Part shown: piece after piece, positions 1-64,000 of the stretch
Position numbering within the stretch: position 1 is the first letter of the stretch
Layout: the number at the start of each line of letters is the position of its first letter
Assembly: GCA_022841985.1 (NCBI GenBank)
Contig: JALHQL010000006.1
Span: 16-64,015 of the forward strand
Origin: Minisyncoccota bacterium
GTDB lineage: Bacteria > Patescibacteriota > Minisyncoccia > Phycocordibacterales > Phycocordibacteraceae
Direction: 5' to 3'
Length of the DNA: 64,000 nucleotides
The notes under the pieces: model-generated
What the model was told of the DNA's origin: nothing
Databases searched by the model: none
What the model saw: only the letters and a program-made list of their open reading frames with translations
Translations under genes and position numbers: made by a program

Positions 1-3000
1 AGTGGCCGTACCTATCTGAGTGCCGCTTCGGTATATGCGGTATCCGGTGACACCCACGGCGTCAGTGGAGGCAGTCCAGGAGAGGTTGATTTGTGAAGAA
101 GAGACAGCGGTGGCGGTGAGGTTGGTGGGAGTGGAAGGGGTGGTGGTGTCGGAGGGGGGAGGGGGTGGAGGTGGAGTTACTCCGCCAGTATTTACTCCAA
201 TGACTTCAGCGCCAGTGATGTATGCACCGACAGGAATCGTTGCACCCGTGGTGCCACCAATGGAGTGAGCAACTCGACCTGCGGTCAATGCAGGAGATCC
301 TGCAGACAGTCGGAAATTTCCTCCGGCCGCATTGACGAATTGCGGATTCACGCCGCTAATACTATTAACATCTTGTCCCGGATAGGAACTCTGCCATTGG
401 GGAAACGTACGCGTAGTACCGTCCCGTTGGAAGTTAGTAAACGTATAGTAAAAATTACGATCAAACAGGATACGGTCCAATTCCCAGTTCATCCCAGCCC
501 CGGAACTTTCGGTGTAAATGCTGGTGGCACTACTATTCACAACAAGGTTGTTCTGTACGAAGTTATTCGAGTTGTCGGCCAGGACCGGCCCGCCATAAAC
601 CGCAACCCCGTGACCAGTGCCGTAGATCGTATTATTAACGAAGCGGGCGTTGCTTGGGCCGTCATGGGTTTGCCCACTCTGCAACGGATAGGGCCAGAGG
701 CAAATCCCACAACTACCGGCTGTCACTCCCGTATGGACGATATTCTGGTACCAGAGCGTGTAGACGGTTGGGGCTGTATGGAAATGTCGAAGATCCACCA
801 TTCCATAGGTCGTATTATGGATGAGGTTAAAGCGGACGATATCCTGCTCATCGGCGAATCGTGTAGGATCCACTGCCGGACCGTTAAAGCCGATGGCTTT
901 ATAGAAAATACCGCTGCCCGTGTCGTAGATATGATTGTTCTCCAGTGTTAATCCATCTGAGTTGTAGATTTGGATCCCGGCGGCATTTATATCATTGTTC
1001 AAGGGCCCATTCGTGAGGTTGTGAATCGTGCTGTTAGCCACTGTGACCAGACGTGAGCTTTGTATGCGCACGCCGGTGTGATTGTCATCGTAGGACCCTC
1101 CATTGCCGTTGATATGTAGATTGTATGCTCCACCGCCTGTCGTATTGAAAAACACTACAGCACCTGTATCTGGAGTAGTAACTGCGTTTGCTTCATGAAT
1201 TGAAAACCCATCCCAGACGATATAATTCCGGCCACTTGTGCCAATGAGTGGGTTGGGTAGGACAGAATGTGTGAGCGTCACCGTCCCTATAGCGCGAAAC
1301 GTTATAGGATTGCCACTGGTGCCCGAATTGACCGGGTTCAGAATGATATTCGTCAATGGACTAGATGATGTTGGGCCACTATTAGTATTGTAGGTTCCGG
1401 CAGTCACGAGAACCGTGTCCCCCGCCGTTGCTGCCTGTGCAGACACAGGCGACGCATAGTTAGTACTCCCCCACACAGCTCGTCCAATGGTGCACCAAGG
1501 AGTAGATGCGGAGTTGTTGGCATAGGTGGTGGCGTCAGAGCAAGTAGTAGTGTTGTTCACATAAAGAGTACGGCCCGAGCCAGTAACGGGCGGTGTTGTA
1601 TCTGTCTGCGTCGTCGCACTCACTCCTGCTGTTTGTGCAGACACATTCCCTGCGGCGTCATAGGCAGAGACGGTATAGGTGTATGAGGTGGAGGGTGAGA
1701 GACCGGTGTTTGAATAAGAGTTTGTTGTTGCGGTGGTGATTTGAGTACCGTTTCTGTATATGCGGTAGCCGGTGACACCCACGGCATCAGTGGAAGCAGT
1801 CCAGGAGAGGTTGATTTGTGAAGAAGAGATGGAGGTTGCGGTGAGGTTGGTGGGGGTGGAAGGGGCGGTGGTGTCGGTGGGGGCGGCTGCTTGGGTGGTG
1901 GCAGAGACACTTGCTGACTGGGTGGAGACATTCCCTGCTGCGTCATAGGCGGCGATGGTGTATGAGTATGCTGTTGCAGCAGTGAGACCGGTGTTGGAGT
2001 ATGAGATAGCAGTGGTGGTGGTGATTTGGACTCCGTTCCTGTAGATGCGGTAGCCGGTGACGGCAGTGTTGTCGGTGGAAGCAGTCCAGGAGAGGTTGAT
2101 CTGAGAGGAAGAGATGGAGGTGGCAGTGAGGTTGGTGGGGATGGTGGGAGCGGAAGTGTCTGAAGGAGGAGGGGTACCACCTGAGGTTTCGTCAGCACCG
2201 ATGTCGTATGGAGCAGAGCGGGTGGTGCCGTCGATGTCGGTTGAGAGGGCGAGGTATGGGTCGGAGGAGAGAGTGGCGCCGAAGTCGCGAGCGCCAGTGT
2301 CGGAGGAGGAGAGGTGGAGATCTCTACTTGTTTCATTTACAAACGAAACAGAAGTTGCATTTCTGGCATTCGATCCGGGAGCGTCAGATTGTGTAGGCCC
2401 TGAGAGACTATTCGAGCTTTGAGCATTAAATATACCCGAGTAGTTATCGGTGTTGTTATAGGAGAGGTTGTTCTTCGCTATGACAGTGATGCCGGAATTC
2501 TCAGCATTAGAAGCAATACCTATATGATTATTAAAAATGGTGTTGTTGTAAGCATATACAGTCTGATTTCCACTCCCACGGAAAATAAGTCCTCCGGAAT
2601 ATGCTGCTGCGCCGCGATTTATATCGTAAATAATATTATTAAATACTCTTAAAGTAGAACCCGCGGCACCTGAATTGACTAAAAGTCCAGATGACGGTGC
2701 AGTTGCGTCCCCTGCTCCACGAATAATGGAATCTGAAACACGTATATCTGTAACTCCAGTTACCAAAATACTCGAGATGTTTATTATATTCGAATACGAC
2801 TGAACACCAGTATTCCGTATCTGTAGCCCAGAAACTCGAACATTCTCCTCATTAATATTAAAAACTGAGGCCTGGTTTAGTAAAACTTCTAATCGATACT
2901 TGCTAGTATCCCACACCCCCGCATGTCGTGCTTCAGGAGCGGTATAGATACGGATGTAGCGGGTGGCGTCGGTGGTCCAGCCGTCGATGGTAAGAGCTGC

Positions 3001-3240
3001 AGTATCCGGATTTGTCCACACACCCTCAATACGCACCGTCTCTTGCTCATTGAGAGCGACAAGATCTCTCTGTCGTGCTGCTTCCCACGCAGAGAGAGAG
3101 GTGTAGCAGGTGGAGTAGCCGGTGCAGTCTTGGCGGATGAGAGAGACTGTTTCTGTTGCTGTTTGTGCAGATGCAGAGGGGGCAAAGATGAAGAAGCCGA
3201 CAAAGAGAATGGAGAGGATGGTTGTATTGGAACGGGTCAT
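1..3240 (-). CDS. large secreted cell-surface protein, partial (start at 3240, C-terminus runs past window start). It has a signal peptide, Asn/Thr-rich beta-helix-like repeats, and at least three fibronectin type III-like repeats.
   Basis: Reverse complement of 3181-3240 reads ATG ACC CGT ... = MTRSNTTILSILFVGFFIFAPSASAQTATETVSLIRQDCT, a signal peptide. The frame stays open past position 1. Fn3 hallmarks (ISSSQINLSW, VTGYRIYR) recur about every 290 bp. The listed + ORFs 20..268 and 265..951 and the - ORF 1620..2336 are other frames of this gene. Confidence 0.6.
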   Translation of the reverse strand, partial: MTRSNTTILSILFVGFFIFAPSASAQTATETVSLIRQDCTGYSTCYTSLSAWEAARQRDLVALNEQETVRIEGVWTNPDTAALTIDGWTTDATRYIRIYTAPEARHAGVWDTSKYRLEVLLNQASVFNINEENVRVSGLQIRNTGVQSYSNIINISSILVTGVTDIRVSDSIIRGAGDATAPSSGLLVNSGAAGSTLRVFNNIIYDINRGAAAYSGGLIFRGSGNQTVYAYNNTIFNNHIGIASNAENSGITVIAKNNLSYNNTDNYSGIFNAQSSNSLSGPTQSDAPGSNARNATSVSFVNETSRDLHLSSSDTGARDFGATLSSDPYLALSTDIDGTTRSAPYDIGADETSGGTPPPSDTSAPTIPTNLTATSISSSQINLSWTASTDNTAVTGYRIYRNGVQITTTTAISYSNTGLTAATAYSYTIAAYDAAGNVSTQSASVSATTQAAAPTDTTAPSTPTNLTATSISSSQINLSWTASTDAVGVTGYRIYRNGTQITTATTNSYSNTGLSPSTSYTYTVSAYDAAGNVSAQTAGVSATTQTDTTPPVTGSGRTLYVNNTTTCSDATTYANNSASTPWCTIGRAVWGSTNYASPVSAQAATAGDTVLVTAGTYNTNSGPTSSSPLTNIILNPVNSGTSGNPITFRAIGTVTLTHSVLPNPLIGTSGRNYIVWDGFSIHEANAVTTPDTGAVVFFNTTGGGAYNLHINGNGGSYDDNHTGVRIQSSRLVTVANSTIHNLTNGPLNNDINAAGIQIYNSDGLTLENNHIYDTGSGIFYKAIGFNGPAVDPTRFADEQDIVRFNLIHNTTYGMVDLRHFHTAPTVYTLWYQNIVHTGVTAGSCGICLWPYPLQSGQTHDGPSNARFVNNTIYGTGHGVAVYGGPVLADNSNNFVQNNLVVNSSATSIYTESSGAGMNWELDRILFDRNFYYTFTNFQRDGTTRTFPQWQSSYPGQDVNSISGVNPQFVNAAGGNFRLSAGSPALTAGRVAHSIGGTTGATIPVGAYITGAEVIGVNTGGVTPPPPPPPSDTTTPSTPTNLTATAVSSSQINLSWTASTDAVGVTGYRIYRSGTQIGTAT
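40..2125. repeat. three intragenic tandem copies, about 290 bp apart, of an Fn3-coding repeat
   Basis: Near-identical DNA 'gcagtccaggagaggttgatttgtgaagaagaga' with flanks at about 85-115, 1795-1830 and 2085-2120. The match extends about 80 bp each side. Confidence 0.7.
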
Positions 3241-3366
3241 GAGAGACTGTTCCGTACAGTATACCCCATCATGGGTATGGAATGTTCCTCTTTTAGTGTG
3301 GAGAATCGACTATCTCCCCAAACTCCTCCTCACCTGAAAACGTCCCTCTTTTTTAAAATTTAAATC

Positions 3367-4641
3367 TTAGTACTCCCGGAGAGAAACTTGTGCGTCGATC
3401 TTACGTGCGAGATCAAGAGCGACTTGTACCGCAATGAGGAGCGCCGTACCGCCGAGCACCAAGGTCGTGATACCGGTGAGCCCTTGAATGACCGCGGGAG
3501 AGACTGCAATGAGACCGAGGAAAACAGCTCCTGGGAACGTGACGCGATTCACCACCTTGCCGATATACTCTTCGGTTTCGCGACCGGGGCGCACGCCCGG
3601 AACGAAAGCTCCTGTCTTCTGGAGATTTTCTGCAACACGATGAGGTTCAAACGTGACTCCGGTATAGAAATATGTAAAGAGCACCACGAGAACGAAGTAG
3701 GCTGCTCCATATTCCCACGAATTGGAAAGGAACGCGGTGTACCAGAGTGCGGCACTTGATGCAAACGAGATGTTGAGTGCAGCAAGCATCGAGAGCGCCA
3801 TCTGCGGCAAAAGCAGGAGCGAAAGCGCGAAGATGATCGGCATAACACCCGCTTGCAAAAGCCGAATAGGGAGATAGGTCGCCGCGCCTTGCGAGAGCGC
3901 CGCGCCGCGCACGGCTCTGGCATAGGCAATCGGTATCGAACGTTCGGCATCGGAAACAACGACCACCGCATACATCATCGCAAGTGCAAGAACAGTAAAC
4001 GCGAGGTAGGCAGGAATATTTGCTGCCGTAGCCGCAAATATAGCCTGTGAAAGACTTGGAGGAAGAGTTGCGAGAATTCCTGCGAGAATGATAAGCGAAA
4101 CACCGTTTCCGATACCGAATTCAGTCACAAGCTCTCCAATCCACATGAGAAGCAACGCGCCTGCAGTAACAAGAACGATATTCGCAACAAGCGCAACCGT
4201 GCTCAATTGCGCTATGATTCCCTGATTCTCAAGAAGCGACAGAAAACTAAAAGCTTGCAAAACAGCGATTGGGATCGTAAGAAGACGACTCCATTGAACA
4301 AATTTTGCGCGCCCTGCCTCTCCCTCTTCGTGATACGCTCGTTTCACTTGCGGGAAAACAACAGTGCCGAGCTGCATAATAATCGAAGCGGTAATGAATG
4401 GACCAACACCGAGCATGACGATTGAAAGTTGTTCAAGTCCTCCTCCTGAAAAAATATTAAGGAGACCGAGGAATTGATTATTTTCGAAGAAGGAGGCGAG
4501 AGCAACCTTATCTACACCTGGAATTGGTATTGAGGCAAGAAGACGAAACAGTGCAAGAGCACCAATAAGAAAGAAAATGCGAAAACGAATTTCGGGATCC
4601 CCGAAAGCGAGCTTGAGTTTGTGAATTAAAGAATTAAGCAT
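3367..4641 (-). CDS. secY: preprotein translocase subunit SecY
   Basis: 10-TM protein, MLNSLIHKLKLAFGDPEIRFRIFFLIGALALFRL..., conserved position after rplO. Start taken at the internal ATG at 4641 (cat at 4639-4641) overlapping the rplO stop. Confidence 0.9.
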   Translation of the reverse strand: MLNSLIHKLKLAFGDPEIRFRIFFLIGALALFRLLASIPIPGVDKVALASFFENNQFLGLLNIFSGGGLEQLSIVMLGVGPFITASIIMQLGTVVFPQVKRAYHEEGEAGRAKFVQWSRLLTIPIAVLQAFSFLSLLENQGIIAQLSTVALVANIVLVTAGALLLMWIGELVTEFGIGNGVSLIILAGILATLPPSLSQAIFAATAANIPAYLAFTVLALAMMYAVVVVSDAERSIPIAYARAVRGAALSQGAATYLPIRLLQAGVMPIIFALSLLLLPQMALSMLAALNISFASSAALWYTAFLSNSWEYGAAYFVLVVLFTYFYTGVTFEPHRVAENLQKTGAFVPGVRPGRETEEYIGKVVNRVTFPGAVFLGLIAVSPAVIQGLTGITTLVLGGTALLIAVQVALDLARKIDAQVSLREY

Positions 4642-5086
4642 GAATGGTGCCGCCGGCAGCAAGAAGTGCAGTACGTGCGCCAGTAGACACTGTGCAGCCA
4701 TCAACAATCAAAGCTTTCGTGAGAGAGCCAACGCCAAGAATCTTTACAATCGGTGCACGACCTTTTGCACGGCGTACCAAATCCTTTGCAAGAAGTGTCG
4801 CAGGCGAAATCGTCTCGCCGGCCTTATAGACCGCTTCAATGGCAGAGAGATTAACTACTGAAACGGGAAGGCGATTCGTTCGAACCGTACGTGCACGATT
4901 CTTTCCGTGGCCACGAAGCTTTGGGAGCTTCTTGATGAGATCCCGAGACTCTGGACGTATCTTGTGTCCAGCGCGTGCGGTCTGTCCTTTACCTCCGCGA
5001 CCGGAAGTCTTGCCACGCTTGCCGCCGCGGCCGACAGGTGGATTTTTTCTATTCTTAGTGCGAGGAGAAAATGTGTGGAGTTGCAT
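4634..5086 (-). CDS. rplO: 50S ribosomal protein L15
   Basis: GRGGKRGKTSGRGGKGQTARAG motif. Start trimmed to MQLHTF (cat at 5084-5086). Confidence 0.85.
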   Translation of the reverse strand: MQLHTFSPRTKNRKNPPVGRGGKRGKTSGRGGKGQTARAGHKIRPESRDLIKKLPKLRGHGKNRARTVRTNRLPVSVVNLSAIEAVYKAGETISPATLLAKDLVRRAKGRAPIVKILGVGSLTKALIVDGCTVSTGARTALLAAGGTIHA

Positions 5087-5096
5087 ATATAAAATA

Positions 5097-5741
5097 TTAT
5101 TTCGCACGAAGCTTCTTGAGCGCTGCGACCGTTGCGCGAGCAATGGTGAGCTTATTCTTAGAGCGAGAGTGTATCTTAGTTACCACATCCGTCACCCCAG
5201 CAAGATCGAGCACTGTACGCACCGCTGAGCCAGCGACAAGACCTCGACCCTTCGAGGGGATGATTTCAACAGTGGAAGATGCGTATTTCATTGAAACTTG
5301 GTGTGGAATTGAACCTGAGGCCGTGCGAGGAACGACAAAGAGATGTTTCTTTGCATCGCGCGTCGCTTTATCAACGGCAAGAGCAGTATCAATTCCCTTC
5401 CCAAGACCGACTCCTACGCGACCCTTACGGTCACCGATAATAATCACAAGACTGAAATTAAAACGGCGGCCGCCGGCCATCACGCGAGCAACACGTCTCG
5501 CATCAATTGTTACTTGTTCGAACTCTCCGCGCTCACGTGGTGGACGAGCACGACTGCCTGTACGCGAAGCACGACCACGCTGAGATCCGCGAGCGCGAGG
5601 TGTGGCGGTCGCCGCAATAGGAGATGCCTCAGCGGAAACAGCTTCGGCCGACTCAATCTCACTGTCAACAGCACTATCAGCTGCGACCGGCTCAGCATCG
5701 TTCACTTTCTGTATAATCTCTGGTTCCATCGACATAGTCAT
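5097..5741 (-). CDS. rpsE: 30S ribosomal protein S5 with an acidic N-terminal extension
   Basis: GRRFNFSLVIIIGDRKGRVGVGLGKGIDTALAVDKA is the S5 dsRBD/S5 domain-2 signature. Confidence 0.9.
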   Translation of the reverse strand: MTMSMEPEIIQKVNDAEPVAADSAVDSEIESAEAVSAEASPIAATATPRARGSQRGRASRTGSRARPPRERGEFEQVTIDARRVARVMAGGRRFNFSLVIIIGDRKGRVGVGLGKGIDTALAVDKATRDAKKHLFVVPRTASGSIPHQVSMKYASSTVEIIPSKGRGLVAGSAVRTVLDLAGVTDVVTKIHSRSKNKLTIARATVAALKKLRAK

Positions 5742-5747
5742 TAAGTA

Positions 5748-6098
5748 TTAAAAAACGAGTCCTCCCGTGCGTGCGGCTTCGGCAAGAGCCTTTACTTGTC
5801 CCCCGTAACGATAGCCACCTCGATCAAAAACGATTGTCGTGATGCCTGCCGTCTTAGCTTTCTTAGCGATTGCCGCGCCAACGGACGTAGCCTGTACCGA
5901 TTGCGGTCCTTTAAACTCACGCCCATGCGATGCAGCAACCGTCTTCCCTGCTGTGTCGTCGATAAGCTGTGCCGAGACAAATCGGTTGCTTCGATATACG
6001 GCGAGGCGAGGCCGTTCCGCTGTGCCTTTTATAGTTGCGCGCACCCGCGCATGGCGGCGCTTACGAAGTTCACTATTTGTTGCGGGTGTGTGTTTCAT
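5748..6098 (-). CDS. rplR: 50S ribosomal protein L18
   Basis: [37 protein letters not shown], and synteny. Confidence 0.9.
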
Positions 6099-6127
6099 AA
6101 TGTTGTACGCTTTATTTCCCTCTCATC

Positions 6128-6658
6128 TTACACGGCCTTCTTCCCCTGCTTGCGGCGAATAATTTCACCGTCATAACGAATACCCTTGCCGAGGTACGGT
6201 TCCGGCGGCTTCACTCGCCGAATGTCCGCCGCAAATTGCCCGACCGACTCTTTGTTCAAACTCTCGAGCTTGATTATGTTCTTTTCAACCGTTGCCGAGA
6301 TATCTTCCGGAATCTTAAGCGCAACCGTGTGAGAAAAACCGACGGTGAGAACGATATCTTTCCCTTTAGCTTCCACTTTGTAGCCGACACCTTCGAGAAT
6401 GAGTTTCTTCATGTAGCGATTCTCGACACCGGCGACCATGTTCCTCACGTGAGAAGCAAAGGTACCCGTGAGCACTTTACTAAGGCGAGAGCGATCCTTC
6501 GGAGTGATAGAGACGCCCGTCGCATCGACGGTAATATCAATCGAAGGATGGACACGCTTGGTAAGTGTACCTTTCGACCCTTTGACCGTTAGCACCCCGG
6601 AATTCACCGAGACATCAGCCTTTCCTACTGCTATTGATTTTTTTGCAAGTCGACTCAT
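6128..6658 (-). CDS. rplF: 50S ribosomal protein L6
   Basis: MSRLAKKSIAVGKADVSVNSGVLTVKGSKGTL... Start at 6658 (cat at 6656-6658). The upstream part of the listed ORF is read-through. Confidence 0.9.
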   Translation of the reverse strand: MSRLAKKSIAVGKADVSVNSGVLTVKGSKGTLTKRVHPSIDITVDATGVSITPKDRSRLSKVLTGTFASHVRNMVAGVENRYMKKLILEGVGYKVEAKGKDIVLTVGFSHTVALKIPEDISATVEKNIIKLESLNKESVGQFAADIRRVKPPEPYLGKGIRYDGEIIRRKQGKKAV

Positions 6659-6662
6659 AGGA

Positions 6663-7067
6663 TTACCAAATTTCGAAAAGCTCTTCGCCGCCGAAACGGT
6701 TTTTTCGCGCCTCTGCATCTGAAATGATACCGGCCGAAGAAGAGATGAGACGTGCACCCGTGCCGCCCTTCACCCGATGTGCGGCCGTAAAAGGAGCATA
6801 GAGGCGGCGGCCTGGCTTCGAGATTCTCTTAACTCCACGCAGGATTGCGTGTCCATGCTCATCAAGGGCGAGCGTTGCGACAAACGACTTCTTCACTTCT
6901 TCACCTTCTTTCAACTTTGTGTCGACCTGCGACAAGAAGCCAAGTTCTTTGAGCTTCTTTGCAATAGCGACGAGGTGTGAGGAATACGGGACCACTACCT
7001 CGCTCTTGCCAGCGAGAGCGGCATTTTGCAGACGGATGATGAAATCGCCGACGCGGTCAGTTACCAT
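6663..7067 (-). CDS. rpsH: 30S ribosomal protein S8
   Basis: [29 protein letters not shown]..., and synteny. Confidence 0.9.
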
Positions 7068-7330
7068 GATGCTTTTTTTACGCCCGGAATCTTCCCTTCA
7101 CGTGCGAGCTCGCGGAACTGGATACGGGAGAGACCGAACACGCGCATATAGCCACGAGAGCGGCCGGTGATAGCACAACGATTCTTGAGTCGTACTGGCG
7201 ATGAGTTTCTCGGAAGTTTTTGGAGACCTTCAGAATCGCCAGCCAACTTCAAAGCAGCACGCTTGACTGCGTACTTCTTCACAAGCTTGAGCTTTTTGGC
7301 GTATCTCGCCAGTTGGGACTTTTTTGCCAT
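7061..7330 (-). CDS. rpsN: 30S ribosomal protein S14
   Basis: [21 protein letters not shown]...[40 protein letters not shown]. Confidence 0.9.
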
Positions 7331-7364
7331 AAAAAAATGCTCCAGAGAGCGTAGTCAGAGATTA

Positions 7365-7916
7365 TCAGCGTTTTACGCCTGAGTCAACGATAAGCGGCAT
7401 GCCGATATGACGGAAGAAAGCCTCGGCCTCGGCCTTCGACTTGGCCGTAGTAACGATAGTGATAGCGAATCCAAAGACATCCTTCAGATCTTCATCGCTG
7501 GTCTCCGGGAAGATAGTGTTCTCTTTAATGCCGACCGTAAGATTTCCCATATCGTCGATTGCAGAGGCCTTCAAACCGCGGAAGTCGCGAGTACGCGGAA
7601 GTGCGATGTGGATGAGCTTGTCGATAAAATCAAACATTCGAACCCCGCGGAGCGTTACCTGGAGGCCAACAGTGTCGCCCTCGCGTACTTTAAACGAAGC
7701 GATAGAGAGACGAGCAGGACGCGGTGCTGGTTTCTGACCGGTGATCCTTGCAAGTCGGTCTTGGATGATCTCCAGTTGTTTTTTGTCGCGCTTCTTCCCG
7801 ACACCAGAAGAGACGATAATCTTCTGGATACGAGGGCCCTGCATCGTACTTGTGTAGCCGAATTTTTCCGCAAGCGCAGAATAGGCTGACTGTTGGCGTT
7901 GTTTGGTAATAGACAT
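7365..7916 (-). CDS. rplE: 50S ribosomal protein L5
   Basis: Full-length L5 homolog (IVSSGVGKK...GLQVTLRGVRMFDFIDKLIHIALPRTRDFRG). Confidence 0.9.
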   Translation of the reverse strand: MSITKQRQQSAYSALAEKFGYTSTMQGPRIQKIIVSSGVGKKRDKKQLEIIQDRLARITGQKPAPRPARLSIASFKVREGDTVGLQVTLRGVRMFDFIDKLIHIALPRTRDFRGLKASAIDDMGNLTVGIKENTIFPETSDEDLKDVFGFAITIVTTAKSKAEAEAFFRHIGMPLIVDSGVKR

Positions 7917-7918
7917 AA

Positions 7919-8137
7919 TTATTTTTCGATACGAGTCACATTTGATGCGTTCACAGGACGCGGACGCTCAATAATGCGGCCGACCTGTCCCGTACGACCC
8001 TTCGTATGACGTTTAAAGAGTGCGACGCCCTCGATAACGATCTTATTCTCTTTCGGCAGAGCACGAACGATGACACCAGACTTGCCCTTGTCCTTGCCTG
8101 CAATAACCCTTACCTTATCTCCTTTTTTTACATACAT
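7919..8137 (-). CDS. rplX: 50S ribosomal protein L24
   Basis: MYVKKGDKVRVIAGKDKGKSGVIVRAL is the KOW motif. Start at 8137 (cat at 8135-8137). Confidence 0.85.
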   Translation of the reverse strand: MYVKKGDKVRVIAGKDKGKSGVIVRALPKENKIVIEGVALFKRHTKGRTGQVGRIIERPRPVNASNVTRIEK

Positions 8138-8147
8138 ACCAAAAATA

Positions 8148-8540
8148 TTAAACGACTTCGGGTGCCAGAGACACGATAGAGTGCCAGCCGAGATCGGAGA
8201 GCTCGCGTGGTACTGGACCGAAGATACGATTTCCTTTCGGAGCCATCTCCTTTCCTTGTTTTTCGATAAGTACGACCGCATTTTCATCAAAACGAATGTA
8301 CGAACCATCTTTGCGTCCGAATGGTTTTACTTGTCGCACGACGACAGCGCGGTACACATCTTTCTTCTTCACTGCTTTGCGTGGTTCGGCAGTCTGTATA
8401 GAGATCACCACAACATCTCCAATTTCTGCATAGCGGCGCATAGAGCCGCCGAGCACCTTGAAAATACGGGCGACCTTCCCCCCGGAATTATCTGCGACCA
8501 TGACGATGGATTGAGGCTGCAACATACTAGTTTGTATCAC
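8148..8540 (-). CDS. rplN: 50S ribosomal protein L14 (start may be the MLQPQS Met at 8525)
   Basis: VADNSGGKVARIFKVLGGSMRRYAEIGDVVVISIQTA... is classic L14. Confidence 0.9.
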   Translation of the reverse strand: MIQTSMLQPQSIVMVADNSGGKVARIFKVLGGSMRRYAEIGDVVVISIQTAEPRKAVKKKDVYRAVVVRQVKPFGRKDGSYIRFDENAVVLIEKQGKEMAPKGNRIFGPVPRELSDLGWHSIVSLAPEVV

Positions 8541-8802
8541 TCTCTACCGACACGGTCTTTGTCGGGTCGATGGCGAAATGTTTCATTTTTGAAATAGGGC
8601 GAGTCGCCACAATCGTAACCGTGTCACCGACTTTGGTCGTATTACCTGGGTCGTGTGCAAGATACTTCTTCGAACGTACGAAATATTTCTTGTACTTAGC
8701 ATTCTTCACATAGCGGTCGACCTTGACCGTGGCAGTGTCTTTCATCGCCGTCTTTACGACAGTGCCGACAAATGATTGGGGACGAATTATTTTTTGTTCC
8801 AT
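8527..8802 (-). CDS. rpsQ: 30S ribosomal protein S17
   Basis: FVGTVVKTAMKDTATVKVDRYVKNAKYKKYFVRSKKYLAHD. Confidence 0.9.
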   Translation of the reverse strand: MEQKIIRPQSFVGTVVKTAMKDTATVKVDRYVKNAKYKKYFVRSKKYLAHDPGNTTKVGDTVTIVATRPISKMKHFAIDPTKTVSVESDTN

Positions 8803-8806
8803 AAGA

Positions 8807-9022
8807 TTATGCAGAAACGACTTGTCGTGCGGCTACCGAGCGAGCGTGCTGCTCGGTAAGCATCTGTGCGATTTTCGTGCGGAGCTTCCCTTTCGCATTC
8901 GGATCCTTAGCACGCGCGCCAGCAGCCGAAAAACGCTCGGTGCGCAGCTCGGCACGCGTATCGGCAAGGAGCTTGATGAGCTCCTGATCTGTTTTGGTCT
9001 TCATGTTATCTTTTTTTGTCAT
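8807..9022 (-). CDS. rpmC: 50S ribosomal protein L29
   Basis: 71-aa helical protein, LADTRAELRTERFSAAGARAKDPNAKGKLRTKIAQMLT, and synteny. Confidence 0.85.
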   Translation of the reverse strand: MTKKDNMKTKTDQELIKLLADTRAELRTERFSAAGARAKDPNAKGKLRTKIAQMLTEQHARSVAARQVVSA

Positions 9023-9043
9023 ACAAATAGGGAAAAAGCAATA

Positions 9044-9466
9044 TTACCGACGGGCGATAATTGAGGTGATGACCGGAAGCTTCATGCCTGCCTGTCGCAA
9101 ATGGGCGCGAGCAATATCTTCAGGAACACCGTCAAGCTCAAAGAGTACGCGACCTGGACGCACCTCAAATACGTAATGCTTCGGATCTCCCTTACCGCTA
9201 CCCATACCCACTTCCGCAGGTTTAGCTGTTACTGGTCGATCAGGAAAAACACGGATCCACATCTTACCCGTCTTTGAAATCGCGCGGGCGAGTACTTTGC
9301 GTGCAGACTCGATCTGATTGCTCGTAACGCGAGCACTTGAGAGTGCCTTGATACCGAAAGAACCGAATACGATGGTTGTGCCGCGAGTATCAGGACGAGC
9401 AAGACGCTTCTCGCTCTTGCGCCCTGTCTGCCACTTACGATGCTTTACTTTCTTAGGAAACATCAT
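9044..9466 (-). CDS. rplP: 50S ribosomal protein L16
   Basis: MMFPKKVKHRKWQTGRKS... Start trimmed to 9466 (catcat at 9461-9466). Confidence 0.9.
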   Translation of the reverse strand: MMFPKKVKHRKWQTGRKSEKRLARPDTRGTTIVFGSFGIKALSSARVTSNQIESARKVLARAISKTGKMWIRVFPDRPVTAKPAEVGMGSGKGDPKHYVFEVRPGRVLFELDGVPEDIARAHLRQAGMKLPVITSIIARR

Positions 9467-9476
9467 GGTAAAAATA

Positions 9477-10190
9477 TTAGCTATGAGCAGATGCTGTCTC
9501 CGCCAAACGTACCGGCGTCTTCTTGTCCTGGTAGACATTGCCGCGATAGATCCATACCTTGATGCCAATGACCCCGTACGGCAAATACGCTTGCTCATGG
9601 GCAAAATCTATATCAGCACGAAAAGTCTGAAGAGGAATACGACCCTTCTTTGCCTCCTCCTTACGGCTCATTTCAGCACCCCCAAGCCTTCCTGAAAGCG
9701 CGATGCGTACACCCTCGACCTCGCGTACCGCAATAACCTTCTCAACCGTCTGCTTCAATACGCGACGGAAAGGCATACGCTTCTCAAGTCCTTCTGCAAT
9801 CATGTAGGCGACAATCGCAGCATCCGTCTCCGACTGGCGCACTTCATTGATATCGAACTTGACCTGCTTGCCGGCAGGCAAAGCATGCCCGGAGGCCTTC
9901 TGAACGACGGCGGTCAATTCTTTGCGCAGCTTGACCGCATTCTCGCCAGAACGGCCGATAACGAGACCAGGGCGTGCTGTCGAGAGAATGATGCGCAACT
10001 CATTTGCCGAACGCTCGATCTCGATGCCGCTCGTATAGGTCCCGCGTAGCTTTTTCGTAAGGAAGCGACGAATCGTCTCATCTACCTTTATGTTCTCGCG
10101 GTAGGTCTTCTTGTCGGCAGCGAACCAACGACTCTTCCAGTCTCGGATGATGCCGAGGCGGTGTGCAAAAGGATGTACGATATGCGTCAT
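9477..10190 (-). CDS. rpsC: 30S ribosomal protein S3
   Basis: MTHIVHPFAHRLGIIRDWKSRWFA... with KH and S3-C domains. Start at 10190 (cat at 10188-10190). Confidence 0.9.
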   Translation of the reverse strand: MTHIVHPFAHRLGIIRDWKSRWFAADKKTYRENIKVDETIRRFLTKKLRGTYTSGIEIERSANELRIILSTARPGLVIGRSGENAVKLRKELTAVVQKASGHALPAGKQVKFDINEVRQSETDAAIVAYMIAEGLEKRMPFRRVLKQTVEKVIAVREVEGVRIALSGRLGGAEMSRKEEAKKGRIPLQTFRADIDFAHEQAYLPYGVIGIKVWIYRGNVYQDKKTPVRLAETASAHS

Positions 10191-10194
10191 AAAT

Positions 10195-10533
10195 TTATTT
10201 CGAAATTGGAGCTGCACCAAGAGTCAACTTCACTGAGCTCTTGCGGCGGCGGATAAGCGATGCACGCCCGAAAGCTCGCGGCATGTACTTTTTCAATATA
10301 CCGGCGCTTTCAACAACAATCGATTGCACTCTGAGTGTATTTATATCCTCACCCGATACTTTTGCATTGGCGATAGCGCTCTTGAGAAGTTTCATAATAG
10401 GTTCTGCAGCGCGCTTTGGGAGAAATTCAAGTGCGACAATCGCGTCTTGTACCTTCTTCCCTTTTACAAGATCAGTCACAAGGCGGACCTTGCGCGGTGT
10501 CTGGTTATGGCTCTTGAGGGTTGCGTATGCCAT
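10195..10533 (-). CDS. rplV: 50S ribosomal protein L22
   Basis: MAYATLKSHNQTPRKVRLVTDLVKGKKVQDAIVALEFLPKRAAEPI. Confidence 0.9.
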   Translation of the reverse strand: MAYATLKSHNQTPRKVRLVTDLVKGKKVQDAIVALEFLPKRAAEPIMKLLKSAIANAKVSGEDINTLRVQSIVVESAGILKKYMPRAFGRASLIRRRKSSVKLTLGAAPISK

Positions 10534-10536
10534 ATA

Positions 10537-10890
10537 TTATTTTTTTGCAGCGGGAGCTGCAGCAGCAGGGGCCTTTGCGGCCTTTGCAGAAGCAATCTCT
10601 GCTTCCTGTTTCTTTGCCTCAATCTCCTTCTGCATTTTGCCTCCGTGGCGAAGGAATTTCTTGGTTGGAGAGAATTCACCAAGGCGATGCCCGACCATGT
10701 CTTCAGACACGAGAACCGGGAGATGCTGTTTGCCATTGTGAACTCCCAAGGTAAAACCGATCATTTCGGGACTAATCTGGCTGCGGCGCGCCCACGTATT
10801 TATTACTCCGGAAGTAGCCGGTTTTGCATTCATGACCTTTTTCTGGAGTTTTACATCCACGAAGGGTCCTTTTTTGAGTGAGCGTGCCAT
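10537..10890 (-). CDS. rpsS: 30S ribosomal protein S19 with a Lys/Ala-rich C-terminal tail
   Basis: [19 protein letters not shown]...[13 protein letters not shown]. Start at 10890 (cat at 10888-10890). Confidence 0.9.
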
Positions 10891-10924
10891 AAGCAATGAA
10901 AAGCCCGCTATGCGGGATAGATGA

Positions 10925-10953
10925 AAGATACAGGAAGCCGTCGATAGAGTCAA
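10925..10953 (-). promoter_or_regulatory. candidate sigma70-type promoter for the rpsS-to-secY unit, with a small leader hairpin before the start codon
   Basis: Minus strand reads TTGACT-17 nt-TATCTT (plus-strand 'agtcaa' at 10948-10953, 'aagata' at 10925-10930). Leader hairpin cccgc-tat-gcggg at about 10903-10915. Confidence 0.35.
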
Positions 10954-11035
10954 CTGTATCGCTCCAAAACACCCTCATAAATCCTAATCCGTTTCAGAAC
11001 GTTGACAAATGAGTGAAATAAAGTACTAAAATATT

Positions 11036-11069
11036 AAGGCCGTCCCATGAGGTCCGGCCTTACTTTTTT
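11036..11069. terminator. GC hairpin with flanking A/T tracts. A bidirectional terminator-like element inside the rplB-rpsS gap.
   Basis: aaggccgtcccatgaggtccggcctt followed by acttttttgg. Confidence 0.4.
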
Positions 11070-11164
11070 GGGGTTAGTGGACCGAAACTGCTATTCAACA
11101 GTCACACCGCATAATTGTGACAGCATAATCAGCTGCCGTCAGACGCTCCGATCGGACAATCGCC

Positions 11165-11254
11165 TCACTCAATGACTTGAGGCGCCTCTCCCATCTGAAA
11201 AGAGCTTTTTTTAATCCTCTCTTCAGAAACAGGCTTTCCCTTAGAATCTTTCAT
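11165..11254 (-). CDS. candidate 29-aa small ORF (MKDSKGKPVSEERIKKSSFQMGEAPQVIE) with a strong Shine-Dalgarno
   Basis: Minus strand reads GGAGG-7 nt-ATG (cat at 11252-11254) and a TGA stop at 11165-11167. Too short for the ORF track. No homology inferable. Confidence 0.25.
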   Translation of the reverse strand: MKDSKGKPVSEERIKKSSFQMGEAPQVIE

Positions 11255-11317
11255 CGGCAGGCCTCCTTTTATTTGGTTATGCTACCAAAAGTTCTGTATC
11301 TGTAGCGGATTATACAC

Positions 11318-11349
11318 GAAAGCCCCCGCACGGATGTGCGGGGGCTTTC
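11318..11349. terminator. perfect 13-bp GC-rich hairpin immediately 3' of rplB
   Basis: gaaagcccccgcacggatgtgcgggggctttc, 13 nt after the rplB stop at 11362. No clear U-tract, so it may be an RNA-processing or attenuator structure. Confidence 0.4.
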
Positions 11350-11361
11350 GTGATTCTGAAA

Positions 11362-12210
11362 TTAGTCCTTTCGTCTCTTTCCGACTTTGCGACGAGAAAT
11401 AATGAAAGGGTTTGAATACTTTTTCGGCGTGCGAGTCTTCTGACCCTTGCCGGTCGGCTTGCCCCACTTACTCTTCGCACGGCGAAGACCGCGACCCTGC
11501 TTGCCTTCACCGCCTCCGTGAGGATGATCAACCGGGTTCATTGCAGTACCGCGAACCGTCGGGCGAATACCCATCCAGCGACTACGGCCAGCCTTACCGA
11601 TGACGACGAGATTTGACTCTTCGTTACCGACAGTACCAATGGAAGCCCAGGCGAGATCAGAAACTTTGCGTATTTCAGTTGAAGGGAGCTTCACCTGTGC
11701 GTAGCCCGCGTCATGAGCGACGACTTCTGCGAAGTTGCCTGCGGAACGAACGAGAACAGCCCCAGCACCCGGAGAAAGCTCTATGTTGTAGATAAAAGTA
11801 CCGACAGGGATTGCACCGATAGGAAGACGATTGGCGGGCGTAAGTGGTGCATCGTGAGCGACGATAAATGAATCGCCGACCTTAACTCCCTTCGGGAGAA
11901 TGACGTAACGACGTTCGCCATCGCGGTAGAGTGCGAGGCCGATGAAGGCCGTACGGAAAGGATCATATTCCACAGTCTCAATCTTTGCTGGAATGTTCTT
12001 TTTGTCGTACTTAAAATCCACAGCACGGAGACGACGCTTGTGTCCGCCACCCTGATGACGTGTCGTGATACGACCAAAGGCATTTCTGCCGCCCTGACTA
12101 CCCTTCTTATTCAAGAGCGGCTTGTGCGGCGCATGACCAGAAAGCAACTCCTTGAATGGAAGCGTGCTCATGAAACGGCGACTCTTGGATGTAGGCTTGT
12201 ACGTTTTCAT
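11362..12210 (-). CDS. rplB: 50S ribosomal protein L2
   Basis: GGGHKRRLRAVDFKY...NPVDHPHGGGEGK is diagnostic for L2. Confidence 0.95.
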   Translation of the reverse strand: MKTYKPTSKSRRFMSTLPFKELLSGHAPHKPLLNKKGSQGGRNAFGRITTRHQGGGHKRRLRAVDFKYDKKNIPAKIETVEYDPFRTAFIGLALYRDGERRYVILPKGVKVGDSFIVAHDAPLTPANRLPIGAIPVGTFIYNIELSPGAGAVLVRSAGNFAEVVAHDAGYAQVKLPSTEIRKVSDLAWASIGTVGNEESNLVVIGKAGRSRWMGIRPTVRGTAMNPVDHPHGGGEGKQGRGLRRAKSKWGKPTGKGQKTRTPKKYSNPFIISRRKVGKRRKD

Positions 12211-12219
12211 ACGGGATAA

Positions 12220-12585
12220 TTAAGCAAATTGAATGCTATCACCAGCGTTTAGATACACATAGGCCTTACGACGTGAGGATCGGTGACCAGTGCCACGCTT
12301 TGTGCGCATTGCCTTAGGCTTTCCTTTCACCGTCACAGTACGTATCTTGCGAGGCTCAACTTTATAAATCTCTTTTATCGCACCTGCGATATCGGCCTTC
12401 GTCGCGCGCAGAGATACTTCAAACGCATACACACTTTTCTCGGTTGCAATGAGAGCCTTCTCGGAGAACCAGGGAGCCCGAATAATCTCATTTTCAATAC
12501 CGTGCGTCGGCGCGATAGTACGCGCGCGATGACGAGGCGCATTCATCTCCTTTTTTTCTTTCTTTTTGTTGCCGAAAATTGCCAT
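12220..12585 (-). CDS. rplW: 50S ribosomal protein L23
   Basis: IIRAPWFSEKALIATEKSVYAFEVSLRATKADIAGAIKEIYKVEPRKIRTVTVKGK. Confidence 0.9.
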   Translation of the reverse strand: MAIFGNKKKEKKEMNAPRHRARTIAPTHGIENEIIRAPWFSEKALIATEKSVYAFEVSLRATKADIAGAIKEIYKVEPRKIRTVTVKGKPKAMRTKRGTGHRSSRRKAYVYLNAGDSIQFA

Positions 12586-12591
12586 GATAAT

Positions 12592-13311
12592 TTATTTAGA
12601 TTTCGCGCGTGCCAGAAGCATCTTGAACGCCGCTTCTGGATTCTCTATGATCAGATACTTGCGCGAAAGTACGTCAACAGGATTGATGTTGCGCATCTCT
12701 TCCGTCATGATATTTCCAAAATTTTTGAAACTCTTTATTGTTGCTGCATTGTATGCAGAAAGAGCGACAAGTGCCGTGTTGTTTTTCTTCGTCGTGAGGG
12801 TCGCGACATCTGCATTCTTCGCAAGAGCCGCAAGAGCGATTTTTGCCGTCGCAGTTTTTGGGGCTGCGAAGATAAATTTATCGACAAAGATTATCTCCCC
12901 TTCCTTTGCTTTCTTCGAAAGCACTGAGAGTAGGGCACCGATGCGCATCTTGCGATTGATCTTCTCGCTGTAATCACGTTCCGGACGTGGACCGAAAGTA
13001 ATACCGCCATGACGCCAGATTGGGGAGCGACTCGAGCTGTGACGCGCCTGACCAGTACCCTTCTGCTTCCATGGCTTTTTGCCACCGCCCGATACTTCGG
13101 CGCGATCTTTCGTGCTGGCGCGATTCTGACGAGCATTTGCCTGCATCGCAGTCGTTACCTGATGCACAAGGTCGCTTCGCCACGGAGCACCAAAAAGACT
13201 CTCAGGAAGAGTAACTGCCCCAACCTTCTTCCCTTCCATAGAGAAGACCGGTGCTTCAATCGCTGTGTATGCGATCTTTTTCGTCTTTGTGATTTTTTTT
13301 GCGGTAGCCAT
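12592..13311 (-). CDS. rplD: 50S ribosomal protein L4
   Basis: RQNRASTKDRAEVSGGGKKPWKQKGTGQARHSSSRSPIWRHGGITFGP. Confidence 0.9.
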   Translation of the reverse strand: MATAKKITKTKKIAYTAIEAPVFSMEGKKVGAVTLPESLFGAPWRSDLVHQVTTAMQANARQNRASTKDRAEVSGGGKKPWKQKGTGQARHSSSRSPIWRHGGITFGPRPERDYSEKINRKMRIGALLSVLSKKAKEGEIIFVDKFIFAAPKTATAKIALAALAKNADVATLTTKKNNTALVALSAYNAATIKSFKNFGNIMTEEMRNINPVDVLSRKYLIIENPEAAFKMLLARAKSK

Positions 13312-13321
13312 GGTATGTAAA

Positions 13322-13936
13322 TTATGCGGAGACTACTTCAAGAAGAGTGCCGCGGCGTCCTGGCACAGCACCCGAAACGATAATCCTGCCTGCAGCCACA
13401 TCGACCACAAGTACCTTTAGGTTCGTTACAGTCACGCGATCAGTACCCGTACGGCCGGCCATGCGCATACCTTTGGCGACACGACCTCCTGCACGACCTC
13501 CACTACCACCGATAGATCCCGGGGAGCGCTCCGTGTGCTTTTGACCGTGCGTACGTGGGCCGCCATGAAAGCCATGACGCTTCACGACACCAGCAAAGCC
13601 CTTACCCTTCGTAAGACCTGAGACCTGAACAGTGTCGCCAACCGCAAATACTGATGCGTCAATTGTAGCCCCGACCTCTGCCGCAGCATCAGTGCGGAAT
13701 TCACGAATGGCCTCGTAACCCTTCCCTTTCGTGTGCCCAAGGACCGGCTTGCTGATGTTCTTCGTTCTGCGGACACCTTGACCGACCTGCACAGCCGCAT
13801 AGCCGTCCTTACCAGCTGCAGTCTTTACTTGCGTTACCGTAACGGGATCAGCAGCAAGAATAGTTCCAGCACGCGCAACGCCGTCTTCCCCGAAGATACG
13901 GGTCATGCCTTCTTTTGTAGCGAGAATAAATTTCAT
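13322..13936 (-). CDS. rplC: 50S ribosomal protein L3
   Basis: MKFILATKEGMTRIFGEDG...GKGFAGVVKRHGFHGGPRTHGQ. Confidence 0.95.
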   Translation of the reverse strand: MKFILATKEGMTRIFGEDGVARAGTILAADPVTVTQVKTAAGKDGYAAVQVGQGVRRTKNISKPVLGHTKGKGYEAIREFRTDAAAEVGATIDASVFAVGDTVQVSGLTKGKGFAGVVKRHGFHGGPRTHGQKHTERSPGSIGGSGGRAGGRVAKGMRMAGRTGTDRVTVTNLKVLVVDVAAGRIIVSGAVPGRRGTLLEVVSA

Positions 13937-13943
13937 TTTTTAA

Positions 13944-13981
13944 AGCAAATCGCGCAACAGCAAAACGCATTGCGCGATTTG
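13944..13981. promoter_or_regulatory. 13-bp-stem hairpin in the 5' leader of rplC. Possible regulatory or attenuator structure.
   Basis: gcaaatcgcgcaa-cagcaaaacgca-ttgcgcgatttgc, 8 nt upstream of the rplC start. Confidence 0.3.
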
Positions 13982-14087
13982 CCATAGGTCCCGCATCGAG
14001 ACGTCCAAAGGGACGTCGGTCGAATCTGGTACGTAGCTTTAGCGGCACTCTACATGACTCAAGTAAAAAAAGCAAGAAAATGGATGC

Positions 14088-14126
14088 CAAAAAAAGAAAA
14101 AGGGCTGTCGCATATGCGACAGCCCT
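14088..14126 (-). terminator. rho-independent terminator of the lipoprotein gene
   Basis: agggctgtcgcatatgcgacagccct palindrome. On the minus strand it is followed by ttttctttttttgg. Confidence 0.65.
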
Positions 14127-14153
14127 TTGTTTCAATGTTAATCGAGCAAACAG

Positions 14154-15398
14154 CTAGAATCCGAGAGGACGGAAGACTACTGCTTTTACACTGCCCCACA
14201 AGTTACTCGGAACAGGGACTTCCCTTACCTCCGTTCCGTCTGGATTTACTGCCCACAATACATTGTTGTCAGAAAACAAGATCAAGTTACTGCCGTCGAG
14301 CGCCCAGTAGGGATCAGATCCCGGCCCGAGATCGACTTCCGCACCTCCTGCAAGTGGCTTTACGACAATGTGCGATTGGCCATTCACATTTTTCATGAAT
14401 GCCACATGTGTGTAGTCCGGATTGACCGACATCACACGCTCGCCTTCCCTCGCGTTATTTGCGAAAAGGGTTGGACCCCCTATAAGCGAAGGCTGGTTAT
14501 TTGGAGCGGCCGGATTGATAATCTGTTGCCATATGTCGTTGGTATCTACCTTAAAATACAGTACCGAGACATAGCCAGTCATTGGATCCCGCCCTCCAAA
14601 AACTGGCGAGTACTTACGAGAAGCGTCATCAGTAACACGCAACCAACGAAGTGACCCGTCCATTAGTACGGCGAAAATGTCAGTTCTATTAGGCTCGCCG
14701 GGGTAGGAACAGGGACTGGGAATAAGCGCAGCATCTCCGACACTCATACTGCCAATGTCGAAACTTCTCTCCATAGTCGCAGATGGACAATTTGGAGCCA
14801 GAATTGCACCAGCTGATACAGCAAGTGTCTGAACGAGAGTCGGCAGAGACAGCGACGAAATACCATCGATATTGAAGCCTGTGTACGCAATCCGCTGATC
14901 CGGACCTCGGAATGGAACAATGATAGTTGGCTGGATATTGAATCCGCCCCACACAACACTCTCCACTCCTGTCGACAGATCCATTGCGCATATGGCACTT
15001 GGACACGGATAGATGAGTTTGCCCGTTGCAAGCATAGGTATTCTAGTAACTGTTCCGGTAAAATTTATACCGGTTACATTCGAATTCGCCGCATTCACCG
15101 TTACCATCGTACTTACTGGAGCAAACTGGTACCCTCTGAGTGAGGGCACGACTGTGTAGTCGCCATAAGCGAGATTGGACAGAACGTAGTTCCCATTTAC
15201 ATCGGCCGTTGCATTCGCCGACGCTGGTCCACTTGCAGTGACTGCGGCACCGGCAATAGTTGTGCCAGAGATGCTATTCGTCGCGATTATCGGCGGAGGC
15301 GGACTTGATGGTGGTGAACCGCTCTCGCCACCGCTACACGCTGTAACGGCAAAAACCATCACAACAATGAACAGTCTTGCTGCTAGCTTACTACCCAT
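14154..15398 (-). CDS. secreted lipoprotein with a carboxypeptidase-regulatory-like (transthyretin-fold) domain and a probable beta-propeller. Inserted between rpsJ and rplC.
   Basis: Signal plus lipobox (MVFAVTACSGG), Pro-rich linker, and GNYVLSNLAYGDYTVVPSLRGYQF (CarbopepD_reg-like). It has its own promoter and terminator. Confidence 0.6.
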   Translation of the reverse strand: MGSKLAARLFIVVMVFAVTACSGGESGSPPSSPPPPIIATNSISGTTIAGAAVTASGPASANATADVNGNYVLSNLAYGDYTVVPSLRGYQFAPVSTMVTVNAANSNVTGINFTGTVTRIPMLATGKLIYPCPSAICAMDLSTGVESVVWGGFNIQPTIIVPFRGPDQRIAYTGFNIDGISSLSLPTLVQTLAVSAGAILAPNCPSATMERSFDIGSMSVGDAALIPSPCSYPGEPNRTDIFAVLMDGSLRWLRVTDDASRKYSPVFGGRDPMTGYVSVLYFKVDTNDIWQQIINPAAPNNQPSLIGGPTLFANNAREGERVMSVNPDYTHVAFMKNVNGQSHIVVKPLAGGAEVDLGPGSDPYWALDGSNLILFSDNNVLWAVNPDGTEVREVPVPSNLWGSVKAVVFRPLGF

Positions 15399-15441
15399 AG
15401 CCTACCTCCCTGGTTTGGTTTTGATTGACTACCGAAAGTGA

Positions 15442-15496
15442 TTGACAAACATCTAAATCTGCTTCTTATAATATATCTCTAAAATAGACTTGTCAA
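15442..15496. promoter_or_regulatory. divergent near-consensus sigma70 promoters sharing a palindromic TATAATATA -10 element. The minus-strand one drives the lipoprotein gene.
   Basis: Minus strand: TTGACA (revcomp of 15491-15496)-17 nt-TATTAT (revcomp of 15468-15473). Plus strand: TTGACA (15442-15447)-19 nt-TATAAT (15467-15472). Confidence 0.45.
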
Positions 15497-15532
15497 CTTC
15501 TGTTGGTACGTACCCAAAAAATATGCCACTAA

Positions 15533-15572
15533 AGAAAAAACCGCCTGCGATGTAACGGCAGGCGGTTTTATC
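15533..15572. terminator. bidirectional rho-independent terminator
   Basis: aaaaaaccgcctgcgatgtaacggcaggcggtttta, with A-tract and T-tract flanks. Confidence 0.6.
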
Positions 15573-15607
15573 GGGGCATCCAGTAGTGATTCGCGGGGGA
15601 AACGCTA

Positions 15608-16015
15608 TCAACTAGAAGCGCCGACGTGGATTTCTCCTTTGGCAAATACAGGGAAAATCATATCCCAAGTGTCAGGAACATTCAATAGTGGTTTTCCCCT
15701 CTGTCGCATTCGCTTTTCGAGGTATTCGGGGAGTAATACTTCAACAAGGTTCGGGACGAGATCACCCCACGTAAGAGATCTGCCGTCAGGAGGGGTGACA
15801 TTTAGTTTTTTACATTGTTCCTCTGTGCAGACTTCGTCCGCAGCGAGAATCAGCACCAATGTTTGCTTGTCTTTCCCGCATTCCACCACAATAACGAGTG
15901 GAATGTGTTCTACATCACCTGCAGCCGGAAGAAGTGTCTTAAGTATCTCCTTCCAATCATCCGGGGGAGAATTTTTTCTTAGAAACCTCTCGATGTTTTC
16001 TCGTAACGTCGACAT
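15608..16015 (-). CDS. hypothetical protein (135 aa) inserted after rpsJ
   Basis: Start at 16015 (cat at 16013-16015) is preceded by a perfect AAGGAGG Shine-Dalgarno. The longer listed ORF would overlap rpsJ. No recognisable motifs. Confidence 0.5.
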   Translation of the reverse strand: MSTLRENIERFLRKNSPPDDWKEILKTLLPAAGDVEHIPLVIVVECGKDKQTLVLILAADEVCTEEQCKKLNVTPPDGRSLTWGDLVPNLVEVLLPEYLEKRMRQRGKPLLNVPDTWDMIFPVFAKGEIHVGASS

Positions 16016-16109
16016 GTCGAACCTCCTTGCTGTTGAAAATGTTTGTACAAGTCTATGGAGAATTCTAGCATTTCTGCCTTGCAAAATCGAGCCCGTATGG
16101 TGAATATCT

Positions 16110-16147
16110 AAAACACGAAACCCCGCGTGTGCGGGGTTTCGTGTTTT
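16110..16147. terminator. perfect hairpin terminator between rpsJ and the downstream hypothetical gene
   Basis: aaaacacgaaaccccgcgtgtgcggggtttcgtgtttt, U-rich on both strands. Confidence 0.6.
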
Positions 16148-16163
16148 AGAGTTTTGGAACTCT

Positions 16164-16583
16164 TTAGACCATCTTGACGTCAATCGTCACACCGGAAGGA
16201 AGATTGAGGTTCGTGAGGGCCTCAATAACCTTTGGTGAGGGATTTAGAATATCGATGAGGCGTTTGTGGATGCGCATTTCGAACTGCTCTCGCGCATCTT
16301 TGTAGACGAAAGTTGAGCGGTTCACTGTCCAGCGCTTGATCTCAGTTGGAAGCGGAACAGGACCGACGATTGTCGCGTCAAAACGCGCCGCGGTGTCCAT
16401 AATCTGCTTCACCGAAAGATCGAGAATCTTATGCTCATAGGCGCGGATACGAATACGGAGCTTGTGCTCTACTGGGGCAACTGCGGCTGCCTTCTTGGGG
16501 GCACGCTTCGAAGCGCTTTTCCCGCTAGAGACGATTGTATCCTTAGCAGATGCTTTTGGTTTCGTTATCGCTGCTGTTGCCAT
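16164..16583 (-). CDS. rpsJ: 30S ribosomal protein S10 with a Lys/Ala-rich N-terminal extension
   Basis: HKLRIRIRAYEHKILDLSVKQIMDTAARFDATIVGPVPLPTEIKRWTVNRSTFVYKDAREQFEMRIHKRLIDI. Confidence 0.9.
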   Translation of the reverse strand: MATAAITKPKASAKDTIVSSGKSASKRAPKKAAAVAPVEHKLRIRIRAYEHKILDLSVKQIMDTAARFDATIVGPVPLPTEIKRWTVNRSTFVYKDAREQFEMRIHKRLIDILNPSPKVIEALTNLNLPSGVTIDVKMV

Positions 16584-16607
16584 ATGAGTATCAGTTAGAA
16601 GTCAAGC

Positions 16608-17807
16608 TTACGCCGTAATTTTGGTTACGACACCTGCGCCGACTGTCTTGCCGCCTTCGCGAATAGCGAAGCGCTGCTGTTCCTCAAGTGCAACCGGGGC
16701 GACGAGCTTCACTTTGAAAGTCACCGTATCCCCTGGCATAACCATTTCCTTACCCTCAGCGAGCGTTACTTCTCCCGTTACGTCCGTCGTGCGGATGTAG
16801 AACTGTGGCTTGTAACCGGAGAAGAACGGCGTATGACGACCTCCTTCGTCCTTCGAGAGAATGTAGACCTCGGCGTTAAAGTCAGTGTGCGGAGTAACTG
16901 AGCCGCTCTTGGCGAGGACCTGTCCGCGATGCACGTCTTCCTTCTTCGTACCACGAAGCAAGATGCCCGCATTGTCGCCCGCCATACCCTCAGTGAGTTG
17001 CTTGTTAAACATTTCAATGCCGGTAACGGTCGTTTTTGCCGTTGTCTTAATACCGACGATTTCGACTTCCTCTCCAACTTTCACGACACCGCGCTCAATA
17101 CGGCCGGTGACAACGGTGCCACGACCTTCGATCGAGAAGATGTCTTCAATCGGCATGAGGAACGGTTTGCTGACCTCGCGCTCTGGCTGGTCGAAGTAGG
17201 TGTCCATCGTATCGACAAGACTCTTGACCTTCTGTGCCCATTCGTCGGTGGCTGCCTTTGACTCAAGCGCCTTGAGACCCGAGCCGCGGATAATCGGAGT
17301 ATTTGCGCCATCGTAACCTTGCTTCGTAAGAAGCTCACGAATTTCCTCTTCGACAAGGTCGATAAGGTCAGCTTCAGCTACCATGTCTACCTTGTTGAGG
17401 AAGATAATAAGTTTCTTGAGACCGACTTGTTTCGCAAGAAGTATGTGCTCACGAGTCTGTGGCATAACGCCGTCAGTCGCAGCAACCACGAGGACTGCTC
17501 CGTCCATTTGAGCGGCACCGGTGATCATGTTCTTGATGTAGTCAGCGTGTCCTGGCGCATCAATGTGCGCATAGTGACGCTTCGGTGACTCGTACTCAGA
17601 GTGGTGGAGCGCAATAGTAATACCGCGTGCCTTCTCTTCTGGAGCACTGTCAATTTTATCAACACCCTCAACGCGGGCGCTGTAACCCTCTCCCGTCAAC
17701 ATTGAGAGGACGTGCAGGATACCTGCGGTGAGAGTTGTCTTTCCATGGTCCACGTGACCGATGGTGCCGACGTTCAAGTGCGGCTTGCTGCGATTAAATT
17801 CTGCCAT
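16608..17807 (-). CDS. tuf: elongation factor Tu
   Basis: [26 protein letters not shown]-motifs. 399 aa. Confidence 0.97.
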
Positions 17808-18062
17808 ACGGATAAATTAATTAATAAGAAGTTAAAACTTCTTGCTGACTTCGCTCGCTCGGAAAAGAAATGTGGACATTTCTTTTCACTCACTCGCTTG
17901 TCAGTAAGTCACGAATTAATCCGACGTGAGTCGGAACAAACTCTATAGCTTGCCGACTCACAAAAGCAGACAAGCGAAAGAGCGACGCCAAGATGCGTTA
18001 AAAGCACTATACGAGAAGCCTCAAGGGAATGCAAGACAGCCTATGGACAAAAAAGAAATAAA

Positions 18063-20210
18063 TTATTTACGCGACGCAATAATATCTGCTGCGACATTAT
18101 TTGGAACAGTGTCGTAATGATCGAATTCCATTGTCATGCTTCCACGACCCTCGGTCATCGAGCGAAGAGTAGTAGTGTAGCCGAACATTTCGGAGAGCGG
18201 CACTTTGGCATTCACCACTTTATTCATGCCGCGCTCCTCCATACCTTCGATCTGTGCGCGCTTGCCCGAGAGGTTTCCGGTAATATCACCCATGAATTTA
18301 TCCGGAACGATAACCTCGACTCGCATAATCGGCTCAAGAATGACTGGCTTTGCTTTCTGTGCAGCTTCCTTGAATGCCATGGAAGCAGCAATTTTGAAGG
18401 CAATTTCTGAAGAGTCCACATCATGGAACGAGCCGTCGTAGAGATCGATAGAGACGTCCACCATCGGGAATCCGGCAAGGTGGCCGCGGGACATGGATTC
18501 GCGCATTCCCTTCTCCACAGCAGGAATATATTCCTGAGGAATAGCTCCTCCCTTGATGTTGTTGACGAATTCGAAATGATCCTCGCGCGTGATGTTCTTT
18601 GAAATCTTCGCACCTTCCTCAATCGGCTCCATCTTCTTCATCTTGATCTTCACGTGGCCGTACTGACCGCGACCGCCAGTCTGCTTAATGTACTTCCCTT
18701 CCGCTTCAGCTGATCCAAGTATCGTCTCGCGATATGCTACTTGTGGCTTTCCTACGTCTGCAACGACGTTGAATTCACGCTTCATGCGGTCGACGAGAAT
18801 TTCAAGGTGAAGTTCACCCATACCGGAAATGATAGTTTCGCCTGTCTCTTCGTCGGTCTTAATGCGGAATGTCGGATCTTCGTCCGCGAGTTTACGGAGC
18901 GCAACACCCATTTTCTCTTGGTCAGCCTTCGTCTTCGGCTCGATACGGAGCGACACCACCGGCTCAGGGAACTTGATCTCTTCAAGCACGATAGGGCTCG
19001 CTTCATCGCAGAGAGTATGCGATGTCTTTGTATCTTTAAGGCCTACAGCTGCAGCAATTTCACCAGTGAATACTTTCTCTACTTCTTCGCGCTTATTTGC
19101 TTGCAAGCGCACAATACGACCTACGCGCTCCTTGGAACCTGTTGTCGAATTATATATATACGAACCTGCAGAAAGTGTTCCTGCATAGACACGGAAGAAG
19201 GTCAGGGCACCGACGAATGGATCGGTCTGGAGCTTGAAGGCGAGCGCACAGAAAGGTTCGTCGTCAGACGCATGGCGCTCTATTGGTTCACCAGTCTTAG
19301 GATTTTTGCCGGTTGTTGGAGGAAGGTCGAGCGGTGAAGGCAAATAATCCACGACCGCATCAAGTACGAGTTGCACACCCTTGTTCTTAAGGGCACTTCC
19401 GCAATAGACCGGGAAGATTTCGTTTCCTATAACGGCCTTGCGCAGAATTTTCTTCAGTTCTTCGAGACTTGGTTCCTTGCCTTCAAGGTAGGCACCCATG
19501 GCTGCATCATCCTGCTCGACGATGCGTTCAATCAAAGCAGCCCGATATTTCTTTGCATCTTCGAGAAGTGCCGCTGGAATCTCACTCTCGACAACTTCCT
19601 GACCCATATTCCCTGAGAAGGAGTACGCCTTCATCGTAAGGAGGTCGACCATACCTTCATGTGCCGATTCTTCCCCGATAGGAATCTGCATGCGAATAGC
19701 TTTTGAGGAGAGGCGGTCGAGAATGGATGCATAGGAACGTTCAAACGATGCTCCCGTGCGATCGAGCTTGTTTATGAAACAGACACGTGGCACTTGTGCT
19801 TCATCAGCGTAACGCCAGTTGGTCTCAGACTGCGGTTCAACACCTGAGACACCGTCAAAGACAACAACCGCACCGTCCAAGACACGCATAGAACGCTTCA
19901 CTTCGGCAGTGAAATCAATATGTCCAGGAGTATCGATGACGTTGAAACGGTATTTCTTCGTCGGATCAACCTTATCCTTCTCATTCGTCTTCGCCCAGAA
20001 ACAAGTAATGGCGGCAGCCGTGATGGTAATACCCCGTTCACGTTCTTGCTCCATCCAATCGGTTGTCGTCTCACCTTCATGCACTTCACCTATCTTGTGC
20101 TGAGAGCCTGTGTAGAAAAGCACACGCTCGGAAGTCGTCGTCTTCCCTGCGTCGATGTGCGCGATGATGCCGAAATTACGAACTTTCTCGAGTGGATAAT
20201 CGCGATTCAT
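18063..20210 (-). CDS. fusA: elongation factor G
   Basis: [27 protein letters not shown]. 715 aa. Confidence 0.97.
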
Positions 20211-20316
20211 AGGGTAAATAAAAAATAAAGCGCCGAGGCGTTAGAGTGAAGAATAGCCGAAAGCGCAAGAAAAGCAAAGGGGTGGATGAAATTTCATCCA
20301 CCCCTTGGAACGCATA

Positions 20317-20829
20317 TCATGCCTTCATATTTCTTAAAGAGCATAATTCAAAACGAACCTTGAGTCCTGACAATGCTCTTATGAGAGACTCTTTTACAGG
20401 ATTGGGTAACGATTCAGGGGAGATGACTGTGGCATCACATGCACACCCCATCTCACCCGTCACTTTGATAACTGCCAGGACCCATGATCCCATTATGGTT
20501 TCCGTCCATATTTCAGCGCGTGCTTTATCGGAGAAAAACCGAACATGCGCACCCTCATAGCCGTACTGACCCATCGAGTTCGCAAAGCCTTTCAACTTAC
20601 TACGAAAACGCAACACGTAGTAGGGACTTTTTGAATCCTCATACCTTTCATTTTCGCGCTTTTCCCATTCACAACAAGCAGAAAACGGAGATGAGCCAAC
20701 GCCAAATAGAGCTTTGAGACGTTCCCACCAGTTATCAACACATGTATTCCAACCTTCCGGTGGAAGATCGGATGGATCTAGAGGATTGAGTGGGAAAACC
20801 GGATGTTTGAAACGAAAACCAAACTTCAT
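20317..20829 (-). CDS. hypothetical protein B (170 aa), paralog of the adjacent 66-aa protein plus a C-terminal domain
   Basis: Shares PxxPLNPLDPSDLPPEGW...CCEWEKRE with 20826..21026. Start overlaps the stop of the upstream paralog (ATGA). Confidence 0.5.
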   Translation of the reverse strand: MKFGFRFKHPVFPLNPLDPSDLPPEGWNTCVDNWWERLKALFGVGSSPFSACCEWEKRENERYEDSKSPYYVLRFRSKLKGFANSMGQYGYEGAHVRFFSDKARAEIWTETIMGSWVLAVIKVTGEMGCACDATVISPESLPNPVKESLIRALSGLKVRFELCSLRNMKA

Positions 20830-21026
20830 ATCGAACCTCTTGTATGTCTCTTTCCCTCACGTTTTTGCCATTCACAGCAATCTACAAACAAGCCTGACCC
20901 AAAACCAAATAGGGCCCTGCGAAAATCCTGAGTATCAATGTCCGTTGCCCAACCTTCTGGTGGAGGATCGGATGAATCTAAAGGATTATATGGATCAACT
21001 GGCAACGTGAAAGCAAATCCGCGCAT
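20826..21026 (-). CDS. hypothetical small protein A (66 aa) with the PLDxSDxPPEGW / CCEWxKRE motif
   Basis: Strong AAAGGAGG Shine-Dalgarno upstream (revcomp of 21030-21045). Located between the rpsG terminator and fusA. Confidence 0.5.
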   Translation of the reverse strand: MRGFAFTLPVDPYNPLDSSDPPPEGWATDIDTQDFRRALFGFGSGLFVDCCEWQKREGKRHTRGSI

Positions 21027-21079
21027 AGTGAGACCTCCTTTTTATATATGAACTTCCAACATGGACAGTACCAGAGATG

Positions 21080-21117
21080 CAACAAAAACAAAAACGCCCC
21101 GTACGGGGCGTTTTTTA
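21080..21117. terminator. rho-independent terminator after rpsL-rpsG
   Basis: aaaacgccccgtacggggcgttttttatt. On the minus strand the hairpin is followed by tttttgtttttg. Confidence 0.65.
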
Positions 21118-21212
21118 TTCTATAAAAACTACTACCAAGCGAGTGAGGGGAGAATGAAATTCCTATTTGATTCTCCCGAACGAGCGCAGGGAGCAAGCTC
21201 GGCTCTGCGAGC

Positions 21213-21677
21213 TTACCAAGCGAAGTGAGCGAAGGCCTTGTTGGCATCGGCCATACGGTGCATCTCGTCCTTCTTCTTGATCGCATCGCCTTCATTTTTT
21301 GCAGCCAGAAGGAACTCGGCAGCAAGCTTCTCCGCCATCGGCTTACCTTTCTTTGCACGAGCGGCATTGATGAGCCAACGGAACGAAAGTGCAAGACGAC
21401 GGCTCTGTGGGACTTCGCGAGGAACTTGATAGTTTGCACCCCCGACACGGCGAGAGCGGACTTCCATCAAAGGCGAGACATTGCGGAGCGCCGCTTCAAA
21501 AGTTTCAAGCGGATTTTCACCACCCTTCTCTATCGTAGCGAGTGCATCATAGACAACGGCACGAGCAGTATCCTTCTTGCCGTCCCACATGACAGCGTTG
21601 ATAAAACGAGTGAGTGTTTCCGACCCGTACTTAAGGTCGGCACGCCAGACACGCTTCTTTTTGAGAGGTCGGCGCAT
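21213..21677 (-). CDS. rpsG: 30S ribosomal protein S7
   Basis: KKDTARAVVYDALATIEK...SRRVGGANYQVPREV. Confidence 0.95.
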   Translation of the reverse strand: MRRPLKKKRVWRADLKYGSETLTRFINAVMWDGKKDTARAVVYDALATIEKGGENPLETFEAALRNVSPLMEVRSRRVGGANYQVPREVPQSRRLALSFRWLINAARAKKGKPMAEKLAAEFLLAAKNEGDAIKKKDEMHRMADANKAFAHFAW

Positions 21678-21679
21678 AC

Positions 21680-22093
21680 TTATTTAGCGGATGGACGCTT
21701 AGCGCCGTATCGGGAACGAGAACGACGACGTTTCTCAAGACCGCTCGTATCGAGCTTGCCGCGCACGATAGTGTACTGAACGCCGATGTCCTTCACGCGA
21801 CCTCCACGAAGTAGCACGACCGAGTGTTCCTGAAGATTATGGCCCTCGCCCGGAATGTAGGCGGATACTTCCATGCCATTGGTCAGACGGACACGGGCGA
21901 TCTTACGAATAGCGGAGTTCGGTTTCCTCGGAGTCTTTGTCGTCACCTTTGTGCACACACCACGCTTGAATGGCGATGCGTAGTAGGTCGGACGATTCTT
22001 GAGTGCATTAAAACCACGTGCAAGAGCCGGCACGGTCGTCTTGCGTGTCCGGTCTTTACGACCTCTCTTGGAGAGTTGATTGATGGTGGCCAT
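21680..22093 (-). CDS. rpsL: 30S ribosomal protein S12
   Basis: [12 protein letters not shown]...[51 protein letters not shown]. Confidence 0.97.
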
Positions 22094-22236
22094 GTGAGAT
22101 AAAAGAAGACCCGAGGTGGGTCAAGAGCAATATAAAGGAATCCTGAGAGAAACGCAACTCTCCTGCCCATACTTCCCTACTGGAATCGGGCAGAATGCAC
22201 GTCCGCTTTGCGAAAGGAATGGCGAGACGCCCTGTT

Positions 22237-23316
22237 TTACTTCTCATCGATTGGTTCGCGGTAAGGATCGATGGAGTATGACTTCGCCGGCTCTACCGGA
22301 GATTTGGGAGCGGCAGACGCGGGGACAGTAGGAGAAATCGGTTGTGGCTGAAGCGGCGGGACGATGGCTTTTATTGTAGGAGTGGCGGGTGTAGCTTGGA
22401 TTGGGGGAATGATGCGATTCATTCCTTCGGGGTGCCGTGTAGCAAAAGATTCGGGGACAGATTGCATTTTAGGAGCAGTAGGCAAGGTACCCACAGAAGG
22501 AGAAATGCGGACTGGTTGAGATTCCGGGATGAGAGGCTTAACTTTTGAAACGACAGGGATTGTATTCGATGACGGAGTTACGGGCATCGGAACTTTATTA
22601 AAAGCTATATGCGGCTCTTCGTGATCCGCAAGCCGCTTGCTGCTATCGAACTGTTTTGGAGGTGTCATCATGAAAGATCGTCCGGGCGGAATATTGGAAG
22701 CAGATGTTTTACTCGGCAGCTTACTTGGCGATGAAACTATCAAGTTGATGCCTCCGGAAGACTGAGGCGGTCGAACGATGTTTTTCTGCGGGACACTGAT
22801 AGGAACATTCGACGGAATGTCACGCTTTGGGATGCTTGAGAAACTAGCGGCAGGAGTAGCGAGAGGAAATTTATTTATTGGAGGAGAATATGTGGGAGAC
22901 TGCAGCGGCGGCGCGTAATTTTTTTCACGAGTAGGTATAGCTGCTGGCGTGACAGCCGCCGGCCTTGCCGGCGGCGCAGCATTCATTCCCCCGCTCCTCA
23001 TCTGCTCTCGTAGCGGCACAAAAATCTGCGTATTTATATCCTGGGCAATATTTTCTATTGTTTTTTTATCGAGTTTTGCTTCTTCAGCGAGCGCTTGAGT
23101 AAATTCAGTAGGATTCTCAATACCCATCAAAAGCAGCATCATTTCTCTCTCAAGAATTCCCCCTTGATCAATACGGAGATTGTATTTAGTTATCAGACTT
23201 TTCGCGACCTCTGTATACTTCCCCTGCGAAAGATAGTTACGTATGATTGGAGGCAAAGTTCGCATCACTTCTTTGATGCTTTCCTCGAGGGTTAAACTTG
23301 ATTGGTCTTGATTCAT
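22237..23316 (-). CDS. hypothetical protein, about 110-aa N-terminal domain then a long Pro-rich low-complexity region
   Basis: Last gene of a four-gene minus-strand operon (28347 to 22237). No catalytic motifs. Confidence 0.45.
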   Translation of the reverse strand: MNQDQSSLTLEESIKEVMRTLPPIIRNYLSQGKYTEVAKSLITKYNLRIDQGGILEREMMLLLMGIENPTEFTQALAEEAKLDKKTIENIAQDINTQIFVPLREQMRSGGMNAAPPARPAAVTPAAIPTREKNYAPPLQSPTYSPPINKFPLATPAASFSSIPKRDIPSNVPISVPQKNIVRPPQSSGGINLIVSSPSKLPSKTSASNIPPGRSFMMTPPKQFDSSKRLADHEEPHIAFNKVPMPVTPSSNTIPVVSKVKPLIPESQPVRISPSVGTLPTAPKMQSVPESFATRHPEGMNRIIPPIQATPATPTIKAIVPPLQPQPISPTVPASAAPKSPVEPAKSYSIDPYREPIDEK

Positions 23317-23327
23317 AGCGGTATCGA

Positions 23328-25379
23328 TTAGTGTGGTTTCTCTTCGGGTTTATCCTTTTTTTCAGGTTTATTTTCTTTTCCTGGCTCCTCTGGTTCTTCA
23401 GCTTTAACAAGATCTTTAACTTTTTTCCATTTATCTTCCTTCTTCAAAGCATCCTTGATAATTTTATTTGCCGCAAGCGACCCGCCAGGACCGAACACAA
23501 AAGAACTTAGTAAGGATCCTTTCACATTTTCTGCATAGGCTACCTGAAACGCTTTCTTTTCTTTGGAAATATTTCCGGTCACTTTTTTCTCATTTTCCTC
23601 CGCCTCTTTAAGCGGCTTGTTTATCGTCTCAAGAGTATCTTTAATCGTCTTAAGTTCTTGACGCGCAGCGGTGAGTTTCTGTTTGGTCTCCTCATCTCTC
23701 CGAACTCGTTCCGGACCAACAATAGTGGAGCTTGAATTTTGTTTTTCTTCTTTTTCAAGATCCTCTACTGTCTTTATTTGTTTTTTTATTTTCTCTTCAA
23801 TATCTTCACCTCCCCTTGATTTGAATTTTGCTTTTTCGTCTGAAACAACTTTTTCTGCTTCTGAACGTATCTTCATCACTCCCGCGACCTCTTTTGCTTT
23901 GCGAGTATCGATATCTTCACCGACAGACTTTATGTATGCTTGGTGCGCCTTGACTGATTTGTCCTGCTGGCCTCGATAACCTCCTTCCTGCGCGGCTCCA
24001 GGATTTATTTTTCCGTCCGAAAGATTCTGAATTACCCCGGTGCTCCGTACATCATAATTGGCCTTCGCACCGTACGTAAGAGTTCCACTCACAGCACGGC
24101 CAATTACCGGAACTCGCGCAAGTTTACTCGAACTAAATCGTCTCGATGCTGCGTTAAATCCTAACCCGGCCGTAGAACGCATACCGGCAGCCGCGAGACC
24201 AAATGAGAGCTTGCCGGCGGTTTTCATCGCCCAATCGCCGCCGATGGCACCCAATTTCTTCGAGAAATACGTGACGGCAAGAAGAAGTCCCATCGCGACG
24301 GAGAAGGAGAGGAGCATACTCGCAAGTCCAGGCAAATTAAAACCTCCGCTTGTCTGAATAAACCCTAGATAATCAGGCTTGGGGCCGAACCGCAGGAAGC
24401 TTGGATCGGTAATAATCGCAAGAGCTATATAGAGCAAAAGGAGTAAAATCGGCGCAGTAATAGTCTGTTTAATAAGCGTATCCCACCACATCTGCGACGT
24501 AGAAGCGAGTTGCGGCACTGCCCATCCTGCAAAACCTATGGGCGAGAGAAGAATGAGGAAGATGAGCACAATAAAACGCACGATGAGTATAAACGCGAGC
24601 GAGAACATCACGAAGGCAGCAACGATAAAGAGCAAGATGCCTAGCATGCCGATGAACATAATATTGTCGCCCTGAAATACCGGTATGGTGTTATTACGAG
24701 CCGCTCCATATAAATTAGCCAATCCAAGATTGGACATGATTTTTTGCGAGATAACTTCATTTGAAATGGAAGACCCTGCTGACCCGGCCTGTGTCAATAC
24801 ATCCCCGCCTGACACAGAAAGTGTTGATCCCGGCATCTGACCACCGTTTATCTGCTTATAAAACTGTGTGGCGAAGAGATTGCCCGCGTCAATAATCGCC
24901 GAAGTCGCGAAAAGTGAAAAATTCATAAATACGGCGGCGATAATCAACATCGGAATCATCTTTTTTCCACCACCATACCAATCCACGTTTAATATGGTGG
25001 TTATGCCGATAGCGAGAAAGCCGAATATGAGCAAAATGTTTCCGATGTCACGCAAGATGCGCCAAGCGACGCCAACCGCCTGAAGTTCTTTCACATACTC
25101 CCCCATTTTAACGACGGTGTAGAACACTGCGTAATCGAGCGTTACCATCGCAATGCCCAAGAGCCAGGCAAAAATGCTCATGATCTTTTGCATGACGGTA
25201 CCAATTACATTATCTGCGGAAGCGCCAAAACTAAGTGGTATTTCTTCAGAAACATCATTTGTGGGTGCTTGTTCGATAGCTGGAGGAGACGTCTGTGCAT
25301 ACGCGGCGGGCACTAAAGCGCCCGCCGCGCTTATGATAAGAGCGAGAGAGATGCCCGAAATGGTTAAGAATCGTCGCAT
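23328..25379 (-). CDS. polytopic membrane protein (signal peptide, several TM segments, Lys/Glu-rich C-terminal tail). Topology resembles TrbL/VirB6-like proteins.
   Basis: MRRFLTISGISLALIISAAGALVPAAYAQ, then multiple hydrophobic segments, then a KE-rich tail. The family assignment is inference only. Confidence 0.45.
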   Translation of the reverse strand: MRRFLTISGISLALIISAAGALVPAAYAQTSPPAIEQAPTNDVSEEIPLSFGASADNVIGTVMQKIMSIFAWLLGIAMVTLDYAVFYTVVKMGEYVKELQAVGVAWRILRDIGNILLIFGFLAIGITTILNVDWYGGGKKMIPMLIIAAVFMNFSLFATSAIIDAGNLFATQFYKQINGGQMPGSTLSVSGGDVLTQAGSAGSSISNEVISQKIMSNLGLANLYGAARNNTIPVFQGDNIMFIGMLGILLFIVAAFVMFSLAFILIVRFIVLIFLILLSPIGFAGWAVPQLASTSQMWWDTLIKQTITAPILLLLLYIALAIITDPSFLRFGPKPDYLGFIQTSGGFNLPGLASMLLSFSVAMGLLLAVTYFSKKLGAIGGDWAMKTAGKLSFGLAAAGMRSTAGLGFNAASRRFSSSKLARVPVIGRAVSGTLTYGAKANYDVRSTGVIQNLSDGKINPGAAQEGGYRGQQDKSVKAHQAYIKSVGEDIDTRKAKEVAGVMKIRSEAEKVVSDEKAKFKSRGGEDIEEKIKKQIKTVEDLEKEEKQNSSSTIVGPERVRRDEETKQKLTAARQELKTIKDTLETINKPLKEAEENEKKVTGNISKEKKAFQVAYAENVKGSLLSSFVFGPGGSLAANKIIKDALKKEDKWKKVKDLVKAEEPEEPGKENKPEKKDKPEEKPH

Positions 25380-25381
25380 AT

Positions 25382-27316
25382 TTAAGGGCCGAAACTGCTA
25401 GATGTAGCCACAGGGGCAGTGCAGACCGATCGAAGCGCAACTGCATTTGCACTGATGAGATTCAGTCGGTCAATAAGGAAACTTCCTGAGACTGCAAGAG
25501 AGCCGGGCGGATTTGCCGCCGCAGTCGTTTCAAAGGATGTCACCGAATCCTGTTGTGCTGTTGCAAGATCAGTAAGTGTTGGCGGCATGGTCCGAAGCGT
25601 CTCCAAGTCGGCAGCATACTCGGCGGCAGCTGCGTCAGTGTCCGAGTATCCGCCTTGTATCTTCTGTACCAATGCGCGAGCAGCGGTAATGGCCGTGGAG
25701 GCTGAGTCTATTTTCGAGATGGTCGGAGCTATGTGTGTTGTGAGTGCGTTCTGTGCAGCATTTATTTGAGCGGTACTGATGCTCATAAAATCTGTGAGAG
25801 TTATTTGATTCGTGGAATTTGTTGATGGTGCACCACCAATCGCCAATGTGCTTGAGGCGATTAGTTGCTGAGCGACACAGTACTGTATAAGGGATGCAAC
25901 ACTCGTTGATGCAGTGTTCGCAGGGCCCCGGATAATCTGTATAGCTGACTCATACTGTGCTACGCGATCCAACATATTAGAACCGGAGAACGGAAGTGCC
26001 GCAGCACCTGATAACACCGTCGAGTTTGTAGAGCCTAAGTTACCTGATGAATTTGCATACGCCTGAAGGCCAGACCTATTTTGTCCCGGGGTAGGAGTGT
26101 CAACCCCGAGGAGGCCGCCGGAACCGGGACCGCCAAGGATTTGTGATGCAAATTGCACTGTTTTCAAGACTTCTGCCATGTTGGATAAAATTTGATTGAT
26201 TTGCGGGCCAACATTTCCCATACGGACGACATTGTCCTGTTGGCCGCCAAGCGCCTTATTGAGGCCCGCCACAATAACTGAACCCGGTGTCTTGATTGTG
26301 CCCGTCGTACCGTCAGCATTCGTACAGGGATCTCCAGGAGTAACTCCGAGAGAAGTGTTGCCGGCGTTTGCCGCTCTGGCGCGATTAAAAGCATCGGATT
26401 TTGCGGCAGCAGAAGCAGCCAGAGCGAGCTCAACTGCCCCAGACTCGTTACCAGCAGCAACGGCAGCATTGTAGGCCTGATCATAGGCATCATTGGCTGC
26501 CTGATCGATGGCAGCGGCATGTGCGCCAGAAACGGCGCCCGTCGACATTGAGCCAAGGAAGCCGTCACTGCTGCCACACCACGATACGAAACCGTCGCCG
26601 TGTGCAAGGTCTTTGAGACGCGCACCTGTAGCGCCGCCCACGCCTGGACCAATGAGTGCCGCGAGCTGGTTCTGCGTTGCCGGGTAAACCATGTATGGAT
26701 TATTTTGAACTTGGGTCGTAAGAGCAAACCACGCTCCAACGCCCCCAAGTCTCCAATTACCATTAAGGTAGCCGGTGATGTTCGGTGATGTTCTCCGGAG
26801 TGTATCCATATTTTGAGCCCAGAACCCGGCAAGACTTGTTTTATTTAAGTATTCCTTACTCAATTGAGATATGATCGCCGTATTCCATGGCGATCGTGAA
26901 CTGCGTACATATTGGTCAAAAAACGCGAGCGTGTGCGTATCTGACACTGTCTGTAAAGATGTTTGTATGTCCGCCACAAACTGCGGAATACCCGTGCCAT
27001 TGGCCTTGCCAATCACGAAGGCTATAGTACCCGCGGTCATCATCTTTAGCAGATTCCCTGATAGGACGAAAGCGAGCGGCTGAAGAACATACGCGTTGAT
27101 CTGAAGCGCGATGAGTGCAGCATCGGAGGTGACAGCCGCAATAGAACTAATAGACTCCTTAACGACACTTATGGTATTTGCAACGAGGTTGCTAGGGTCT
27201 AAAACAGTAGAGAAGAATGCGTGCGCAGGTTTTGGCGCAACGAAAAATGCCGAGGGCATAATGAGCACAACGGTAAGGAGTATCGTAAGGGCCTTACTAA
27301 AAAGACGCGATTTCAT
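25382..27316 (-). CDS. large secreted Ala/Gly/Ser-rich protein
   Basis: Signal peptide MKSRLFSKALTILLTVVLIMPSAFFVAPKPAHA. Translationally coupled to its neighbours. Confidence 0.45.
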   Translation of the reverse strand: MKSRLFSKALTILLTVVLIMPSAFFVAPKPAHAFFSTVLDPSNLVANTISVVKESISSIAAVTSDAALIALQINAYVLQPLAFVLSGNLLKMMTAGTIAFVIGKANGTGIPQFVADIQTSLQTVSDTHTLAFFDQYVRSSRSPWNTAIISQLSKEYLNKTSLAGFWAQNMDTLRRTSPNITGYLNGNWRLGGVGAWFALTTQVQNNPYMVYPATQNQLAALIGPGVGGATGARLKDLAHGDGFVSWCGSSDGFLGSMSTGAVSGAHAAAIDQAANDAYDQAYNAAVAAGNESGAVELALAASAAAKSDAFNRARAANAGNTSLGVTPGDPCTNADGTTGTIKTPGSVIVAGLNKALGGQQDNVVRMGNVGPQINQILSNMAEVLKTVQFASQILGGPGSGGLLGVDTPTPGQNRSGLQAYANSSGNLGSTNSTVLSGAAALPFSGSNMLDRVAQYESAIQIIRGPANTASTSVASLIQYCVAQQLIASSTLAIGGAPSTNSTNQITLTDFMSISTAQINAAQNALTTHIAPTISKIDSASTAITAARALVQKIQGGYSDTDAAAAEYAADLETLRTMPPTLTDLATAQQDSVTSFETTAAANPPGSLAVSGSFLIDRLNLISANAVALRSVCTAPVATSSSFGP

Positions 27317-28347
27317 GGCTTCTTCGTGACCTGCTGACTTGCAGCAATGTCCAGTATCAAATTCACGAAAGAAGCACCCGGGGAACCAGAAGGAAGAGAA
27401 ATGCCAGCGGTCTTATATATCTCGCCGATATGTATAAATGCATTACCGAGATTAAGCACTGCCTGCGGGTACTGCTTTAACGCAAGAATTGTTACCAGAG
27501 GATCATCATTCACCTTAGCGAAGTCGGAGGCAATTTGGCTCATACGCATCATCGCATTAACAAGTGCGAGATTCTCCCCAGCAATCTCTGTAGGTACGCG
27601 AAGTACAGAAAGCCCAATCGCCGAGTCTCTATATACTTTCGAAATTGAGGCGACATGCGAAAGTGCTGCCGTATCATTATTTTCAACTGCTCGTTTTAGA
27701 TAATGTATCTCGCTTGTTGTTGCAGTACTCATATTTTTCATGAGCACTGCTTCTGCCTTTATGGCAAATTCTTTAAGCGCCTCTGGACCTGACCCTGCAA
27801 CTACGAGATCTTTTGCTGATTTGAAATCGGGTGCGACATCCATAAATGCTGAAATCGAACTCAATGCCTCGTCGGCAACACTCTGCATTTCGCTTTCAGA
27901 GAGATCTGCTCCGCCGTTCGCCTTTTTCGCTTTGACGAAGAGCGCAAAGAAAGTCTTTGCGAAGGTGTCAGTGAGCGTCCCTTCTTTTGGCGCGGGAGGG
28001 AGACCGTCTGAATCGAGAGAAGATGGAGAGGTGTCTGTTGTAGGAATGTCAGCAACCGAAAGCGGCACAATGAGCCCCCGAGAAACCGCCTCGCCATCGG
28101 TCATACCGAGATTTGAAGTGTCGATGACGCGTGGATCAGTGCCGTATAACGCCTCTTCCCAATCAGAAAGGCCGTCTCCGTCTGAATCCTTCGTTGCAAT
28201 GGCTTGGAGAAGCGCCGACTCGGTGGACGCACTGACTGTCGAAGGCGATTCAATACCGCGCACGATGACATATACACTAGCAAGAAGCGCTACCGAGAAG
28301 AGTGTTGCAGCGAGCGTACGCCAATTTTCAATAATTCTTTCCTTCAT
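27313..28347 (-). CDS. membrane-anchored protein with a thrombospondin type-3-like Ca-binding repeat
   Basis: N-terminal TM segment, DSDGDGLSDWEEALYGTDP (TSP3-type DxDGDG motif). Confidence 0.45.
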   Translation of the reverse strand: MKERIIENWRTLAATLFSVALLASVYVIVRGIESPSTVSASTESALLQAIATKDSDGDGLSDWEEALYGTDPRVIDTSNLGMTDGEAVSRGLIVPLSVADIPTTDTSPSSLDSDGLPPAPKEGTLTDTFAKTFFALFVKAKKANGGADLSESEMQSVADEALSSISAFMDVAPDFKSAKDLVVAGSGPEALKEFAIKAEAVLMKNMSTATTSEIHYLKRAVENNDTAALSHVASISKVYRDSAIGLSVLRVPTEIAGENLALVNAMMRMSQIASDFAKVNDDPLVTILALKQYPQAVLNLGNAFIHIGEIYKTAGISLPSGSPGASFVNLILDIAASQQVTKKP

Positions 28348-28452
28348 AGCGTCATCCCAAAGTATAGCAGTCCTAGCTGGAAAAGAAGTGACTATATCCT
28401 CAAATAAGTGTACATCCGAACTATCTCAAGGTTTTTTGTGAAGGTCAGACCT

Positions 28453-29211
28453 TCACAAACTACTCAAAGCTAACCATGTTGAAAGAGGGAGATCTTCGGC
28501 ACGTGCTTTAAAAGGGATACTTCCATCAGAGAGACCTGCATCAATTAGATTATTTTGTACAAATTTGCGCTTATGGGCAAAACCCGCGTGAATAAGAGCA
28601 AAGAATCGCTGCTCTTCTTCTCGCGTGGAGAAGTTTTTACGGGAAATATTACGAATAGTGAGCACGGCAGAATCTACCTGTGGTGCAGGCACGAAGGCAC
28701 CGCGCGGCACTGAGAATTCAAGCTTTGGCGTACCGTATGCTTTTACTGAGAGCGACAGAATACTCTCTTTTTTAGAGCGCGCGATGCGTTCTGCGACTTC
28801 CTTTTGCACAAGAAGAGTCATTATGCTTGGCTGATTTTCCGATTCGAGAAACATTCTAAATATTTCGCCTGTCAGGTAGTACGGAATATTCGCAACGAGA
28901 GCATAGCCTTTGGGGAGTGTGGCGATATCGAAAGTACGGATGTCGCCATGAATGAGTTCTAGTCTCTGTTCCGAAACATCCTTCGCGAAATCAGTTTGTA
29001 ACTTTAGGAAAAGTTCGTAATCTGCTTCAAGAGAGATCACCTTCCCTACTCGCTTCAAGAGTTCCCTGGTAAGCATGCCCGTACCCGGACCAATTTCAAA
29101 CGCGACAGCATCCGAAGCAAGCTCAGACACAAGGACTATGCGTTCCGCGATACGCGCATGCATCAGAAAATTTTGCCCTAACGATTTTTTCGCTTTAAAA
29201 AAAGATGTCAT
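28453..29211 (-). CDS. rsmA: 16S rRNA (adenine1518/1519-N6)-dimethyltransferase RsmA/KsgA
   Basis: KKSLGQNFLMHARIAERIV...EIGPGTGMLTREL. Start at 29211 (cat at 29209-29211). Confidence 0.85.
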   Translation of the reverse strand: MTSFFKAKKSLGQNFLMHARIAERIVLVSELASDAVAFEIGPGTGMLTRELLKRVGKVISLEADYELFLKLQTDFAKDVSEQRLELIHGDIRTFDIATLPKGYALVANIPYYLTGEIFRMFLESENQPSIMTLLVQKEVAERIARSKKESILSLSVKAYGTPKLEFSVPRGAFVPAPQVDSAVLTIRNISRKNFSTREEEQRFFALIHAGFAHKRKFVQNNLIDAGLSDGSIPFKARAEDLPLSTWLALSSL

Positions 29212-31123
29212 GGTCTTCAGTCTCATCAAGAAGTACAAGCGAGTTATCGATATCTGCGAGAAACGAGGAGGGTTCCGCTGCGGTATCGGTGCCATAAATC
29301 TTGCGAACTCGCGCGAGTGTCAGGAAAAGACGATCCTTTGCGCGTGTCATCGCAACATAAAAGAGTCGTCGCTCCTCTTCTTCGTCTCGATCTTTCTCTC
29401 CACCCATACCTTGATGAGGGAATAATCCCTCCTCCATACCACTCACGAACACCGTACCGAACTCAAGACCCTTCGCAGCATGGACCGTCATGAGCGTAAC
29501 GCCCGTCTTCTCCCCTTGATCCAACTCATCCTGATCGCTCGCGAGCGCAGACTCAGCAAGAAATGCTGCAATACCTTCTTTACCAACATTCTCATCGTGC
29601 CGTGCGGCTACGGAAGCAATCTCCTCGACGTTCTCGAAGCGCTCGCGGTCTTCTGCACTACCCTCTTCAAAAAGAGCTCGTCGCATACCGCTCTTCTCAA
29701 TGACAAGCCGTACGAAAGCAGAAGGAGTCAGCGCGGACGCCGCTTGTGAAAGTTCGGCAATGATGAGCTCAAACTGTTCAACTTTTGCAAGCTCACCTGC
29801 GCGCAAAAGTGATCGCTGTCCCGCCGCCAGTTTGCCGAGAGTCACTTTGCCAATACCGCGCGGCGGCGAAGCCGCCGCGCGCAGCTTATCGACCTCGCGA
29901 GTAGGCTCCATCGCAAGACGTATCCACGCGAGTGCGTCCTTCACCTCCTTGCGCGCGAAGAAATGCGTCCCCAACAATTTATACGGCACGCCTGCACGCA
30001 AAAGCCCTTCTTCAAGCGCTCGCGACTGAAAATTTGTACGGAAAAGTATAGCGATATCTTCGGGCTTCGTTCCTTTTTTCATCAACTCCCGTATCTTGAG
30101 AGCAATCCACCGCGCCTCATCCTCGGCGCTCCTCGCCATATGGACGACGATAGACTCACCCGCCGCCTGTTCAGTCGTCGAGTATTTTTCCTTGCGATTT
30201 TTGTTCTTTTCGATAACAGCATTCGCCGCATCCACCAAATTCTTCGTCGAACGATAGTTTCGCTCAAGAATAATCGTCTGAGACTCTGGATATTTCTTAT
30301 CGAACTCGAGTAGATTTTCAATTGTCGCACCACGCCAGGTATAAATAGTCTGATCAATATCACCAACGACAAAAAGATTCCGGTGTTTCTCTGCAAGTAT
30401 ATTTGTAAGCCTGCCTTGGAGCGCGTTCGTATCCTGGTACTCATCAATGTGTAGATACTGCCAACGATCCTGTGCGAGTGCTCGGACGTCGGCGTGTTCT
30501 TGAAGCATACGCACCGGAAGCGCAATAAGATCATCAAAGTCGAGTGACTTTTCAGCAGCAAGTGTTTTCTCATACCGTAACCACACTTCTGCCGTGATGC
30601 GCGCACCGAAACCGCTGCGTGCATTCTTCTCATAGAACTCGTTTGCACGCATTCCCTCCCCTTTCGCGCGAGAGATGCGGCCCAAAACGGCTCGTGGCGA
30701 GAGCTCTTTCGTATCTACATCAAGCGCCTTCAGTGCTGCGGCGATAGCTTTTTCAGAATCGTCACGGTCGTAGACACTGAAGAAGCGCGGAACGCCAATA
30801 ACTTTGCCATACTTTTCGAGCAATTCTCGACCGAGACCGTGAAAGGTGGCCACGAACGGAGACTCCGATAAATTTTCTTCGCCGAGCATTGTGCGAACCC
30901 GCGCACGCATTTCACGAGCGGATTTATTGGTGAAAGTAACCGCAAGAATTTGATTCGCAGGAATACCTTCACGAATAAGATGGTAGATACGCGTCGTAAG
31001 AACGCGCGTTTTACCACTTCCCGCACCTGCAAGAACTGAAATAGGTCCGTCCTTCGCAAGCACTGCAAGCTTCTGCGCATCATTTAATCCTTCAAGGTAA
31101 TTCACCCTTCGAATATAACGCAC
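29195..31123 (-). CDS. UvrD/PcrA/Rep-family (SF1) DNA helicase
   Basis: LNDAQKLAVLAKDGPISVLAGAGSGKTRVLTTRI (Walker A), and the later helicase motifs. Confidence 0.85.
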   Translation of the reverse strand: MRYIRRVNYLEGLNDAQKLAVLAKDGPISVLAGAGSGKTRVLTTRIYHLIREGIPANQILAVTFTNKSAREMRARVRTMLGEENLSESPFVATFHGLGRELLEKYGKVIGVPRFFSVYDRDDSEKAIAAALKALDVDTKELSPRAVLGRISRAKGEGMRANEFYEKNARSGFGARITAEVWLRYEKTLAAEKSLDFDDLIALPVRMLQEHADVRALAQDRWQYLHIDEYQDTNALQGRLTNILAEKHRNLFVVGDIDQTIYTWRGATIENLLEFDKKYPESQTIILERNYRSTKNLVDAANAVIEKNKNRKEKYSTTEQAAGESIVVHMARSAEDEARWIALKIRELMKKGTKPEDIAILFRTNFQSRALEEGLLRAGVPYKLLGTHFFARKEVKDALAWIRLAMEPTREVDKLRAAASPPRGIGKVTLGKLAAGQRSLLRAGELAKVEQFELIIAELSQAASALTPSAFVRLVIEKSGMRRALFEEGSAEDRERFENVEEIASVAARHDENVGKEGIAAFLAESALASDQDELDQGEKTGVTLMTVHAAKGLEFGTVFVSGMEEGLFPHQGMGGEKDRDEEEERRLFYVAMTRAKDRLFLTLARVRKIYGTDTAAEPSSFLADIDNSLVLLDETEDHDIFF

Positions 31124-31315
31124 AAATGGCTTTCCACAGCTATCGGATTAAGCCGTTGACTACCGGCTCCACTCGGCTATACTCTTTGTATCGACTGATA
31201 CGGATGTATTCAAGAAATGGCTTATGTACTTGGTATATAGGCCATTTTTGTATGAGCAGACCCACCGCGTTCCCCCTGTTTACCTATTGAATTAAATAAA
31301 AAACTTCTCGCCTCG

Positions 31316-32404
31316 ATGCCGCAAGACACGAGACCTGATATATACGGAATTCTCAGACACTGCGCGCTACTTATCGCAGGGTTCGTGACTATTATTTTTG
31401 CTATTGTCTCTCTGCCAAACCGCGCGGACGCGTTTTGGTCATTTTTTACAAATGCAGATGCGGCGGTCAATACTCCCCTTCCCGATTCAAAAACTCCCGT
31501 ACTCGTCGCCGCTACTAACTTTGACCCGAACCCAAACAAAGGTCTTGGTGAGTACCAGATAAACAACGGCAACGCCCTCATCGCCCATGGAGGCCCCGCC
31601 GGCAGTACGGGAACCACCATCGCAAACATCCCGCCACCTGACCGCATTTCGGTCTATGTGGTGCGTCCGGGCGATACGCTCTCAGAGATCGCAAACATGT
31701 TCGGAGTTTCAATAAATACCATCATCTGGGCAAATGACCTCAAAAACTCTCGAGATGTACATCCAGGCGATACGCTCGTTATTCTGCCCGTCTCGGGCGT
31801 TGAGCGCACAATAGTTAAGGGAGACACACTTAAGTCACTCGCAAAGAAATATGGCGCCCATGCGGAAGATATTGCGCAATACAACGGCCTCGATCTGACG
31901 GAAGCACTTGTCGTCGGCACGACCATTATTATCCCCGGCGGAGAGATAGCCGTACCGGTGCCGACTACACACGCACCCTCTACTCATCGCGAACCCTATC
32001 TTGGCAGTAGCGGCTCCACACAATCGGGTTACTACAGCAACCCGGTACCAGGCGGCATCATCACACAGAGCCTACATGGATGGAATGGCATTGACATCGG
32101 CGGCGTGCGCGGTACACCTGTTCGGGCAGCAGCAAATGGTACGGTCATTGTGGCGCGAGGCAGCGGATGGAACGGCGGCTACGGTGTCTACGTCGTTATC
32201 ATGCATGACAATGGCAGTCAGACACTCTATTCGCACATGGGGAGCATCGTCGTCTCTCCTGGTCAGCAGGTCTCGTCCGGCCAGATTATCGGCTATGTCG
32301 GATCGACTGGTCTATCGACCGGTCCACATCTCCACTTCGAGGTTCGCGGTGCAGTAAACCCTTTCCGTAATTGCCCAGTCGGTCGCGTCTGTGCTCCGCA
32401 ATAG
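31316..32404 (+). CDS. cell-wall endopeptidase with two LysM domains and a C-terminal M23 peptidase domain
   Basis: N-terminal TM segment, two LysM (GDTLSEIANMFGVSINTIIWAN, GDTLKSLAKKYGAHAEDIAQYN), and the M23 HxxxD...HLH signature (GYVGSTGLSTGPHLHFEV). Confidence 0.85.
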   Translation: MPQDTRPDIYGILRHCALLIAGFVTIIFAIVSLPNRADAFWSFFTNADAAVNTPLPDSKTPVLVAATNFDPNPNKGLGEYQINNGNALIAHGGPAGSTGTTIANIPPPDRISVYVVRPGDTLSEIANMFGVSINTIIWANDLKNSRDVHPGDTLVILPVSGVERTIVKGDTLKSLAKKYGAHAEDIAQYNGLDLTEALVVGTTIIIPGGEIAVPVPTTHAPSTHREPYLGSSGSTQSGYYSNPVPGGIITQSLHGWNGIDIGGVRGTPVRAAANGTVIVARGSGWNGGYGVYVVIMHDNGSQTLYSHMGSIVVSPGQQVSSGQIIGYVGSTGLSTGPHLHFEVRGAVNPFRNCPVGRVCAPQ

Positions 32405-32406
32405 AA

Positions 32407-32436
32407 AATCGCCAGCTCCTCCGAAGCTGGCGATTG
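32407..32436. terminator. hairpin shared by the convergent genes at 31316..32404 and 32456..32827
   Basis: aatcgccagct-cctccga-agctggcgatt. Confidence 0.4.
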
Positions 32437-32455
32437 CGTTAATGGTGAAATTCCG

Positions 32456-32827
32456 TTACTTAAATTTGATTGGGCCTGAACCCATTTGATTGTCATACTG
32501 CCTTTGATACAGGTTCCAGAATGCTTTTGCTTCTTCTGGGGATATGACGTGATCACGATCCGGATCAGCCTTGACGTACATCTGATAGATCGAATCTTCA
32601 ATTTCCTTAGGACTCTTACCTTTTTGAGTCTCTTCCTGGACCGCTTCGACTTTTTCCATGATAGATGCGGCTTCCCCACGCAATACGAACTGAAAGATTC
32701 CATTGCGGAAATCCCTTGCCACTTCAGGTGCGGGGGGAGCGACGGCAGACTTTACCTCCGGCGCCACACATCCAGTCACGAACATACCGAGTGCCACTAA
32801 AGCAAAACCTAAAACACGATTCTTCAT
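32456..32827 (-). CDS. small lipoprotein with an EF-hand-like Ca-binding loop
   Basis: Lipobox MFVTGCVAP. DPDRDHVISPEE fits the DxDxDxxxxxxE pattern. Confidence 0.5.
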   Translation of the reverse strand: MKNRVLGFALVALGMFVTGCVAPEVKSAVAPPAPEVARDFRNGIFQFVLRGEAASIMEKVEAVQEETQKGKSPKEIEDSIYQMYVKADPDRDHVISPEEAKAFWNLYQRQYDNQMGSGPIKFK

Positions 32828-32925
32828 AACTACCTCCTGACTAAGGGTAAATGATGTATTGATAGGAACTTACTAATATACAGTATACCAAAAATTGACT
32901 TAAAAGTCAACCGACTGTTATTTTG

Positions 32926-34458
32926 TCATTCAAATCCGAACAAACCGCGAGGACGGTACTGCAAAGCTTCGTGCACGTATGCCGGAGTGACGGAATCGGC
33001 GCCGGCAAGATCGGCGATAGTGCGCGCTACACGCATAGTGCGATGGTAACTCCTCGGTGAGAGATGGAGGCGCGTAGCGGCGCTTGTCAATGCTTCCTTC
33101 GCAGCAGCGGTGAAGCCACTTTTCTCATCGAGTTCTCGACTCGTGAGTGCTGCATTCGTTGCGCCATTTTTCCCGGTTCGCTTCTCAGCGCGCGACCGAG
33201 CAGAGATGACGCGCCCGCGCACTTTTTCAGATGATTCGCCCTGTGAAAGTTTCGAGAGAGTATCGTGCGGAACAAGCGGCACTTCAATCCAGAGATCGAG
33301 ACGGTCGACAATAGGTCGCGAAATGCGTCGCGCTTGCTTCGCTGCAGCGCGTATCGCCACGCGCGAATCATCAGAAAGTGTGTTTGCCGGATTCATCGCC
33401 GCGACGATCATGCAGTCAGCAGGAAATGTGACGCTTGCCCGCGCGCGAGAAACGGTAACAATACGATCCTCAAGCGGCTGTCGTAGAGCCTCAAGCGCCC
33501 GCGACTCAAACTCAGGGAATTCATCCAGGAACAGAACTCCTCTATGCGCCAAAGTCACTTCGCCCGCTTTAGGGAAAGCTCCGCCGCCCACGATCGCCAC
33601 ATGAGAAACTGAATGGTGCGGAGCCCGAAACGGCGGCCAATACACTGCCTCCCCTTCCTTAAGAAGACCGGCGGTCGAATGTATTGCGGTTACTTCAAGC
33701 ACATCGTCATTTGTGAGCGGAGGAAGGATACCTGCAAGCGCACGAGCGAGCATGGTTTTCCCGGTACCGGGCGGGCCATAAAAAACGATATTATGTCGGC
33801 CGGCAGCAGCAATCTCAAGCGCCCGCTTGGCGCTCTCCTGACCTTTTACATCTGCAAGATCGAGCGCGGGTGGCAGTACGAGCGCTTTTTTATCACGGAC
33901 AAGACGAGGAAGCAGTTTCTCTCCCTTCAAATGCTGCAAAAGATCTTTGAGCGACTTCGGTGCGTAAATAGCGAGTCCTTCAGCAAGCAGCGCTTCGCGA
34001 GAATTTTCTGGTGGTACGAAAATAGTCTTGATACCCGCACGCTTCGCTGCGAGTACTTGTGCCAAAACACCGCGCACATTACGCACTGTCCCATCGAGAG
34101 CGAGTTCCCCGATGAAAAGCATGTCTTCATTACAGGACGGAAGGTCACCAACGGCAGTAAGATATGCTAGTGCAAGCGCGAGATCGTAGTGTGAACCTTC
34201 CTTTTTTAAATCTGCAGGGGAAAGAGAGAGGACGATGCGTTTGTTCTGCTGCTTGGGAGACTTGTAACCAGAGTGACGTATCGCGGCACTAACCCTGTCG
34301 CGAGCCTCATCGACTGCCTTATCAGCAAGACCGACCACAGAGAATGCATGCAGTCCGCGCGTGAGATCGGCTTCGACTATGACCATTTCCGCACCCGAGC
34401 CAACAGGCTGTGCCGCAAGTGTTTTCGCGTACCCGTACTTAGGTGGCGACACGGGCAT
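32926..34458 (-). CDS. comM: Mg-chelatase-like AAA+ ATPase ComM/YifB
   Basis: [22 protein letters not shown], a C-terminal Mg-chelatase-like region, and an N-terminal Lon-protease-like substrate-binding domain. Start at 34458 (cat at 34456-34458). Confidence 0.85.
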
Positions 34459-34466
34459 TTTTGTTT

Positions 34467-34814
34467 TTACAGATGCTTGATGCACGTTGTTGCGGCAGGG
34501 TCGGCTCCGAGACGGGCTTCTTCTATCGCATCGCTGCACACTTTGCATTTTCCGTAGGTTTTTTTATTTATTCTTGAAAGCGCGGCAAGGACAGTGTCGT
34601 ACCTAGCTTCCAGATCCGCAAGAATAGCCGTGTTGCCCTCACGACTCATAATGACATCAGCCTGATCGGCAAGGTCCGCTTCAGTACCCGTCTCCGACGG
34701 AACTGGCTCCCAGTCGCCGAGAACTCTCGGATTCTTCCGCCCGACACTCCCCATCTCAACTTCCAACTTCGCCTTCTCTATTTCGAGTTTTTTCTTATAT
34801 TGTTCAGTTTTCAT
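34467..34814 (-). CDS. DksA/TraR-family C4 zinc-finger protein
   Basis: Coiled-coil N-terminal half, and C-x2-C...C-x2-C ([26 protein letters not shown]). Confidence 0.7.
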
Positions 34815-34831
34815 TGGGGAATGATACCAGA

Positions 34832-36016
34832 TTATTGAGCTCGCGAAGTTGCGAGTCGCTGGAGTATCTCACTAAATGCCGCTGGGTCGCGAGCGATAAC
34901 AAGCGTTGTCTGATTCCAATAGCCATAAACGAGGACACTCTGTCCCTCCACATCACGGTGTATACGTACGTCATGATTTGCAACGATATCGTCAAGAAAC
35001 ACGATCTGTGCTCCCAAAGCATTCGAAGTGCTTGTCGCCTTCCCCGCGACATTCGTCTTCTTCGTAGTAACAGCGGTTGATGTCGCCGATAAAACAGGAG
35101 GAGTGGGTTTTATGTAGGGCGGAAAGAGCTGCGCAAGCTCGCCTAGCATCGATGGCTCCCACTGCAGCATGCCTGAAAAAGTTTCGCTATAAGAATCCAC
35201 GGAAAGAACGAAAAATGGACTTTGTCTACCATCAATATTCACCACACCTGCCATACTGCCCGCAGCGTTCACATTGCGCAACAGAATATCAGGCGCCGAC
35301 AGACGCAGCGCGGAAAAAACACTATCGGAATTAGTGGTTGCTGTTTCAAAATAGAGGAGTCGAACGGCACCGACCGCAATCATTCGAGCGACCGATTGCT
35401 CAATTGCCTGAGAGAGGTCAAGACCCGCGCCCGTTAGCTGCTCACGCTCGTCGACGAATATCGGGGCCGATACCACTGGGGCAAAAATGACCCGTGTCTT
35501 GTCCAAATAGTTCGTATAGGCAATGTATACGCCAATTCCGCTTACTATAAGTAACAAGCTGCCTGCGATACCAAAGATAAGACCGTGCTGTGAAGATTTT
35601 TGTGGCGGTGCTTGAGGAGCGTCGGTTGCCGAGTCTTGTTCGGCAGCAAGCACGGTTGCCGCTGAAGAATGCGTGTCCTGCATCCGCTGTGAAAAATCTC
35701 CCTCGTATGTCTTCAGGGGCGTTACTGGCGGAGGCAAAGGTTGAGGCGCTACTGGTGGAGCGAATGATGGTTCTGGAATCGATTTCTGAACCGGGGCTGC
35801 CACTGGTGTCGGAATAGGGATAGGTGGAGGCGAAACCGGCGCTACGGTCGGCGGTATTACCACAAAATGATCCTCTCGCGGAACATTCGGCGAGACAAAA
35901 GGCGTAAAATCGGGAGTACCTCCTTCCTTCAAAGTCTTTATATCCCCGTGAAGAGTACGAATATACTTCCCAGGTGGATTTTTATCTGGACTTTTATTTG
36001 TTGCCGTCGTATCCAT
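34832..36016 (-). CDS. single-pass membrane protein with a Pro-rich cytoplasmic N-terminal region and an extracytoplasmic C-terminal domain
   Basis: TM segment LIFGIAGSLLLIVSGIGVYIAYTNY. No catalytic motifs. Confidence 0.45.
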   Translation of the reverse strand: MDTTATNKSPDKNPPGKYIRTLHGDIKTLKEGGTPDFTPFVSPNVPREDHFVVIPPTVAPVSPPPIPIPTPVAAPVQKSIPEPSFAPPVAPQPLPPPVTPLKTYEGDFSQRMQDTHSSAATVLAAEQDSATDAPQAPPQKSSQHGLIFGIAGSLLLIVSGIGVYIAYTNYLDKTRVIFAPVVSAPIFVDEREQLTGAGLDLSQAIEQSVARMIAVGAVRLLYFETATTNSDSVFSALRLSAPDILLRNVNAAGSMAGVVNIDGRQSPFFVLSVDSYSETFSGMLQWEPSMLGELAQLFPPYIKPTPPVLSATSTAVTTKKTNVAGKATSTSNALGAQIVFLDDIVANHDVRIHRDVEGQSVLVYGYWNQTTLVIARDPAAFSEILQRLATSRAQ

Positions 36017-36083
36017 CTCATCCCCTATAGTAACGTATGCGGGGCTACGTAAAGCGGGTTATCCTCGCGAGGTGATAGCAAGA

Positions 36084-36599
36084 TTATGAACGAGAGGTAA
36101 TTGTAAATTTGCGAGGATCATCGCACATGTCAGTAAAGGCGTGTGCCGCTTCTTTGAGCTTGCTTGAAGATGATTTGCCAAAGGAAATAACTTCTACCTG
36201 ACATCCTTCGTTCATGTCGAGATATTGGATGAGAGGAACGAAATCGCCGTCACCTGTCACGAGAACCACGGTGTCGAGTTTTGGAGCAAGCTTGACTGCG
36301 TCAATCGCCAACCCGACGTCCCAATCAGCCTTTTTTGCACCATCGGCGAAGACTTGAAGATCTTTCACTTTCGTCTCGATACCCATCTTGGTAAGCGCTT
36401 CAAAGAAATTCTTTTCTTCGCCCGTCTCAGTCGAGATAACGTACGCAATAGCGCGCACAAGGATGCGGCCCCCGACAGCTTCCTCGAGGATTTTGCCGAA
36501 GTTAACGCGTGCCTTATAGAGATGTTTTGCGCTGTGATAGAGATTCTGGGTATCGATAAATACTCCTATACGCTGCGCTGGATGCTTGATAACTGCCAT
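36084..36599 (-). CDS. NYN/LabA-like domain protein (predicted RNase)
   Basis: IGVFIDTQNLYHSAKH...VLVTGDGDFVPLIQYL. Confidence 0.7.
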   Translation of the reverse strand: MAVIKHPAQRIGVFIDTQNLYHSAKHLYKARVNFGKILEEAVGGRILVRAIAYVISTETGEEKNFFEALTKMGIETKVKDLQVFADGAKKADWDVGLAIDAVKLAPKLDTVVLVTGDGDFVPLIQYLDMNEGCQVEVISFGKSSSSKLKEAAHAFTDMCDDPRKFTITSRS

Positions 36600-36800
36600 A
36601 AAAATAAATACTTATATAAACGAAATAATAAAAACTACTGCTTTTCAATGATACCACCTAACCCTGCGCGAAAACGCGAGACGCAAGACACAGAAAGGCG
36701 GTTACCAGAGGCGTGCTTTTGCGGTACGACAAAAGAAAATCATTGGGACCCCTAACACCGCAAATGGCGTGTAGCACCGGAAGTAAGCCAGTAACCCAGC

Positions 36801-37067
36801 TTACTTCTTCAAACCGAGCTTCTTGATAAGCGCGTTGTAGTGACGCTTGTTATTTGTCTCAAGATAGTGAAGATGCGTACGACGCGCAGCAACCATTTGA
36901 AGAAGACCTCGACGGGAATGAAAATCCTTCGGATTCTTCTTGAGATGCTTCGCGAGTTCGTCAATTTGCCCCGAAAGAAGCGCGACTTGAACGTCTGGCG
37001 AGCCAGTGTCTGTATCGTGTCGGGCGGCATTTTTGATAACCGACGCCTTTTTTCTGGTGGTAAGCAT
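36801..37067 (-). CDS. rpsO: 30S ribosomal protein S15
   Basis: DTGSPDVQVALLSGQIDELAKHLKKNPKDFHSRRGLLQMVAARRTHLHYL. Confidence 0.9.
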   Translation of the reverse strand: MLTTRKKASVIKNAARHDTDTGSPDVQVALLSGQIDELAKHLKKNPKDFHSRRGLLQMVAARRTHLHYLETNNKRHYNALIKKLGLKK

Positions 37068-37193
37068 TGGAGCCCTATCCTACCACGTCTTGCTTATTTG
37101 TGCAAGTTTTGTGTAATCACAGAACCTGCGTCCTAGAGTACCAATACCTTTGAGAAATGTGCGCGGCTTTGCCTCGCTCATTAGTATTCGTTG

Positions 37194-37275
37194 TGGGCAT
37201 GGAGGGACTCGAACCCTCAACCCTTACGGGATACGCTTCTGAGACGTACGCGTATACCAATTCCGCCACATGCCC
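37194..37275 (-). tRNA. tRNA-Leu (anticodon CAG), class II with a long variable arm
   Basis: Cloverleaf folded by hand from the reverse complement. Acceptor gggcatg/catgccc, anticodon loop ctCAGaa, T-loop ttcgagt. No encoded CCA. Confidence 0.7.
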
Positions 37276-37317
37276 TTCTCTATCTATCTTCTCGCCCGCC
37301 ATCTAGCGGACCAGTTG

Positions 37318-37389
37318 TGCCCCTGGCAAGAATCGAACTTGCATTGACGGCTTAGAAGTCCGCAGTTCTGTCCATTGAACTACAGGGGC
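37318..37389 (-). tRNA. tRNA, probably Arg (anticodon TCT) with a 31-39 mismatch. Assignment tentative.
   Basis: Acceptor gcccctg/caggggc, T-arm gcaag-ttcgatt-cttgc, anticodon loop ctTCTaa. No encoded CCA. Confidence 0.5.
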
Positions 37390-37508
37390 GATATTCTTAC
37401 TCTACCCTACTACCAAGCGAGCCGCGTAACAAATGAAAGTCGTCATTCATTTGTCCGAGGCGAGCGTGGGGGAAAAGCTTTGTCCGCAAATAATTTCGCA
37501 CACGAGCA

Positions 37509-37814
37509 TCATCGCGAAGGGTCAGTATAGCGATAGACACCCGTCTCATACTTTGTCGCCTCAGCGGCACGTTTCTCGAATATTGGCTGAGCGGCATCAA
37601 GAAAAGATCTATTGAAAGCCTGCGGCGAACTGAGTTCGACTGAACCAATGACACCTCCGCGAGCTATTGTATCGAAAACCCATACATTCCACACAATGAC
37701 GCCTACGAGCACTATCGCCGAACATATGAGTACCGCTATCCAGTCGCGCGCCGGATCTTGGCGAACCTCAGAGTGTAGCCGTTTCAAGAAAGAATTGGGA
37801 GAGATAGAATTCAT
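37509..37814 (-). CDS. small membrane protein, last gene of the pilMNO-type operon
   Basis: One TM segment (IAVLICSAIVLVGVIVWNVWVF). Start overlaps the stop of the upstream gene. Confidence 0.4.
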   Translation of the reverse strand: MNSISPNSFLKRLHSEVRQDPARDWIAVLICSAIVLVGVIVWNVWVFDTIARGGVIGSVELSSPQAFNRSFLDAAQPIFEKRAAEATKYETGVYRYTDPSR

Positions 37815-38371
37815 GGTGTAGAGGCTTTTAAAACGTCTTGGCCGTCCGAATTCGCCGTATTCGCAGACAATGAGCCGACACGCAGCTTCAGATTGGCACG
37901 CCAGTTACCCTTATCATCTTCCTGTCCGAGTGAGATTTCAGAAATTGAAAGAGCATACGGAGCATACTCAATTGTGCCGACAGTGCGCATCACTGCGTCA
38001 AAGACTCCATTGATTGTCAGAGTAAGCACCAGCATTGGCTGTTTCGTTTCAGTACCTGCCGAAACAGAAAGAACTCTTACTAAGGTTCCTTGCTGGCGTC
38101 CACGTGCCTCGAGGTCATTGATGAATGCGACCACACCAGTTTCCGGAACAAAATAGCTCTGTACGACAGTTTCCTCGCTCGTAATCTTAGTGAGCGCCGC
38201 GCGCACAGAGGCGGCACGACTGGTAGCTTCAATCGCCGCCACAATCTCACTTTCCAATTTCGCGACGCCGACGCTTTTTGTTGAGACGGCAGCATACCAA
38301 AACCCATAGAGAATGAGTGTGGTGACGCATACGGCGCATGCTAGAGCGAGTTGGATAAAAGATGATTTCAT
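37811..38371 (-). CDS. pilO: PilO-like type IV pilus assembly membrane protein
   Basis: N-terminal TM segment plus a periplasmic domain. Position after pilM and pilN with overlapping start and stop. Confidence 0.5.
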   Translation of the reverse strand: MKSSFIQLALACAVCVTTLILYGFWYAAVSTKSVGVAKLESEIVAAIEATSRAASVRAALTKITSEETVVQSYFVPETGVVAFINDLEARGRQQGTLVRVLSVSAGTETKQPMLVLTLTINGVFDAVMRTVGTIEYAPYALSISEISLGQEDDKGNWRANLKLRVGSLSANTANSDGQDVLKASTP

Positions 38372-38952
38372 GGCGCAAGAGTCACGGTAATAGTAAACGA
38401 GATATCAGTATCTTTCGCATACGCAGAAATCGGCAGAGCGGCAGAGCGAACGAGCGGCACACTTTCTAGCGCAAGCTGGTAGTTACGAAGCGCGGCGCGT
38501 GTCTCTGAAGTTCCGGAGAGTATAAGTATGCCAGGACTCTTAGGGGTAGCGGGCGTATAGTTCAGTCCGGAAAGGGTGATCCCTGGGCGTACTACGGCGA
38601 GCATCGAACGAATGATCGTACTTGCGGAAGGCGTGTTCGCAAGCGCCGTTAAAATCGCCATGTTATTTGAGAGTTTCGTAAGACGCGTAGCGAATACGGT
38701 TTCATCCTCAGGTGAAATTGCAGATTTTATGTTTGCGAGACGCATCTCTTTTGCACCAGAACTTGCAGCAAGGAAAACATAGGTTGGCAACAACAGCATA
38801 GCTGCGGTACACGTAATCGCCGTTAGAAGCCATGCGATGACGACGATAACGCGCAGAACATAGTCGCGGGAGAGAGTGCGCTGCCGCTCAAAAGGAAGAA
38901 GATTGGTAAATTCGTTGTGCATACTGTTATGCATGATGATCACGCAGTGCAA
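38368..38952 (-). CDS. pilN: PilN-like type IV pilus assembly membrane protein
   Basis: Single TM segment (VIVVIAWLLTAITCTAAMLLLPTYVFL). Translationally coupled to pilM. Confidence 0.5.
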   Translation of the reverse strand: MHCVIIMHNSMHNEFTNLLPFERQRTLSRDYVLRVIVVIAWLLTAITCTAAMLLLPTYVFLAASSGAKEMRLANIKSAISPEDETVFATRLTKLSNNMAILTALANTPSASTIIRSMLAVVRPGITLSGLNYTPATPKSPGILILSGTSETRAALRNYQLALESVPLVRSAALPISAYAKDTDISFTITVTLAP

Positions 38953-40015
38953 GACCTATTGCTGTCGCGTACGCAAGTGACTCAGTGTAATCAAGCTGTG
39001 GAATCCACGCATCGCGCGAAGCAAAATTAGTGAACACGTCGCCGGTGGTAACGGGAATCCGCAGTGCGCCTTCGAGGTATTCAGGAAACCCGCGTATTGA
39101 GGCATTGCCGCCGGCGAGAATAGCATGCGATACCTTTTCATGGACTCCTTTGAGCGTCTCTTTTTCTTGCCAATAGTCGAGTCGGCGGGAAATCTCATCG
39201 CGAATTGCAGAAACTGTCGAGAGCATCGAAGCAAGATACTCTTCATTCCCCGGTGCGGGGACAATACCTCGTTCGGCCTTCACCACACGCGCTTCGGCAT
39301 CAGTAACGCCGAAATACTTTTGCACGGCGAGCGTGAGCGCATGCCCGCCGATGCTAATTGTTGTTGCAAAACGAGGTATACGCCCAACAACGATGGTCAT
39401 TTTTGTCGTTGTTTTCCCGACATCGATGATGAGTGCCGTCGAAGTATCCCCTTTCGGAAGGAGTGCGCGTGCCATAGCGAACGTCTCCCCTTCGATTGCT
39501 CGTACGCTGATATTCGCCTGATCAAACACCGAGAGCGTATCGTCGACAATACGCCGCGCAAAACCAATACCCGCGACAAGTTTGTCATCGTGCTCGCCTC
39601 GCCCTACCTCAACAATATCGAAGGATGTCTCCGCTGGAGGCAACGGTATGAGCTCGTCGAGACGCTGTTCAATCGCCGTACGCCATCCAGCCCTCCCCAC
39701 ATCTGGGACTGAGGTCTCAAAGAGGTATGCTTTTGACTCCGGCAGCATGATATTAGTCGCGGAGATGCCGGTCGCACGGGCAGCGGCAATGAGCGTATTG
39801 GCTACTGTTGCTCGGTCGACTATCTCGCCACTGACAAACGCCCCCGTAGGCAAAAGTATTTCCGTGCAACTTGCCAAGGTAAGACCCTGGACTCCTTCGG
39901 TGAGACGCACTGCCTTCACACCGCTTGTTGAAAGGTCGATACCCGAAAATGGAAGCGCGAGATACTGCGGTGGAGCGAAGGCGATGCGCAGACGCTTACT
40001 GAAAACGAAAGACAT
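38927..40015 (-). CDS. pilM: PilM, actin-like (FtsA/MreB-fold) type IV pilus assembly ATPase
   Basis: SGIDLSTSGVKAV..., GAFVSGEIVDRATVANTLIAA, IIDVGKTTTKMTIV are characteristic of the PilM/FtsA fold. Confidence 0.7.
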   Translation of the reverse strand: MSFVFSKRLRIAFAPPQYLALPFSGIDLSTSGVKAVRLTEGVQGLTLASCTEILLPTGAFVSGEIVDRATVANTLIAAARATGISATNIMLPESKAYLFETSVPDVGRAGWRTAIEQRLDELIPLPPAETSFDIVEVGRGEHDDKLVAGIGFARRIVDDTLSVFDQANISVRAIEGETFAMARALLPKGDTSTALIIDVGKTTTKMTIVVGRIPRFATTISIGGHALTLAVQKYFGVTDAEARVVKAERGIVPAPGNEEYLASMLSTVSAIRDEISRRLDYWQEKETLKGVHEKVSHAILAGGNASIRGFPEYLEGALRIPVTTGDVFTNFASRDAWIPQLDYTESLAYATAIGLALRDHHA

Positions 40016-40053
40016 GCAGATAGTATAACGCGGACATGCCCCGAATACGCATC

Positions 40054-40395
40054 TTAATGTGCACTGGTGCCAGGCGGCACATCCCTATCGGGCGTAAGAA
40101 ATGCAAATGTGTCGTCCGCACCGACAGCAAAAAGCATGCCGTTACTTTCAAGTCCACGTATTGTGCGCGGCTCAAGATTTGTTACAAACGCGAGCTGGCG
40201 ACCGACGAGTGATTGTGGATCCGACACATACGCTGCGATGCCGGAAACAATCTGCCGCGGACCGACCTCTTCCCCGAAATCGATCATGAGACGAAGAAGC
40301 TTATCCGTCTCGGGCACGCGCTCAGCAAAACGCACCGTACCAACTTTCACTTCGATCTTGCTAAACTCTTCAATTGATATACGTGGTTTATCCAT
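40054..40395 (-). CDS. tRNA-binding domain protein (CsaA / EMAP-Myf-like OB fold)
   Basis: IEEFSKIEVKVGTVRFAERVPETDKLLRLMIDFGEE...IVSGIAAY. Start at 40395 (cat at 40393-40395). Confidence 0.7.
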   Translation of the reverse strand: MDKPRISIEEFSKIEVKVGTVRFAERVPETDKLLRLMIDFGEEVGPRQIVSGIAAYVSDPQSLVGRQLAFVTNLEPRTIRGLESNGMLFAVGADDTFAFLTPDRDVPPGTSAH

Positions 40396-40801
40396 GGTCG
40401 GCGCGTGAGAGATACCCAGTAAGGATGAGTGCGGCAGCGGATGCATCGACGGCGACGTGTTTTTTCGGCGCTCGCGACTTCCCTTCTTTTTCTGGCGCGC
40501 GACGCGCTTGTGCACTCGTAAATACTTCAGACTCGAAGAACACCGGTACGCCCGCACGTTCGGTAATCAGAGAACCGAACGTGCGGGCGTCTTTCGCTAT
40601 CGGATTCTCTCCGCCCGCGAGAGTGCGCGACTCGCCTATAACCACTGCCCCGATATTTTCTTTCGCAATAAACGCACAAAGCTCATCGACGAGTCGTGGA
40701 GTGTTTGCAATTATAGAGTGAGGAAATCCCATCGCTCCCGATTCATCAGAAAGCGCGAGGCCTATTTTCTTACTTCCGTAATCAACACCGAGATATCGCA
40801 T
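40388..40801 (-). CDS. ruvX: putative pre-16S rRNA nuclease / Holliday-junction resolvase-like YqgF (RuvX)
   Basis: MRYLGVDYGSKKIGLALSD...GAVVIGE. Start at 40801. Confidence 0.8.
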   Translation of the reverse strand: MRYLGVDYGSKKIGLALSDESGAMGFPHSIIANTPRLVDELCAFIAKENIGAVVIGESRTLAGGENPIAKDARTFGSLITERAGVPVFFESEVFTSAQARRAPEKEGKSRAPKKHVAVDASAAALILTGYLSRADHG

Positions 40802-40808
40802 ATGTTCA

Positions 40809-41129
40809 GTGTATGGTATAACACAACGCATGTATACGTATATGCATGACCTGTCACCGCTCTACTTCCCTCTTGCTCCTGAACTTATGCTCACGGTACT
40901 CCCCTTTCTTATTCTCGTCGCCATCTGGACACTCGCTGTCAAAGGCTACGCGCTCTGGCATGCTGCACGCAATGGGCAAAAAGGGTGGTTCATTGTTCTT
41001 CTCATTATAAACACGCTTGGTATTCTCGAAATCGTATACCTCATTTGGTTCCGTTCTGACAAAAAGAACGCTTCTTATCCTGTGCACGACTCGCATACGC
41101 CAGCGGTGAATTCATCACCGCAGGCATAG
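40809..41129 (+). CDS. small two-TM membrane protein
   Basis: LMLTVLPFLILVAIWTLAV and GWFIVLLIINTLGILEIVYLIWF. Confidence 0.4.
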   Translation: MYGITQRMYTYMHDLSPLYFPLAPELMLTVLPFLILVAIWTLAVKGYALWHAARNGQKGWFIVLLIINTLGILEIVYLIWFRSDKKNASYPVHDSHTPAVNSSPQA

Positions 41130-41171
41130 TAATAATTTTGAAGTCAGCTTCTGTGAATAAGTGAGCAGCGG

Positions 41172-41579
41172 TTGCCCCTACCACTTATAATTGATGCGAT
41201 GAGGGAAACCCAGAGAAAAGGAGACGTCGCTGTTTCGCAAGCGATTGCAACATTTACAAAAGCGGGTTATGACGTCTCTGTTCCCCTTACAGAATCAGCT
41301 GCATATGATTTAATCGTGGAGAGGGACGGATTGATAAAACGGATACAGGTAAAATATTCGACTAGTGGAGAGGTTGACCTTCGTAGAATTCATTCAAACT
41401 CGACTGGGTATGTTGTTAAGAAGCCTAAAAAAGGCGCTTATGATTGGATTTACGTCTTTAAAGCCCTCTCTGAAAAAGAGTATCTTATTATCGACTGCCC
41501 TTTCGGTCGGCGGTCGATAACACCTGGAGTTCAGCATTCTATTAAAGTCGTACTGAAACAATTAGGAGGGGTCGCATAG
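41172..41579 (+). CDS. small PD-(D/E)xK-like nuclease-fold protein (Hjc-type or restriction-endonuclease-like). Tentative.
   Basis: AAYDLIVERDGLIKRIQVKYS fits a D...E-x-K core. Its 3' end overlaps the tRNA-Ser 5' end by about 15 nt. Confidence 0.35.
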   Translation: MPLPLIIDAMRETQRKGDVAVSQAIATFTKAGYDVSVPLTESAAYDLIVERDGLIKRIQVKYSTSGEVDLRRIHSNSTGYVVKKPKKGAYDWIYVFKALSEKEYLIIDCPFGRRSITPGVQHSIKVVLKQLGGVA

Positions 41580-41653
41580 TTGGTCTAGTGCAGTGGACTT
41601 GAAATCCACCGTACCGTAAGGTACCGCGAGTTCGAATCTCGCCCCCTCCGCCA
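41565..41653 (+). tRNA. tRNA-Ser (anticodon TGA) with encoded CCA. Integration target of the adjacent island.
   Basis: ggagggg...cccctcc acceptor, anticodon loop ctTGAaa, long variable arm cgtaccgtaaggtaccg, T-loop ttcgaat, then gCCA. Confidence 0.85.
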
Positions 41654-43147
41654 AAATTGGAAATCGGAATTGGAAGCCGAAATGGGGTCGGCGCGAAGCG
41701 CCGACACAAACGCATTCCCGCCAAGAATTCCCGAATTCAAAAGGTTTTTCCACGCTCCGCGTGGCTCAAAAAAGACGGTTCGATCCTTAATTTGAAAGTT
41801 CGAACCGACTTTTTTGTACAAATGAAGTTTTTCTTCATTTGTACACTCGTTTGCCAATTCCATATTGTATTTCAAAAACTTTTCGGTAAGTTCGAACCGA
41901 TTATTCGCTTTTTGCTCAAAAGCCGATAATTTCTCTTTGAGAAGCTGTTTAGAGCTAACCAAGGCATTTTTGGCGTCGCGATATTCTTCGAGCGACAAAG
42001 CGTTTTCGAGATAAGCATTCATCAGCTTCTCAATCTTGGAATTCAAAAGAGAAATATCGGCTTTTGTTTTGTCTGCAAAAAGCGTAGACGATTGGGCTTC
42101 ACTCAACATATCTTTTCTATTTTCCGCCAACATCCAAGAAGCCCAATCGTCGGGCAAAGAAACTTTTTTGATTTCCTTTTGAATTTCTGAAGTGATGATT
42201 TCTTCGCGACTATACTTTTGTGCGCAAGGATTTTTCCGTTTGGTACATCGCAAATAGTTATGACCTTTCTGCGTTTCGGTGGTAATGAAGCAACCACATT
42301 CTCCGCAACGGAAAAATCCTCTGTACAAAAATGGTTTCAATCCTCGCGACTTCGGTTTAGATTTTCTCATCATCACTTCCTGAACAAAATCAAAAAGTTT
42401 CTTTGTGATAATCGGTTCGTGCTTTCCCTCAAAAATCTCACCATTATATTTCATCAGTCCTGTATAGATAGGATTTTTGAGAAGTTTTTGATAATTCGAC
42501 ACCGCAAGTTCCTTTCCGCTTTTTCGTTTCAATCCAAGTCCGTTAAATTTGTCGCGAAGCTCCCGCAAAGTGAAAGACCCAGACGAATATGCCTCAAATG
42601 TTTTCTTGATTAAGGGTGCGATATTTTTATCAACAACAATTCTCCCGCCGACATTTAGATAGCCAAGTGGAGACATTTGAGGCCATATTCCGTCTTTCAC
42701 TTTGTTTCGCTTACCACGCTTTATATTCTCACTAAGGTTATCTACATAATACTTGGATTGCGAAAAAGCGATGGAAAGCATGAATTTGCCTTGCGGTGTC
42801 GGATCACACCAGAAAGTTGGAAATTTTAGCTCGGCAAGTTTTTCCGTATCGAGCAAGTAGATAATTTTTCCACCATCAACACTATTTCTCGCCAATCTGT
42901 CGGGATGCCATGCCAAAATCCCATTTGCTTCGCCTTGCTCGATACGGAGAAGCATTTCATTAAATACTGGCCGACCTGGTGCTTTAGCAGTTTGTTTCTC
43001 TACAAAAATATCTACCACCTCGATTTGTTCTTTAACCGCCAACTCTTTGAGTTCGGCCAGTTGATCGGAAATGCTTCTCACTTGCCGATCCTCTGTATCG
43101 GTTGATTTGCGAGTGTATATAAAAAACTTTCTGGTGTGATTATTCAT
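41585..43147 (-). CDS. large serine recombinase (resolvase/invertase catalytic domain, recombinase domain, zinc ribbon)
   Basis: FIYTRKSTDTEDRQVRSISDQ (catalytic Ser region), GILAWHPDRLARN, zinc ribbon CGECGCF...YLRC. Start trimmed to MNNHTRKFF at 43147. The open frame continues through IR1-L and antisense through the tRNA, so the true C-terminus is uncertain. Confidence 0.8.
   Translation of the reverse strand: MNNHTRKFFIYTRKSTDTEDRQVRSISDQLAELKELAVKEQIEVVDIFVEKQTAKAPGRPVFNEMLLRIEQGEANGILAWHPDRLARNSVDGGKIIYLLDTEKLAELKFPTFWCDPTPQGKFMLSIAFSQSKYYVDNLSENIKRGKRNKVKDGIWPQMSPLGYLNVGGRIVVDKNIAPLIKKTFEAYSSGSFTLRELRDKFNGLGLKRKSGKELAVSNYQKLLKNPIYTGLMKYNGEIFEGKHEPIITKKLFDFVQEVMMRKSKPKSRGLKPFLYRGFFRCGECGCFITTETQKGHNYLRCTKRKNPCAQKYSREEIITSEIQKEIKKVSLPDDWASWMLAENRKDMLSEAQSSTLFADKTKADISLLNSKIEKLMNAYLENALSLEEYRDAKNALVSSKQLLKEKLSAFEQKANNRFELTEKFLKYNMELANECTNEEKLHLYKKVGSNFQIKDRTVFFEPRGAWKNLLNSGILGGNAFVSALRADPISASNSDFQFWRRGRDSNSRYLTVRWISSPLH
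41648..41767. repeat. IR1-L, a 120-bp inverted repeat whose outer end is the tRNA-Ser 3' terminus (CCGCCA)
   Basis: Exact reverse complement of 43170-43289, checked base by base. Confidence 0.9.
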
Positions 43148-43169
43148 AATATTGTATTGGCAAACGAGT

Positions 43170-43289
43170 GAGCCACGCGGAGCGTGGAAAAACCTTTTGA
43201 ATTCGGGAATTCTTGGCGGGAATGCGTTTGTGTCGGCGCTTCGCGCCGACCCCATTTCGGCTTCCAATTCCGATTTCCAATTTTGGCGG
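43170..43289. repeat. IR1-R, inverted copy of IR1-L, ending in GGCGG
   Basis: Perfect 120-bp match to the reverse complement of 41648-41767. Confidence 0.9.
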
Positions 43290-43558
43290 TGTGTATTGGA
43301 CGAAGTTCGAATGTATTTCGGACAAAATCCGCAGGATTTTGACGACTAATCGCACGCGCGGAGCGCGTGGTGGCTTGAAACTGCATTGTACGCTCCGATA
43401 CTGTGCCAACACGAACGAATGCGCCTCGGACACGCTCGCGGACTCGCGTGTGCAAAAACCAAAAAATTTCCTTGCATTTTTCTCGCGTCTCCTCCCCCCA
43501 CCCCTCCACCGCGAAGCGGAAAAAGAAATGGAAAGGAAATTTTTGGTTTTGCTTCGCC
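43285..43558. repeat. IR2-L, a 274-bp structured repeat starting at the shared GGCGG core
   Basis: Reverse complement matches 49219-49492 almost exactly. It has internal hairpins (cacgcgc-gga-gcgcgtg, caaaatcc-gcag-ggattttg) and an internal inverted copy of ggaaatttttggtttt. The ORFs predicted inside it are artefacts of repeat DNA. Confidence 0.85.
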
Positions 43559-43662
43559 GTAGCCATAACAATATTATTTTGCACACTTGTATTATAACTT
43601 AACATTGAGTCAAAACACAAGAGAGTGCTATAATTAACCATGTTGATAAGTTTTTATATAAT

Positions 43663-43872
43663 ATGGCAAAATCCACAGCACAAAAATTTGGTGAGAACAT
43701 GAAAAAGATACGGCTCGAAAAAGGTATGTCGCAAGGCGACATTTGCCGTGAGTTAGGGTTAGACCGAGCGTATATTAGTAATGTTGAGAATGGCAAACAA
43801 AATCTTACCATTAGCACAATGGAAAAGGTCGCCAAGGCGCTGAGTGTGAGTATTGATATACTTCTGAAATAA
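43663..43872 (+). CDS. XRE/Cro-type HTH protein, probably the controller (C) protein of the restriction-modification system
   Basis: 69 aa. MSQGDICRELGLDRAYISNVENGKQNLTISTMEKVAKAL. Directly upstream of the M and R genes. Palindrome ttgagtcaa lies about 40 nt upstream. Confidence 0.65.
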   Translation: MAKSTAQKFGENMKKIRLEKGMSQGDICRELGLDRAYISNVENGKQNLTISTMEKVAKALSVSIDILLK

Positions 43873-43879
43873 TAATCAT

Positions 43880-45544
43880 ATGGCAAAGTTAAAAGACACC
43901 CCAAAACATGATAGACCTCGCGAGAAATTTCTCGAAAAAGGAAGCGACGCTCTGACCGACAGTGAGTTGTTGGCTATTTTGCTTGGAAGCGGTATCAAAG
44001 GAACCAACGTCAAATTACTTGCACAAAAAATATCTCGAAAATTTGGTGACAAGCTCATGGATGCGACAGTGGAGGATCTCGTACAGATTCCGGGTATCGG
44101 AAATGCCAAAGCTCTGCAAATTGCCTCAATGTTTGCACTGGCAAATCGAATGTATGAAAAGCACAACGGGGATGAGGAGCACAAAGTATTATCGGCGCTT
44201 GATGCAGCACGATTAGTCCCCGAATTAAAAACCGCAAAAAAGGAACATCTGGTTTGTCTTTACCTTAATGCACGAAGTGTATTGGTTCACAAAGAGATTG
44301 TTTCAGTTGGCACATTGGACAAAAGTATTATTCACCCCCGAGAAGTTTTTGCGCCTGGACTTGAAAAGCACGCCGCGAGCGTCATAGTTATTCATAATCA
44401 CCCATCAGGCGACCCTTCACCGAGTGACGAAGATAAACAAGTTGCCGCTCGAATTGTCGAAGCAGGCAAAATTGTCGGTATCAACGTACTTGATTTTCTT
44501 ATTATCGCGGAGCGAGGTGTACACAGCATTCTCGCAGAGTTGCAAAAAGTTGAGCCGAAAGCAACCGATTATGTTGCCGAAGGCAACCAAGGATCACTTT
44601 TTGATCTGCTTGTGGATTCTCGCCATATGTATTTTCTCGGAGTAAACGATAAAGCACCCGAACCTATAACAAAAACCAAACATAAGTTTATCGATCTCTT
44701 TGCAGGTATTGGTGGTTTCCATGTTGCCTTTCATAATGCGGGCGCTGAATGTGTGTTTGTGTCCGAATGGGACGAAAAAGCGCGAACTACGTACAGACAC
44801 AACTTTTATAAAGTATCTCCCGATATATTTAGAAATGGCAATTTCGTTGGCGATATCACTAAGGTGAACGAAAAAGAAATGCCTGATTTTGACATCATTA
44901 CGGGCGGCTTTCCTTGCCAGCCATTTTCACAAGCAGGTTTCAAGAAAGGTTTTAATGAAGCACGCGGCACATTGTTTTTTGATGTAGTTCGCCTTATGAA
45001 AGAAAAGAAACCTAAGGCATTTTTCCTTGAAAACGTGCGGGGTCTTTACGCACACGATGGAGGAAAAACATTTGAAACAATTAAGCGCATCATTGAAGAA
45101 GATCTCGGCTATTCATTCCATGCAAAAATCATTAAAGCATCAGATTTTGGTATGCCACAACACCGTCCGCGTTTGTTTATGGTCGGTTTCAGGGACGGAC
45201 ATGATTTTGAATGGCCCGAACCAGTCAATGAATTGAAATACACAATGTCCGATATTTTCGGTGGAAAGTGTAATAAAGATGTCGGCTTTACACTTCGTGT
45301 AGGAGGTCGCGGAAGCCAGATCACTGATCGACGCAACTGGGACGCGTATCGCGTGGATGGAAAAGTAGTCCAGCTCGGACCTAAAGAGGGCTTGAAAATG
45401 CAAGGATTCCCCGAGTGGTTTGAGTTTCCTGAAGATGTATCGTCAGTACAGTCTATGAAGCAGCTCGGCAACTCTGTCGCTGTACCTGCAATTCAAGCTG
45501 TTGCGGAAAGAATAATTGAAACACTAGAAAAATATGACAAATAA
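43880..45544 (+). CDS. fusion protein of an N-terminal RadC-like JAB/MPN domain and a C-terminal C5 cytosine DNA methyltransferase
   Basis: RadC HhH (VQIPGIGNAKALQI) and JAMM motif (IVIHNHPSGDPSPSDED). MTase motifs I FIDLFAGIGGFHVAF, IV GGFPCQPFSQAG, VI ENVRGL, VIII QHRPRLFMVGF, X KQLGNSVAVP. Confidence 0.8.
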   Translation: MAKLKDTPKHDRPREKFLEKGSDALTDSELLAILLGSGIKGTNVKLLAQKISRKFGDKLMDATVEDLVQIPGIGNAKALQIASMFALANRMYEKHNGDEEHKVLSALDAARLVPELKTAKKEHLVCLYLNARSVLVHKEIVSVGTLDKSIIHPREVFAPGLEKHAASVIVIHNHPSGDPSPSDEDKQVAARIVEAGKIVGINVLDFLIIAERGVHSILAELQKVEPKATDYVAEGNQGSLFDLLVDSRHMYFLGVNDKAPEPITKTKHKFIDLFAGIGGFHVAFHNAGAECVFVSEWDEKARTTYRHNFYKVSPDIFRNGNFVGDITKVNEKEMPDFDIITGGFPCQPFSQAGFKKGFNEARGTLFFDVVRLMKEKKPKAFFLENVRGLYAHDGGKTFETIKRIIEEDLGYSFHAKIIKASDFGMPQHRPRLFMVGFRDGHDFEWPEPVNELKYTMSDIFGGKCNKDVGFTLRVGGRGSQITDRRNWDAYRVDGKVVQLGPKEGLKMQGFPEWFEFPEDVSSVQSMKQLGNSVAVPAIQAVAERIIETLEKYDK

Positions 45545-46625
45545 AACTAAAACAACTCTCACAGGTAACAAAGGCGAATGGTCTGAGTTCTATGCCTTTA
45601 TTAAAATCCTGACTGACGGGAAAGTTTTTACTGCTGACAAAAATCTAAAAATCCTTGAGGAACATTTTCATATTGTCCTAAAAATTATCCGACAAGAAGC
45701 GATTGGAAAGAAAGAATACGACATCTCAAGAAACGATGGCAAAGTTATTGTATCTGATGAAAATGCAGAGATATCAATAATTGATCTTGAAAAAATCAAA
45801 GGGAGTGTCGCCAACGTTTTTGAGCAAATTAAAAATTCCAAAGGCACGACATTTGAAGTCGCGAGCGCGGCAAGTCCGATGCACGATCTTCACTGTACTC
45901 AAATGCGTGCTTCGAGTGGTAAAAAAGCCGACTTGACCATTGTTCTGCATGATAAAAAATCTCCCGAATTCCCAGAACTCGGTTTCAGTATCAAATCAAT
46001 GCTCGGTTCTCCGGCAACACTCCTAAATGCTTCTGGTGCTACAAATTTTCTATACCGCATTGCAACAGAAGATAATAAGCCCGTACAAAGTAGTGATGAT
46101 ATGTCGGTGAGAGATGCGACAAAACTGACGTATGGTGTCGGTGCACAACTTGAGTTTATTGGAATGGATAGCGATGTTTTCCGTCGTAATCTGCGAAAAA
46201 TTGATTCCATATTTCCCGAAATAGTTGCTCAAATGTTGCGACATTACTACATGGGAGAAGCGACTACAATCAATGATCTCGCAAACAAAATTGCAGATGA
46301 TTCCGTCTTTATGGAGCGAATCGACTTTACCAAAGAAATGCTGATAATGAACATCAAACGTTTCCTATCAAGCATTGCCCTCGGAATGATGCCAAGCAAA
46401 GATTGGGACGGATACACCGAAGCGCATGGCGGATATATCATCGTTAAAGAAGACGGTGATGTTGTCTGCTACCATCTCTATAACCGCGACAAATTTGAGG
46501 ACTATCTATTCCATAACACAAAACTCGATACGCCTAGCACTACTCGTCATGGATTTGGGAAAATCTATAAAGAAAATGACGAACAAAGAATGAAGCTTAA
46601 TTTACAAATACGATTTTTGAAATAA
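45534..46625 (+). CDS. probable cognate type II restriction endonuclease (363 aa). Family not assignable by eye; an HpaII-like family is possible.
   Basis: Start overlaps the MTase stop (ATGACAAATAA). Size and position fit an R gene. No catalytic motif is confidently identified. Confidence 0.45.
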   Translation: MTNKTKTTLTGNKGEWSEFYAFIKILTDGKVFTADKNLKILEEHFHIVLKIIRQEAIGKKEYDISRNDGKVIVSDENAEISIIDLEKIKGSVANVFEQIKNSKGTTFEVASAASPMHDLHCTQMRASSGKKADLTIVLHDKKSPEFPELGFSIKSMLGSPATLLNASGATNFLYRIATEDNKPVQSSDDMSVRDATKLTYGVGAQLEFIGMDSDVFRRNLRKIDSIFPEIVAQMLRHYYMGEATTINDLANKIADDSVFMERIDFTKEMLIMNIKRFLSSIALGMMPSKDWDGYTEAHGGYIIVKEDGDVVCYHLYNRDKFEDYLFHNTKLDTPSTTRHGFGKIYKENDEQRMKLNLQIRFLK

Positions 46626-46803
46626 AAAATTGCCAGATGTTGTGTAAGCAAGACAATCGAACGAAGTTGGGGAAATAAGCCACAAAGCGAAAAGTGCTTG
46701 ATTTGTATTGATAAGAGAGTAATCCTTACTTTGGCGCTTGACTCCTTATTTTAAGGCGCGTATAATAGATACGCGGTTATTTATTTTACTTATCAATCAA
46801 TTT

Positions 46804-47031
46804 ATGGAAGAAAAATCATCGGTAAATAAGTCAAAAATTGAGAAAAAGATGAACGTTATCATTTCTTTGCTTTTGAAAATTGCAAATGATGGGGGTACGG
46901 TAAGTCTAAAAGAGCAAGTGCGTGACCTTGCCTCATTTGGTTTGGATTCAGCAGAGATTGCCGAAATTACAGGTAAAAAGGTGGGGCATGTTAGTAAAGA
47001 ATTATCAGTATTAAAAAAGGAGAGTAAATAG
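46804..47031 (+). CDS. mini HTH protein 1 (75 aa), first of four tandem paralogs
   Basis: MNVIISLLLKIA...FGLDSAEIAEITGKKVGHVSKEL. Lrp/AsnC-like or sigma70-region-4-like HTH. Confidence 0.5.
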   Translation: MEEKSSVNKSKIEKKMNVIISLLLKIANDGGTVSLKEQVRDLASFGLDSAEIAEITGKKVGHVSKELSVLKKESK

Positions 47032-47034
47032 CCT

Positions 47035-47256
47035 ATGGAAAACAAAAATGACATTTTACAACAAGTCTCGAAGAAACTGAGTATTTTAATCGCACTCCAG
47101 CTTCAGGGTGAGAATAAAGTGGTTGAGGTAAAAGAAAACGTGGAAAAACTTTCCAGATTCGGACTTACAGACAGTGAGATCGCAGAAATCCTCGGCACCA
47201 CAGCAGGTACCGTATCAGTTGCTAAAGCTAGAATTAAAAAAGCTAGATCAAAATAA
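47035..47256 (+). CDS. mini HTH protein 2 (73 aa)
   Basis: LSILIALQLQGE...FGLTDSEIAEILGTTAGTVSVAKARIKK. Starts 3 nt after the paralog 1 stop. Confidence 0.5.
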   Translation: MENKNDILQQVSKKLSILIALQLQGENKVVEVKENVEKLSRFGLTDSEIAEILGTTAGTVSVAKARIKKARSK

Positions 47257-47259
47257 AGT

Positions 47260-47436
47260 ATGGCAAAGAATAAACAAAATCGTGATCCCCTTGAAGACGT
47301 GCGAGAAACTCTAAAAAGTATTCTCGTACTAGAATTATTTAAGTTAAATATTCCGCAGGTGGATATTGCTAAAAAGTTGCGAATGGACTTAAACGCGGTG
47401 AATGCCTTCCTGAAAGGAATTAAGAAAGATAAATAA
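47260..47436 (+). CDS. mini HTH protein 3 (58 aa)
   Basis: LKSILVLELFKLNIPQVDIAKKLRMDLNAVNAFLKGI. Below the ORF-track size cutoff. atg at 47260, taa at 47434-47436. Confidence 0.4.
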   Translation: MAKNKQNRDPLEDVRETLKSILVLELFKLNIPQVDIAKKLRMDLNAVNAFLKGIKKDK

Positions 47437-47437
47437 T

Positions 47438-47602
47438 ATGGGTAGAAAAACTAAAAGCGAAAAACTGGAGCCTTTGGAGGAGATTAAACGACTACTTGTT
47501 CTCGGGCTTATAAATCAGGGCGTAAAAGGAAAAGACATCGCCGCCATTCTGGAGGTTGATCCAGCAATTATTAGTCGTTTGATTTCATCTACGAAAAAAT
47601 AG
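47438..47602 (+). CDS. mini HTH protein 4 (54 aa)
   Basis: IKRLLVLGLINQGVKGKDIAAILEVDPAIISRLI. atg at 47438, 1 nt after the paralog 3 stop. Confidence 0.4.
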   Translation: MGRKTKSEKLEPLEEIKRLLVLGLINQGVKGKDIAAILEVDPAIISRLISSTKK

Positions 47603-47605
47603 TAT

Positions 47606-48184
47606 ATGGCAGACCGACTCAACCCCGACATTATGGAGGTACTCGTTAAGAAGACGGATAAGACAGCCGAACAAATTCGTCCGCGCCTCTCTGAACTTCG
47701 TCGCAAGTATAGCGGTCTCACAATGAACGCTGCTGCTCAGATGTACGCACAATCGCACGGCACTTCCATTATGACGAAGCTTGACCAAGGCGACCGACAA
47801 TCGCTCGCTACGGTACAAGCAATTACTCAAGTGAGCGTATCCAGCGTTTCAAAGGTAGATAAACGCACGCTAAATATAAATAACTCGCCGATACATAACC
47901 TTTCATTTGGTGACCGAAATCAAATAAATCAAAGTGTTGTGACGCTCGACAATGCACTCACTGAGTTATCTGAAAAAATCAGCAAAAGCACAGTACTGAC
48001 TGACGACGAAAAGAATGACTACAAGTCTGATATACAAACTATTGCAAGTCAGGCTGGAAAAAGTAAACCGAACAGGCAAATCATCAAAGTAGCATGGGAG
48101 AGCGTTAAGGCGCTTGCGGACATAGAAGGCTTTGCCCAATTGGTCGGCAGGATTACTCCGCTTATTCAAGGATTTTTTTCATAA
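47606..48184 (+). CDS. hypothetical protein (192 aa), upstream partner of the HEPN-like protein
   Basis: Stop at 48184, next start at 48186. The N-terminus resembles the mini-HTH proteins weakly. Confidence 0.45.
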   Translation: MADRLNPDIMEVLVKKTDKTAEQIRPRLSELRRKYSGLTMNAAAQMYAQSHGTSIMTKLDQGDRQSLATVQAITQVSVSSVSKVDKRTLNINNSPIHNLSFGDRNQINQSVVTLDNALTELSEKISKSTVLTDDEKNDYKSDIQTIASQAGKSKPNRQIIKVAWESVKALADIEGFAQLVGRITPLIQGFFS

Positions 48185-48185
48185 T

Positions 48186-48887
48186 ATGTCTCAACGCCTT
48201 GATCCAATTCTATTAAAGAAACTTGCCGATAAAATTGGTAAGTCCATCAAATATACGCGCGAGCAAAATGCCAAACGTGCTTCAAGAGCGGGCGTTTCTT
48301 CCGAAGCCTATTTTTTATATTGGCTGAAAGAAAAGAAAATTGGCTTTCAAAAGTACAAGCGTTCTTTGCCTGTTGATGTTCAAAACGAAGCAAGAACACT
48401 CACAGGCACTCCACAACACACAACAAGCACCACATCTAATCGTGTGGGACACACCGAAACACTCACTGCTTCATCGCGCTATATCGATTTACTCGAAATG
48501 ATTCAGGATGATGAGCTTAGAGATAGATGTGCGGATCTTATAAAACGACCAAGGAATCATGACAGAGTTTTTAGAGAAGCCACAACTATTCTTGAACATC
48601 GGGTCAAGAATTTGAGTGGTATTACACAAAGAATGAACCCGCAAGCATTAATTGGGAAAGCAATTGCGCCTGATCCTGCGCGAGCTATTTTAGTGGTCAG
48701 CAGTGATTCCAGTGAGCAAGAAGGTTTTTACAAAATTTGCGCTGGTATTGAAGCAGCATTCCGCAACCGCACCCATCATGAAGTCTCGAACAAGCTCACA
48801 CGTAATGACGCGATAAAATTTTGTGGCTTCATTGACTCACTGTTACTTGTGCTTGTTAATGCAGAAGTACATCAAGAACGGATTTAG
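48186..48887 (+). CDS. protein with a C-terminal HEPN-like (Abi_C / TIGR02391-like) domain. Candidate abortive-infection RNase.
   Basis: C-terminal EQEGFYKICAGIEAAFRNRTHHE contains R-x4-H. Start atg at 48186. Confidence 0.45.
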   Translation: MSQRLDPILLKKLADKIGKSIKYTREQNAKRASRAGVSSEAYFLYWLKEKKIGFQKYKRSLPVDVQNEARTLTGTPQHTTSTTSNRVGHTETLTASSRYIDLLEMIQDDELRDRCADLIKRPRNHDRVFREATTILEHRVKNLSGITQRMNPQALIGKAIAPDPARAILVVSSDSSEQEGFYKICAGIEAAFRNRTHHEVSNKLTRNDAIKFCGFIDSLLLVLVNAEVHQERI

Positions 48888-49218
48888 CTAAAGGGAGCCG
48901 TCCACGTCAGTGGACGGGCTTCTGTGCGCGCATAGGGTGGGTGGGGCAAGCACATACAGATTTGTTTGTGCCCTAGCACAATCCATTTTTCTTTGAGTAA
49001 CTACTAACCTCTCTCGAAGTCACTGAGCGAACGCACACAACGCCGAAGCAGCCAGCGCGAGCGAATGCGAGCGGGCTATGTGTAGGCGGTTGTGTGTGTT
49101 CGCGGACGTTAGAGCTACTACTAAACGTCGCTATGGCACGCGCCTCGGTCGCCACAAGGAAATGGAGCAAACGGGCTTCAATGTGATAACTTTGTTGCCC
49201 TTTGTGGAGTTTCCTTGT

Positions 49219-49492
49219 GGCGAAGCAAAACCAAAAATTTCCTTTCCATTTCTTTTTCCGCTTCGCGGTGGAGGGGTGGGGGGAGGAGACGCGAGAAAAA
49301 TGCAAGGAAATTTTTTGGTTTTTGCACACGCGAGTCCGCGAGCGTGTCCGAGGCGCATTCGTTCGTGTTGGCACAGTATCGGAGCGTACAATGCAGTTTC
49401 AAGCCACCACGCGCTCCGCGCGTGCGATTAGTCGTCAAAATCCTGCGGATTTTGTCCGAAATACATTCGAACTTCGTCCAATACACACCGCC
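49219..49492. repeat. IR2-R, inverted copy of IR2-L, ending in CCGCC followed by A
   Basis: 274 bp. Base-by-base reverse complement of 43285-43558. Confidence 0.85.
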
Positions 49493-49672
49493 AGAAGTCC
49501 GAGTTAGAACCAAAGCAAAGTAAGGGTTTTAATACAACTAAACTCAAAATAAAACATCCATCTAAAATATGGGTGTTTTGCTTATTGGTGGCACTTATCC
49601 ACAATAGGGCACTTTACAAGAAAGAGATAATTGTATAGGATCATACTATCACTTAACAGCTATCATTAATTT

Positions 49673-51340
49673 ATGAAAAACACCGAGGAAAATAAAATTG
49701 AAACAATAGACATTACTCCCGATAAAAGCATTTATCACAAAATCGGGGAGGCAAATTACTCGATTTCTGACGCACTCGCAGAATTAGTGGATAACTCAAT
49801 TGATGCCGCAAATGACAATGGTGTCGAGATTTATATCGTTTTAGACAAGAAAGACGAGAAAATTGTCATTGAGGACAATGGAAAGGGAATGAGCAAAGAA
49901 ATAGCTTCAAAAAGCTTGGTACTAGCCCATTCTAAAAAGCACGAGGCACTAGGTGAATTCGGTTTGGGACTAAAGTCCGCATGCACCAGTTTAGGAACAA
50001 TCTTTTCTATAACAAGTACACCTGAAGGTTCTGAAGAAAGATACTCTCTTGAATATAATAAGGAACAATTTTTAAAATCAGATGACTGGCATCATTACCC
50101 TCTCGCAATATCAAAAGCTCCAAAAAATGAACACGGAACAAGAATAGAAATCAGTAATTTGCGAATAAAATTATATGACGCTCAAGTAACACGTCTCAAG
50201 GATGACTTAGCTAAAAGATATGGACCATACATTGAACACAACAATGTTGTCATTAAAGTTGGTTTAAAAAGAGAGACGGCAAAGCCTTGTGTGCCAAGTG
50301 AAATTAAACTCGTTGAAGGTTCGAAGAAAGAATTTTCATACATGCTCTCAAAAGGAGCCACCATTACAGGTTGGTATGGTTTATCAGAGGTCGGATCACA
50401 AAAACAAAGTGGTTTTAATATGTTTCGTAGGGGGCGTCTTATACGATCATCGGAAAAGCTTGGTTATAATTACCACCCACATCTAATGAGTATTGTCGGA
50501 GAAATTAATTTGGACTCCGTCCCAGTCACACATAACAAACGAGAATTTATTATTGAATCAGGGGAATTCAAAGAGTTTATTAAAGAATTCTGGGGTGATC
50601 AGACCGAGAAATATTTAGGCCAAAAAGTGAAGGGAATGATTGATGAAGTAACAAAGACAGCTAGAGATCGATCAAACCAAGAAAAAGCTGATAGCATGCC
50701 GACTGAAAAGAAAGAGACTATAAAAAATAACTTATTGAATGCTCTTAACCGACTAGACGAATTCAAAGAGCTGGCCTATCCAGATCTGTATCAACCTAAA
50801 AAAAGGTCTGCGAGCGGAAAAGAGGACCCAAAAGAATCAAGAGAAACTGATTTACGTGTAGCCAGGGAGGAAGAAATCAAACCTACAAAAGAGGAGGAGA
50901 GGGATCAGAGAACGCCCAAAAAAACACAACCAAAAACGGCCAAATTTATCATGGTTGGTGGAAAAAAATTCAAATTCGATTTCTTTTTGAAGAATTTGGC
51001 AAATGACACCATCGACAAAGAGACAGTTATCAATCAGGAAAACGTTATTGAAATATACATTAATACGGGATTTAAAGGTTACGGCTTGACGAAAGATTCT
51101 GATTTTTATTCTACTTTCCACATAGCAGAGGCGATTGCTGAACTTTATGTTAAAGAAGCTGGTCAAAAAATGGAAAGGGTCTTTGAATTACGAAACGGTC
51201 TTATATATGAAGTGGCGTCGTTAATCTATGAAGAAGAAGAGTATAAGAAACTAGAGAAGACTGAAAAAGAACTAGTCGCAGTAACTGAAAAGAGGAAAGA
51301 GTTGGAAGAAAAAAGAACAAGAACAAGTTTAAAAATATAA
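49673..51340 (+). CDS. GHKL-superfamily ATPase (HATPase_c_3, prokaryotic MORC-like) with a charged coiled C-terminal region
   Basis: N-box ELVDNSIDA, G1 IEDNGKGM, G2 GEFGLGLKSA. Confidence 0.75.
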   Translation: MKNTEENKIETIDITPDKSIYHKIGEANYSISDALAELVDNSIDAANDNGVEIYIVLDKKDEKIVIEDNGKGMSKEIASKSLVLAHSKKHEALGEFGLGLKSACTSLGTIFSITSTPEGSEERYSLEYNKEQFLKSDDWHHYPLAISKAPKNEHGTRIEISNLRIKLYDAQVTRLKDDLAKRYGPYIEHNNVVIKVGLKRETAKPCVPSEIKLVEGSKKEFSYMLSKGATITGWYGLSEVGSQKQSGFNMFRRGRLIRSSEKLGYNYHPHLMSIVGEINLDSVPVTHNKREFIIESGEFKEFIKEFWGDQTEKYLGQKVKGMIDEVTKTARDRSNQEKADSMPTEKKETIKNNLLNALNRLDEFKELAYPDLYQPKKRSASGKEDPKESRETDLRVAREEEIKPTKEEERDQRTPKKTQPKTAKFIMVGGKKFKFDFFLKNLANDTIDKETVINQENVIEIYINTGFKGYGLTKDSDFYSTFHIAEAIAELYVKEAGQKMERVFELRNGLIYEVASLIYEEEEYKKLEKTEKELVAVTEKRKELEEKRTRTSLKI

Positions 51341-51341
51341 A

Positions 51342-52754
51342 ATGAGTCAGACCCTTAAGCGAGCAAACGAATATTTTGGGGTAACTGAGTCTGACTATAA
51401 GAAGACTGGCGCATTTAATCCGGTCATCGGTGTAGACAGCTTATTTTTTGTAGATCCGCTACTGCTCTCTAAAACAAGAATACCTGAGTTCAAGGATGCT
51501 CAAAAAGAGGTGCGTGATTATTTTGCTAGTGTCATCACACTTATCAGAAGTGGTAATCAAAAAGCAAAAGCACTAGCTCACAAGAAACTTATTTTAAGAG
51601 AGGTTAGGGGTATCGGCATAGGTTACGGTAGTACATCTGATGATGGTTCCGCCATTGGTCCAAAACTTGCAAAACGTTTGTTAAATACTGCAGAGGAACT
51701 CATCCAGATGGGTATTACCGATCCAGCCATCTTTGAAGTCATGGGTCTTTTTGAGGAAGATTTTGGGCCAGATCGACTTAGTGACGGCTTGACACGCATT
51801 CTTCTCAAACGCGTCTGCCAATATTCTGAACGAATCACGAAAGAACTCAAAATTATAGATACATATACACTAACTACTTATGAGAGAAAGTACACTCTAA
51901 CAAAACACCCCCTTAAAGATGGGCCTTTGCTTTTCGTGCCCCAAGGCATATTGCGAGATCTCCCGATAGCGAATAGTTTTGAGGAGATTAGTGTAGTTGC
52001 AATTTTTAATGAAGATCTGAGAAAGAAATTTAATTCTATTCTGGCATCCTGTTTTGCTGGAGATAAAAATAAAAAGCCCAAGAAATCTGAAATTAAGAAA
52101 TATCTCCTAGAAACGAAAGATGGAATCAAAACAGTTGTTGCGGCATATCAGTCATGTAGTCCTGAATCGTATAATTTTGACACCGATCCTTCTGGTTTAT
52201 ATCTGTGGCTTGAGAAAGCAAAACAGTTAGCTCGTGAGAACCCAATTTCACTTCCATCAAAACCAAAACAAGGTGATATTGATGATGTGGTACAGAAAGT
52301 TATACAGGCATTTAAAAGAGGAATTGAATCTAAGGGTTGGTGGAAATCACTTTATAACGAGAGTAAGGAATCACTGAATGAAAGCCACGCAAGACATTTC
52401 TTTTATGCAACCGCGCTCTTGTATTGCGAAGCATGTGATATTGATATTTCACCCGAATCAAATGCTGGTCAAGGTCCAGTAGATTTCAAATTGAGCCGTG
52501 GTCACAAAAAGATAGTTGTTGAAATAAAATTAACTTCAGGACATGTTCGACAAGGTTATGAAAAACAAACACGAATATATGAAGAAAGTGAAGATGCTGA
52601 AGCTAGTTATTTCCTTGTTGTTCAAGTAACAGAGAAAAGTAAAGTTCTGCAAAAGGTGCTTAAAATGGAGGAAGTGGAAGAAAAGGAGGGTAAAAAACAC
52701 CCGACAATCGTAGTTGTGGATGGGCGAGAGAAACCGTCAGCAAGTCACGCCTAG
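51342..52754 (+). CDS. partner protein (470 aa) with a C-terminal PD-(D/E)xK nuclease-like motif
   Basis: GQGPVDFKLSRGHKKIVVEIKLTSG fits PD...(E)xK. Start is 2 nt after the GHKL stop. Confidence 0.5.
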   Translation: MSQTLKRANEYFGVTESDYKKTGAFNPVIGVDSLFFVDPLLLSKTRIPEFKDAQKEVRDYFASVITLIRSGNQKAKALAHKKLILREVRGIGIGYGSTSDDGSAIGPKLAKRLLNTAEELIQMGITDPAIFEVMGLFEEDFGPDRLSDGLTRILLKRVCQYSERITKELKIIDTYTLTTYERKYTLTKHPLKDGPLLFVPQGILRDLPIANSFEEISVVAIFNEDLRKKFNSILASCFAGDKNKKPKKSEIKKYLLETKDGIKTVVAAYQSCSPESYNFDTDPSGLYLWLEKAKQLARENPISLPSKPKQGDIDDVVQKVIQAFKRGIESKGWWKSLYNESKESLNESHARHFFYATALLYCEACDIDISPESNAGQGPVDFKLSRGHKKIVVEIKLTSGHVRQGYEKQTRIYEESEDAEASYFLVVQVTEKSKVLQKVLKMEEVEEKEGKKHPTIVVVDGREKPSASHA

Positions 52755-52924
52755 TCATATTTACTTTTCAATAGAATAATCAACTGCATTTTGCCCTTTA
52801 TCTGAGTTTGGTTTAGGCGTCTCAAACCACTCCGGATGCTCCTTATGCATTTTCCTCAGTTTTTGTATACTTGTATCAAGAATCCAGAAATTAAAGCGTC
52901 TTTTTGGTTCTAATTTCGGGACAT

Positions 52925-53106
52925 CGTCACCGCCGCGAAGCGGAAAAAGAGGAAAGGAAATTTTTGGTTTGCCTGCGCGAGTCCGCGAGCGCGGTCGAGG
53001 CGCGTTCCAGCGCAATCGGAGCGTACGCTTCGGGTTCAAGCCACCACGCGCTCCGCGCGTGCGAAGTGGGTTCGAGCAAAGGTGATACACTCACCGCCTC
53101 AAAAGA
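52925..53106. repeat. third, degenerate IR2-family copy, ending in CACCGCC
   Basis: cgcgaagcggaaaaagaggaaaggaaatttttggttt...gcgcgagtccgcgagcg...ccaccacgcgctccgcgcgtgcg...caccgcc aligns to IR2 with indels. Confidence 0.6.
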
Positions 53107-53196
53107 AGATATTGAGTGCGCTGAAGTGGTTGCAGCTTGTACACAAAAACGCACAGAACAATTCTGCCGTGCCATACTCTCTGCTATTATTCCCTC

Positions 53197-53670
53197 ATGA
53201 CTCGCGAAGCGATTTTAGAATGGAAAGGAAGAGAATACGATCATAATCCCAAAAGCGCCGATTGGTATTGGGCACTTGGCATCATTGCGGTCGCCGGCAC
53301 TATAGCAGCAATACTTTTCGGCAGTTACCTGATCGCGATGCTCATTGTCATCGCAACAGTATCGATCGCACTCCACGCCGCAAAACAACCACCCCTGCAT
53401 CGCTTTCGTCTTGTCGAGCAAGGCATCGTCATCGGCGACGAGCTGCATCCTTTTGCACGAATGACCTCCTTCTCTGTGCTTGAAGACATCGAGGGAACGC
53501 TCCCTCCGATGATTTCCATAAAAACTGATAGTTGGCTCTCGCCGCACCTCGTCATTCCGCTTGAGGGTGTTGATGTTGATATGGTATATGCCTACTTCCT
53601 CCATCATGTTGATGAAGAAGCCCACCATCACACGTTCGTCGATTTGGTGGCGGCGTGGCTCAGATTCTGA
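53197..53670 (+). CDS. two-TM membrane protein with a His-rich C-terminus
   Basis: WYWALGIIAVAGTIAAILFGSYLIAMLIVIATVSIALHAA. Start MTREAIL at 53197. Confidence 0.4.
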   Translation: MTREAILEWKGREYDHNPKSADWYWALGIIAVAGTIAAILFGSYLIAMLIVIATVSIALHAAKQPPLHRFRLVEQGIVIGDELHPFARMTSFSVLEDIEGTLPPMISIKTDSWLSPHLVIPLEGVDVDMVYAYFLHHVDEEAHHHTFVDLVAAWLRF

Positions 53671-53685
53671 TATACATTCACTATT

Positions 53686-53760
53686 GCCCCCGTCGTTCAA
53701 CGGATAGGACGCGAGCTTGCGGAGTTCGTAATCGAGGTTCGATTCCTCGCGGGGGCACCA
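53686..53760 (+). tRNA. tRNA-Arg (anticodon read as GCG) with encoded CCA
   Basis: Acceptor gcccccg/cgggggc, D-arm gttc/ggac, anticodon loop ttGCGga (G37), T-arm cgagg-ttcgatt-cctcg, then aCCA. Confidence 0.6.
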
Positions 53761-53916
53761 AGTAGGAAAGGACGGTTGATTTATTGAGAACCTGCTGCGC
53801 AGAAGATTTTTGTCGCGCTTGAGACAAAACAAGGAATATGCTCTACTTTATCTAGATTAGTAATGAGCCATTTCGGCTCTGTAGGACATTCTCAAACAAA
53901 AAAAGGAGGTTCGACC

Positions 53917-54261
53917 ATGAAGAGATGCTCTGTAGAGGAATTGAAACAGAACGGCGAAGAGACTCCTGAGTCTATCCTCGCCCACGCCCAATGGAGGAAA
54001 TCGCGAGGTCGCAATCCGAGCAAGGGTTACAAGGGCCAGAACAATCCTAGAAAGGCATTGGCTCTTGCTATCAAGGATTTTCTGTTCAATTGCTACAAGA
54101 TCGCAGCTCGCAAGTGGCTCAGCGACCTGCGCGAAAGCACCAGCCAGTACAGAAAGCTCAGTCGCTACATCCGCAAGGCAGCTCGGAGGGGCAAATTCTT
54201 GCTCGCCGAGATCGGCACTAGCGAGAGGGAGCTCCGGTCGTTCACCAAGATTCCGACCTAG
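53917..54261 (+). CDS. hypothetical basic protein (114 aa)
   Basis: AGGAGG Shine-Dalgarno 7 nt before the ATG at 53917. Confidence 0.4.
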   Translation: MKRCSVEELKQNGEETPESILAHAQWRKSRGRNPSKGYKGQNNPRKALALAIKDFLFNCYKIAARKWLSDLRESTSQYRKLSRYIRKAARRGKFLLAEIGTSERELRSFTKIPT

Positions 54262-54371
54262 TTTCAGTCGATTCGCGTTTCTCAATCAAAGCCCCAAGTG
54301 GAATTCAATCCGCTTGGGGCTTTCACTTTTTCTAAGTGATATTGTGCGAAGTATGGTGTTACACTTTCCTT

Positions 54372-55292
54372 ATGGATGCTGAGGCGGCAAAACGACAGTT
54401 TCTTGAATATATCGAGATTGAACGCGGCCGTGCAGTAAAGACTATTGAGAATTATGACCGCTATCTCACCCGCTACTTCACCCAGATGAAGATACAGAAC
54501 GTAAGCGGCATTAGCGAACAGAGTATTCGAGAGTTCCGCCTCTGGCTCAATCGGCAGCCGGGTACGGCTGCCGATTCCATGAAGCGCCGCACTCAGAATT
54601 ACTACATGATTGCACTCCGCGCCTTTCTCAAGTTTCTCCGAAAACGCGATATTGCTGCCATTTCTCCTGAGAAAATAGAGCTTGCGAAGCTTCCTGAGCG
54701 ACAACTTGACCTTATTACTTCTGCCGAACTAGAACGTCTTATACAAGCACCTAGAGAAGCATTTAAGAAAGAAAAAGACCCTGACAAAGCAAGGTCCTAC
54801 TTGCGAGATACTGCGATTCTCGAACTATTATTCTCCACCGGTCTGCGCGTCTCCGAGCTCTGTGCACTCAATTCTGATATTGATTTAACGCGCGACGAGG
54901 TTTCGGTGCGCGGCAAAGGCGAGAAAGTCCGTGTCGTATTCCTCTCCCCTACTGCGAAGCAGGCTGTACGCGAATACCTCAAGGCAAGAAATGACATGGA
55001 AGAAGCTTTGTTCGTAGATGGCAGACCAAACAAATTGCACCGCATCATCCCCCGCGACGTCCAACGGCATTTGAAATCATATGTAGCGCGGGCGGGTATC
55101 ACAAACGTCGTTACGCCGCACACCCTCCGTCACGTCTTCGCCACAGATCTTCTGACTAATGGCGCCGACATCCGCTCTGTCCAACAACTCCTCGGTCATG
55201 CTTCCATCAACACGACCCAAATTTACACACACATCACTGACTCGCACCTACGAGAAATCCATAAAAAATTCCACGGACAGAAACGCACATAA
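54372..55292 (+). CDS. tyrosine site-specific recombinase, XerC/XerD-like
   Basis: N-terminal SAM-like domain, and the catalytic C-terminus HTLRHVFATDLLTNGADIRSVQQLLGHASINTTQIYTH. Confidence 0.8.
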   Translation: MDAEAAKRQFLEYIEIERGRAVKTIENYDRYLTRYFTQMKIQNVSGISEQSIREFRLWLNRQPGTAADSMKRRTQNYYMIALRAFLKFLRKRDIAAISPEKIELAKLPERQLDLITSAELERLIQAPREAFKKEKDPDKARSYLRDTAILELLFSTGLRVSELCALNSDIDLTRDEVSVRGKGEKVRVVFLSPTAKQAVREYLKARNDMEEALFVDGRPNKLHRIIPRDVQRHLKSYVARAGITNVVTPHTLRHVFATDLLTNGADIRSVQQLLGHASINTTQIYTHITDSHLREIHKKFHGQKRT

Positions 55293-55338
55293 CTTGAACT
55301 TAGAAAAATGAAGATATCCTCTGTGGCGCTGACGATTT

Positions 55339-56277
55339 TTATTGTGGAGGAAGATCGTTCGAAGATTCGGTCGTTGAGTCGGCAAGCGGCGGATCGGACG
55401 GAGTCGTCTCATCAGTTTGGCTAACTGGTGGAACAGTTATCGCACCATCTTCTGACGGGGGATCATTCTCAAGAGACGGCGTTTCTGTTAGCTCAGACGA
55501 GGAAGTCTCTTCTTTCTCTGAATCCTCAATCGGCGGAGCTGGATTAGTCGAAATTTCCTCGATCGTCAGGGAATCTTCAAGACTTTGAGTAAGTTGAGGC
55601 AAGGGGTCCGTTTGAGTTATCGGGGCAATTACCGGAAGATCGGCGGTAAGAGTGAGGACGATATGTTCTGTATCGTGATACCCAGCCCCAGCCGTCCCTC
55701 CCTCTTGATAGGCCTCGTACTTGAGATCGAGCACGCATTTTTGACCATCAACGACTCCTGGAGCTGGACTTGGCAGAGAAAGCGCGAGAGACCATGGAGT
55801 AAATGCGCTGGTATCGATCGTGGAAAACGAAACTACTGAGCCCAGGTAGGCTAGGGGATCGCTTCCCGCTGCGTTAATGGCGGCACAAAACGTCGCATTG
55901 CCCGAAGCGGTGCCAGAAACCTTATATCGCATCGGGAGAGAACCAACTACAGGAGTTGGAGTAAGTACAAATGTTTCTCCTGGCTGAGCAAGAAAAAGTG
56001 TTGCGGAGTCACGGTCAGACGTCACCGTGAAATCAAGCGGGCCCGCTGCAAATGTATTTCCAGTCGACTGCTCATTGTCCCTGAAATAAGAGCTGGTCCC
56101 TCCTATCGAAAGAAGCGTCGGGACCGCGATAACCGCCAAGAGAGCAATTGCGACGATTGGTGAACGATGTACTCGTTTCTCTATGGGCGTAGAAACTGTT
56201 ACCCGACGAGGTATAAACATGTCCGACATGTCCGACGACCGCTCGTACACTATCGTTGTGAAGGGTATCTTTTTCAT
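55339..56277 (-). CDS. TasA/camelysin-family secreted protein with a SipW-cognate-class signal peptide. True start may be Met at 56229 or 56220.
   Basis: AIALLAVIAVPTLLSIGGTSSYFRDNEQSTGNTFAAGPLDF matches the SipW-cognate signal motif. Confidence 0.6.
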   Translation of the reverse strand: MKKIPFTTIVYERSSDMSDMFIPRRVTVSTPIEKRVHRSPIVAIALLAVIAVPTLLSIGGTSSYFRDNEQSTGNTFAAGPLDFTVTSDRDSATLFLAQPGETFVLTPTPVVGSLPMRYKVSGTASGNATFCAAINAAGSDPLAYLGSVVSFSTIDTSAFTPWSLALSLPSPAPGVVDGQKCVLDLKYEAYQEGGTAGAGYHDTEHIVLTLTADLPVIAPITQTDPLPQLTQSLEDSLTIEEISTNPAPPIEDSEKEETSSSELTETPSLENDPPSEDGAITVPPVSQTDETTPSDPPLADSTTESSNDLPPQ

Positions 56278-56840
56278 GATAAAAATTCTCTCTCTTCTTT
56301 CGTAGAGGATTCAGGTTCTACATATTTACGCCTGCTTCGCAGAGTAATTTTTATTTCACGCGCGATACCTATTGCCTCGTAGCAGATAATGAGTGCCGCA
56401 GGTATAGCAATAAGAAGAGCGAAGCCAAGCTGGGTTTTACTAAACGCAAGAATATAACCTGCGTAAGGGAGCGAGAAGATGACACGCCCAATAACTTTAT
56501 TTGCAGGCGTTTCGCTAGGATCGACATCTTCGTTCGCGTCTCCTTTGGTCTCAAAGTACGTCATATCCCCTTCAGTACGTATCGATACAATACGATGCGT
56601 CGTCGGTATCGAAGTGCGGGTATCGTCGCCAAAAGTTATTACATCACCCGCTTTGTAATCAGTCGCCGGATGTATGAGGATCAAACTCCCTGTCAATATC
56701 GCGGGCTCCATCGAGCCTGAACGCACAATTTTCAACTCATAGGGATTAAGTAAGCCGAGATGGGGTGCCACAAGAAAAGCAACCGCCCCGAAAATAATCA
56801 GAGCAAGGAGCGTATTCAGGATGATATTGACGACCTTCAT
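56274..56840 (-). CDS. sipW: signal peptidase I, archaeal/SipW type
   Basis: SGSMEP box (RSGSMEPAILTGSLI), N-terminal TM segment, C-terminal TM segment. Embedded among TasA-like genes. Confidence 0.75.
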   Translation of the reverse strand: MKVVNIILNTLLALIIFGAVAFLVAPHLGLLNPYELKIVRSGSMEPAILTGSLILIHPATDYKAGDVITFGDDTRTSIPTTHRIVSIRTEGDMTYFETKGDANEDVDPSETPANKVIGRVIFSLPYAGYILAFSKTQLGFALLIAIPAALIICYEAIGIAREIKITLRSRRKYVEPESSTKEEREFLS

Positions 56841-57835
56841 GACTTTTTACTCCCGAACAGACCCCAACCGAACGAGAATGGGAAACTGAATCCATTTTTA
56901 TTACTTGTTTGGCGCCACACATCACTATTTCCACTAGTGGGTTTGTTGTTATTATTTTTCCCGGGTGCTGTGTCACTTCCACCCGAATTCCCTGGTCCTG
57001 TGCCAGGACCATCATTCCCGGAATTCCCAATACCAGGAGGAGGCGGGTCCTCCCCATTCCCCACCCCATTGTTCCCTTTTGGCGACTTATCATCACAAAC
57101 GAACTTCGGTTGATCTTTTGAACTTACCGCTCGAATAAGCACGTCGACTGAAAATGAATCTGTCTGCGCCGCATTTCCGAGCACACCTCCATCACATTTC
57201 ATTGCGCCAGTTTTAGAATTCACGGTGAGATTCCCCGTGCACCAACACATCCCAACGTACTTTGTCTTCCCTTGTTTGATAAAGCTATTGTTTTTCGAAT
57301 CTCCGACGGCGTACGTTTTATTATTTAATACATGTAGCGCTTGTTGTATCGTCGTGCCGAATATTGTTTCCTCACTTGGCGGCTCGAATTTTCCATCGCC
57401 ATCATCAATCCATCCGTAGAATTCCGTGCCCGCCGCGAGCTCTCCTGAAACATTTCCATTTGGATCCACGAGTGCCTCTGGTTCGTTTATACCGCTTTCA
57501 TCGTTCTTCATGTTCTTGAAGTCGATGCACGCATATGCGTCTGATTTTTTTGCGTGAATGCTTATCACGTTACACCCGAAGTCGCCAGGCTTCACATCGT
57601 TTAAATTAAAGAATTTATCGACGCCTGGCGTGAGATCTTTGAGTGCCCATGTCGCAGACGGAACTGACACGCCGTTGTACCATGCTTTGCTATCTATTTT
57701 TAGATCAAGCTTTGTTGAAGTAAACGACGCTGTCGCCACCGTGTCTCCTGGCACAAATGATGCTGCAGTACCGGCAAACACCATCATCCCAAGAAGGATG
57801 ATGGTGCGCTTGCCGATGATGCGTATTGGGCTCAT
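56837..57835 (-). CDS. TasA-like secreted protein, divergent paralog with a Gly/Asn-rich C-terminus
   Basis: Signal peptide MSPIRIIGKRTIILLGMMVFAGTAASF, KLDLKIDSKAWYN similar to the IDLKVDN of its paralogs. Confidence 0.5.
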   Translation of the reverse strand: MSPIRIIGKRTIILLGMMVFAGTAASFVPGDTVATASFTSTKLDLKIDSKAWYNGVSVPSATWALKDLTPGVDKFFNLNDVKPGDFGCNVISIHAKKSDAYACIDFKNMKNDESGINEPEALVDPNGNVSGELAAGTEFYGWIDDGDGKFEPPSEETIFGTTIQQALHVLNNKTYAVGDSKNNSFIKQGKTKYVGMCWCTGNLTVNSKTGAMKCDGGVLGNAAQTDSFSVDVLIRAVSSKDQPKFVCDDKSPKGNNGVGNGEDPPPPGIGNSGNDGPGTGPGNSGGSDTAPGKNNNNKPTSGNSDVWRQTSNKNGFSFPFSFGWGLFGSKKS

Positions 57836-57852
57836 GACGTTATGTCATTGCA

Positions 57853-59301
57853 CTAGCTGCCAATGTCGTCGTTTGTTATTGTGCAGGTGATAGATTCACC
57901 CTCATCGAGAGTCACTACACCACCTAAGACAGCGGGGCATTTTGCACTACCCATGATTGATGCAAAAGAATACCCGACCACTGCATCCTCATTAATGATG
58001 TGAGGGAAATTGGCTGTAACTCCTTGAGATGTATTTTGTGGTACTAACACCCCATCAATACGTAACTTGAACTGATTAGCCGTCTTGGTACCGCCATTGT
58101 CGTTAATTACATTCTTTATGAGCGTGATGTTTCCAGGCAGATCGTTATTTGTGATGGTGCAAGTCTTATTATCGCCCGCTGCAAGCGTAATACCTCCCTC
58201 GCTATCGCAATCGCCGCTAAACGAAGCGACGTAGCCTGCGACACCTGTCTCAGTCACGCTGTAAGCCCCAGGGACAACTGTAGTCGTTACTCCAGAAGTG
58301 ACTGGCGTAATGACGACACCGTTATCAACGAAGAGCTGATAGTCAGCAACGACATTGTTACCACCATTGTCATTCACAACCTGCTTTATAACCGTGATTT
58401 TCGCCGTACGAGTGTTGGTGCCGCCGCAAGAGAAGTTCGGATTGTTACGCGCCTGAACAGCACGGAATGCAACATCGACAGTAGCCTTGTCTGTTTGAGT
58501 GAGATTATTGAGAGCAGCCCCATCGCAAAGCAGGCCGGAATTAACGCTTGGATTTACTCCTTGACCGGCTGCTACGGGATTCAGAGATAAATTGCCGAAA
58601 CACCATCCTTTGGCGATGTAGACAGTCTTATTGGCAGGAATCGGACCTGGAGTTTGTGGTGTCCATACATTATGAGTGGGATCAGCAAGGGCAACTGAAA
58701 ACGGTGTTGATGTAGCGAGATTGTAGAGTGTTTGTACACCGTTAGAAATCGGATTCTCTCCGACTTCATACACATTATCTCCATCGTCTGCCCACCAGAA
58801 CATTTGAATGTTCTGTGCGAGTTCACCATCCCAGGTGTTGTTGATGTCCTCTGGGGCATCAGGAGTTACGAGCTCTGGTTCAGTCGAAGAGTTGTCATCG
58901 TTACTTGTGAGCGACAAATCCATACACACCCATGCATCATTCTGTACATGAAGCGAAATAGTGTCTTCACCTTCATCATCTGGCTTCATATCGTTGAAGT
59001 TGAAGAACAGGAGACCCTTGTCGAGGTCGCTCAAGGGGAAGGAGGTGTCGCAAGAGGTACCCGGAACTGGATACGCTGCACTACCCTGCCATTTCCAAAC
59101 TGGTTCCTCAGAAGTGCCAACGTTGGTACATTTTTTGAGATTGTAATAACTCTCGTTATCTACTTTGAGATCAATTGCGCCGGCAGCAAATGTGTTGCCG
59201 CTCGAAGTCTCAGAGTCCGAAAAGAATGCGCCTGTGCTTCCTATCGCAATGAGCGATATCGAAGCGATAATCACAGCGAGACTAGCGTACATGCGGTGCA
59301 T
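57853..59301 (-). CDS. TasA-like secreted protein, SipW-cognate signal class
   Basis: AIGSTGAFFSDSETSSGNTFAAGAIDLKVDN. Confidence 0.65.
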   Translation of the reverse strand: MHRMYASLAVIIASISLIAIGSTGAFFSDSETSSGNTFAAGAIDLKVDNESYYNLKKCTNVGTSEEPVWKWQGSAAYPVPGTSCDTSFPLSDLDKGLLFFNFNDMKPDDEGEDTISLHVQNDAWVCMDLSLTSNDDNSSTEPELVTPDAPEDINNTWDGELAQNIQMFWWADDGDNVYEVGENPISNGVQTLYNLATSTPFSVALADPTHNVWTPQTPGPIPANKTVYIAKGWCFGNLSLNPVAAGQGVNPSVNSGLLCDGAALNNLTQTDKATVDVAFRAVQARNNPNFSCGGTNTRTAKITVIKQVVNDNGGNNVVADYQLFVDNGVVITPVTSGVTTTVVPGAYSVTETGVAGYVASFSGDCDSEGGITLAAGDNKTCTITNNDLPGNITLIKNVINDNGGTKTANQFKLRIDGVLVPQNTSQGVTANFPHIINEDAVVGYSFASIMGSAKCPAVLGGVVTLDEGESITCTITNDDIGS

Positions 59302-59408
59302 AAAATTGTGTGTAATTTAATAATTTCCCTTACTGGTTTCCCTTCCAGCCCGCCGGGCCCCAGCAGTCGGGGCTCGGAACGGCTAAAGAGAACTTACTAC
59401 TACTGTGC

Positions 59409-60293
59409 TTATGGTGTAGTCCAAGTAGGTACGTAGCTCGTGCAGGAGAAGTTCGGATTGTTACGAGCTTGTACTGCGTAGAACTGCATATCGCCCTGTA
59501 CTTGATCGGTCTGCGCCGCATTGTTCACAAGCGTTCCGTCACACTTAAATCCTGTGCCATCGAGTGGTGAGCGCGCAACACCCGATCCATCCTGTGTAAG
59601 ATTAGTCGGAGTGAGTGTACCTGCGCACCAGATCTTACCGATATATACAGTTGAGTTGCCTGGTACTGGATTCGTACCGAATGCGCCAGCTGCAGGCGAT
59701 GCGAGAGCGATTTGACCCGCGCTGTTCAATTCAGCGAGCGAGCCGCCAAGGAAGATTTTCTCAGGAGTCCCACTCTGACCTGGAGTCGGTTCATAGACAT
59801 TGTCGCCATCATCTGCCCAGAATGCGAATTTCAATACGCTATCGAGTTCACCCTGATTAAGGCCCGGGGGTTCGCAAGTGCCATCGTCAGACAATTCAGG
59901 TTCCGTACACGACTGATCAGAATCATCAGTGATACGCGCAGCTGCACACATCCATGCATCGTTTGAGCCGACATGGATCGAGATAGTGTCCTCTCCGTAA
60001 TCTCCAGGCTTCACGTCCTCGAAGTTGAAGAACTTGTGAGTTCCTGCTACGAGGTTAGCAAGCGTCCAAGAGTTCGCGGGATTTGCAACGAGTGCCCCCG
60101 TTGAGGTTCCGACAAATGTTGGAATGTTGAAGTCAATTGCGTAGCTTGTATTATCAATTTTAAGATCAATATCGCCAGCAGCAAATGTGTTGCCGGTGGA
60201 TGTTTCAGTATCACTGAAGAATGCTCCTGTACTTGCAATCGTCGCGCCACCAAGGGCGACAATGACTGCAAGCGAGAGAAGAAGTTTTTGCAT
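59409..60293 (-). CDS. TasA-like secreted protein, SipW-cognate signal class, first gene of the operon
   Basis: Start trimmed to MQKLLLSLAVIVALGGATIASTGAFFSDTETSTGNTFAAGDIDLKIDN (coordinate within 1 nt). The upstream part of the listed ORF starts at TTG and lacks this signal. Confidence 0.65.
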   Translation of the reverse strand: MQKLLLSLAVIVALGGATIASTGAFFSDTETSTGNTFAAGDIDLKIDNTSYAIDFNIPTFVGTSTGALVANPANSWTLANLVAGTHKFFNFEDVKPGDYGEDTISIHVGSNDAWMCAAARITDDSDQSCTEPELSDDGTCEPPGLNQGELDSVLKFAFWADDGDNVYEPTPGQSGTPEKIFLGGSLAELNSAGQIALASPAAGAFGTNPVPGNSTVYIGKIWCAGTLTPTNLTQDGSGVARSPLDGTGFKCDGTLVNNAAQTDQVQGDMQFYAVQARNNPNFSCTSYVPTWTTP

Positions 60294-60535
60294 ATAATTT
60301 ATTTTTAAGTTGAGTTTTTTGGTTAATAGTTTTATGTGATGCGTTGTGCGATTACTATTATCGACCAAAAGTATCGCGTCGCGTGAGTCGCGAACGCGAC
60401 ACACAAAGTAAGTGTCTCCCTCTGCCGAAAGTCTGACAAGTGTGTACACTGGTAACATCCTGTGTACAAAAAAGTGGATAACTTTCCATAAAAACGTGGT
60501 GAAATAATGCGCCCTGTCTCTGCTATAGTTGTCAC

Positions 60536-61303
60536 ATGAGAATAGTCTCGTGGAATGTAAATGGCCTGCGCTCGCTTGCAAAGGATGGTCGTTGGGAATC
60601 TTTTCTGAAAGGTACGAAACCAGACATATTTTGCCTCCAGGAGACGAAAGTGAGCCCGGAACAGGTATCTGAAGCAATGCTCTCCCCTGCCGGATTTCGC
60701 TCGTTTTTTTCGTCGTGCCAAGTGAGAAAAGGCTATAGTGGCGTGGCTATTTACTCAAAAATTGAGCCTTTGAAAGTCATTTATGGCATGGGAATAAAAG
60801 AGTTCGATCAGGAGGGGCGATTTGTCGGTGCTGAATATGAGGACTTCTGGCTTATTAATGCGTACTTCCCCAATGGCGGCCAAGGTCCAGAACGTCTCGA
60901 TTACAAAATGCGATTTTATGATGCTTTTCTCACATTTGTAGAGAAACTCCGTAAGCAGAAACCAGTCATATTCTGTGGCGATGTGAACACTGCCCATGAG
61001 GAAATCGACCTCGCGAGACCGAAAGAAAATGAGGATACTACAGGATTTTTGCCCGAAGAGCGTGCCTGGATAGACGAAGTTATCAGTACTGGCTACATTG
61101 ATTCATTCCGGCATTTTTATCCTCATACCAAGGAGGCTTACACGTATTGGGATATGAAGACCCGAGCACGCGATAGAAATGTCGGCTGGAGAATAGACTA
61201 TTTCTTTATTGCAAACGAATTTATTAAGAACATTAAAAAAGCAGAAATTCATAGCAGCATATACGGCTCCGACCACTGCCCTCTTTCTATAACCATCTCC
61301 TAA
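60536..61303 (+). CDS. xth: exodeoxyribonuclease III / AP endonuclease
   Basis: MRIVSWNVNGLRS...FCLQETK...GDVNTAHEEIDL...SDHCPL. Confidence 0.9.
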   Translation: MRIVSWNVNGLRSLAKDGRWESFLKGTKPDIFCLQETKVSPEQVSEAMLSPAGFRSFFSSCQVRKGYSGVAIYSKIEPLKVIYGMGIKEFDQEGRFVGAEYEDFWLINAYFPNGGQGPERLDYKMRFYDAFLTFVEKLRKQKPVIFCGDVNTAHEEIDLARPKENEDTTGFLPEERAWIDEVISTGYIDSFRHFYPHTKEAYTYWDMKTRARDRNVGWRIDYFFIANEFIKNIKKAEIHSSIYGSDHCPLSITIS

Positions 61304-61633
61304 AAGACAAGTTGTCCACAGGCATGTCCTTTACAATGTCCTTTACTGGAATAGTATTGGCAAAGGAAGGGATGTTCTTTCTATAGTTCTCTATCGGCGT
61401 CGGTGCGCTTCTCGAGGCTCCTGCCTACGTCGCGGCGATCCGCGTATAAGTATTGCGCACGGTGTTCCACGTGAAAGCGCCAGTATGCAACGTATAAAAG
61501 CTGCCCTTATTCTCGGGTCGGGGGCCCCATCAAACGCCCAAGCTCCTTTTTGCCTCCGGCCACCACAGGGTGGCTTTTTTGTTTCTATCTACGAATTATC
61601 CCCTAAATACCTTGGTGTACGTTACACGGGAAA

Positions 61634-63190
61634 CTAACACACGTGATATTTGTCCATTATGTGCTTTATTTCCTCATCTTCAGCCGCTTCCCTACGCTGC
61701 TTCCCTGCTTCCCCAAGCTTCTTCAGCTCTTCATCAGACATTTTAAATAGCTCTTCGGTTCTTTTATCAAGATATTCCTCGGTGTTTTTAGCAGAATCAT
61801 CAAGTATCTCCTCAAGAAGAGCATTAAGCGCCCATCCTATTTTCGGCCCAGGTTTCACATGAAACTTATCCATAATATGCACCCCGTCTGTTTTAAGCAT
61901 CGTCACAGAGATAGGATCGCGAAGCGCTTGATCTACCATCGCTTTATACTTACGGAAGCGAAATGGCTGTTCTTTAGGCCTTCCTGTCCCTATACGGTCA
62001 CAGATACGAAGATTGAGCAGATCCATTATATTCTCCTCACCAACGTTCTTTATCATGCGGCGCACAGCAGAAAGGGTAATTTTCTCGGGATCAGAGAAGA
62101 ACATGTGCCAACGAACCAATTTAACGACTTTATCTATGGTTTCACGTGAAAAATGAAGGTCTTCAAGAGCCTTTTTTGTTACACGTGAACCAACAACTTC
62201 ATGTCCATGGAAGCTCCAATCCTTCCTTTCTTCTATCCAACGGCGAGTCTCTGGCTTAGATATATCGTGATACAGGCCAGCGAGACGTATGTCGAATCCC
62301 CACTTTTTATCTGCGGCGTGCTGCATAGTACGAAGATTGTGTCCAAAAACATCGTATGAATGTGCCTGATTCTGTTCGACACCAATGCCACGAATCAAAT
62401 CAGGAACAATAAATGCTAGAATACCGAGCTGTTGCGCCAGAACGAGCGCATTCATCGGCTGATTTGAATTAAGTATCCTCACAAACTCATCTCGAACCCT
62501 TTCACGTGAAACACTGCTCAAATGCTTGCTATTTTCGCTTATAGCCCCCGCCGTATTGCTTTCTATGCCGAATTCAAGCTCTGCGACTAGGCGAACCGCA
62601 CGAAGCATGCGTAGAGCGTCCTCATTGAACCTCTGCGAGGCGTTACCTACTGCCCGCACCACTTTGTCCTTTATATCTTTTTGACCGTCGTACGGGTCAA
62701 CTACGTGTCCTTTAGAGCCCTCTAGCGCGATAGCATTGATCGTAAAGTCGCGTCGGGCCAGATCTTCGAGTAGGGAAGTACCGAACTCTACTTTATCCGG
62801 TCGGCGTTTATCAGAATAGCTAGATTCTGTACGATAGGGAGTAACCTCAACGATAGCGAGGCGAGGATCTTCAGAATTTGTCTTAACACCCACCGTGCCA
62901 TAGTCGTTTTCATAAAAAGAGTCCGGAAATACGGCCTGAATCTGATCCGGTGTGGCATTTGTAGTGATATCCCAATCCTTGGGTTCCCGTCCGATGATAA
63001 GGTCGCGGACACAACCGCCTACAAGATAGGATTCAAATCCAGCCTGCCGTAGACTATTTCCGACTACTGAGACCTCTTCTGGAACTCGATACACCATGAG
63101 CGAATCGTAGCATAGCATTCCTGGTTTTTTCGCATTTGTACCGTAAGCACGCAAAAGCTCGAGCTTGTGCTCCTTGCACTTGCCTCGCAC
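61634..63190 (-). CDS. cca: CCA-adding tRNA nucleotidyltransferase with a C-terminal HD domain
   Basis: LVGGCVRDLIIGREPKDWDITTNATPDQI (polymerase-beta head) and an HD region (YHDISKP...HGHEVVG). Confidence 0.85.
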   Translation of the reverse strand: MRGKCKEHKLELLRAYGTNAKKPGMLCYDSLMVYRVPEEVSVVGNSLRQAGFESYLVGGCVRDLIIGREPKDWDITTNATPDQIQAVFPDSFYENDYGTVGVKTNSEDPRLAIVEVTPYRTESSYSDKRRPDKVEFGTSLLEDLARRDFTINAIALEGSKGHVVDPYDGQKDIKDKVVRAVGNASQRFNEDALRMLRAVRLVAELEFGIESNTAGAISENSKHLSSVSRERVRDEFVRILNSNQPMNALVLAQQLGILAFIVPDLIRGIGVEQNQAHSYDVFGHNLRTMQHAADKKWGFDIRLAGLYHDISKPETRRWIEERKDWSFHGHEVVGSRVTKKALEDLHFSRETIDKVVKLVRWHMFFSDPEKITLSAVRRMIKNVGEENIMDLLNLRICDRIGTGRPKEQPFRFRKYKAMVDQALRDPISVTMLKTDGVHIMDKFHVKPGPKIGWALNALLEEILDDSAKNTEEYLDKRTEELFKMSDEELKKLGEAGKQRREAAEDEEIKHIMDKYHVC

Positions 63191-63248
63191 AAGAACCTGA
63201 AGACAAATGCTCGTGTCTCGGCTCGCTTGGTAGTACTATGGCAGATAC

Positions 63249-63320
63249 GCCCCGATGGTGAAACGGATATCACAACAGTCTTCGGAACTGTAGGTCCAAG
63301 TTCGATTCTTGGTCGGGGCA
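63249..63320 (+). tRNA. tRNA-Arg (anticodon TCG). No encoded CCA.
   Basis: Acceptor gccccga/tcggggc, D-arm gtga/tcac, anticodon arm acagt-ctTCGga-actgt, T-arm ccaag-ttcgatt-cttgg. Confidence 0.65.
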
Positions 63321-63383
63321 CATACGAGCAAAGCTCGGGGCACTGGAAACAGAAACGCACGACATGCTATCATGTCGTGCAGA

Positions 63384-63454
63384 GCGGGTATGGTTCAATG
63401 GTAGAACATCTGGTTGCCAATCAGATGATGGGAGTTCGATTCTCCCTACCCGCA
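63384..63454 (+). tRNA. tRNA-Gly (anticodon GCC). No encoded CCA.
   Basis: Acceptor gcgggta/tacccgc, anticodon loop ttGCCaa, T-arm gggag-ttcgatt-ctccc. Confidence 0.7.
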
Positions 63455-63472
63455 CCGAAATACACTGTAAAA

Positions 63473-63901
63473 TCAACGTTTTTTAAGCTTTATTCCAATT
63501 CCTGCGTTATTTTTTATATATTCAATCGCAGCTATAATAATTTTTGGATTATCTTCAAATTGCCTTAGCCCGACATTACATTTCGAACAAAGCAACCCTC
63601 GAACTTCCATTGACGTATGATTGTGATCAAGTAAAGGGCGTTTCATTGGTTTTTTGCATATAGCACATACTCCCTGTTGTTTCTCAAAAAGTTCTGCGTA
63701 CAACTGTCTAAATGGTTCGGCTGTGCCAAACTTCGCCGTTAATTTCTTATCTTCGAGACACTGTTTGCAACAAACTCTTCCTTCGGCCGCAGGGTTTTTC
63801 TCACAATTTGGACAAATACCTTTATCTTTAAAAGCTAATTTTCTTTTCTTTACATACATTTTTTGATACTCTCTTGCCTGTTCTGGTGTTCGAAAAGCCA
63901 T
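63473..63901 (-). CDS. recombination endonuclease VII-like protein (phage T4 gp49 family) with Cys-rich zinc-binding motifs
   Basis: GVCAICKKPMKRPLLDHNHTSMEVRGLLCSKCNVGLRQFED is the Endo VII core. N-terminal CPNC...CCKQC. Confidence 0.65.
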   Translation of the reverse strand: MAFRTPEQAREYQKMYVKKRKLAFKDKGICPNCEKNPAAEGRVCCKQCLEDKKLTAKFGTAEPFRQLYAELFEKQQGVCAICKKPMKRPLLDHNHTSMEVRGLLCSKCNVGLRQFEDNPKIIIAAIEYIKNNAGIGIKLKKR

Positions 63902-64000
63902 GGATTTCCTTATTTATGCTATCCACAATAGCATTCTGTGGAATAACATAGCAGTGCATAAAGCTGTTAGTTGTGTGGATAAAGGACAGGGGACTTTTAT

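Follow-up and report, generated by a model that had tools for sequence, protein, structure and literature searches.

A bacterial MORC-family ATPase and a DUF8371/DUF8370 protein with a restriction-like nuclease fold encoded one base apart in a tRNA-Ser-associated island

Among the neighbourhoods of prokaryotic MORC genes, ~70% contain an SF-II helicase, and operons that join a MORC with a restriction-fold nuclease or methylase but carry no helicase are a minority type (Iyer, Abhiman and Aravind 2008, PMC2292703). The same work described GhXhhpXXRhl as a family-specific MORC motif in the S5 domain, which the paraMORCs lack, and noted a MORC-TIR pairing for paraMORC4 (Iyer et al., PMC2292703). 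VcSduA/paraMORC3 (Shedu type I-D) is anti-phage, and its ATPase and nuclease residues are both required (PMC12137116). Our literature searches on bacterial MORC defence yielded only the comparative paper of 2008, VcSduA and predictions of the Mza-like kind, and no experimental study of a true bacterial MORC was found in the searchable literature. Here, we analysed two adjacent genes, ORF1 and ORF2, in a window of 64,000 nucleotides, meaning the whole stretch of DNA from contig JALHQL010000006.1 of a Minisyncoccota bacterium. Compared with the prokaryotic MORCs of R-M-like operons, ORF1 shares the GHKL domain, the S5 basic finger and the GhXhhpXXRhl motif, and the mobile, defence-type context is common to both; however, the window locus has no SF-II helicase, and the nuclease here comes from another family (DUF8371/DUF8370), in a pairing that is not conserved. 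The features of the locus, in window coordinates, are as follows.

41565-41653, plus strand: tRNA-Ser(TGA), 3′ end with the core CCGCCAAAA; presumed integration site of the island
41657-49487, no strand: younger inserted element between tRNA-Ser and ORF1
49219-49496, plus strand: left border repeat, L arm plus core CCGCCAGAA, ending in a pseudo-tRNA 3′ end
49497-49672, plus strand: operon leader with a promoter-like site, TTTACA-17-TAGGAT, at 49613-49641 (consensus scan)
49673-51340, plus strand: ORF1, prokaryotic MORC-family GHKL ATPase, 555 aa, confirmed
51342-52754, plus strand: ORF2, DUF8371/DUF8370-family protein, 470 aa, confirmed
52930-53099, plus strand: right border, a decayed direct L-arm copy plus a pseudo-tRNA end (...CACCGCCTCAAAAG); repeat families D1, D2, D4 and D13

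Translation at these positions gave exactly both ORFs and every motif quoted in the original prediction, all of them well beyond chance, and the ORF2 start, described there as 2 nt past the ORF1 end, follows the ORF1 TAA with a single intervening base (TAAAATG). Because of this 1-nt spacing, and because the promoter/terminator scan found no terminator between the two genes, ORF1 and ORF2 are taken to be co-transcribed and, as judged from the sequence, are probably translationally coupled. The promoter-like site is a consensus match, which is in itself no evidence of function, and matches in the promoter/terminator scan of the locus were at background level; it is given some weight only because the leader is ~90% conserved in the orthologous locus L214. 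The Shine-Dalgarno comparison was uninformative for the clade of the window, since ORF1 is likewise without a Shine-Dalgarno sequence. With a GC content of 0.37-0.39 against ~0.50, the locus forms a low-GC island. The sources named for the closest homologs likewise point to a Patescibacteria/Parcubacteria host.

The left border repeat is identical at 277 of 278 positions to the reverse complement of 43281-43558, can be aligned both to copy D and to the 3′ end of tRNA-Ser, and has the appearance of the younger element's attR junction. That element carries a large serine recombinase gene (41585-43267, minus strand), a RadC-Dcm fusion (43880-45544), an HpaII-type endonuclease, small HTH proteins and a Hypoth_Ymh protein. 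No counterpart of it lies between tRNA-Ser and the ORF1 leader in L214, where ~170 nt including a tRNA-end-like scar are found instead, and the DNA homology between the window and L214 begins exactly at CCGCCAG. The right border is probably an old att scar. As direct copies that are 83-90% identical in blocks, 49219-49496 and ~52930-53099 flank just ORF1 and ORF2, which upholds the earlier description of the module as repeat-delimited. ORF1 is the conserved anchor gene directly behind the att scar.

The residue conservation of ORF1 was taken from a 42-sequence family alignment, in which the following elements were located, all on the plus strand.

49781-49807, plus strand: GHKL motif I (N-box), ELVDNSIDA; E37, D40, N41 and D44 invariant
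49874-49891, plus strand: GHKL motif II (G1), DNGKGM; D68 and G72 invariant, G70 nearly so
49952-49981, plus strand: GHKL motif III (G2), GEFGLGLKSA; G94, F96, G97, G99 and K101 invariant
50411-50443, plus strand: MORC-specific S5-domain motif GhXhhpXXRhl, here GFNMFRRGRLI (aa 247-257, from the translation)
50528-50545, plus strand: S5-domain basic-residue motif THNKRE (K289); T286 to E291 invariant
50933-51337, plus strand: conserved C-terminal module of a beta-rich domain (aa 421-500) and a helix (aa 502-554)

The GHKL assignment proposed from the N-box, G1 and G2 held, with a Pfam HATPase_c_3 match at E = 1.5e-21 and invariant motif residues in all 42 sequences; with motif IV, including the likewise invariant G155-T156, all four GHKL ATP-binding motifs of the MORC family sensu Iyer et al. 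2008 are present. An S5-fold domain with a conserved basic residue follows the GHKL domain. Within GFNMFRRGRLI, which aligns with MORC3 YGIMMYHRNRLI, the family invariably has G247 and R255, and conservation reaches at least 90% at F248, L256 and I257. THNKRE aligns with MORC3 THNKQD, and its K289 is likely the ATP gamma-phosphate sensor. The best structural matches were SMCHD1, MORC3 and MORC2, and the structure is nearer to MORC than to MutL. ORF1 is therefore a bona fide prokaryotic MORC and no paraMORC. Its C-terminus had been described as charged and coiled; the charged linker and the helices were indeed found, but the region also holds a globular beta-rich domain. According to the alignment and the AF2 secondary structure, aa ~300-373 are helical, 375-420 form a disordered charged linker, ~421-500 a conserved beta-rich globular domain and 502-554 a single long terminal helix. 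N464, Y479, E486 and R507 of this C-terminal module are invariant, and the module is the best conserved region of ORF1 between orthologs with differing neighbours; a domain-by-domain search for partner-specific divergence found none in any region. When the C-terminal 144 aa were used as a query for other architectures, two fragments and nothing else were retrieved. No HTH domain occurs in ORF1; many other family members have HTH domains of the sigma-70 region 4 and DnaA-C types at the C-terminus.

For ORF2, two regions were distinguished by a 37-sequence alignment, with members down to 31% identity with ORF2, and by an AF2 model (pLDDT = 84).

51342-52241, plus strand: N-terminal region (aa 1-300); D32, D38, E49, E87, D144 and D148 invariant
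52359-52751, plus strand: nuclease domain (aa ~340-470), with core PVDF at 52476-52487 and VVEIK at 52515-52529

Both PF28130 (DUF8371) and PF28123 (DUF8370) are present in every full-length homolog and in the protein P0001, whose sequence is that of ORF2; the family is found in at least 562 species genomes, and among its 1080 cluster representatives, the best 150 listed are nearly all full length. The restriction-endonuclease-like core predicted near the C-terminus was recovered as a BamHI/BstYI-like PD-(D/E)xK fold, in which D381 (PVDF), E394 and K396 (VVEIK) and Q409 are invariant in all 37 sequences; a different fold in the structure model, the outcome that was to count against a nuclease, was not obtained. 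DUF8371/DUF8370 thus appears to be a restriction-like nuclease family, and literature searches found no function or paper for DUF8370, DUF8371 or PDC-M36. The N-terminal region, which may be a sensor or regulatory domain, had no match among solved structures by sequence or fold, and sequence searches of solved structures with ORF2 and the family profile gave noise only (designed repeat proteins, vinculin). The match of the PADLOC candidate PDC-M36A is confined to the N-terminal half of ORF2 (the first 210 aa, profile positions 6-218 of 457, E = 8.9e-10).

The recurrence of the pair was assayed by tblastn and profile HMMs at E values up to 10. No MORC/GHKL gene was detected in 119 ORF2-family loci and no ORF2-family gene in 88 ORF1-family loci, and the positive controls of these cross-searches worked. 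The best 80 loci per scan were sampled with flanks of up to 5 kb; at least 1.7 kb of upstream sequence was present in 75 of the first 88 ORF2-family loci, and at least 1.4 kb of downstream sequence in 44 of 85 ORF1-family loci. In GCA_040384045.1, an ORF1 homolog (84%) and an ORF2 homolog (75%) lie on separate contigs. Recurrent co-location in independent genomes, as expected of a conserved two-gene MORC-nuclease system, was not found in these loci, and the paired-system claim failed this test, which had been set beforehand; of the proposed restriction-like defence pair, the protein identities stand, but the conserved pairing does not. Since each gene occurs in ~100 other sampled loci without its present neighbour, these are probably two stacked modular defence genes and not a novel two-part system.

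The neighbours of ORF1 relatives point to exchange behind the MORC gene. The nearest ortholog, that of L214 (97% aa identity), matches the window in DNA from the att core to the ORF1 stop codon, past which L214 diverges into DUF2188 and a SMODS gene. Downstream of ORF1 orthologs with at least 66% identity, the content takes seven forms: ORF2; ThsB_TIR with a 201-aa protein; DUF2188 with SMODS; a 92-aa protein with SMODS-AGS_C; Hypoth_Ymh; AAA_15; or a 94-aa ORF. The content past the stop codon is thus exchangeable among close relatives. In the wider family, a same-strand gene follows within 100 nt in 41 of 70 loci. Some of these genes are bare effector domains (TIR of 124-140 aa; Clp-like and trypsin-like proteases of 184-239 aa), which look sensor-less when taken alone, and the MORC-TIR combination recurs with MORCs just 38% identical to each other. 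PADLOC scans gave no match for nine uncharacterised genes downstream of MORCs, and a tenth, a RelA_SpoT protein, matched PDC-S33 only. Several gene families found in this slot belong to self-sufficient systems (CBASS, Thoeris and AAA_15 ATPase systems).

ORF2, in turn, is a gene-sized cassette of a widespread family. Its homologs of 71-82% identity lie 1-2 nt behind type I HsdMS/HsdS, a type III-like ResIII helicase or DUF2188, with DNA homology limited to the ORF and ~10 nt on either side; in locus L010, the ORF calls give a 14-nt overlap with the upstream gene. No tight same-strand upstream gene is present in 60 of 81 family loci, distant homologs stand by themselves, the Clostridium and Aeromonas copies are solitary with their own Shine-Dalgarno sequence, and family members are present on 28 viral contigs as well. 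Clustering of the flanking ORFs of 88 loci revealed no universal neighbour, the top groups being serine recombinases (9) and type I R-M genes (5-8); ~9 of the 88 loci, in different phyla, lie inside type I R-M clusters, and some members lie beside unrelated genes such as aconitase and DUF2188. The idea that ORF2 supplies the missing nuclease of upstream helicases was unsupported: a weak HSDR_N domain is still present in the HsdR of locus L089, and no domain was assigned to the ResIII neighbours in their C-terminal half.

The reading that we favour, with about an even chance of being right, is that ORF1 and ORF2 are defence genes able to work independently, transcribed together within the variable cargo slot of an island associated with tRNA-Ser. 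Like eukaryotic MORCs, ORF1 would dimerise and clamp DNA, driven by ATP, and ORF2 would act as a stand-alone restriction-like DNase, whose ~300-aa N-terminal domain would sense or gate while the BamHI/Mrr-like PD-(D/E)xK domain cuts DNA. Because most family members are without a tightly linked partner gene, a classical type II enzyme is less likely for ORF2 than a nuclease that depends on modification (type IV-like) or is triggered by infection. The juxtaposition would be a recent recombination product, with co-expression but no obligatory cooperation. Counting against independence are the 1-nt gap without a terminator, the two genes being the sole content between the att-like repeats, the tight downstream genes in 41 of 70 ORF1-family loci with recurrent MORC-TIR, and, by analogy, the strong precedent of GHKL-nuclease cooperation in MutL-MutH and VcSduA/paraMORC3.

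These same observations would suit a functional two-component restriction-like system, a possible but more doubtful reading, in which a MORC dimer clamps or scans invading DNA with ATP and recruits or licenses ORF2, the latter filling the effector slot held elsewhere by TIR, HEPN, PLD, protease or SMODS. The 1-nt gap behind a single promoter-like site, the island remnant that holds ORF1 and ORF2 alone and the tight, variable post-MORC gene, often with an effector-type domain, are all consistent with it, as are the MORC-TIR pairing, which recurs across deep divergence and was noted for paraMORC4 (Iyer et al.), and the requirement for both GHKL and nuclease residues in VcSduA (PMC12137116). However, the ORF1-ORF2 pair is absent from all other sampled loci, ORF2 relatives are mostly solitary, and ORF1 orthologs that are 84-97% identical lie next to different genes, the breakpoints falling at the stop codon. 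Moreover, the conserved ORF1 C-terminal domain shows no sign of co-adaptation, several slot occupants come from self-sufficient systems, and short same-strand gaps are common in compact genomes.

A rather improbable, broader reading is that the bacterial MORC clade to which ORF1 belongs is a generic front-end for a swappable immune-module slot, where the MORC senses or clamps foreign DNA and licenses the module or gates it at transcription. In the window the module would be the PD-(D/E)xK nuclease; in other loci, TIR, SMODS, HEPN, PLD or proteases would take its place. It is unlikely that ORF1 is instead a regulator or licensing factor that clamps DNA at the operon head and represses or times a toxic downstream cassette. 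Such a role would resemble that of BrxR/CapW-type regulators, which lie upstream of diverse defence systems, and also eukaryotic MORC silencing. ORF1 is a conserved first gene, with a conserved leader, before hyper-variable content, and many family members have the C-terminal sigma-70 region 4 or DnaA-C HTH domains; the window protein, however, has no HTH domain, and no ATP-dependent clamp is known to act as a bacterial operon repressor. That ORF2 is a back-up nuclease guarding NTP-driven defence machines (type I/III R-M; here the MORC) and firing once a phage anti-restriction protein inhibits the upstream partner, for which PrrC with EcoprrI offers a comparison, is quite unlikely: in type I and type III-like R-M operons, its closest homologs do follow the last gene in tight coupling, and ~9 of 88 family loci are inside type I R-M clusters across phyla, but most members are solitary or beside unrelated genes (aconitase, DUF2188). 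A housekeeping DNA-repair pair of a MutL-like ATPase and a MutH-like nicking nuclease, as opposed to a conflict system, is very improbable, since, although GHKL-plus-S5 ATPases do work with RE-fold nucleases in mismatch repair, the genes lie in a low-GC island behind an att scar beside a tRNA gene, both families are patchy and horizontally transferred, R-M, TIR and SMODS genes are neighbours, and ORF1 is nearer in structure to MORC than to MutL.

If the two genes are independent, as in the favoured reading, the locus is an ordinary defence-island piece whose value lies chiefly in annotation: a true MORC, rather than a paraMORC, is identified in the candidate phyla radiation, and a first structural and functional pointer is obtained for the large DUF8371/DUF8370 family, an apparent restriction-like nuclease that often occurs inside prophages and type I R-M operons. 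A by-product of greater interest is the conserved first-gene MORC whose stop codon is a recombination boundary, with varied immune modules beyond; if this boundary pattern is functional, it would offer a testable bacterial model of MORC ATPase action on foreign DNA, and if the front-end reading is true, MORC control of foreign DNA would be an immune logic common to bacteria and eukaryotes.

Compared with BamHI/BglII/BstYI-type and Mrr-type nucleases, ORF2 has no adjoining cognate methyltransferase, and its N-terminal domain is unrelated to PDB DNA-reading domains. No methyltransferase lies between the border repeats, which sets the locus apart from classical type II R-M; the nearest is the RadC-Dcm fusion, which belongs to the adjacent element and has an HpaII-type enzyme there as its partner, and none was found directly beside ORF2 relatives in the Clostridium, Aeromonas and P0059 neighbourhoods. 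MzaB of the Mza system (Gao et al. 2020) gave a weak profile match to the GHKL N-terminal region of ORF1 (NCBIfam 1.1e-10, PADLOC 7.4e-08); at 40.6 bits against a cut-off of 850, ORF1 falls far under the MzaB threshold, MzaA, C, D and E were not found, and Mza membership was rejected. In contrast to eukaryotic MORC2, MORC3 and SMCHD1, ORF1 lacks CW, chromo and hinge domains and has a different C-terminal module, and a DNA-clamping or silencing role would be ascribed to it by analogy. No DUF4263 match was obtained for ORF2 with Pfam or PADLOC, which places the locus outside Shedu. VcSduA/paraMORC3 and the window locus each combine a GHKL ATPase with a PD-(D/E)xK nuclease, but VcSduA does so in one polypeptide, with a DUF4263 nuclease and a paraMORC without the MORC motif, whereas the window has two genes and a true MORC.

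ORF1 (MORC-type GHKL ATPase gene) and ORF2 (DUF8371/DUF8370 nuclease gene) were found exactly where the original prediction had placed them, with a single base between the stop codon of the former and the start codon of the latter (TAAAATG), and all quoted motifs translated at the expected positions.

The gene pair and its motifs
49673-51340, plus strand: ORF1, 555 aa
49781-49807, plus strand: ELVDNSIDA, ORF1 translation
49874-49891, plus strand: DNGKGM, ORF1 translation
49952-49981, plus strand: GEFGLGLKSA, ORF1 translation
51342-52754, plus strand: ORF2, 470 aa
52476-52487, plus strand: PVDF, ORF2 translation
52515-52529, plus strand: VVEIK, ORF2 translation

The GC contents of ORF1 (0.367) and ORF2 (0.392), versus ~0.50 in the first 41 kb of the window, place the pair in a low-GC stretch, and the closest source-named homologs of both proteins came from MAGs of the Patescibacteria/Parcubacteria group (Giovannonibacteria, Pacebacteria and Adlerbacteria among them).

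Pfam search of ORF1 returned HATPase_c_3 (E = 1.5e-21), with Morc6_S5 sub-threshold, and MORC3 was its top solved-structure match by sequence. An alignment of 42 ORF1-family sequences (A2) indicated that the GHKL motifs, G155-T156 and the S5-domain motif T286-H-N-K289-R-E291 are invariant. The S5 motif GhXhhpXXRhl, the divider between MORCs and paraMORCs (Iyer, Abhiman and Aravind, PMC2292703), is present at aa 247-257 as GFNMFRRGRLI, in which both G247 and R255 are invariant, and pairs in alignment with YGIMMYHRNRLI of MORC3. In the structural comparison of the AlphaFold2 model (pLDDT 83.6), Hsp90, MutL and topoisomerases ranked behind the closest matches, SMCHD1, MORC3 and MORC2. By every sequence and structure criterion of the family, ORF1 is a true MORC. 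After residue 300, the modelled chain consists of helices to ~373, a disordered charged linker (aa 375-420), a conserved beta-rich domain (aa ~421-500; N464, Y479 and E486 invariant) and a terminal helix of 50 residues; therefore, the C-terminal region is more than the charged coil originally described. In a comparison of orthologs with different neighbours, the C-terminal domain was the most conserved region of ORF1, and no region diverged in step with the partner gene. Many family members carry C-terminal sigma-70 region 4 and DnaA-C HTH domains, which the ORF1 of the window lacks.

The ORF2 sequence gave no match in NCBIfam, PDB or the local Pfam, a version without the newer PF28130 and PF28123 models, and the PADLOC candidate PDC-M36A matched its N-terminal 210 residues only (E = 8.9e-10). 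A large protein search with ORF2 retrieved 175 relatives, every full-length one of which has PF28130 and PF28123 (DUF8371 and DUF8370); Mrr_cat also matched one homolog. ORF2 is a member of an existing, uncharacterised Pfam pair and has a restriction-nuclease domain. The predicted nuclease core near its C-terminus was supported by D381, E394, K396 and Q409, which, together with a set of N-terminal acidic residues, are invariant among 37 aligned sequences with identities to ORF2 down to 31%. The family extends over many phyla and at least 562 species-level genomes, and occurs on 28 IMG/VR viral contigs. The N-terminal 300 aa of ORF2 yielded 1080 clusters at 50% identity, and since nearly all of the best 150 of these are 465-490 aa in length, the family architecture is probably uniform.

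Recurrent co-location, the defining feature of a two-gene system, was tested on loci fetched around relatives of ORF2 (80 genome, 9 hand-picked and 28 viral) and of ORF1 (80 metagenome and several hand-picked). No match was obtained by tblastn of ORF1 against 88 ORF2 loci or of ORF2 against 85 ORF1 loci. Family profile HMMs, which recovered 121 and 89 self matches as the positive control, gave zero cross-matches at E values up to 10 in 119 ORF2 loci and 88 ORF1 loci; flanks long enough to be informative were available at no fewer than 75 of the ORF2 loci (≥1.7 kb upstream) and at 44 of the ORF1 loci (≥1.4 kb downstream). Assembly GCA_040384045.1 contains homologs of both ORF1 (84%) and ORF2 (75%), on separate contigs. 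These results go against the original proposal of a MORC-nuclease pair, for which absence of co-location among homologs had been named as a refuting outcome.

The closest ORF2 homologs were all docked 1-2 nt behind unrelated genes, except that at locus L010, which has a 14-nt overlap by ORF calls.

Genes upstream of the closest ORF2 homologs (identity to ORF2)
P0002, 82%: type I HsdR and an HsdM/S fusion
P0003, 81%: HTH, N6/N4 methylase and ResIII helicase
P0012, 75%: DUF2188
L010, 71%: HsdR, HsdM and HsdS

Close copies share DNA from ~10 nt before the ATG to the stop codon, and because homology is bounded at these gene borders, ORF2 behaves as a gene-sized cassette. A same-strand gene ≤30 nt upstream was found in only 21 of 81 ORF2-family loci, the Clostridium and Aeromonas copies are solitary with their own ribosome-binding sites, and ~9 of 88 loci lie inside type I R-M clusters of different phyla. 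DUF8371/DUF8370 genes were repeatedly observed inside type I R-M operons or attached to them, following HsdS or lying before or after HsdR (L089, L175/L176, L010, L050, L051, L058, L060, L063, L079 and L088, with one type III-like operon), in Patescibacteria, Bacteroidota, Campylobacterota and Chloroflexota. Separately, a small DUF2188 gene (80-81 aa; L214 5730-6711, L006 5753-7419 and L178 2379-4018) lies immediately before defence genes of different kinds in related genomes, that of a SMODS nucleotidyltransferase in L214 and that of an ORF2 homolog in L006. It may serve repeatedly as an adaptor or leader for Patescibacteria defence cassettes.

For the nearest ORF1 ortholog, in L214 (97% aa, ~92% nt), the alignment with the window begins at the att core CCGCCAG and stops at the ORF1 stop codon; beyond it the divergence is complete, with DUF2188 and the SMODS nucleotidyltransferase following. 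This ortholog (L214 4057-5724) is split into 353-aa and 129-aa ORFs by a frame broken in the linker region, and is a pseudogene unless the break is a sequencing error.

Genes downstream of other ORF1 orthologs with ≥66% identity
88%: ThsB_TIR and a 201-aa protein
85%: 94-aa ORF
84%: 92-aa protein and SMODS-AGS_C
73% (L095): Hypoth_Ymh
66%: AAA_15

A same-strand gene ≤100 nt downstream was found in 41 of 70 wider ORF1-family loci, in more than 15 unrelated clusters that include trypsin-like and Clp-like proteases, HEPN_AbiU2, a PLD nuclease, DUF2130 and a 1004-aa RelA/SpoT protein. On the upstream side, a small gene other than DUF2188 (cluster c1, 70-105 aa) lies 2-30 nt before the ORF1-family gene in 15 loci within L099-L169 (e.g. 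L099 296-517 and L105 4751-4975). The MORCs behind it are either long (673-686 aa, with C-terminal sigma-70 r4 and DnaA-C HTH) or shorter (516-585 aa), and since some shorter variants (500-544 aa) have an upstream gene of 171-195 aa instead, the clade has several distinct operon layouts.

Upstream of the pair lies a tRNA-Ser(TGA), and a related tRNA-end-like sequence with the core was found at three further sites.

The tRNA-Ser and repeat sites
41565-41653: tRNA-Ser(TGA), ending in CCGCCAAAA
Site A, tRNA-Ser 3′ end: tRNA, core, R arm
41585-43267, minus strand: large serine recombinase (Resolvase, Recombinase and Zn_ribbon domains)
Site B, 43169-43558, reverse orientation: L arm, core, R arm
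Site C, 49219-49496: L arm, core, then the ORF1 leader
Site D, ~52930-53099: decayed L arm with core

Nested near-perfect inverted repeats with a common tRNA-Ser-derived core, CCGCCA(A/G)AA, span 41565-49496. The 121-nt pair (R arms, 121/121 identical) flanks the recombinase between A and B, and the 278-nt pair (L arms, 277/278 identical) encloses a cargo segment of 5.7 kb. This arrangement resembles attL, inverted attP and attR; segments that invert, integrations in tandem or an artefact of assembly could account for it. In L214, tRNA-Ser(GGA) is separated from the ORF1 leader by only ~170 nt, including a tRNA-end-like scar. We infer that scars C and D bound an older tRNA-Ser island, of whose cargo ORF1-ORF2 is what remains, and that a younger recombinase-bearing element (41657-49487), carrying a RadC-Dcm/HpaII R-M system and a Ymh protein, was probably inserted later between the tRNA and ORF1. 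The repeat-delimited module is real, because scars C and D bound the two genes; these boundaries show that the genes currently travel together, not that they work together.

Several other genes were observed in this part of the window. At 43880-46625, a type II R-M pair comprises an unusual methyltransferase, a single 554-aa protein with a RadC-like JAB domain (with UPF0758_N and HhH) fused N-terminal to a C5-cytosine methylase, whose gene runs into the start of that for an HpaII-family endonuclease (E = 5.9e-107). Two small tandem ORFs at 46738-47256 (97 and 73 aa) resemble each other by eye (not aligned): each terminates in a ...FGL(D/T)S(A/E)EIAEI(T/L)G... stretch, and a weak match to a sigma-70 region 4-like helix-turn-helix was obtained for the second. 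Two overlapping ORFs at 47606-48887, with N-terminal regions similar by eye (not aligned) and different C-termini, encode 192 aa with weak PADLOC PDC-M14B matches and 251 aa with a Hypoth_Ymh/TIGR02391 domain; a Hypoth_Ymh gene also comes after the ORF1 homolog of L095. Immediately upstream of the tRNA-Ser, on the border of the low-GC island, 41172-41579 encodes a 135-aa PD-(D/E)xK protein (Pfam PDDEXK_5, E = 2.6e-18). On the minus strand, 55339-59301 contains genes for a SipW-type signal peptidase and for secreted proteins of the TasA/camelysin-like type, which have SipW-type signal-peptide motifs and one of which has SpaA-like prealbumin-fold repeats; this cluster adjoins a XerC/D-type integrase (54336-55292).

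Our best reading, which we hold at even weight, is that ORF1 and ORF2 are two autonomous defence genes on one transcript. ORF2 would be a self-contained DNase whose N-terminal domain gates the BamHI/Mrr-like nuclease; a modification-dependent or infection-triggered mode would be likelier than classical type II restriction, because most relatives are without a tightly linked partner gene. By analogy with MORC2 and MORC3, ORF1 may act alone as an ATP-driven dimerising DNA clamp. That the two form a functional pair, disfavoured by the co-location test, is rather unlikely, even with the spacing of 1 nt, the small, seemingly sensor-less effectors encoded behind other ORF1-family members, the recurrence of MORC-TIR at deep divergence (TIR linkage was noted for paraMORC4 too; Iyer et al., PMC2292703) and the precedent of VcSduA (Shedu type I-D/paraMORC3) in its favour. 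A role of ORF1's MORC clade as a generic front-end for swappable immune modules is doubtful; we consider it improbable that ORF1 regulates the downstream slot, still more so that ORF2 guards NTP-driven restriction machines, and a repair function of both genes can hardly be entertained. Among known systems, the two genes compare with prokaryotic MORCs and RE-fold nucleases in R-M-like operons, predicted in 2008 (PMC2292703), and with VcSduA, a GHKL-nuclease fusion validated in vivo that needs both GHKL residue E27 and nuclease residue K557 (PMC12137116).
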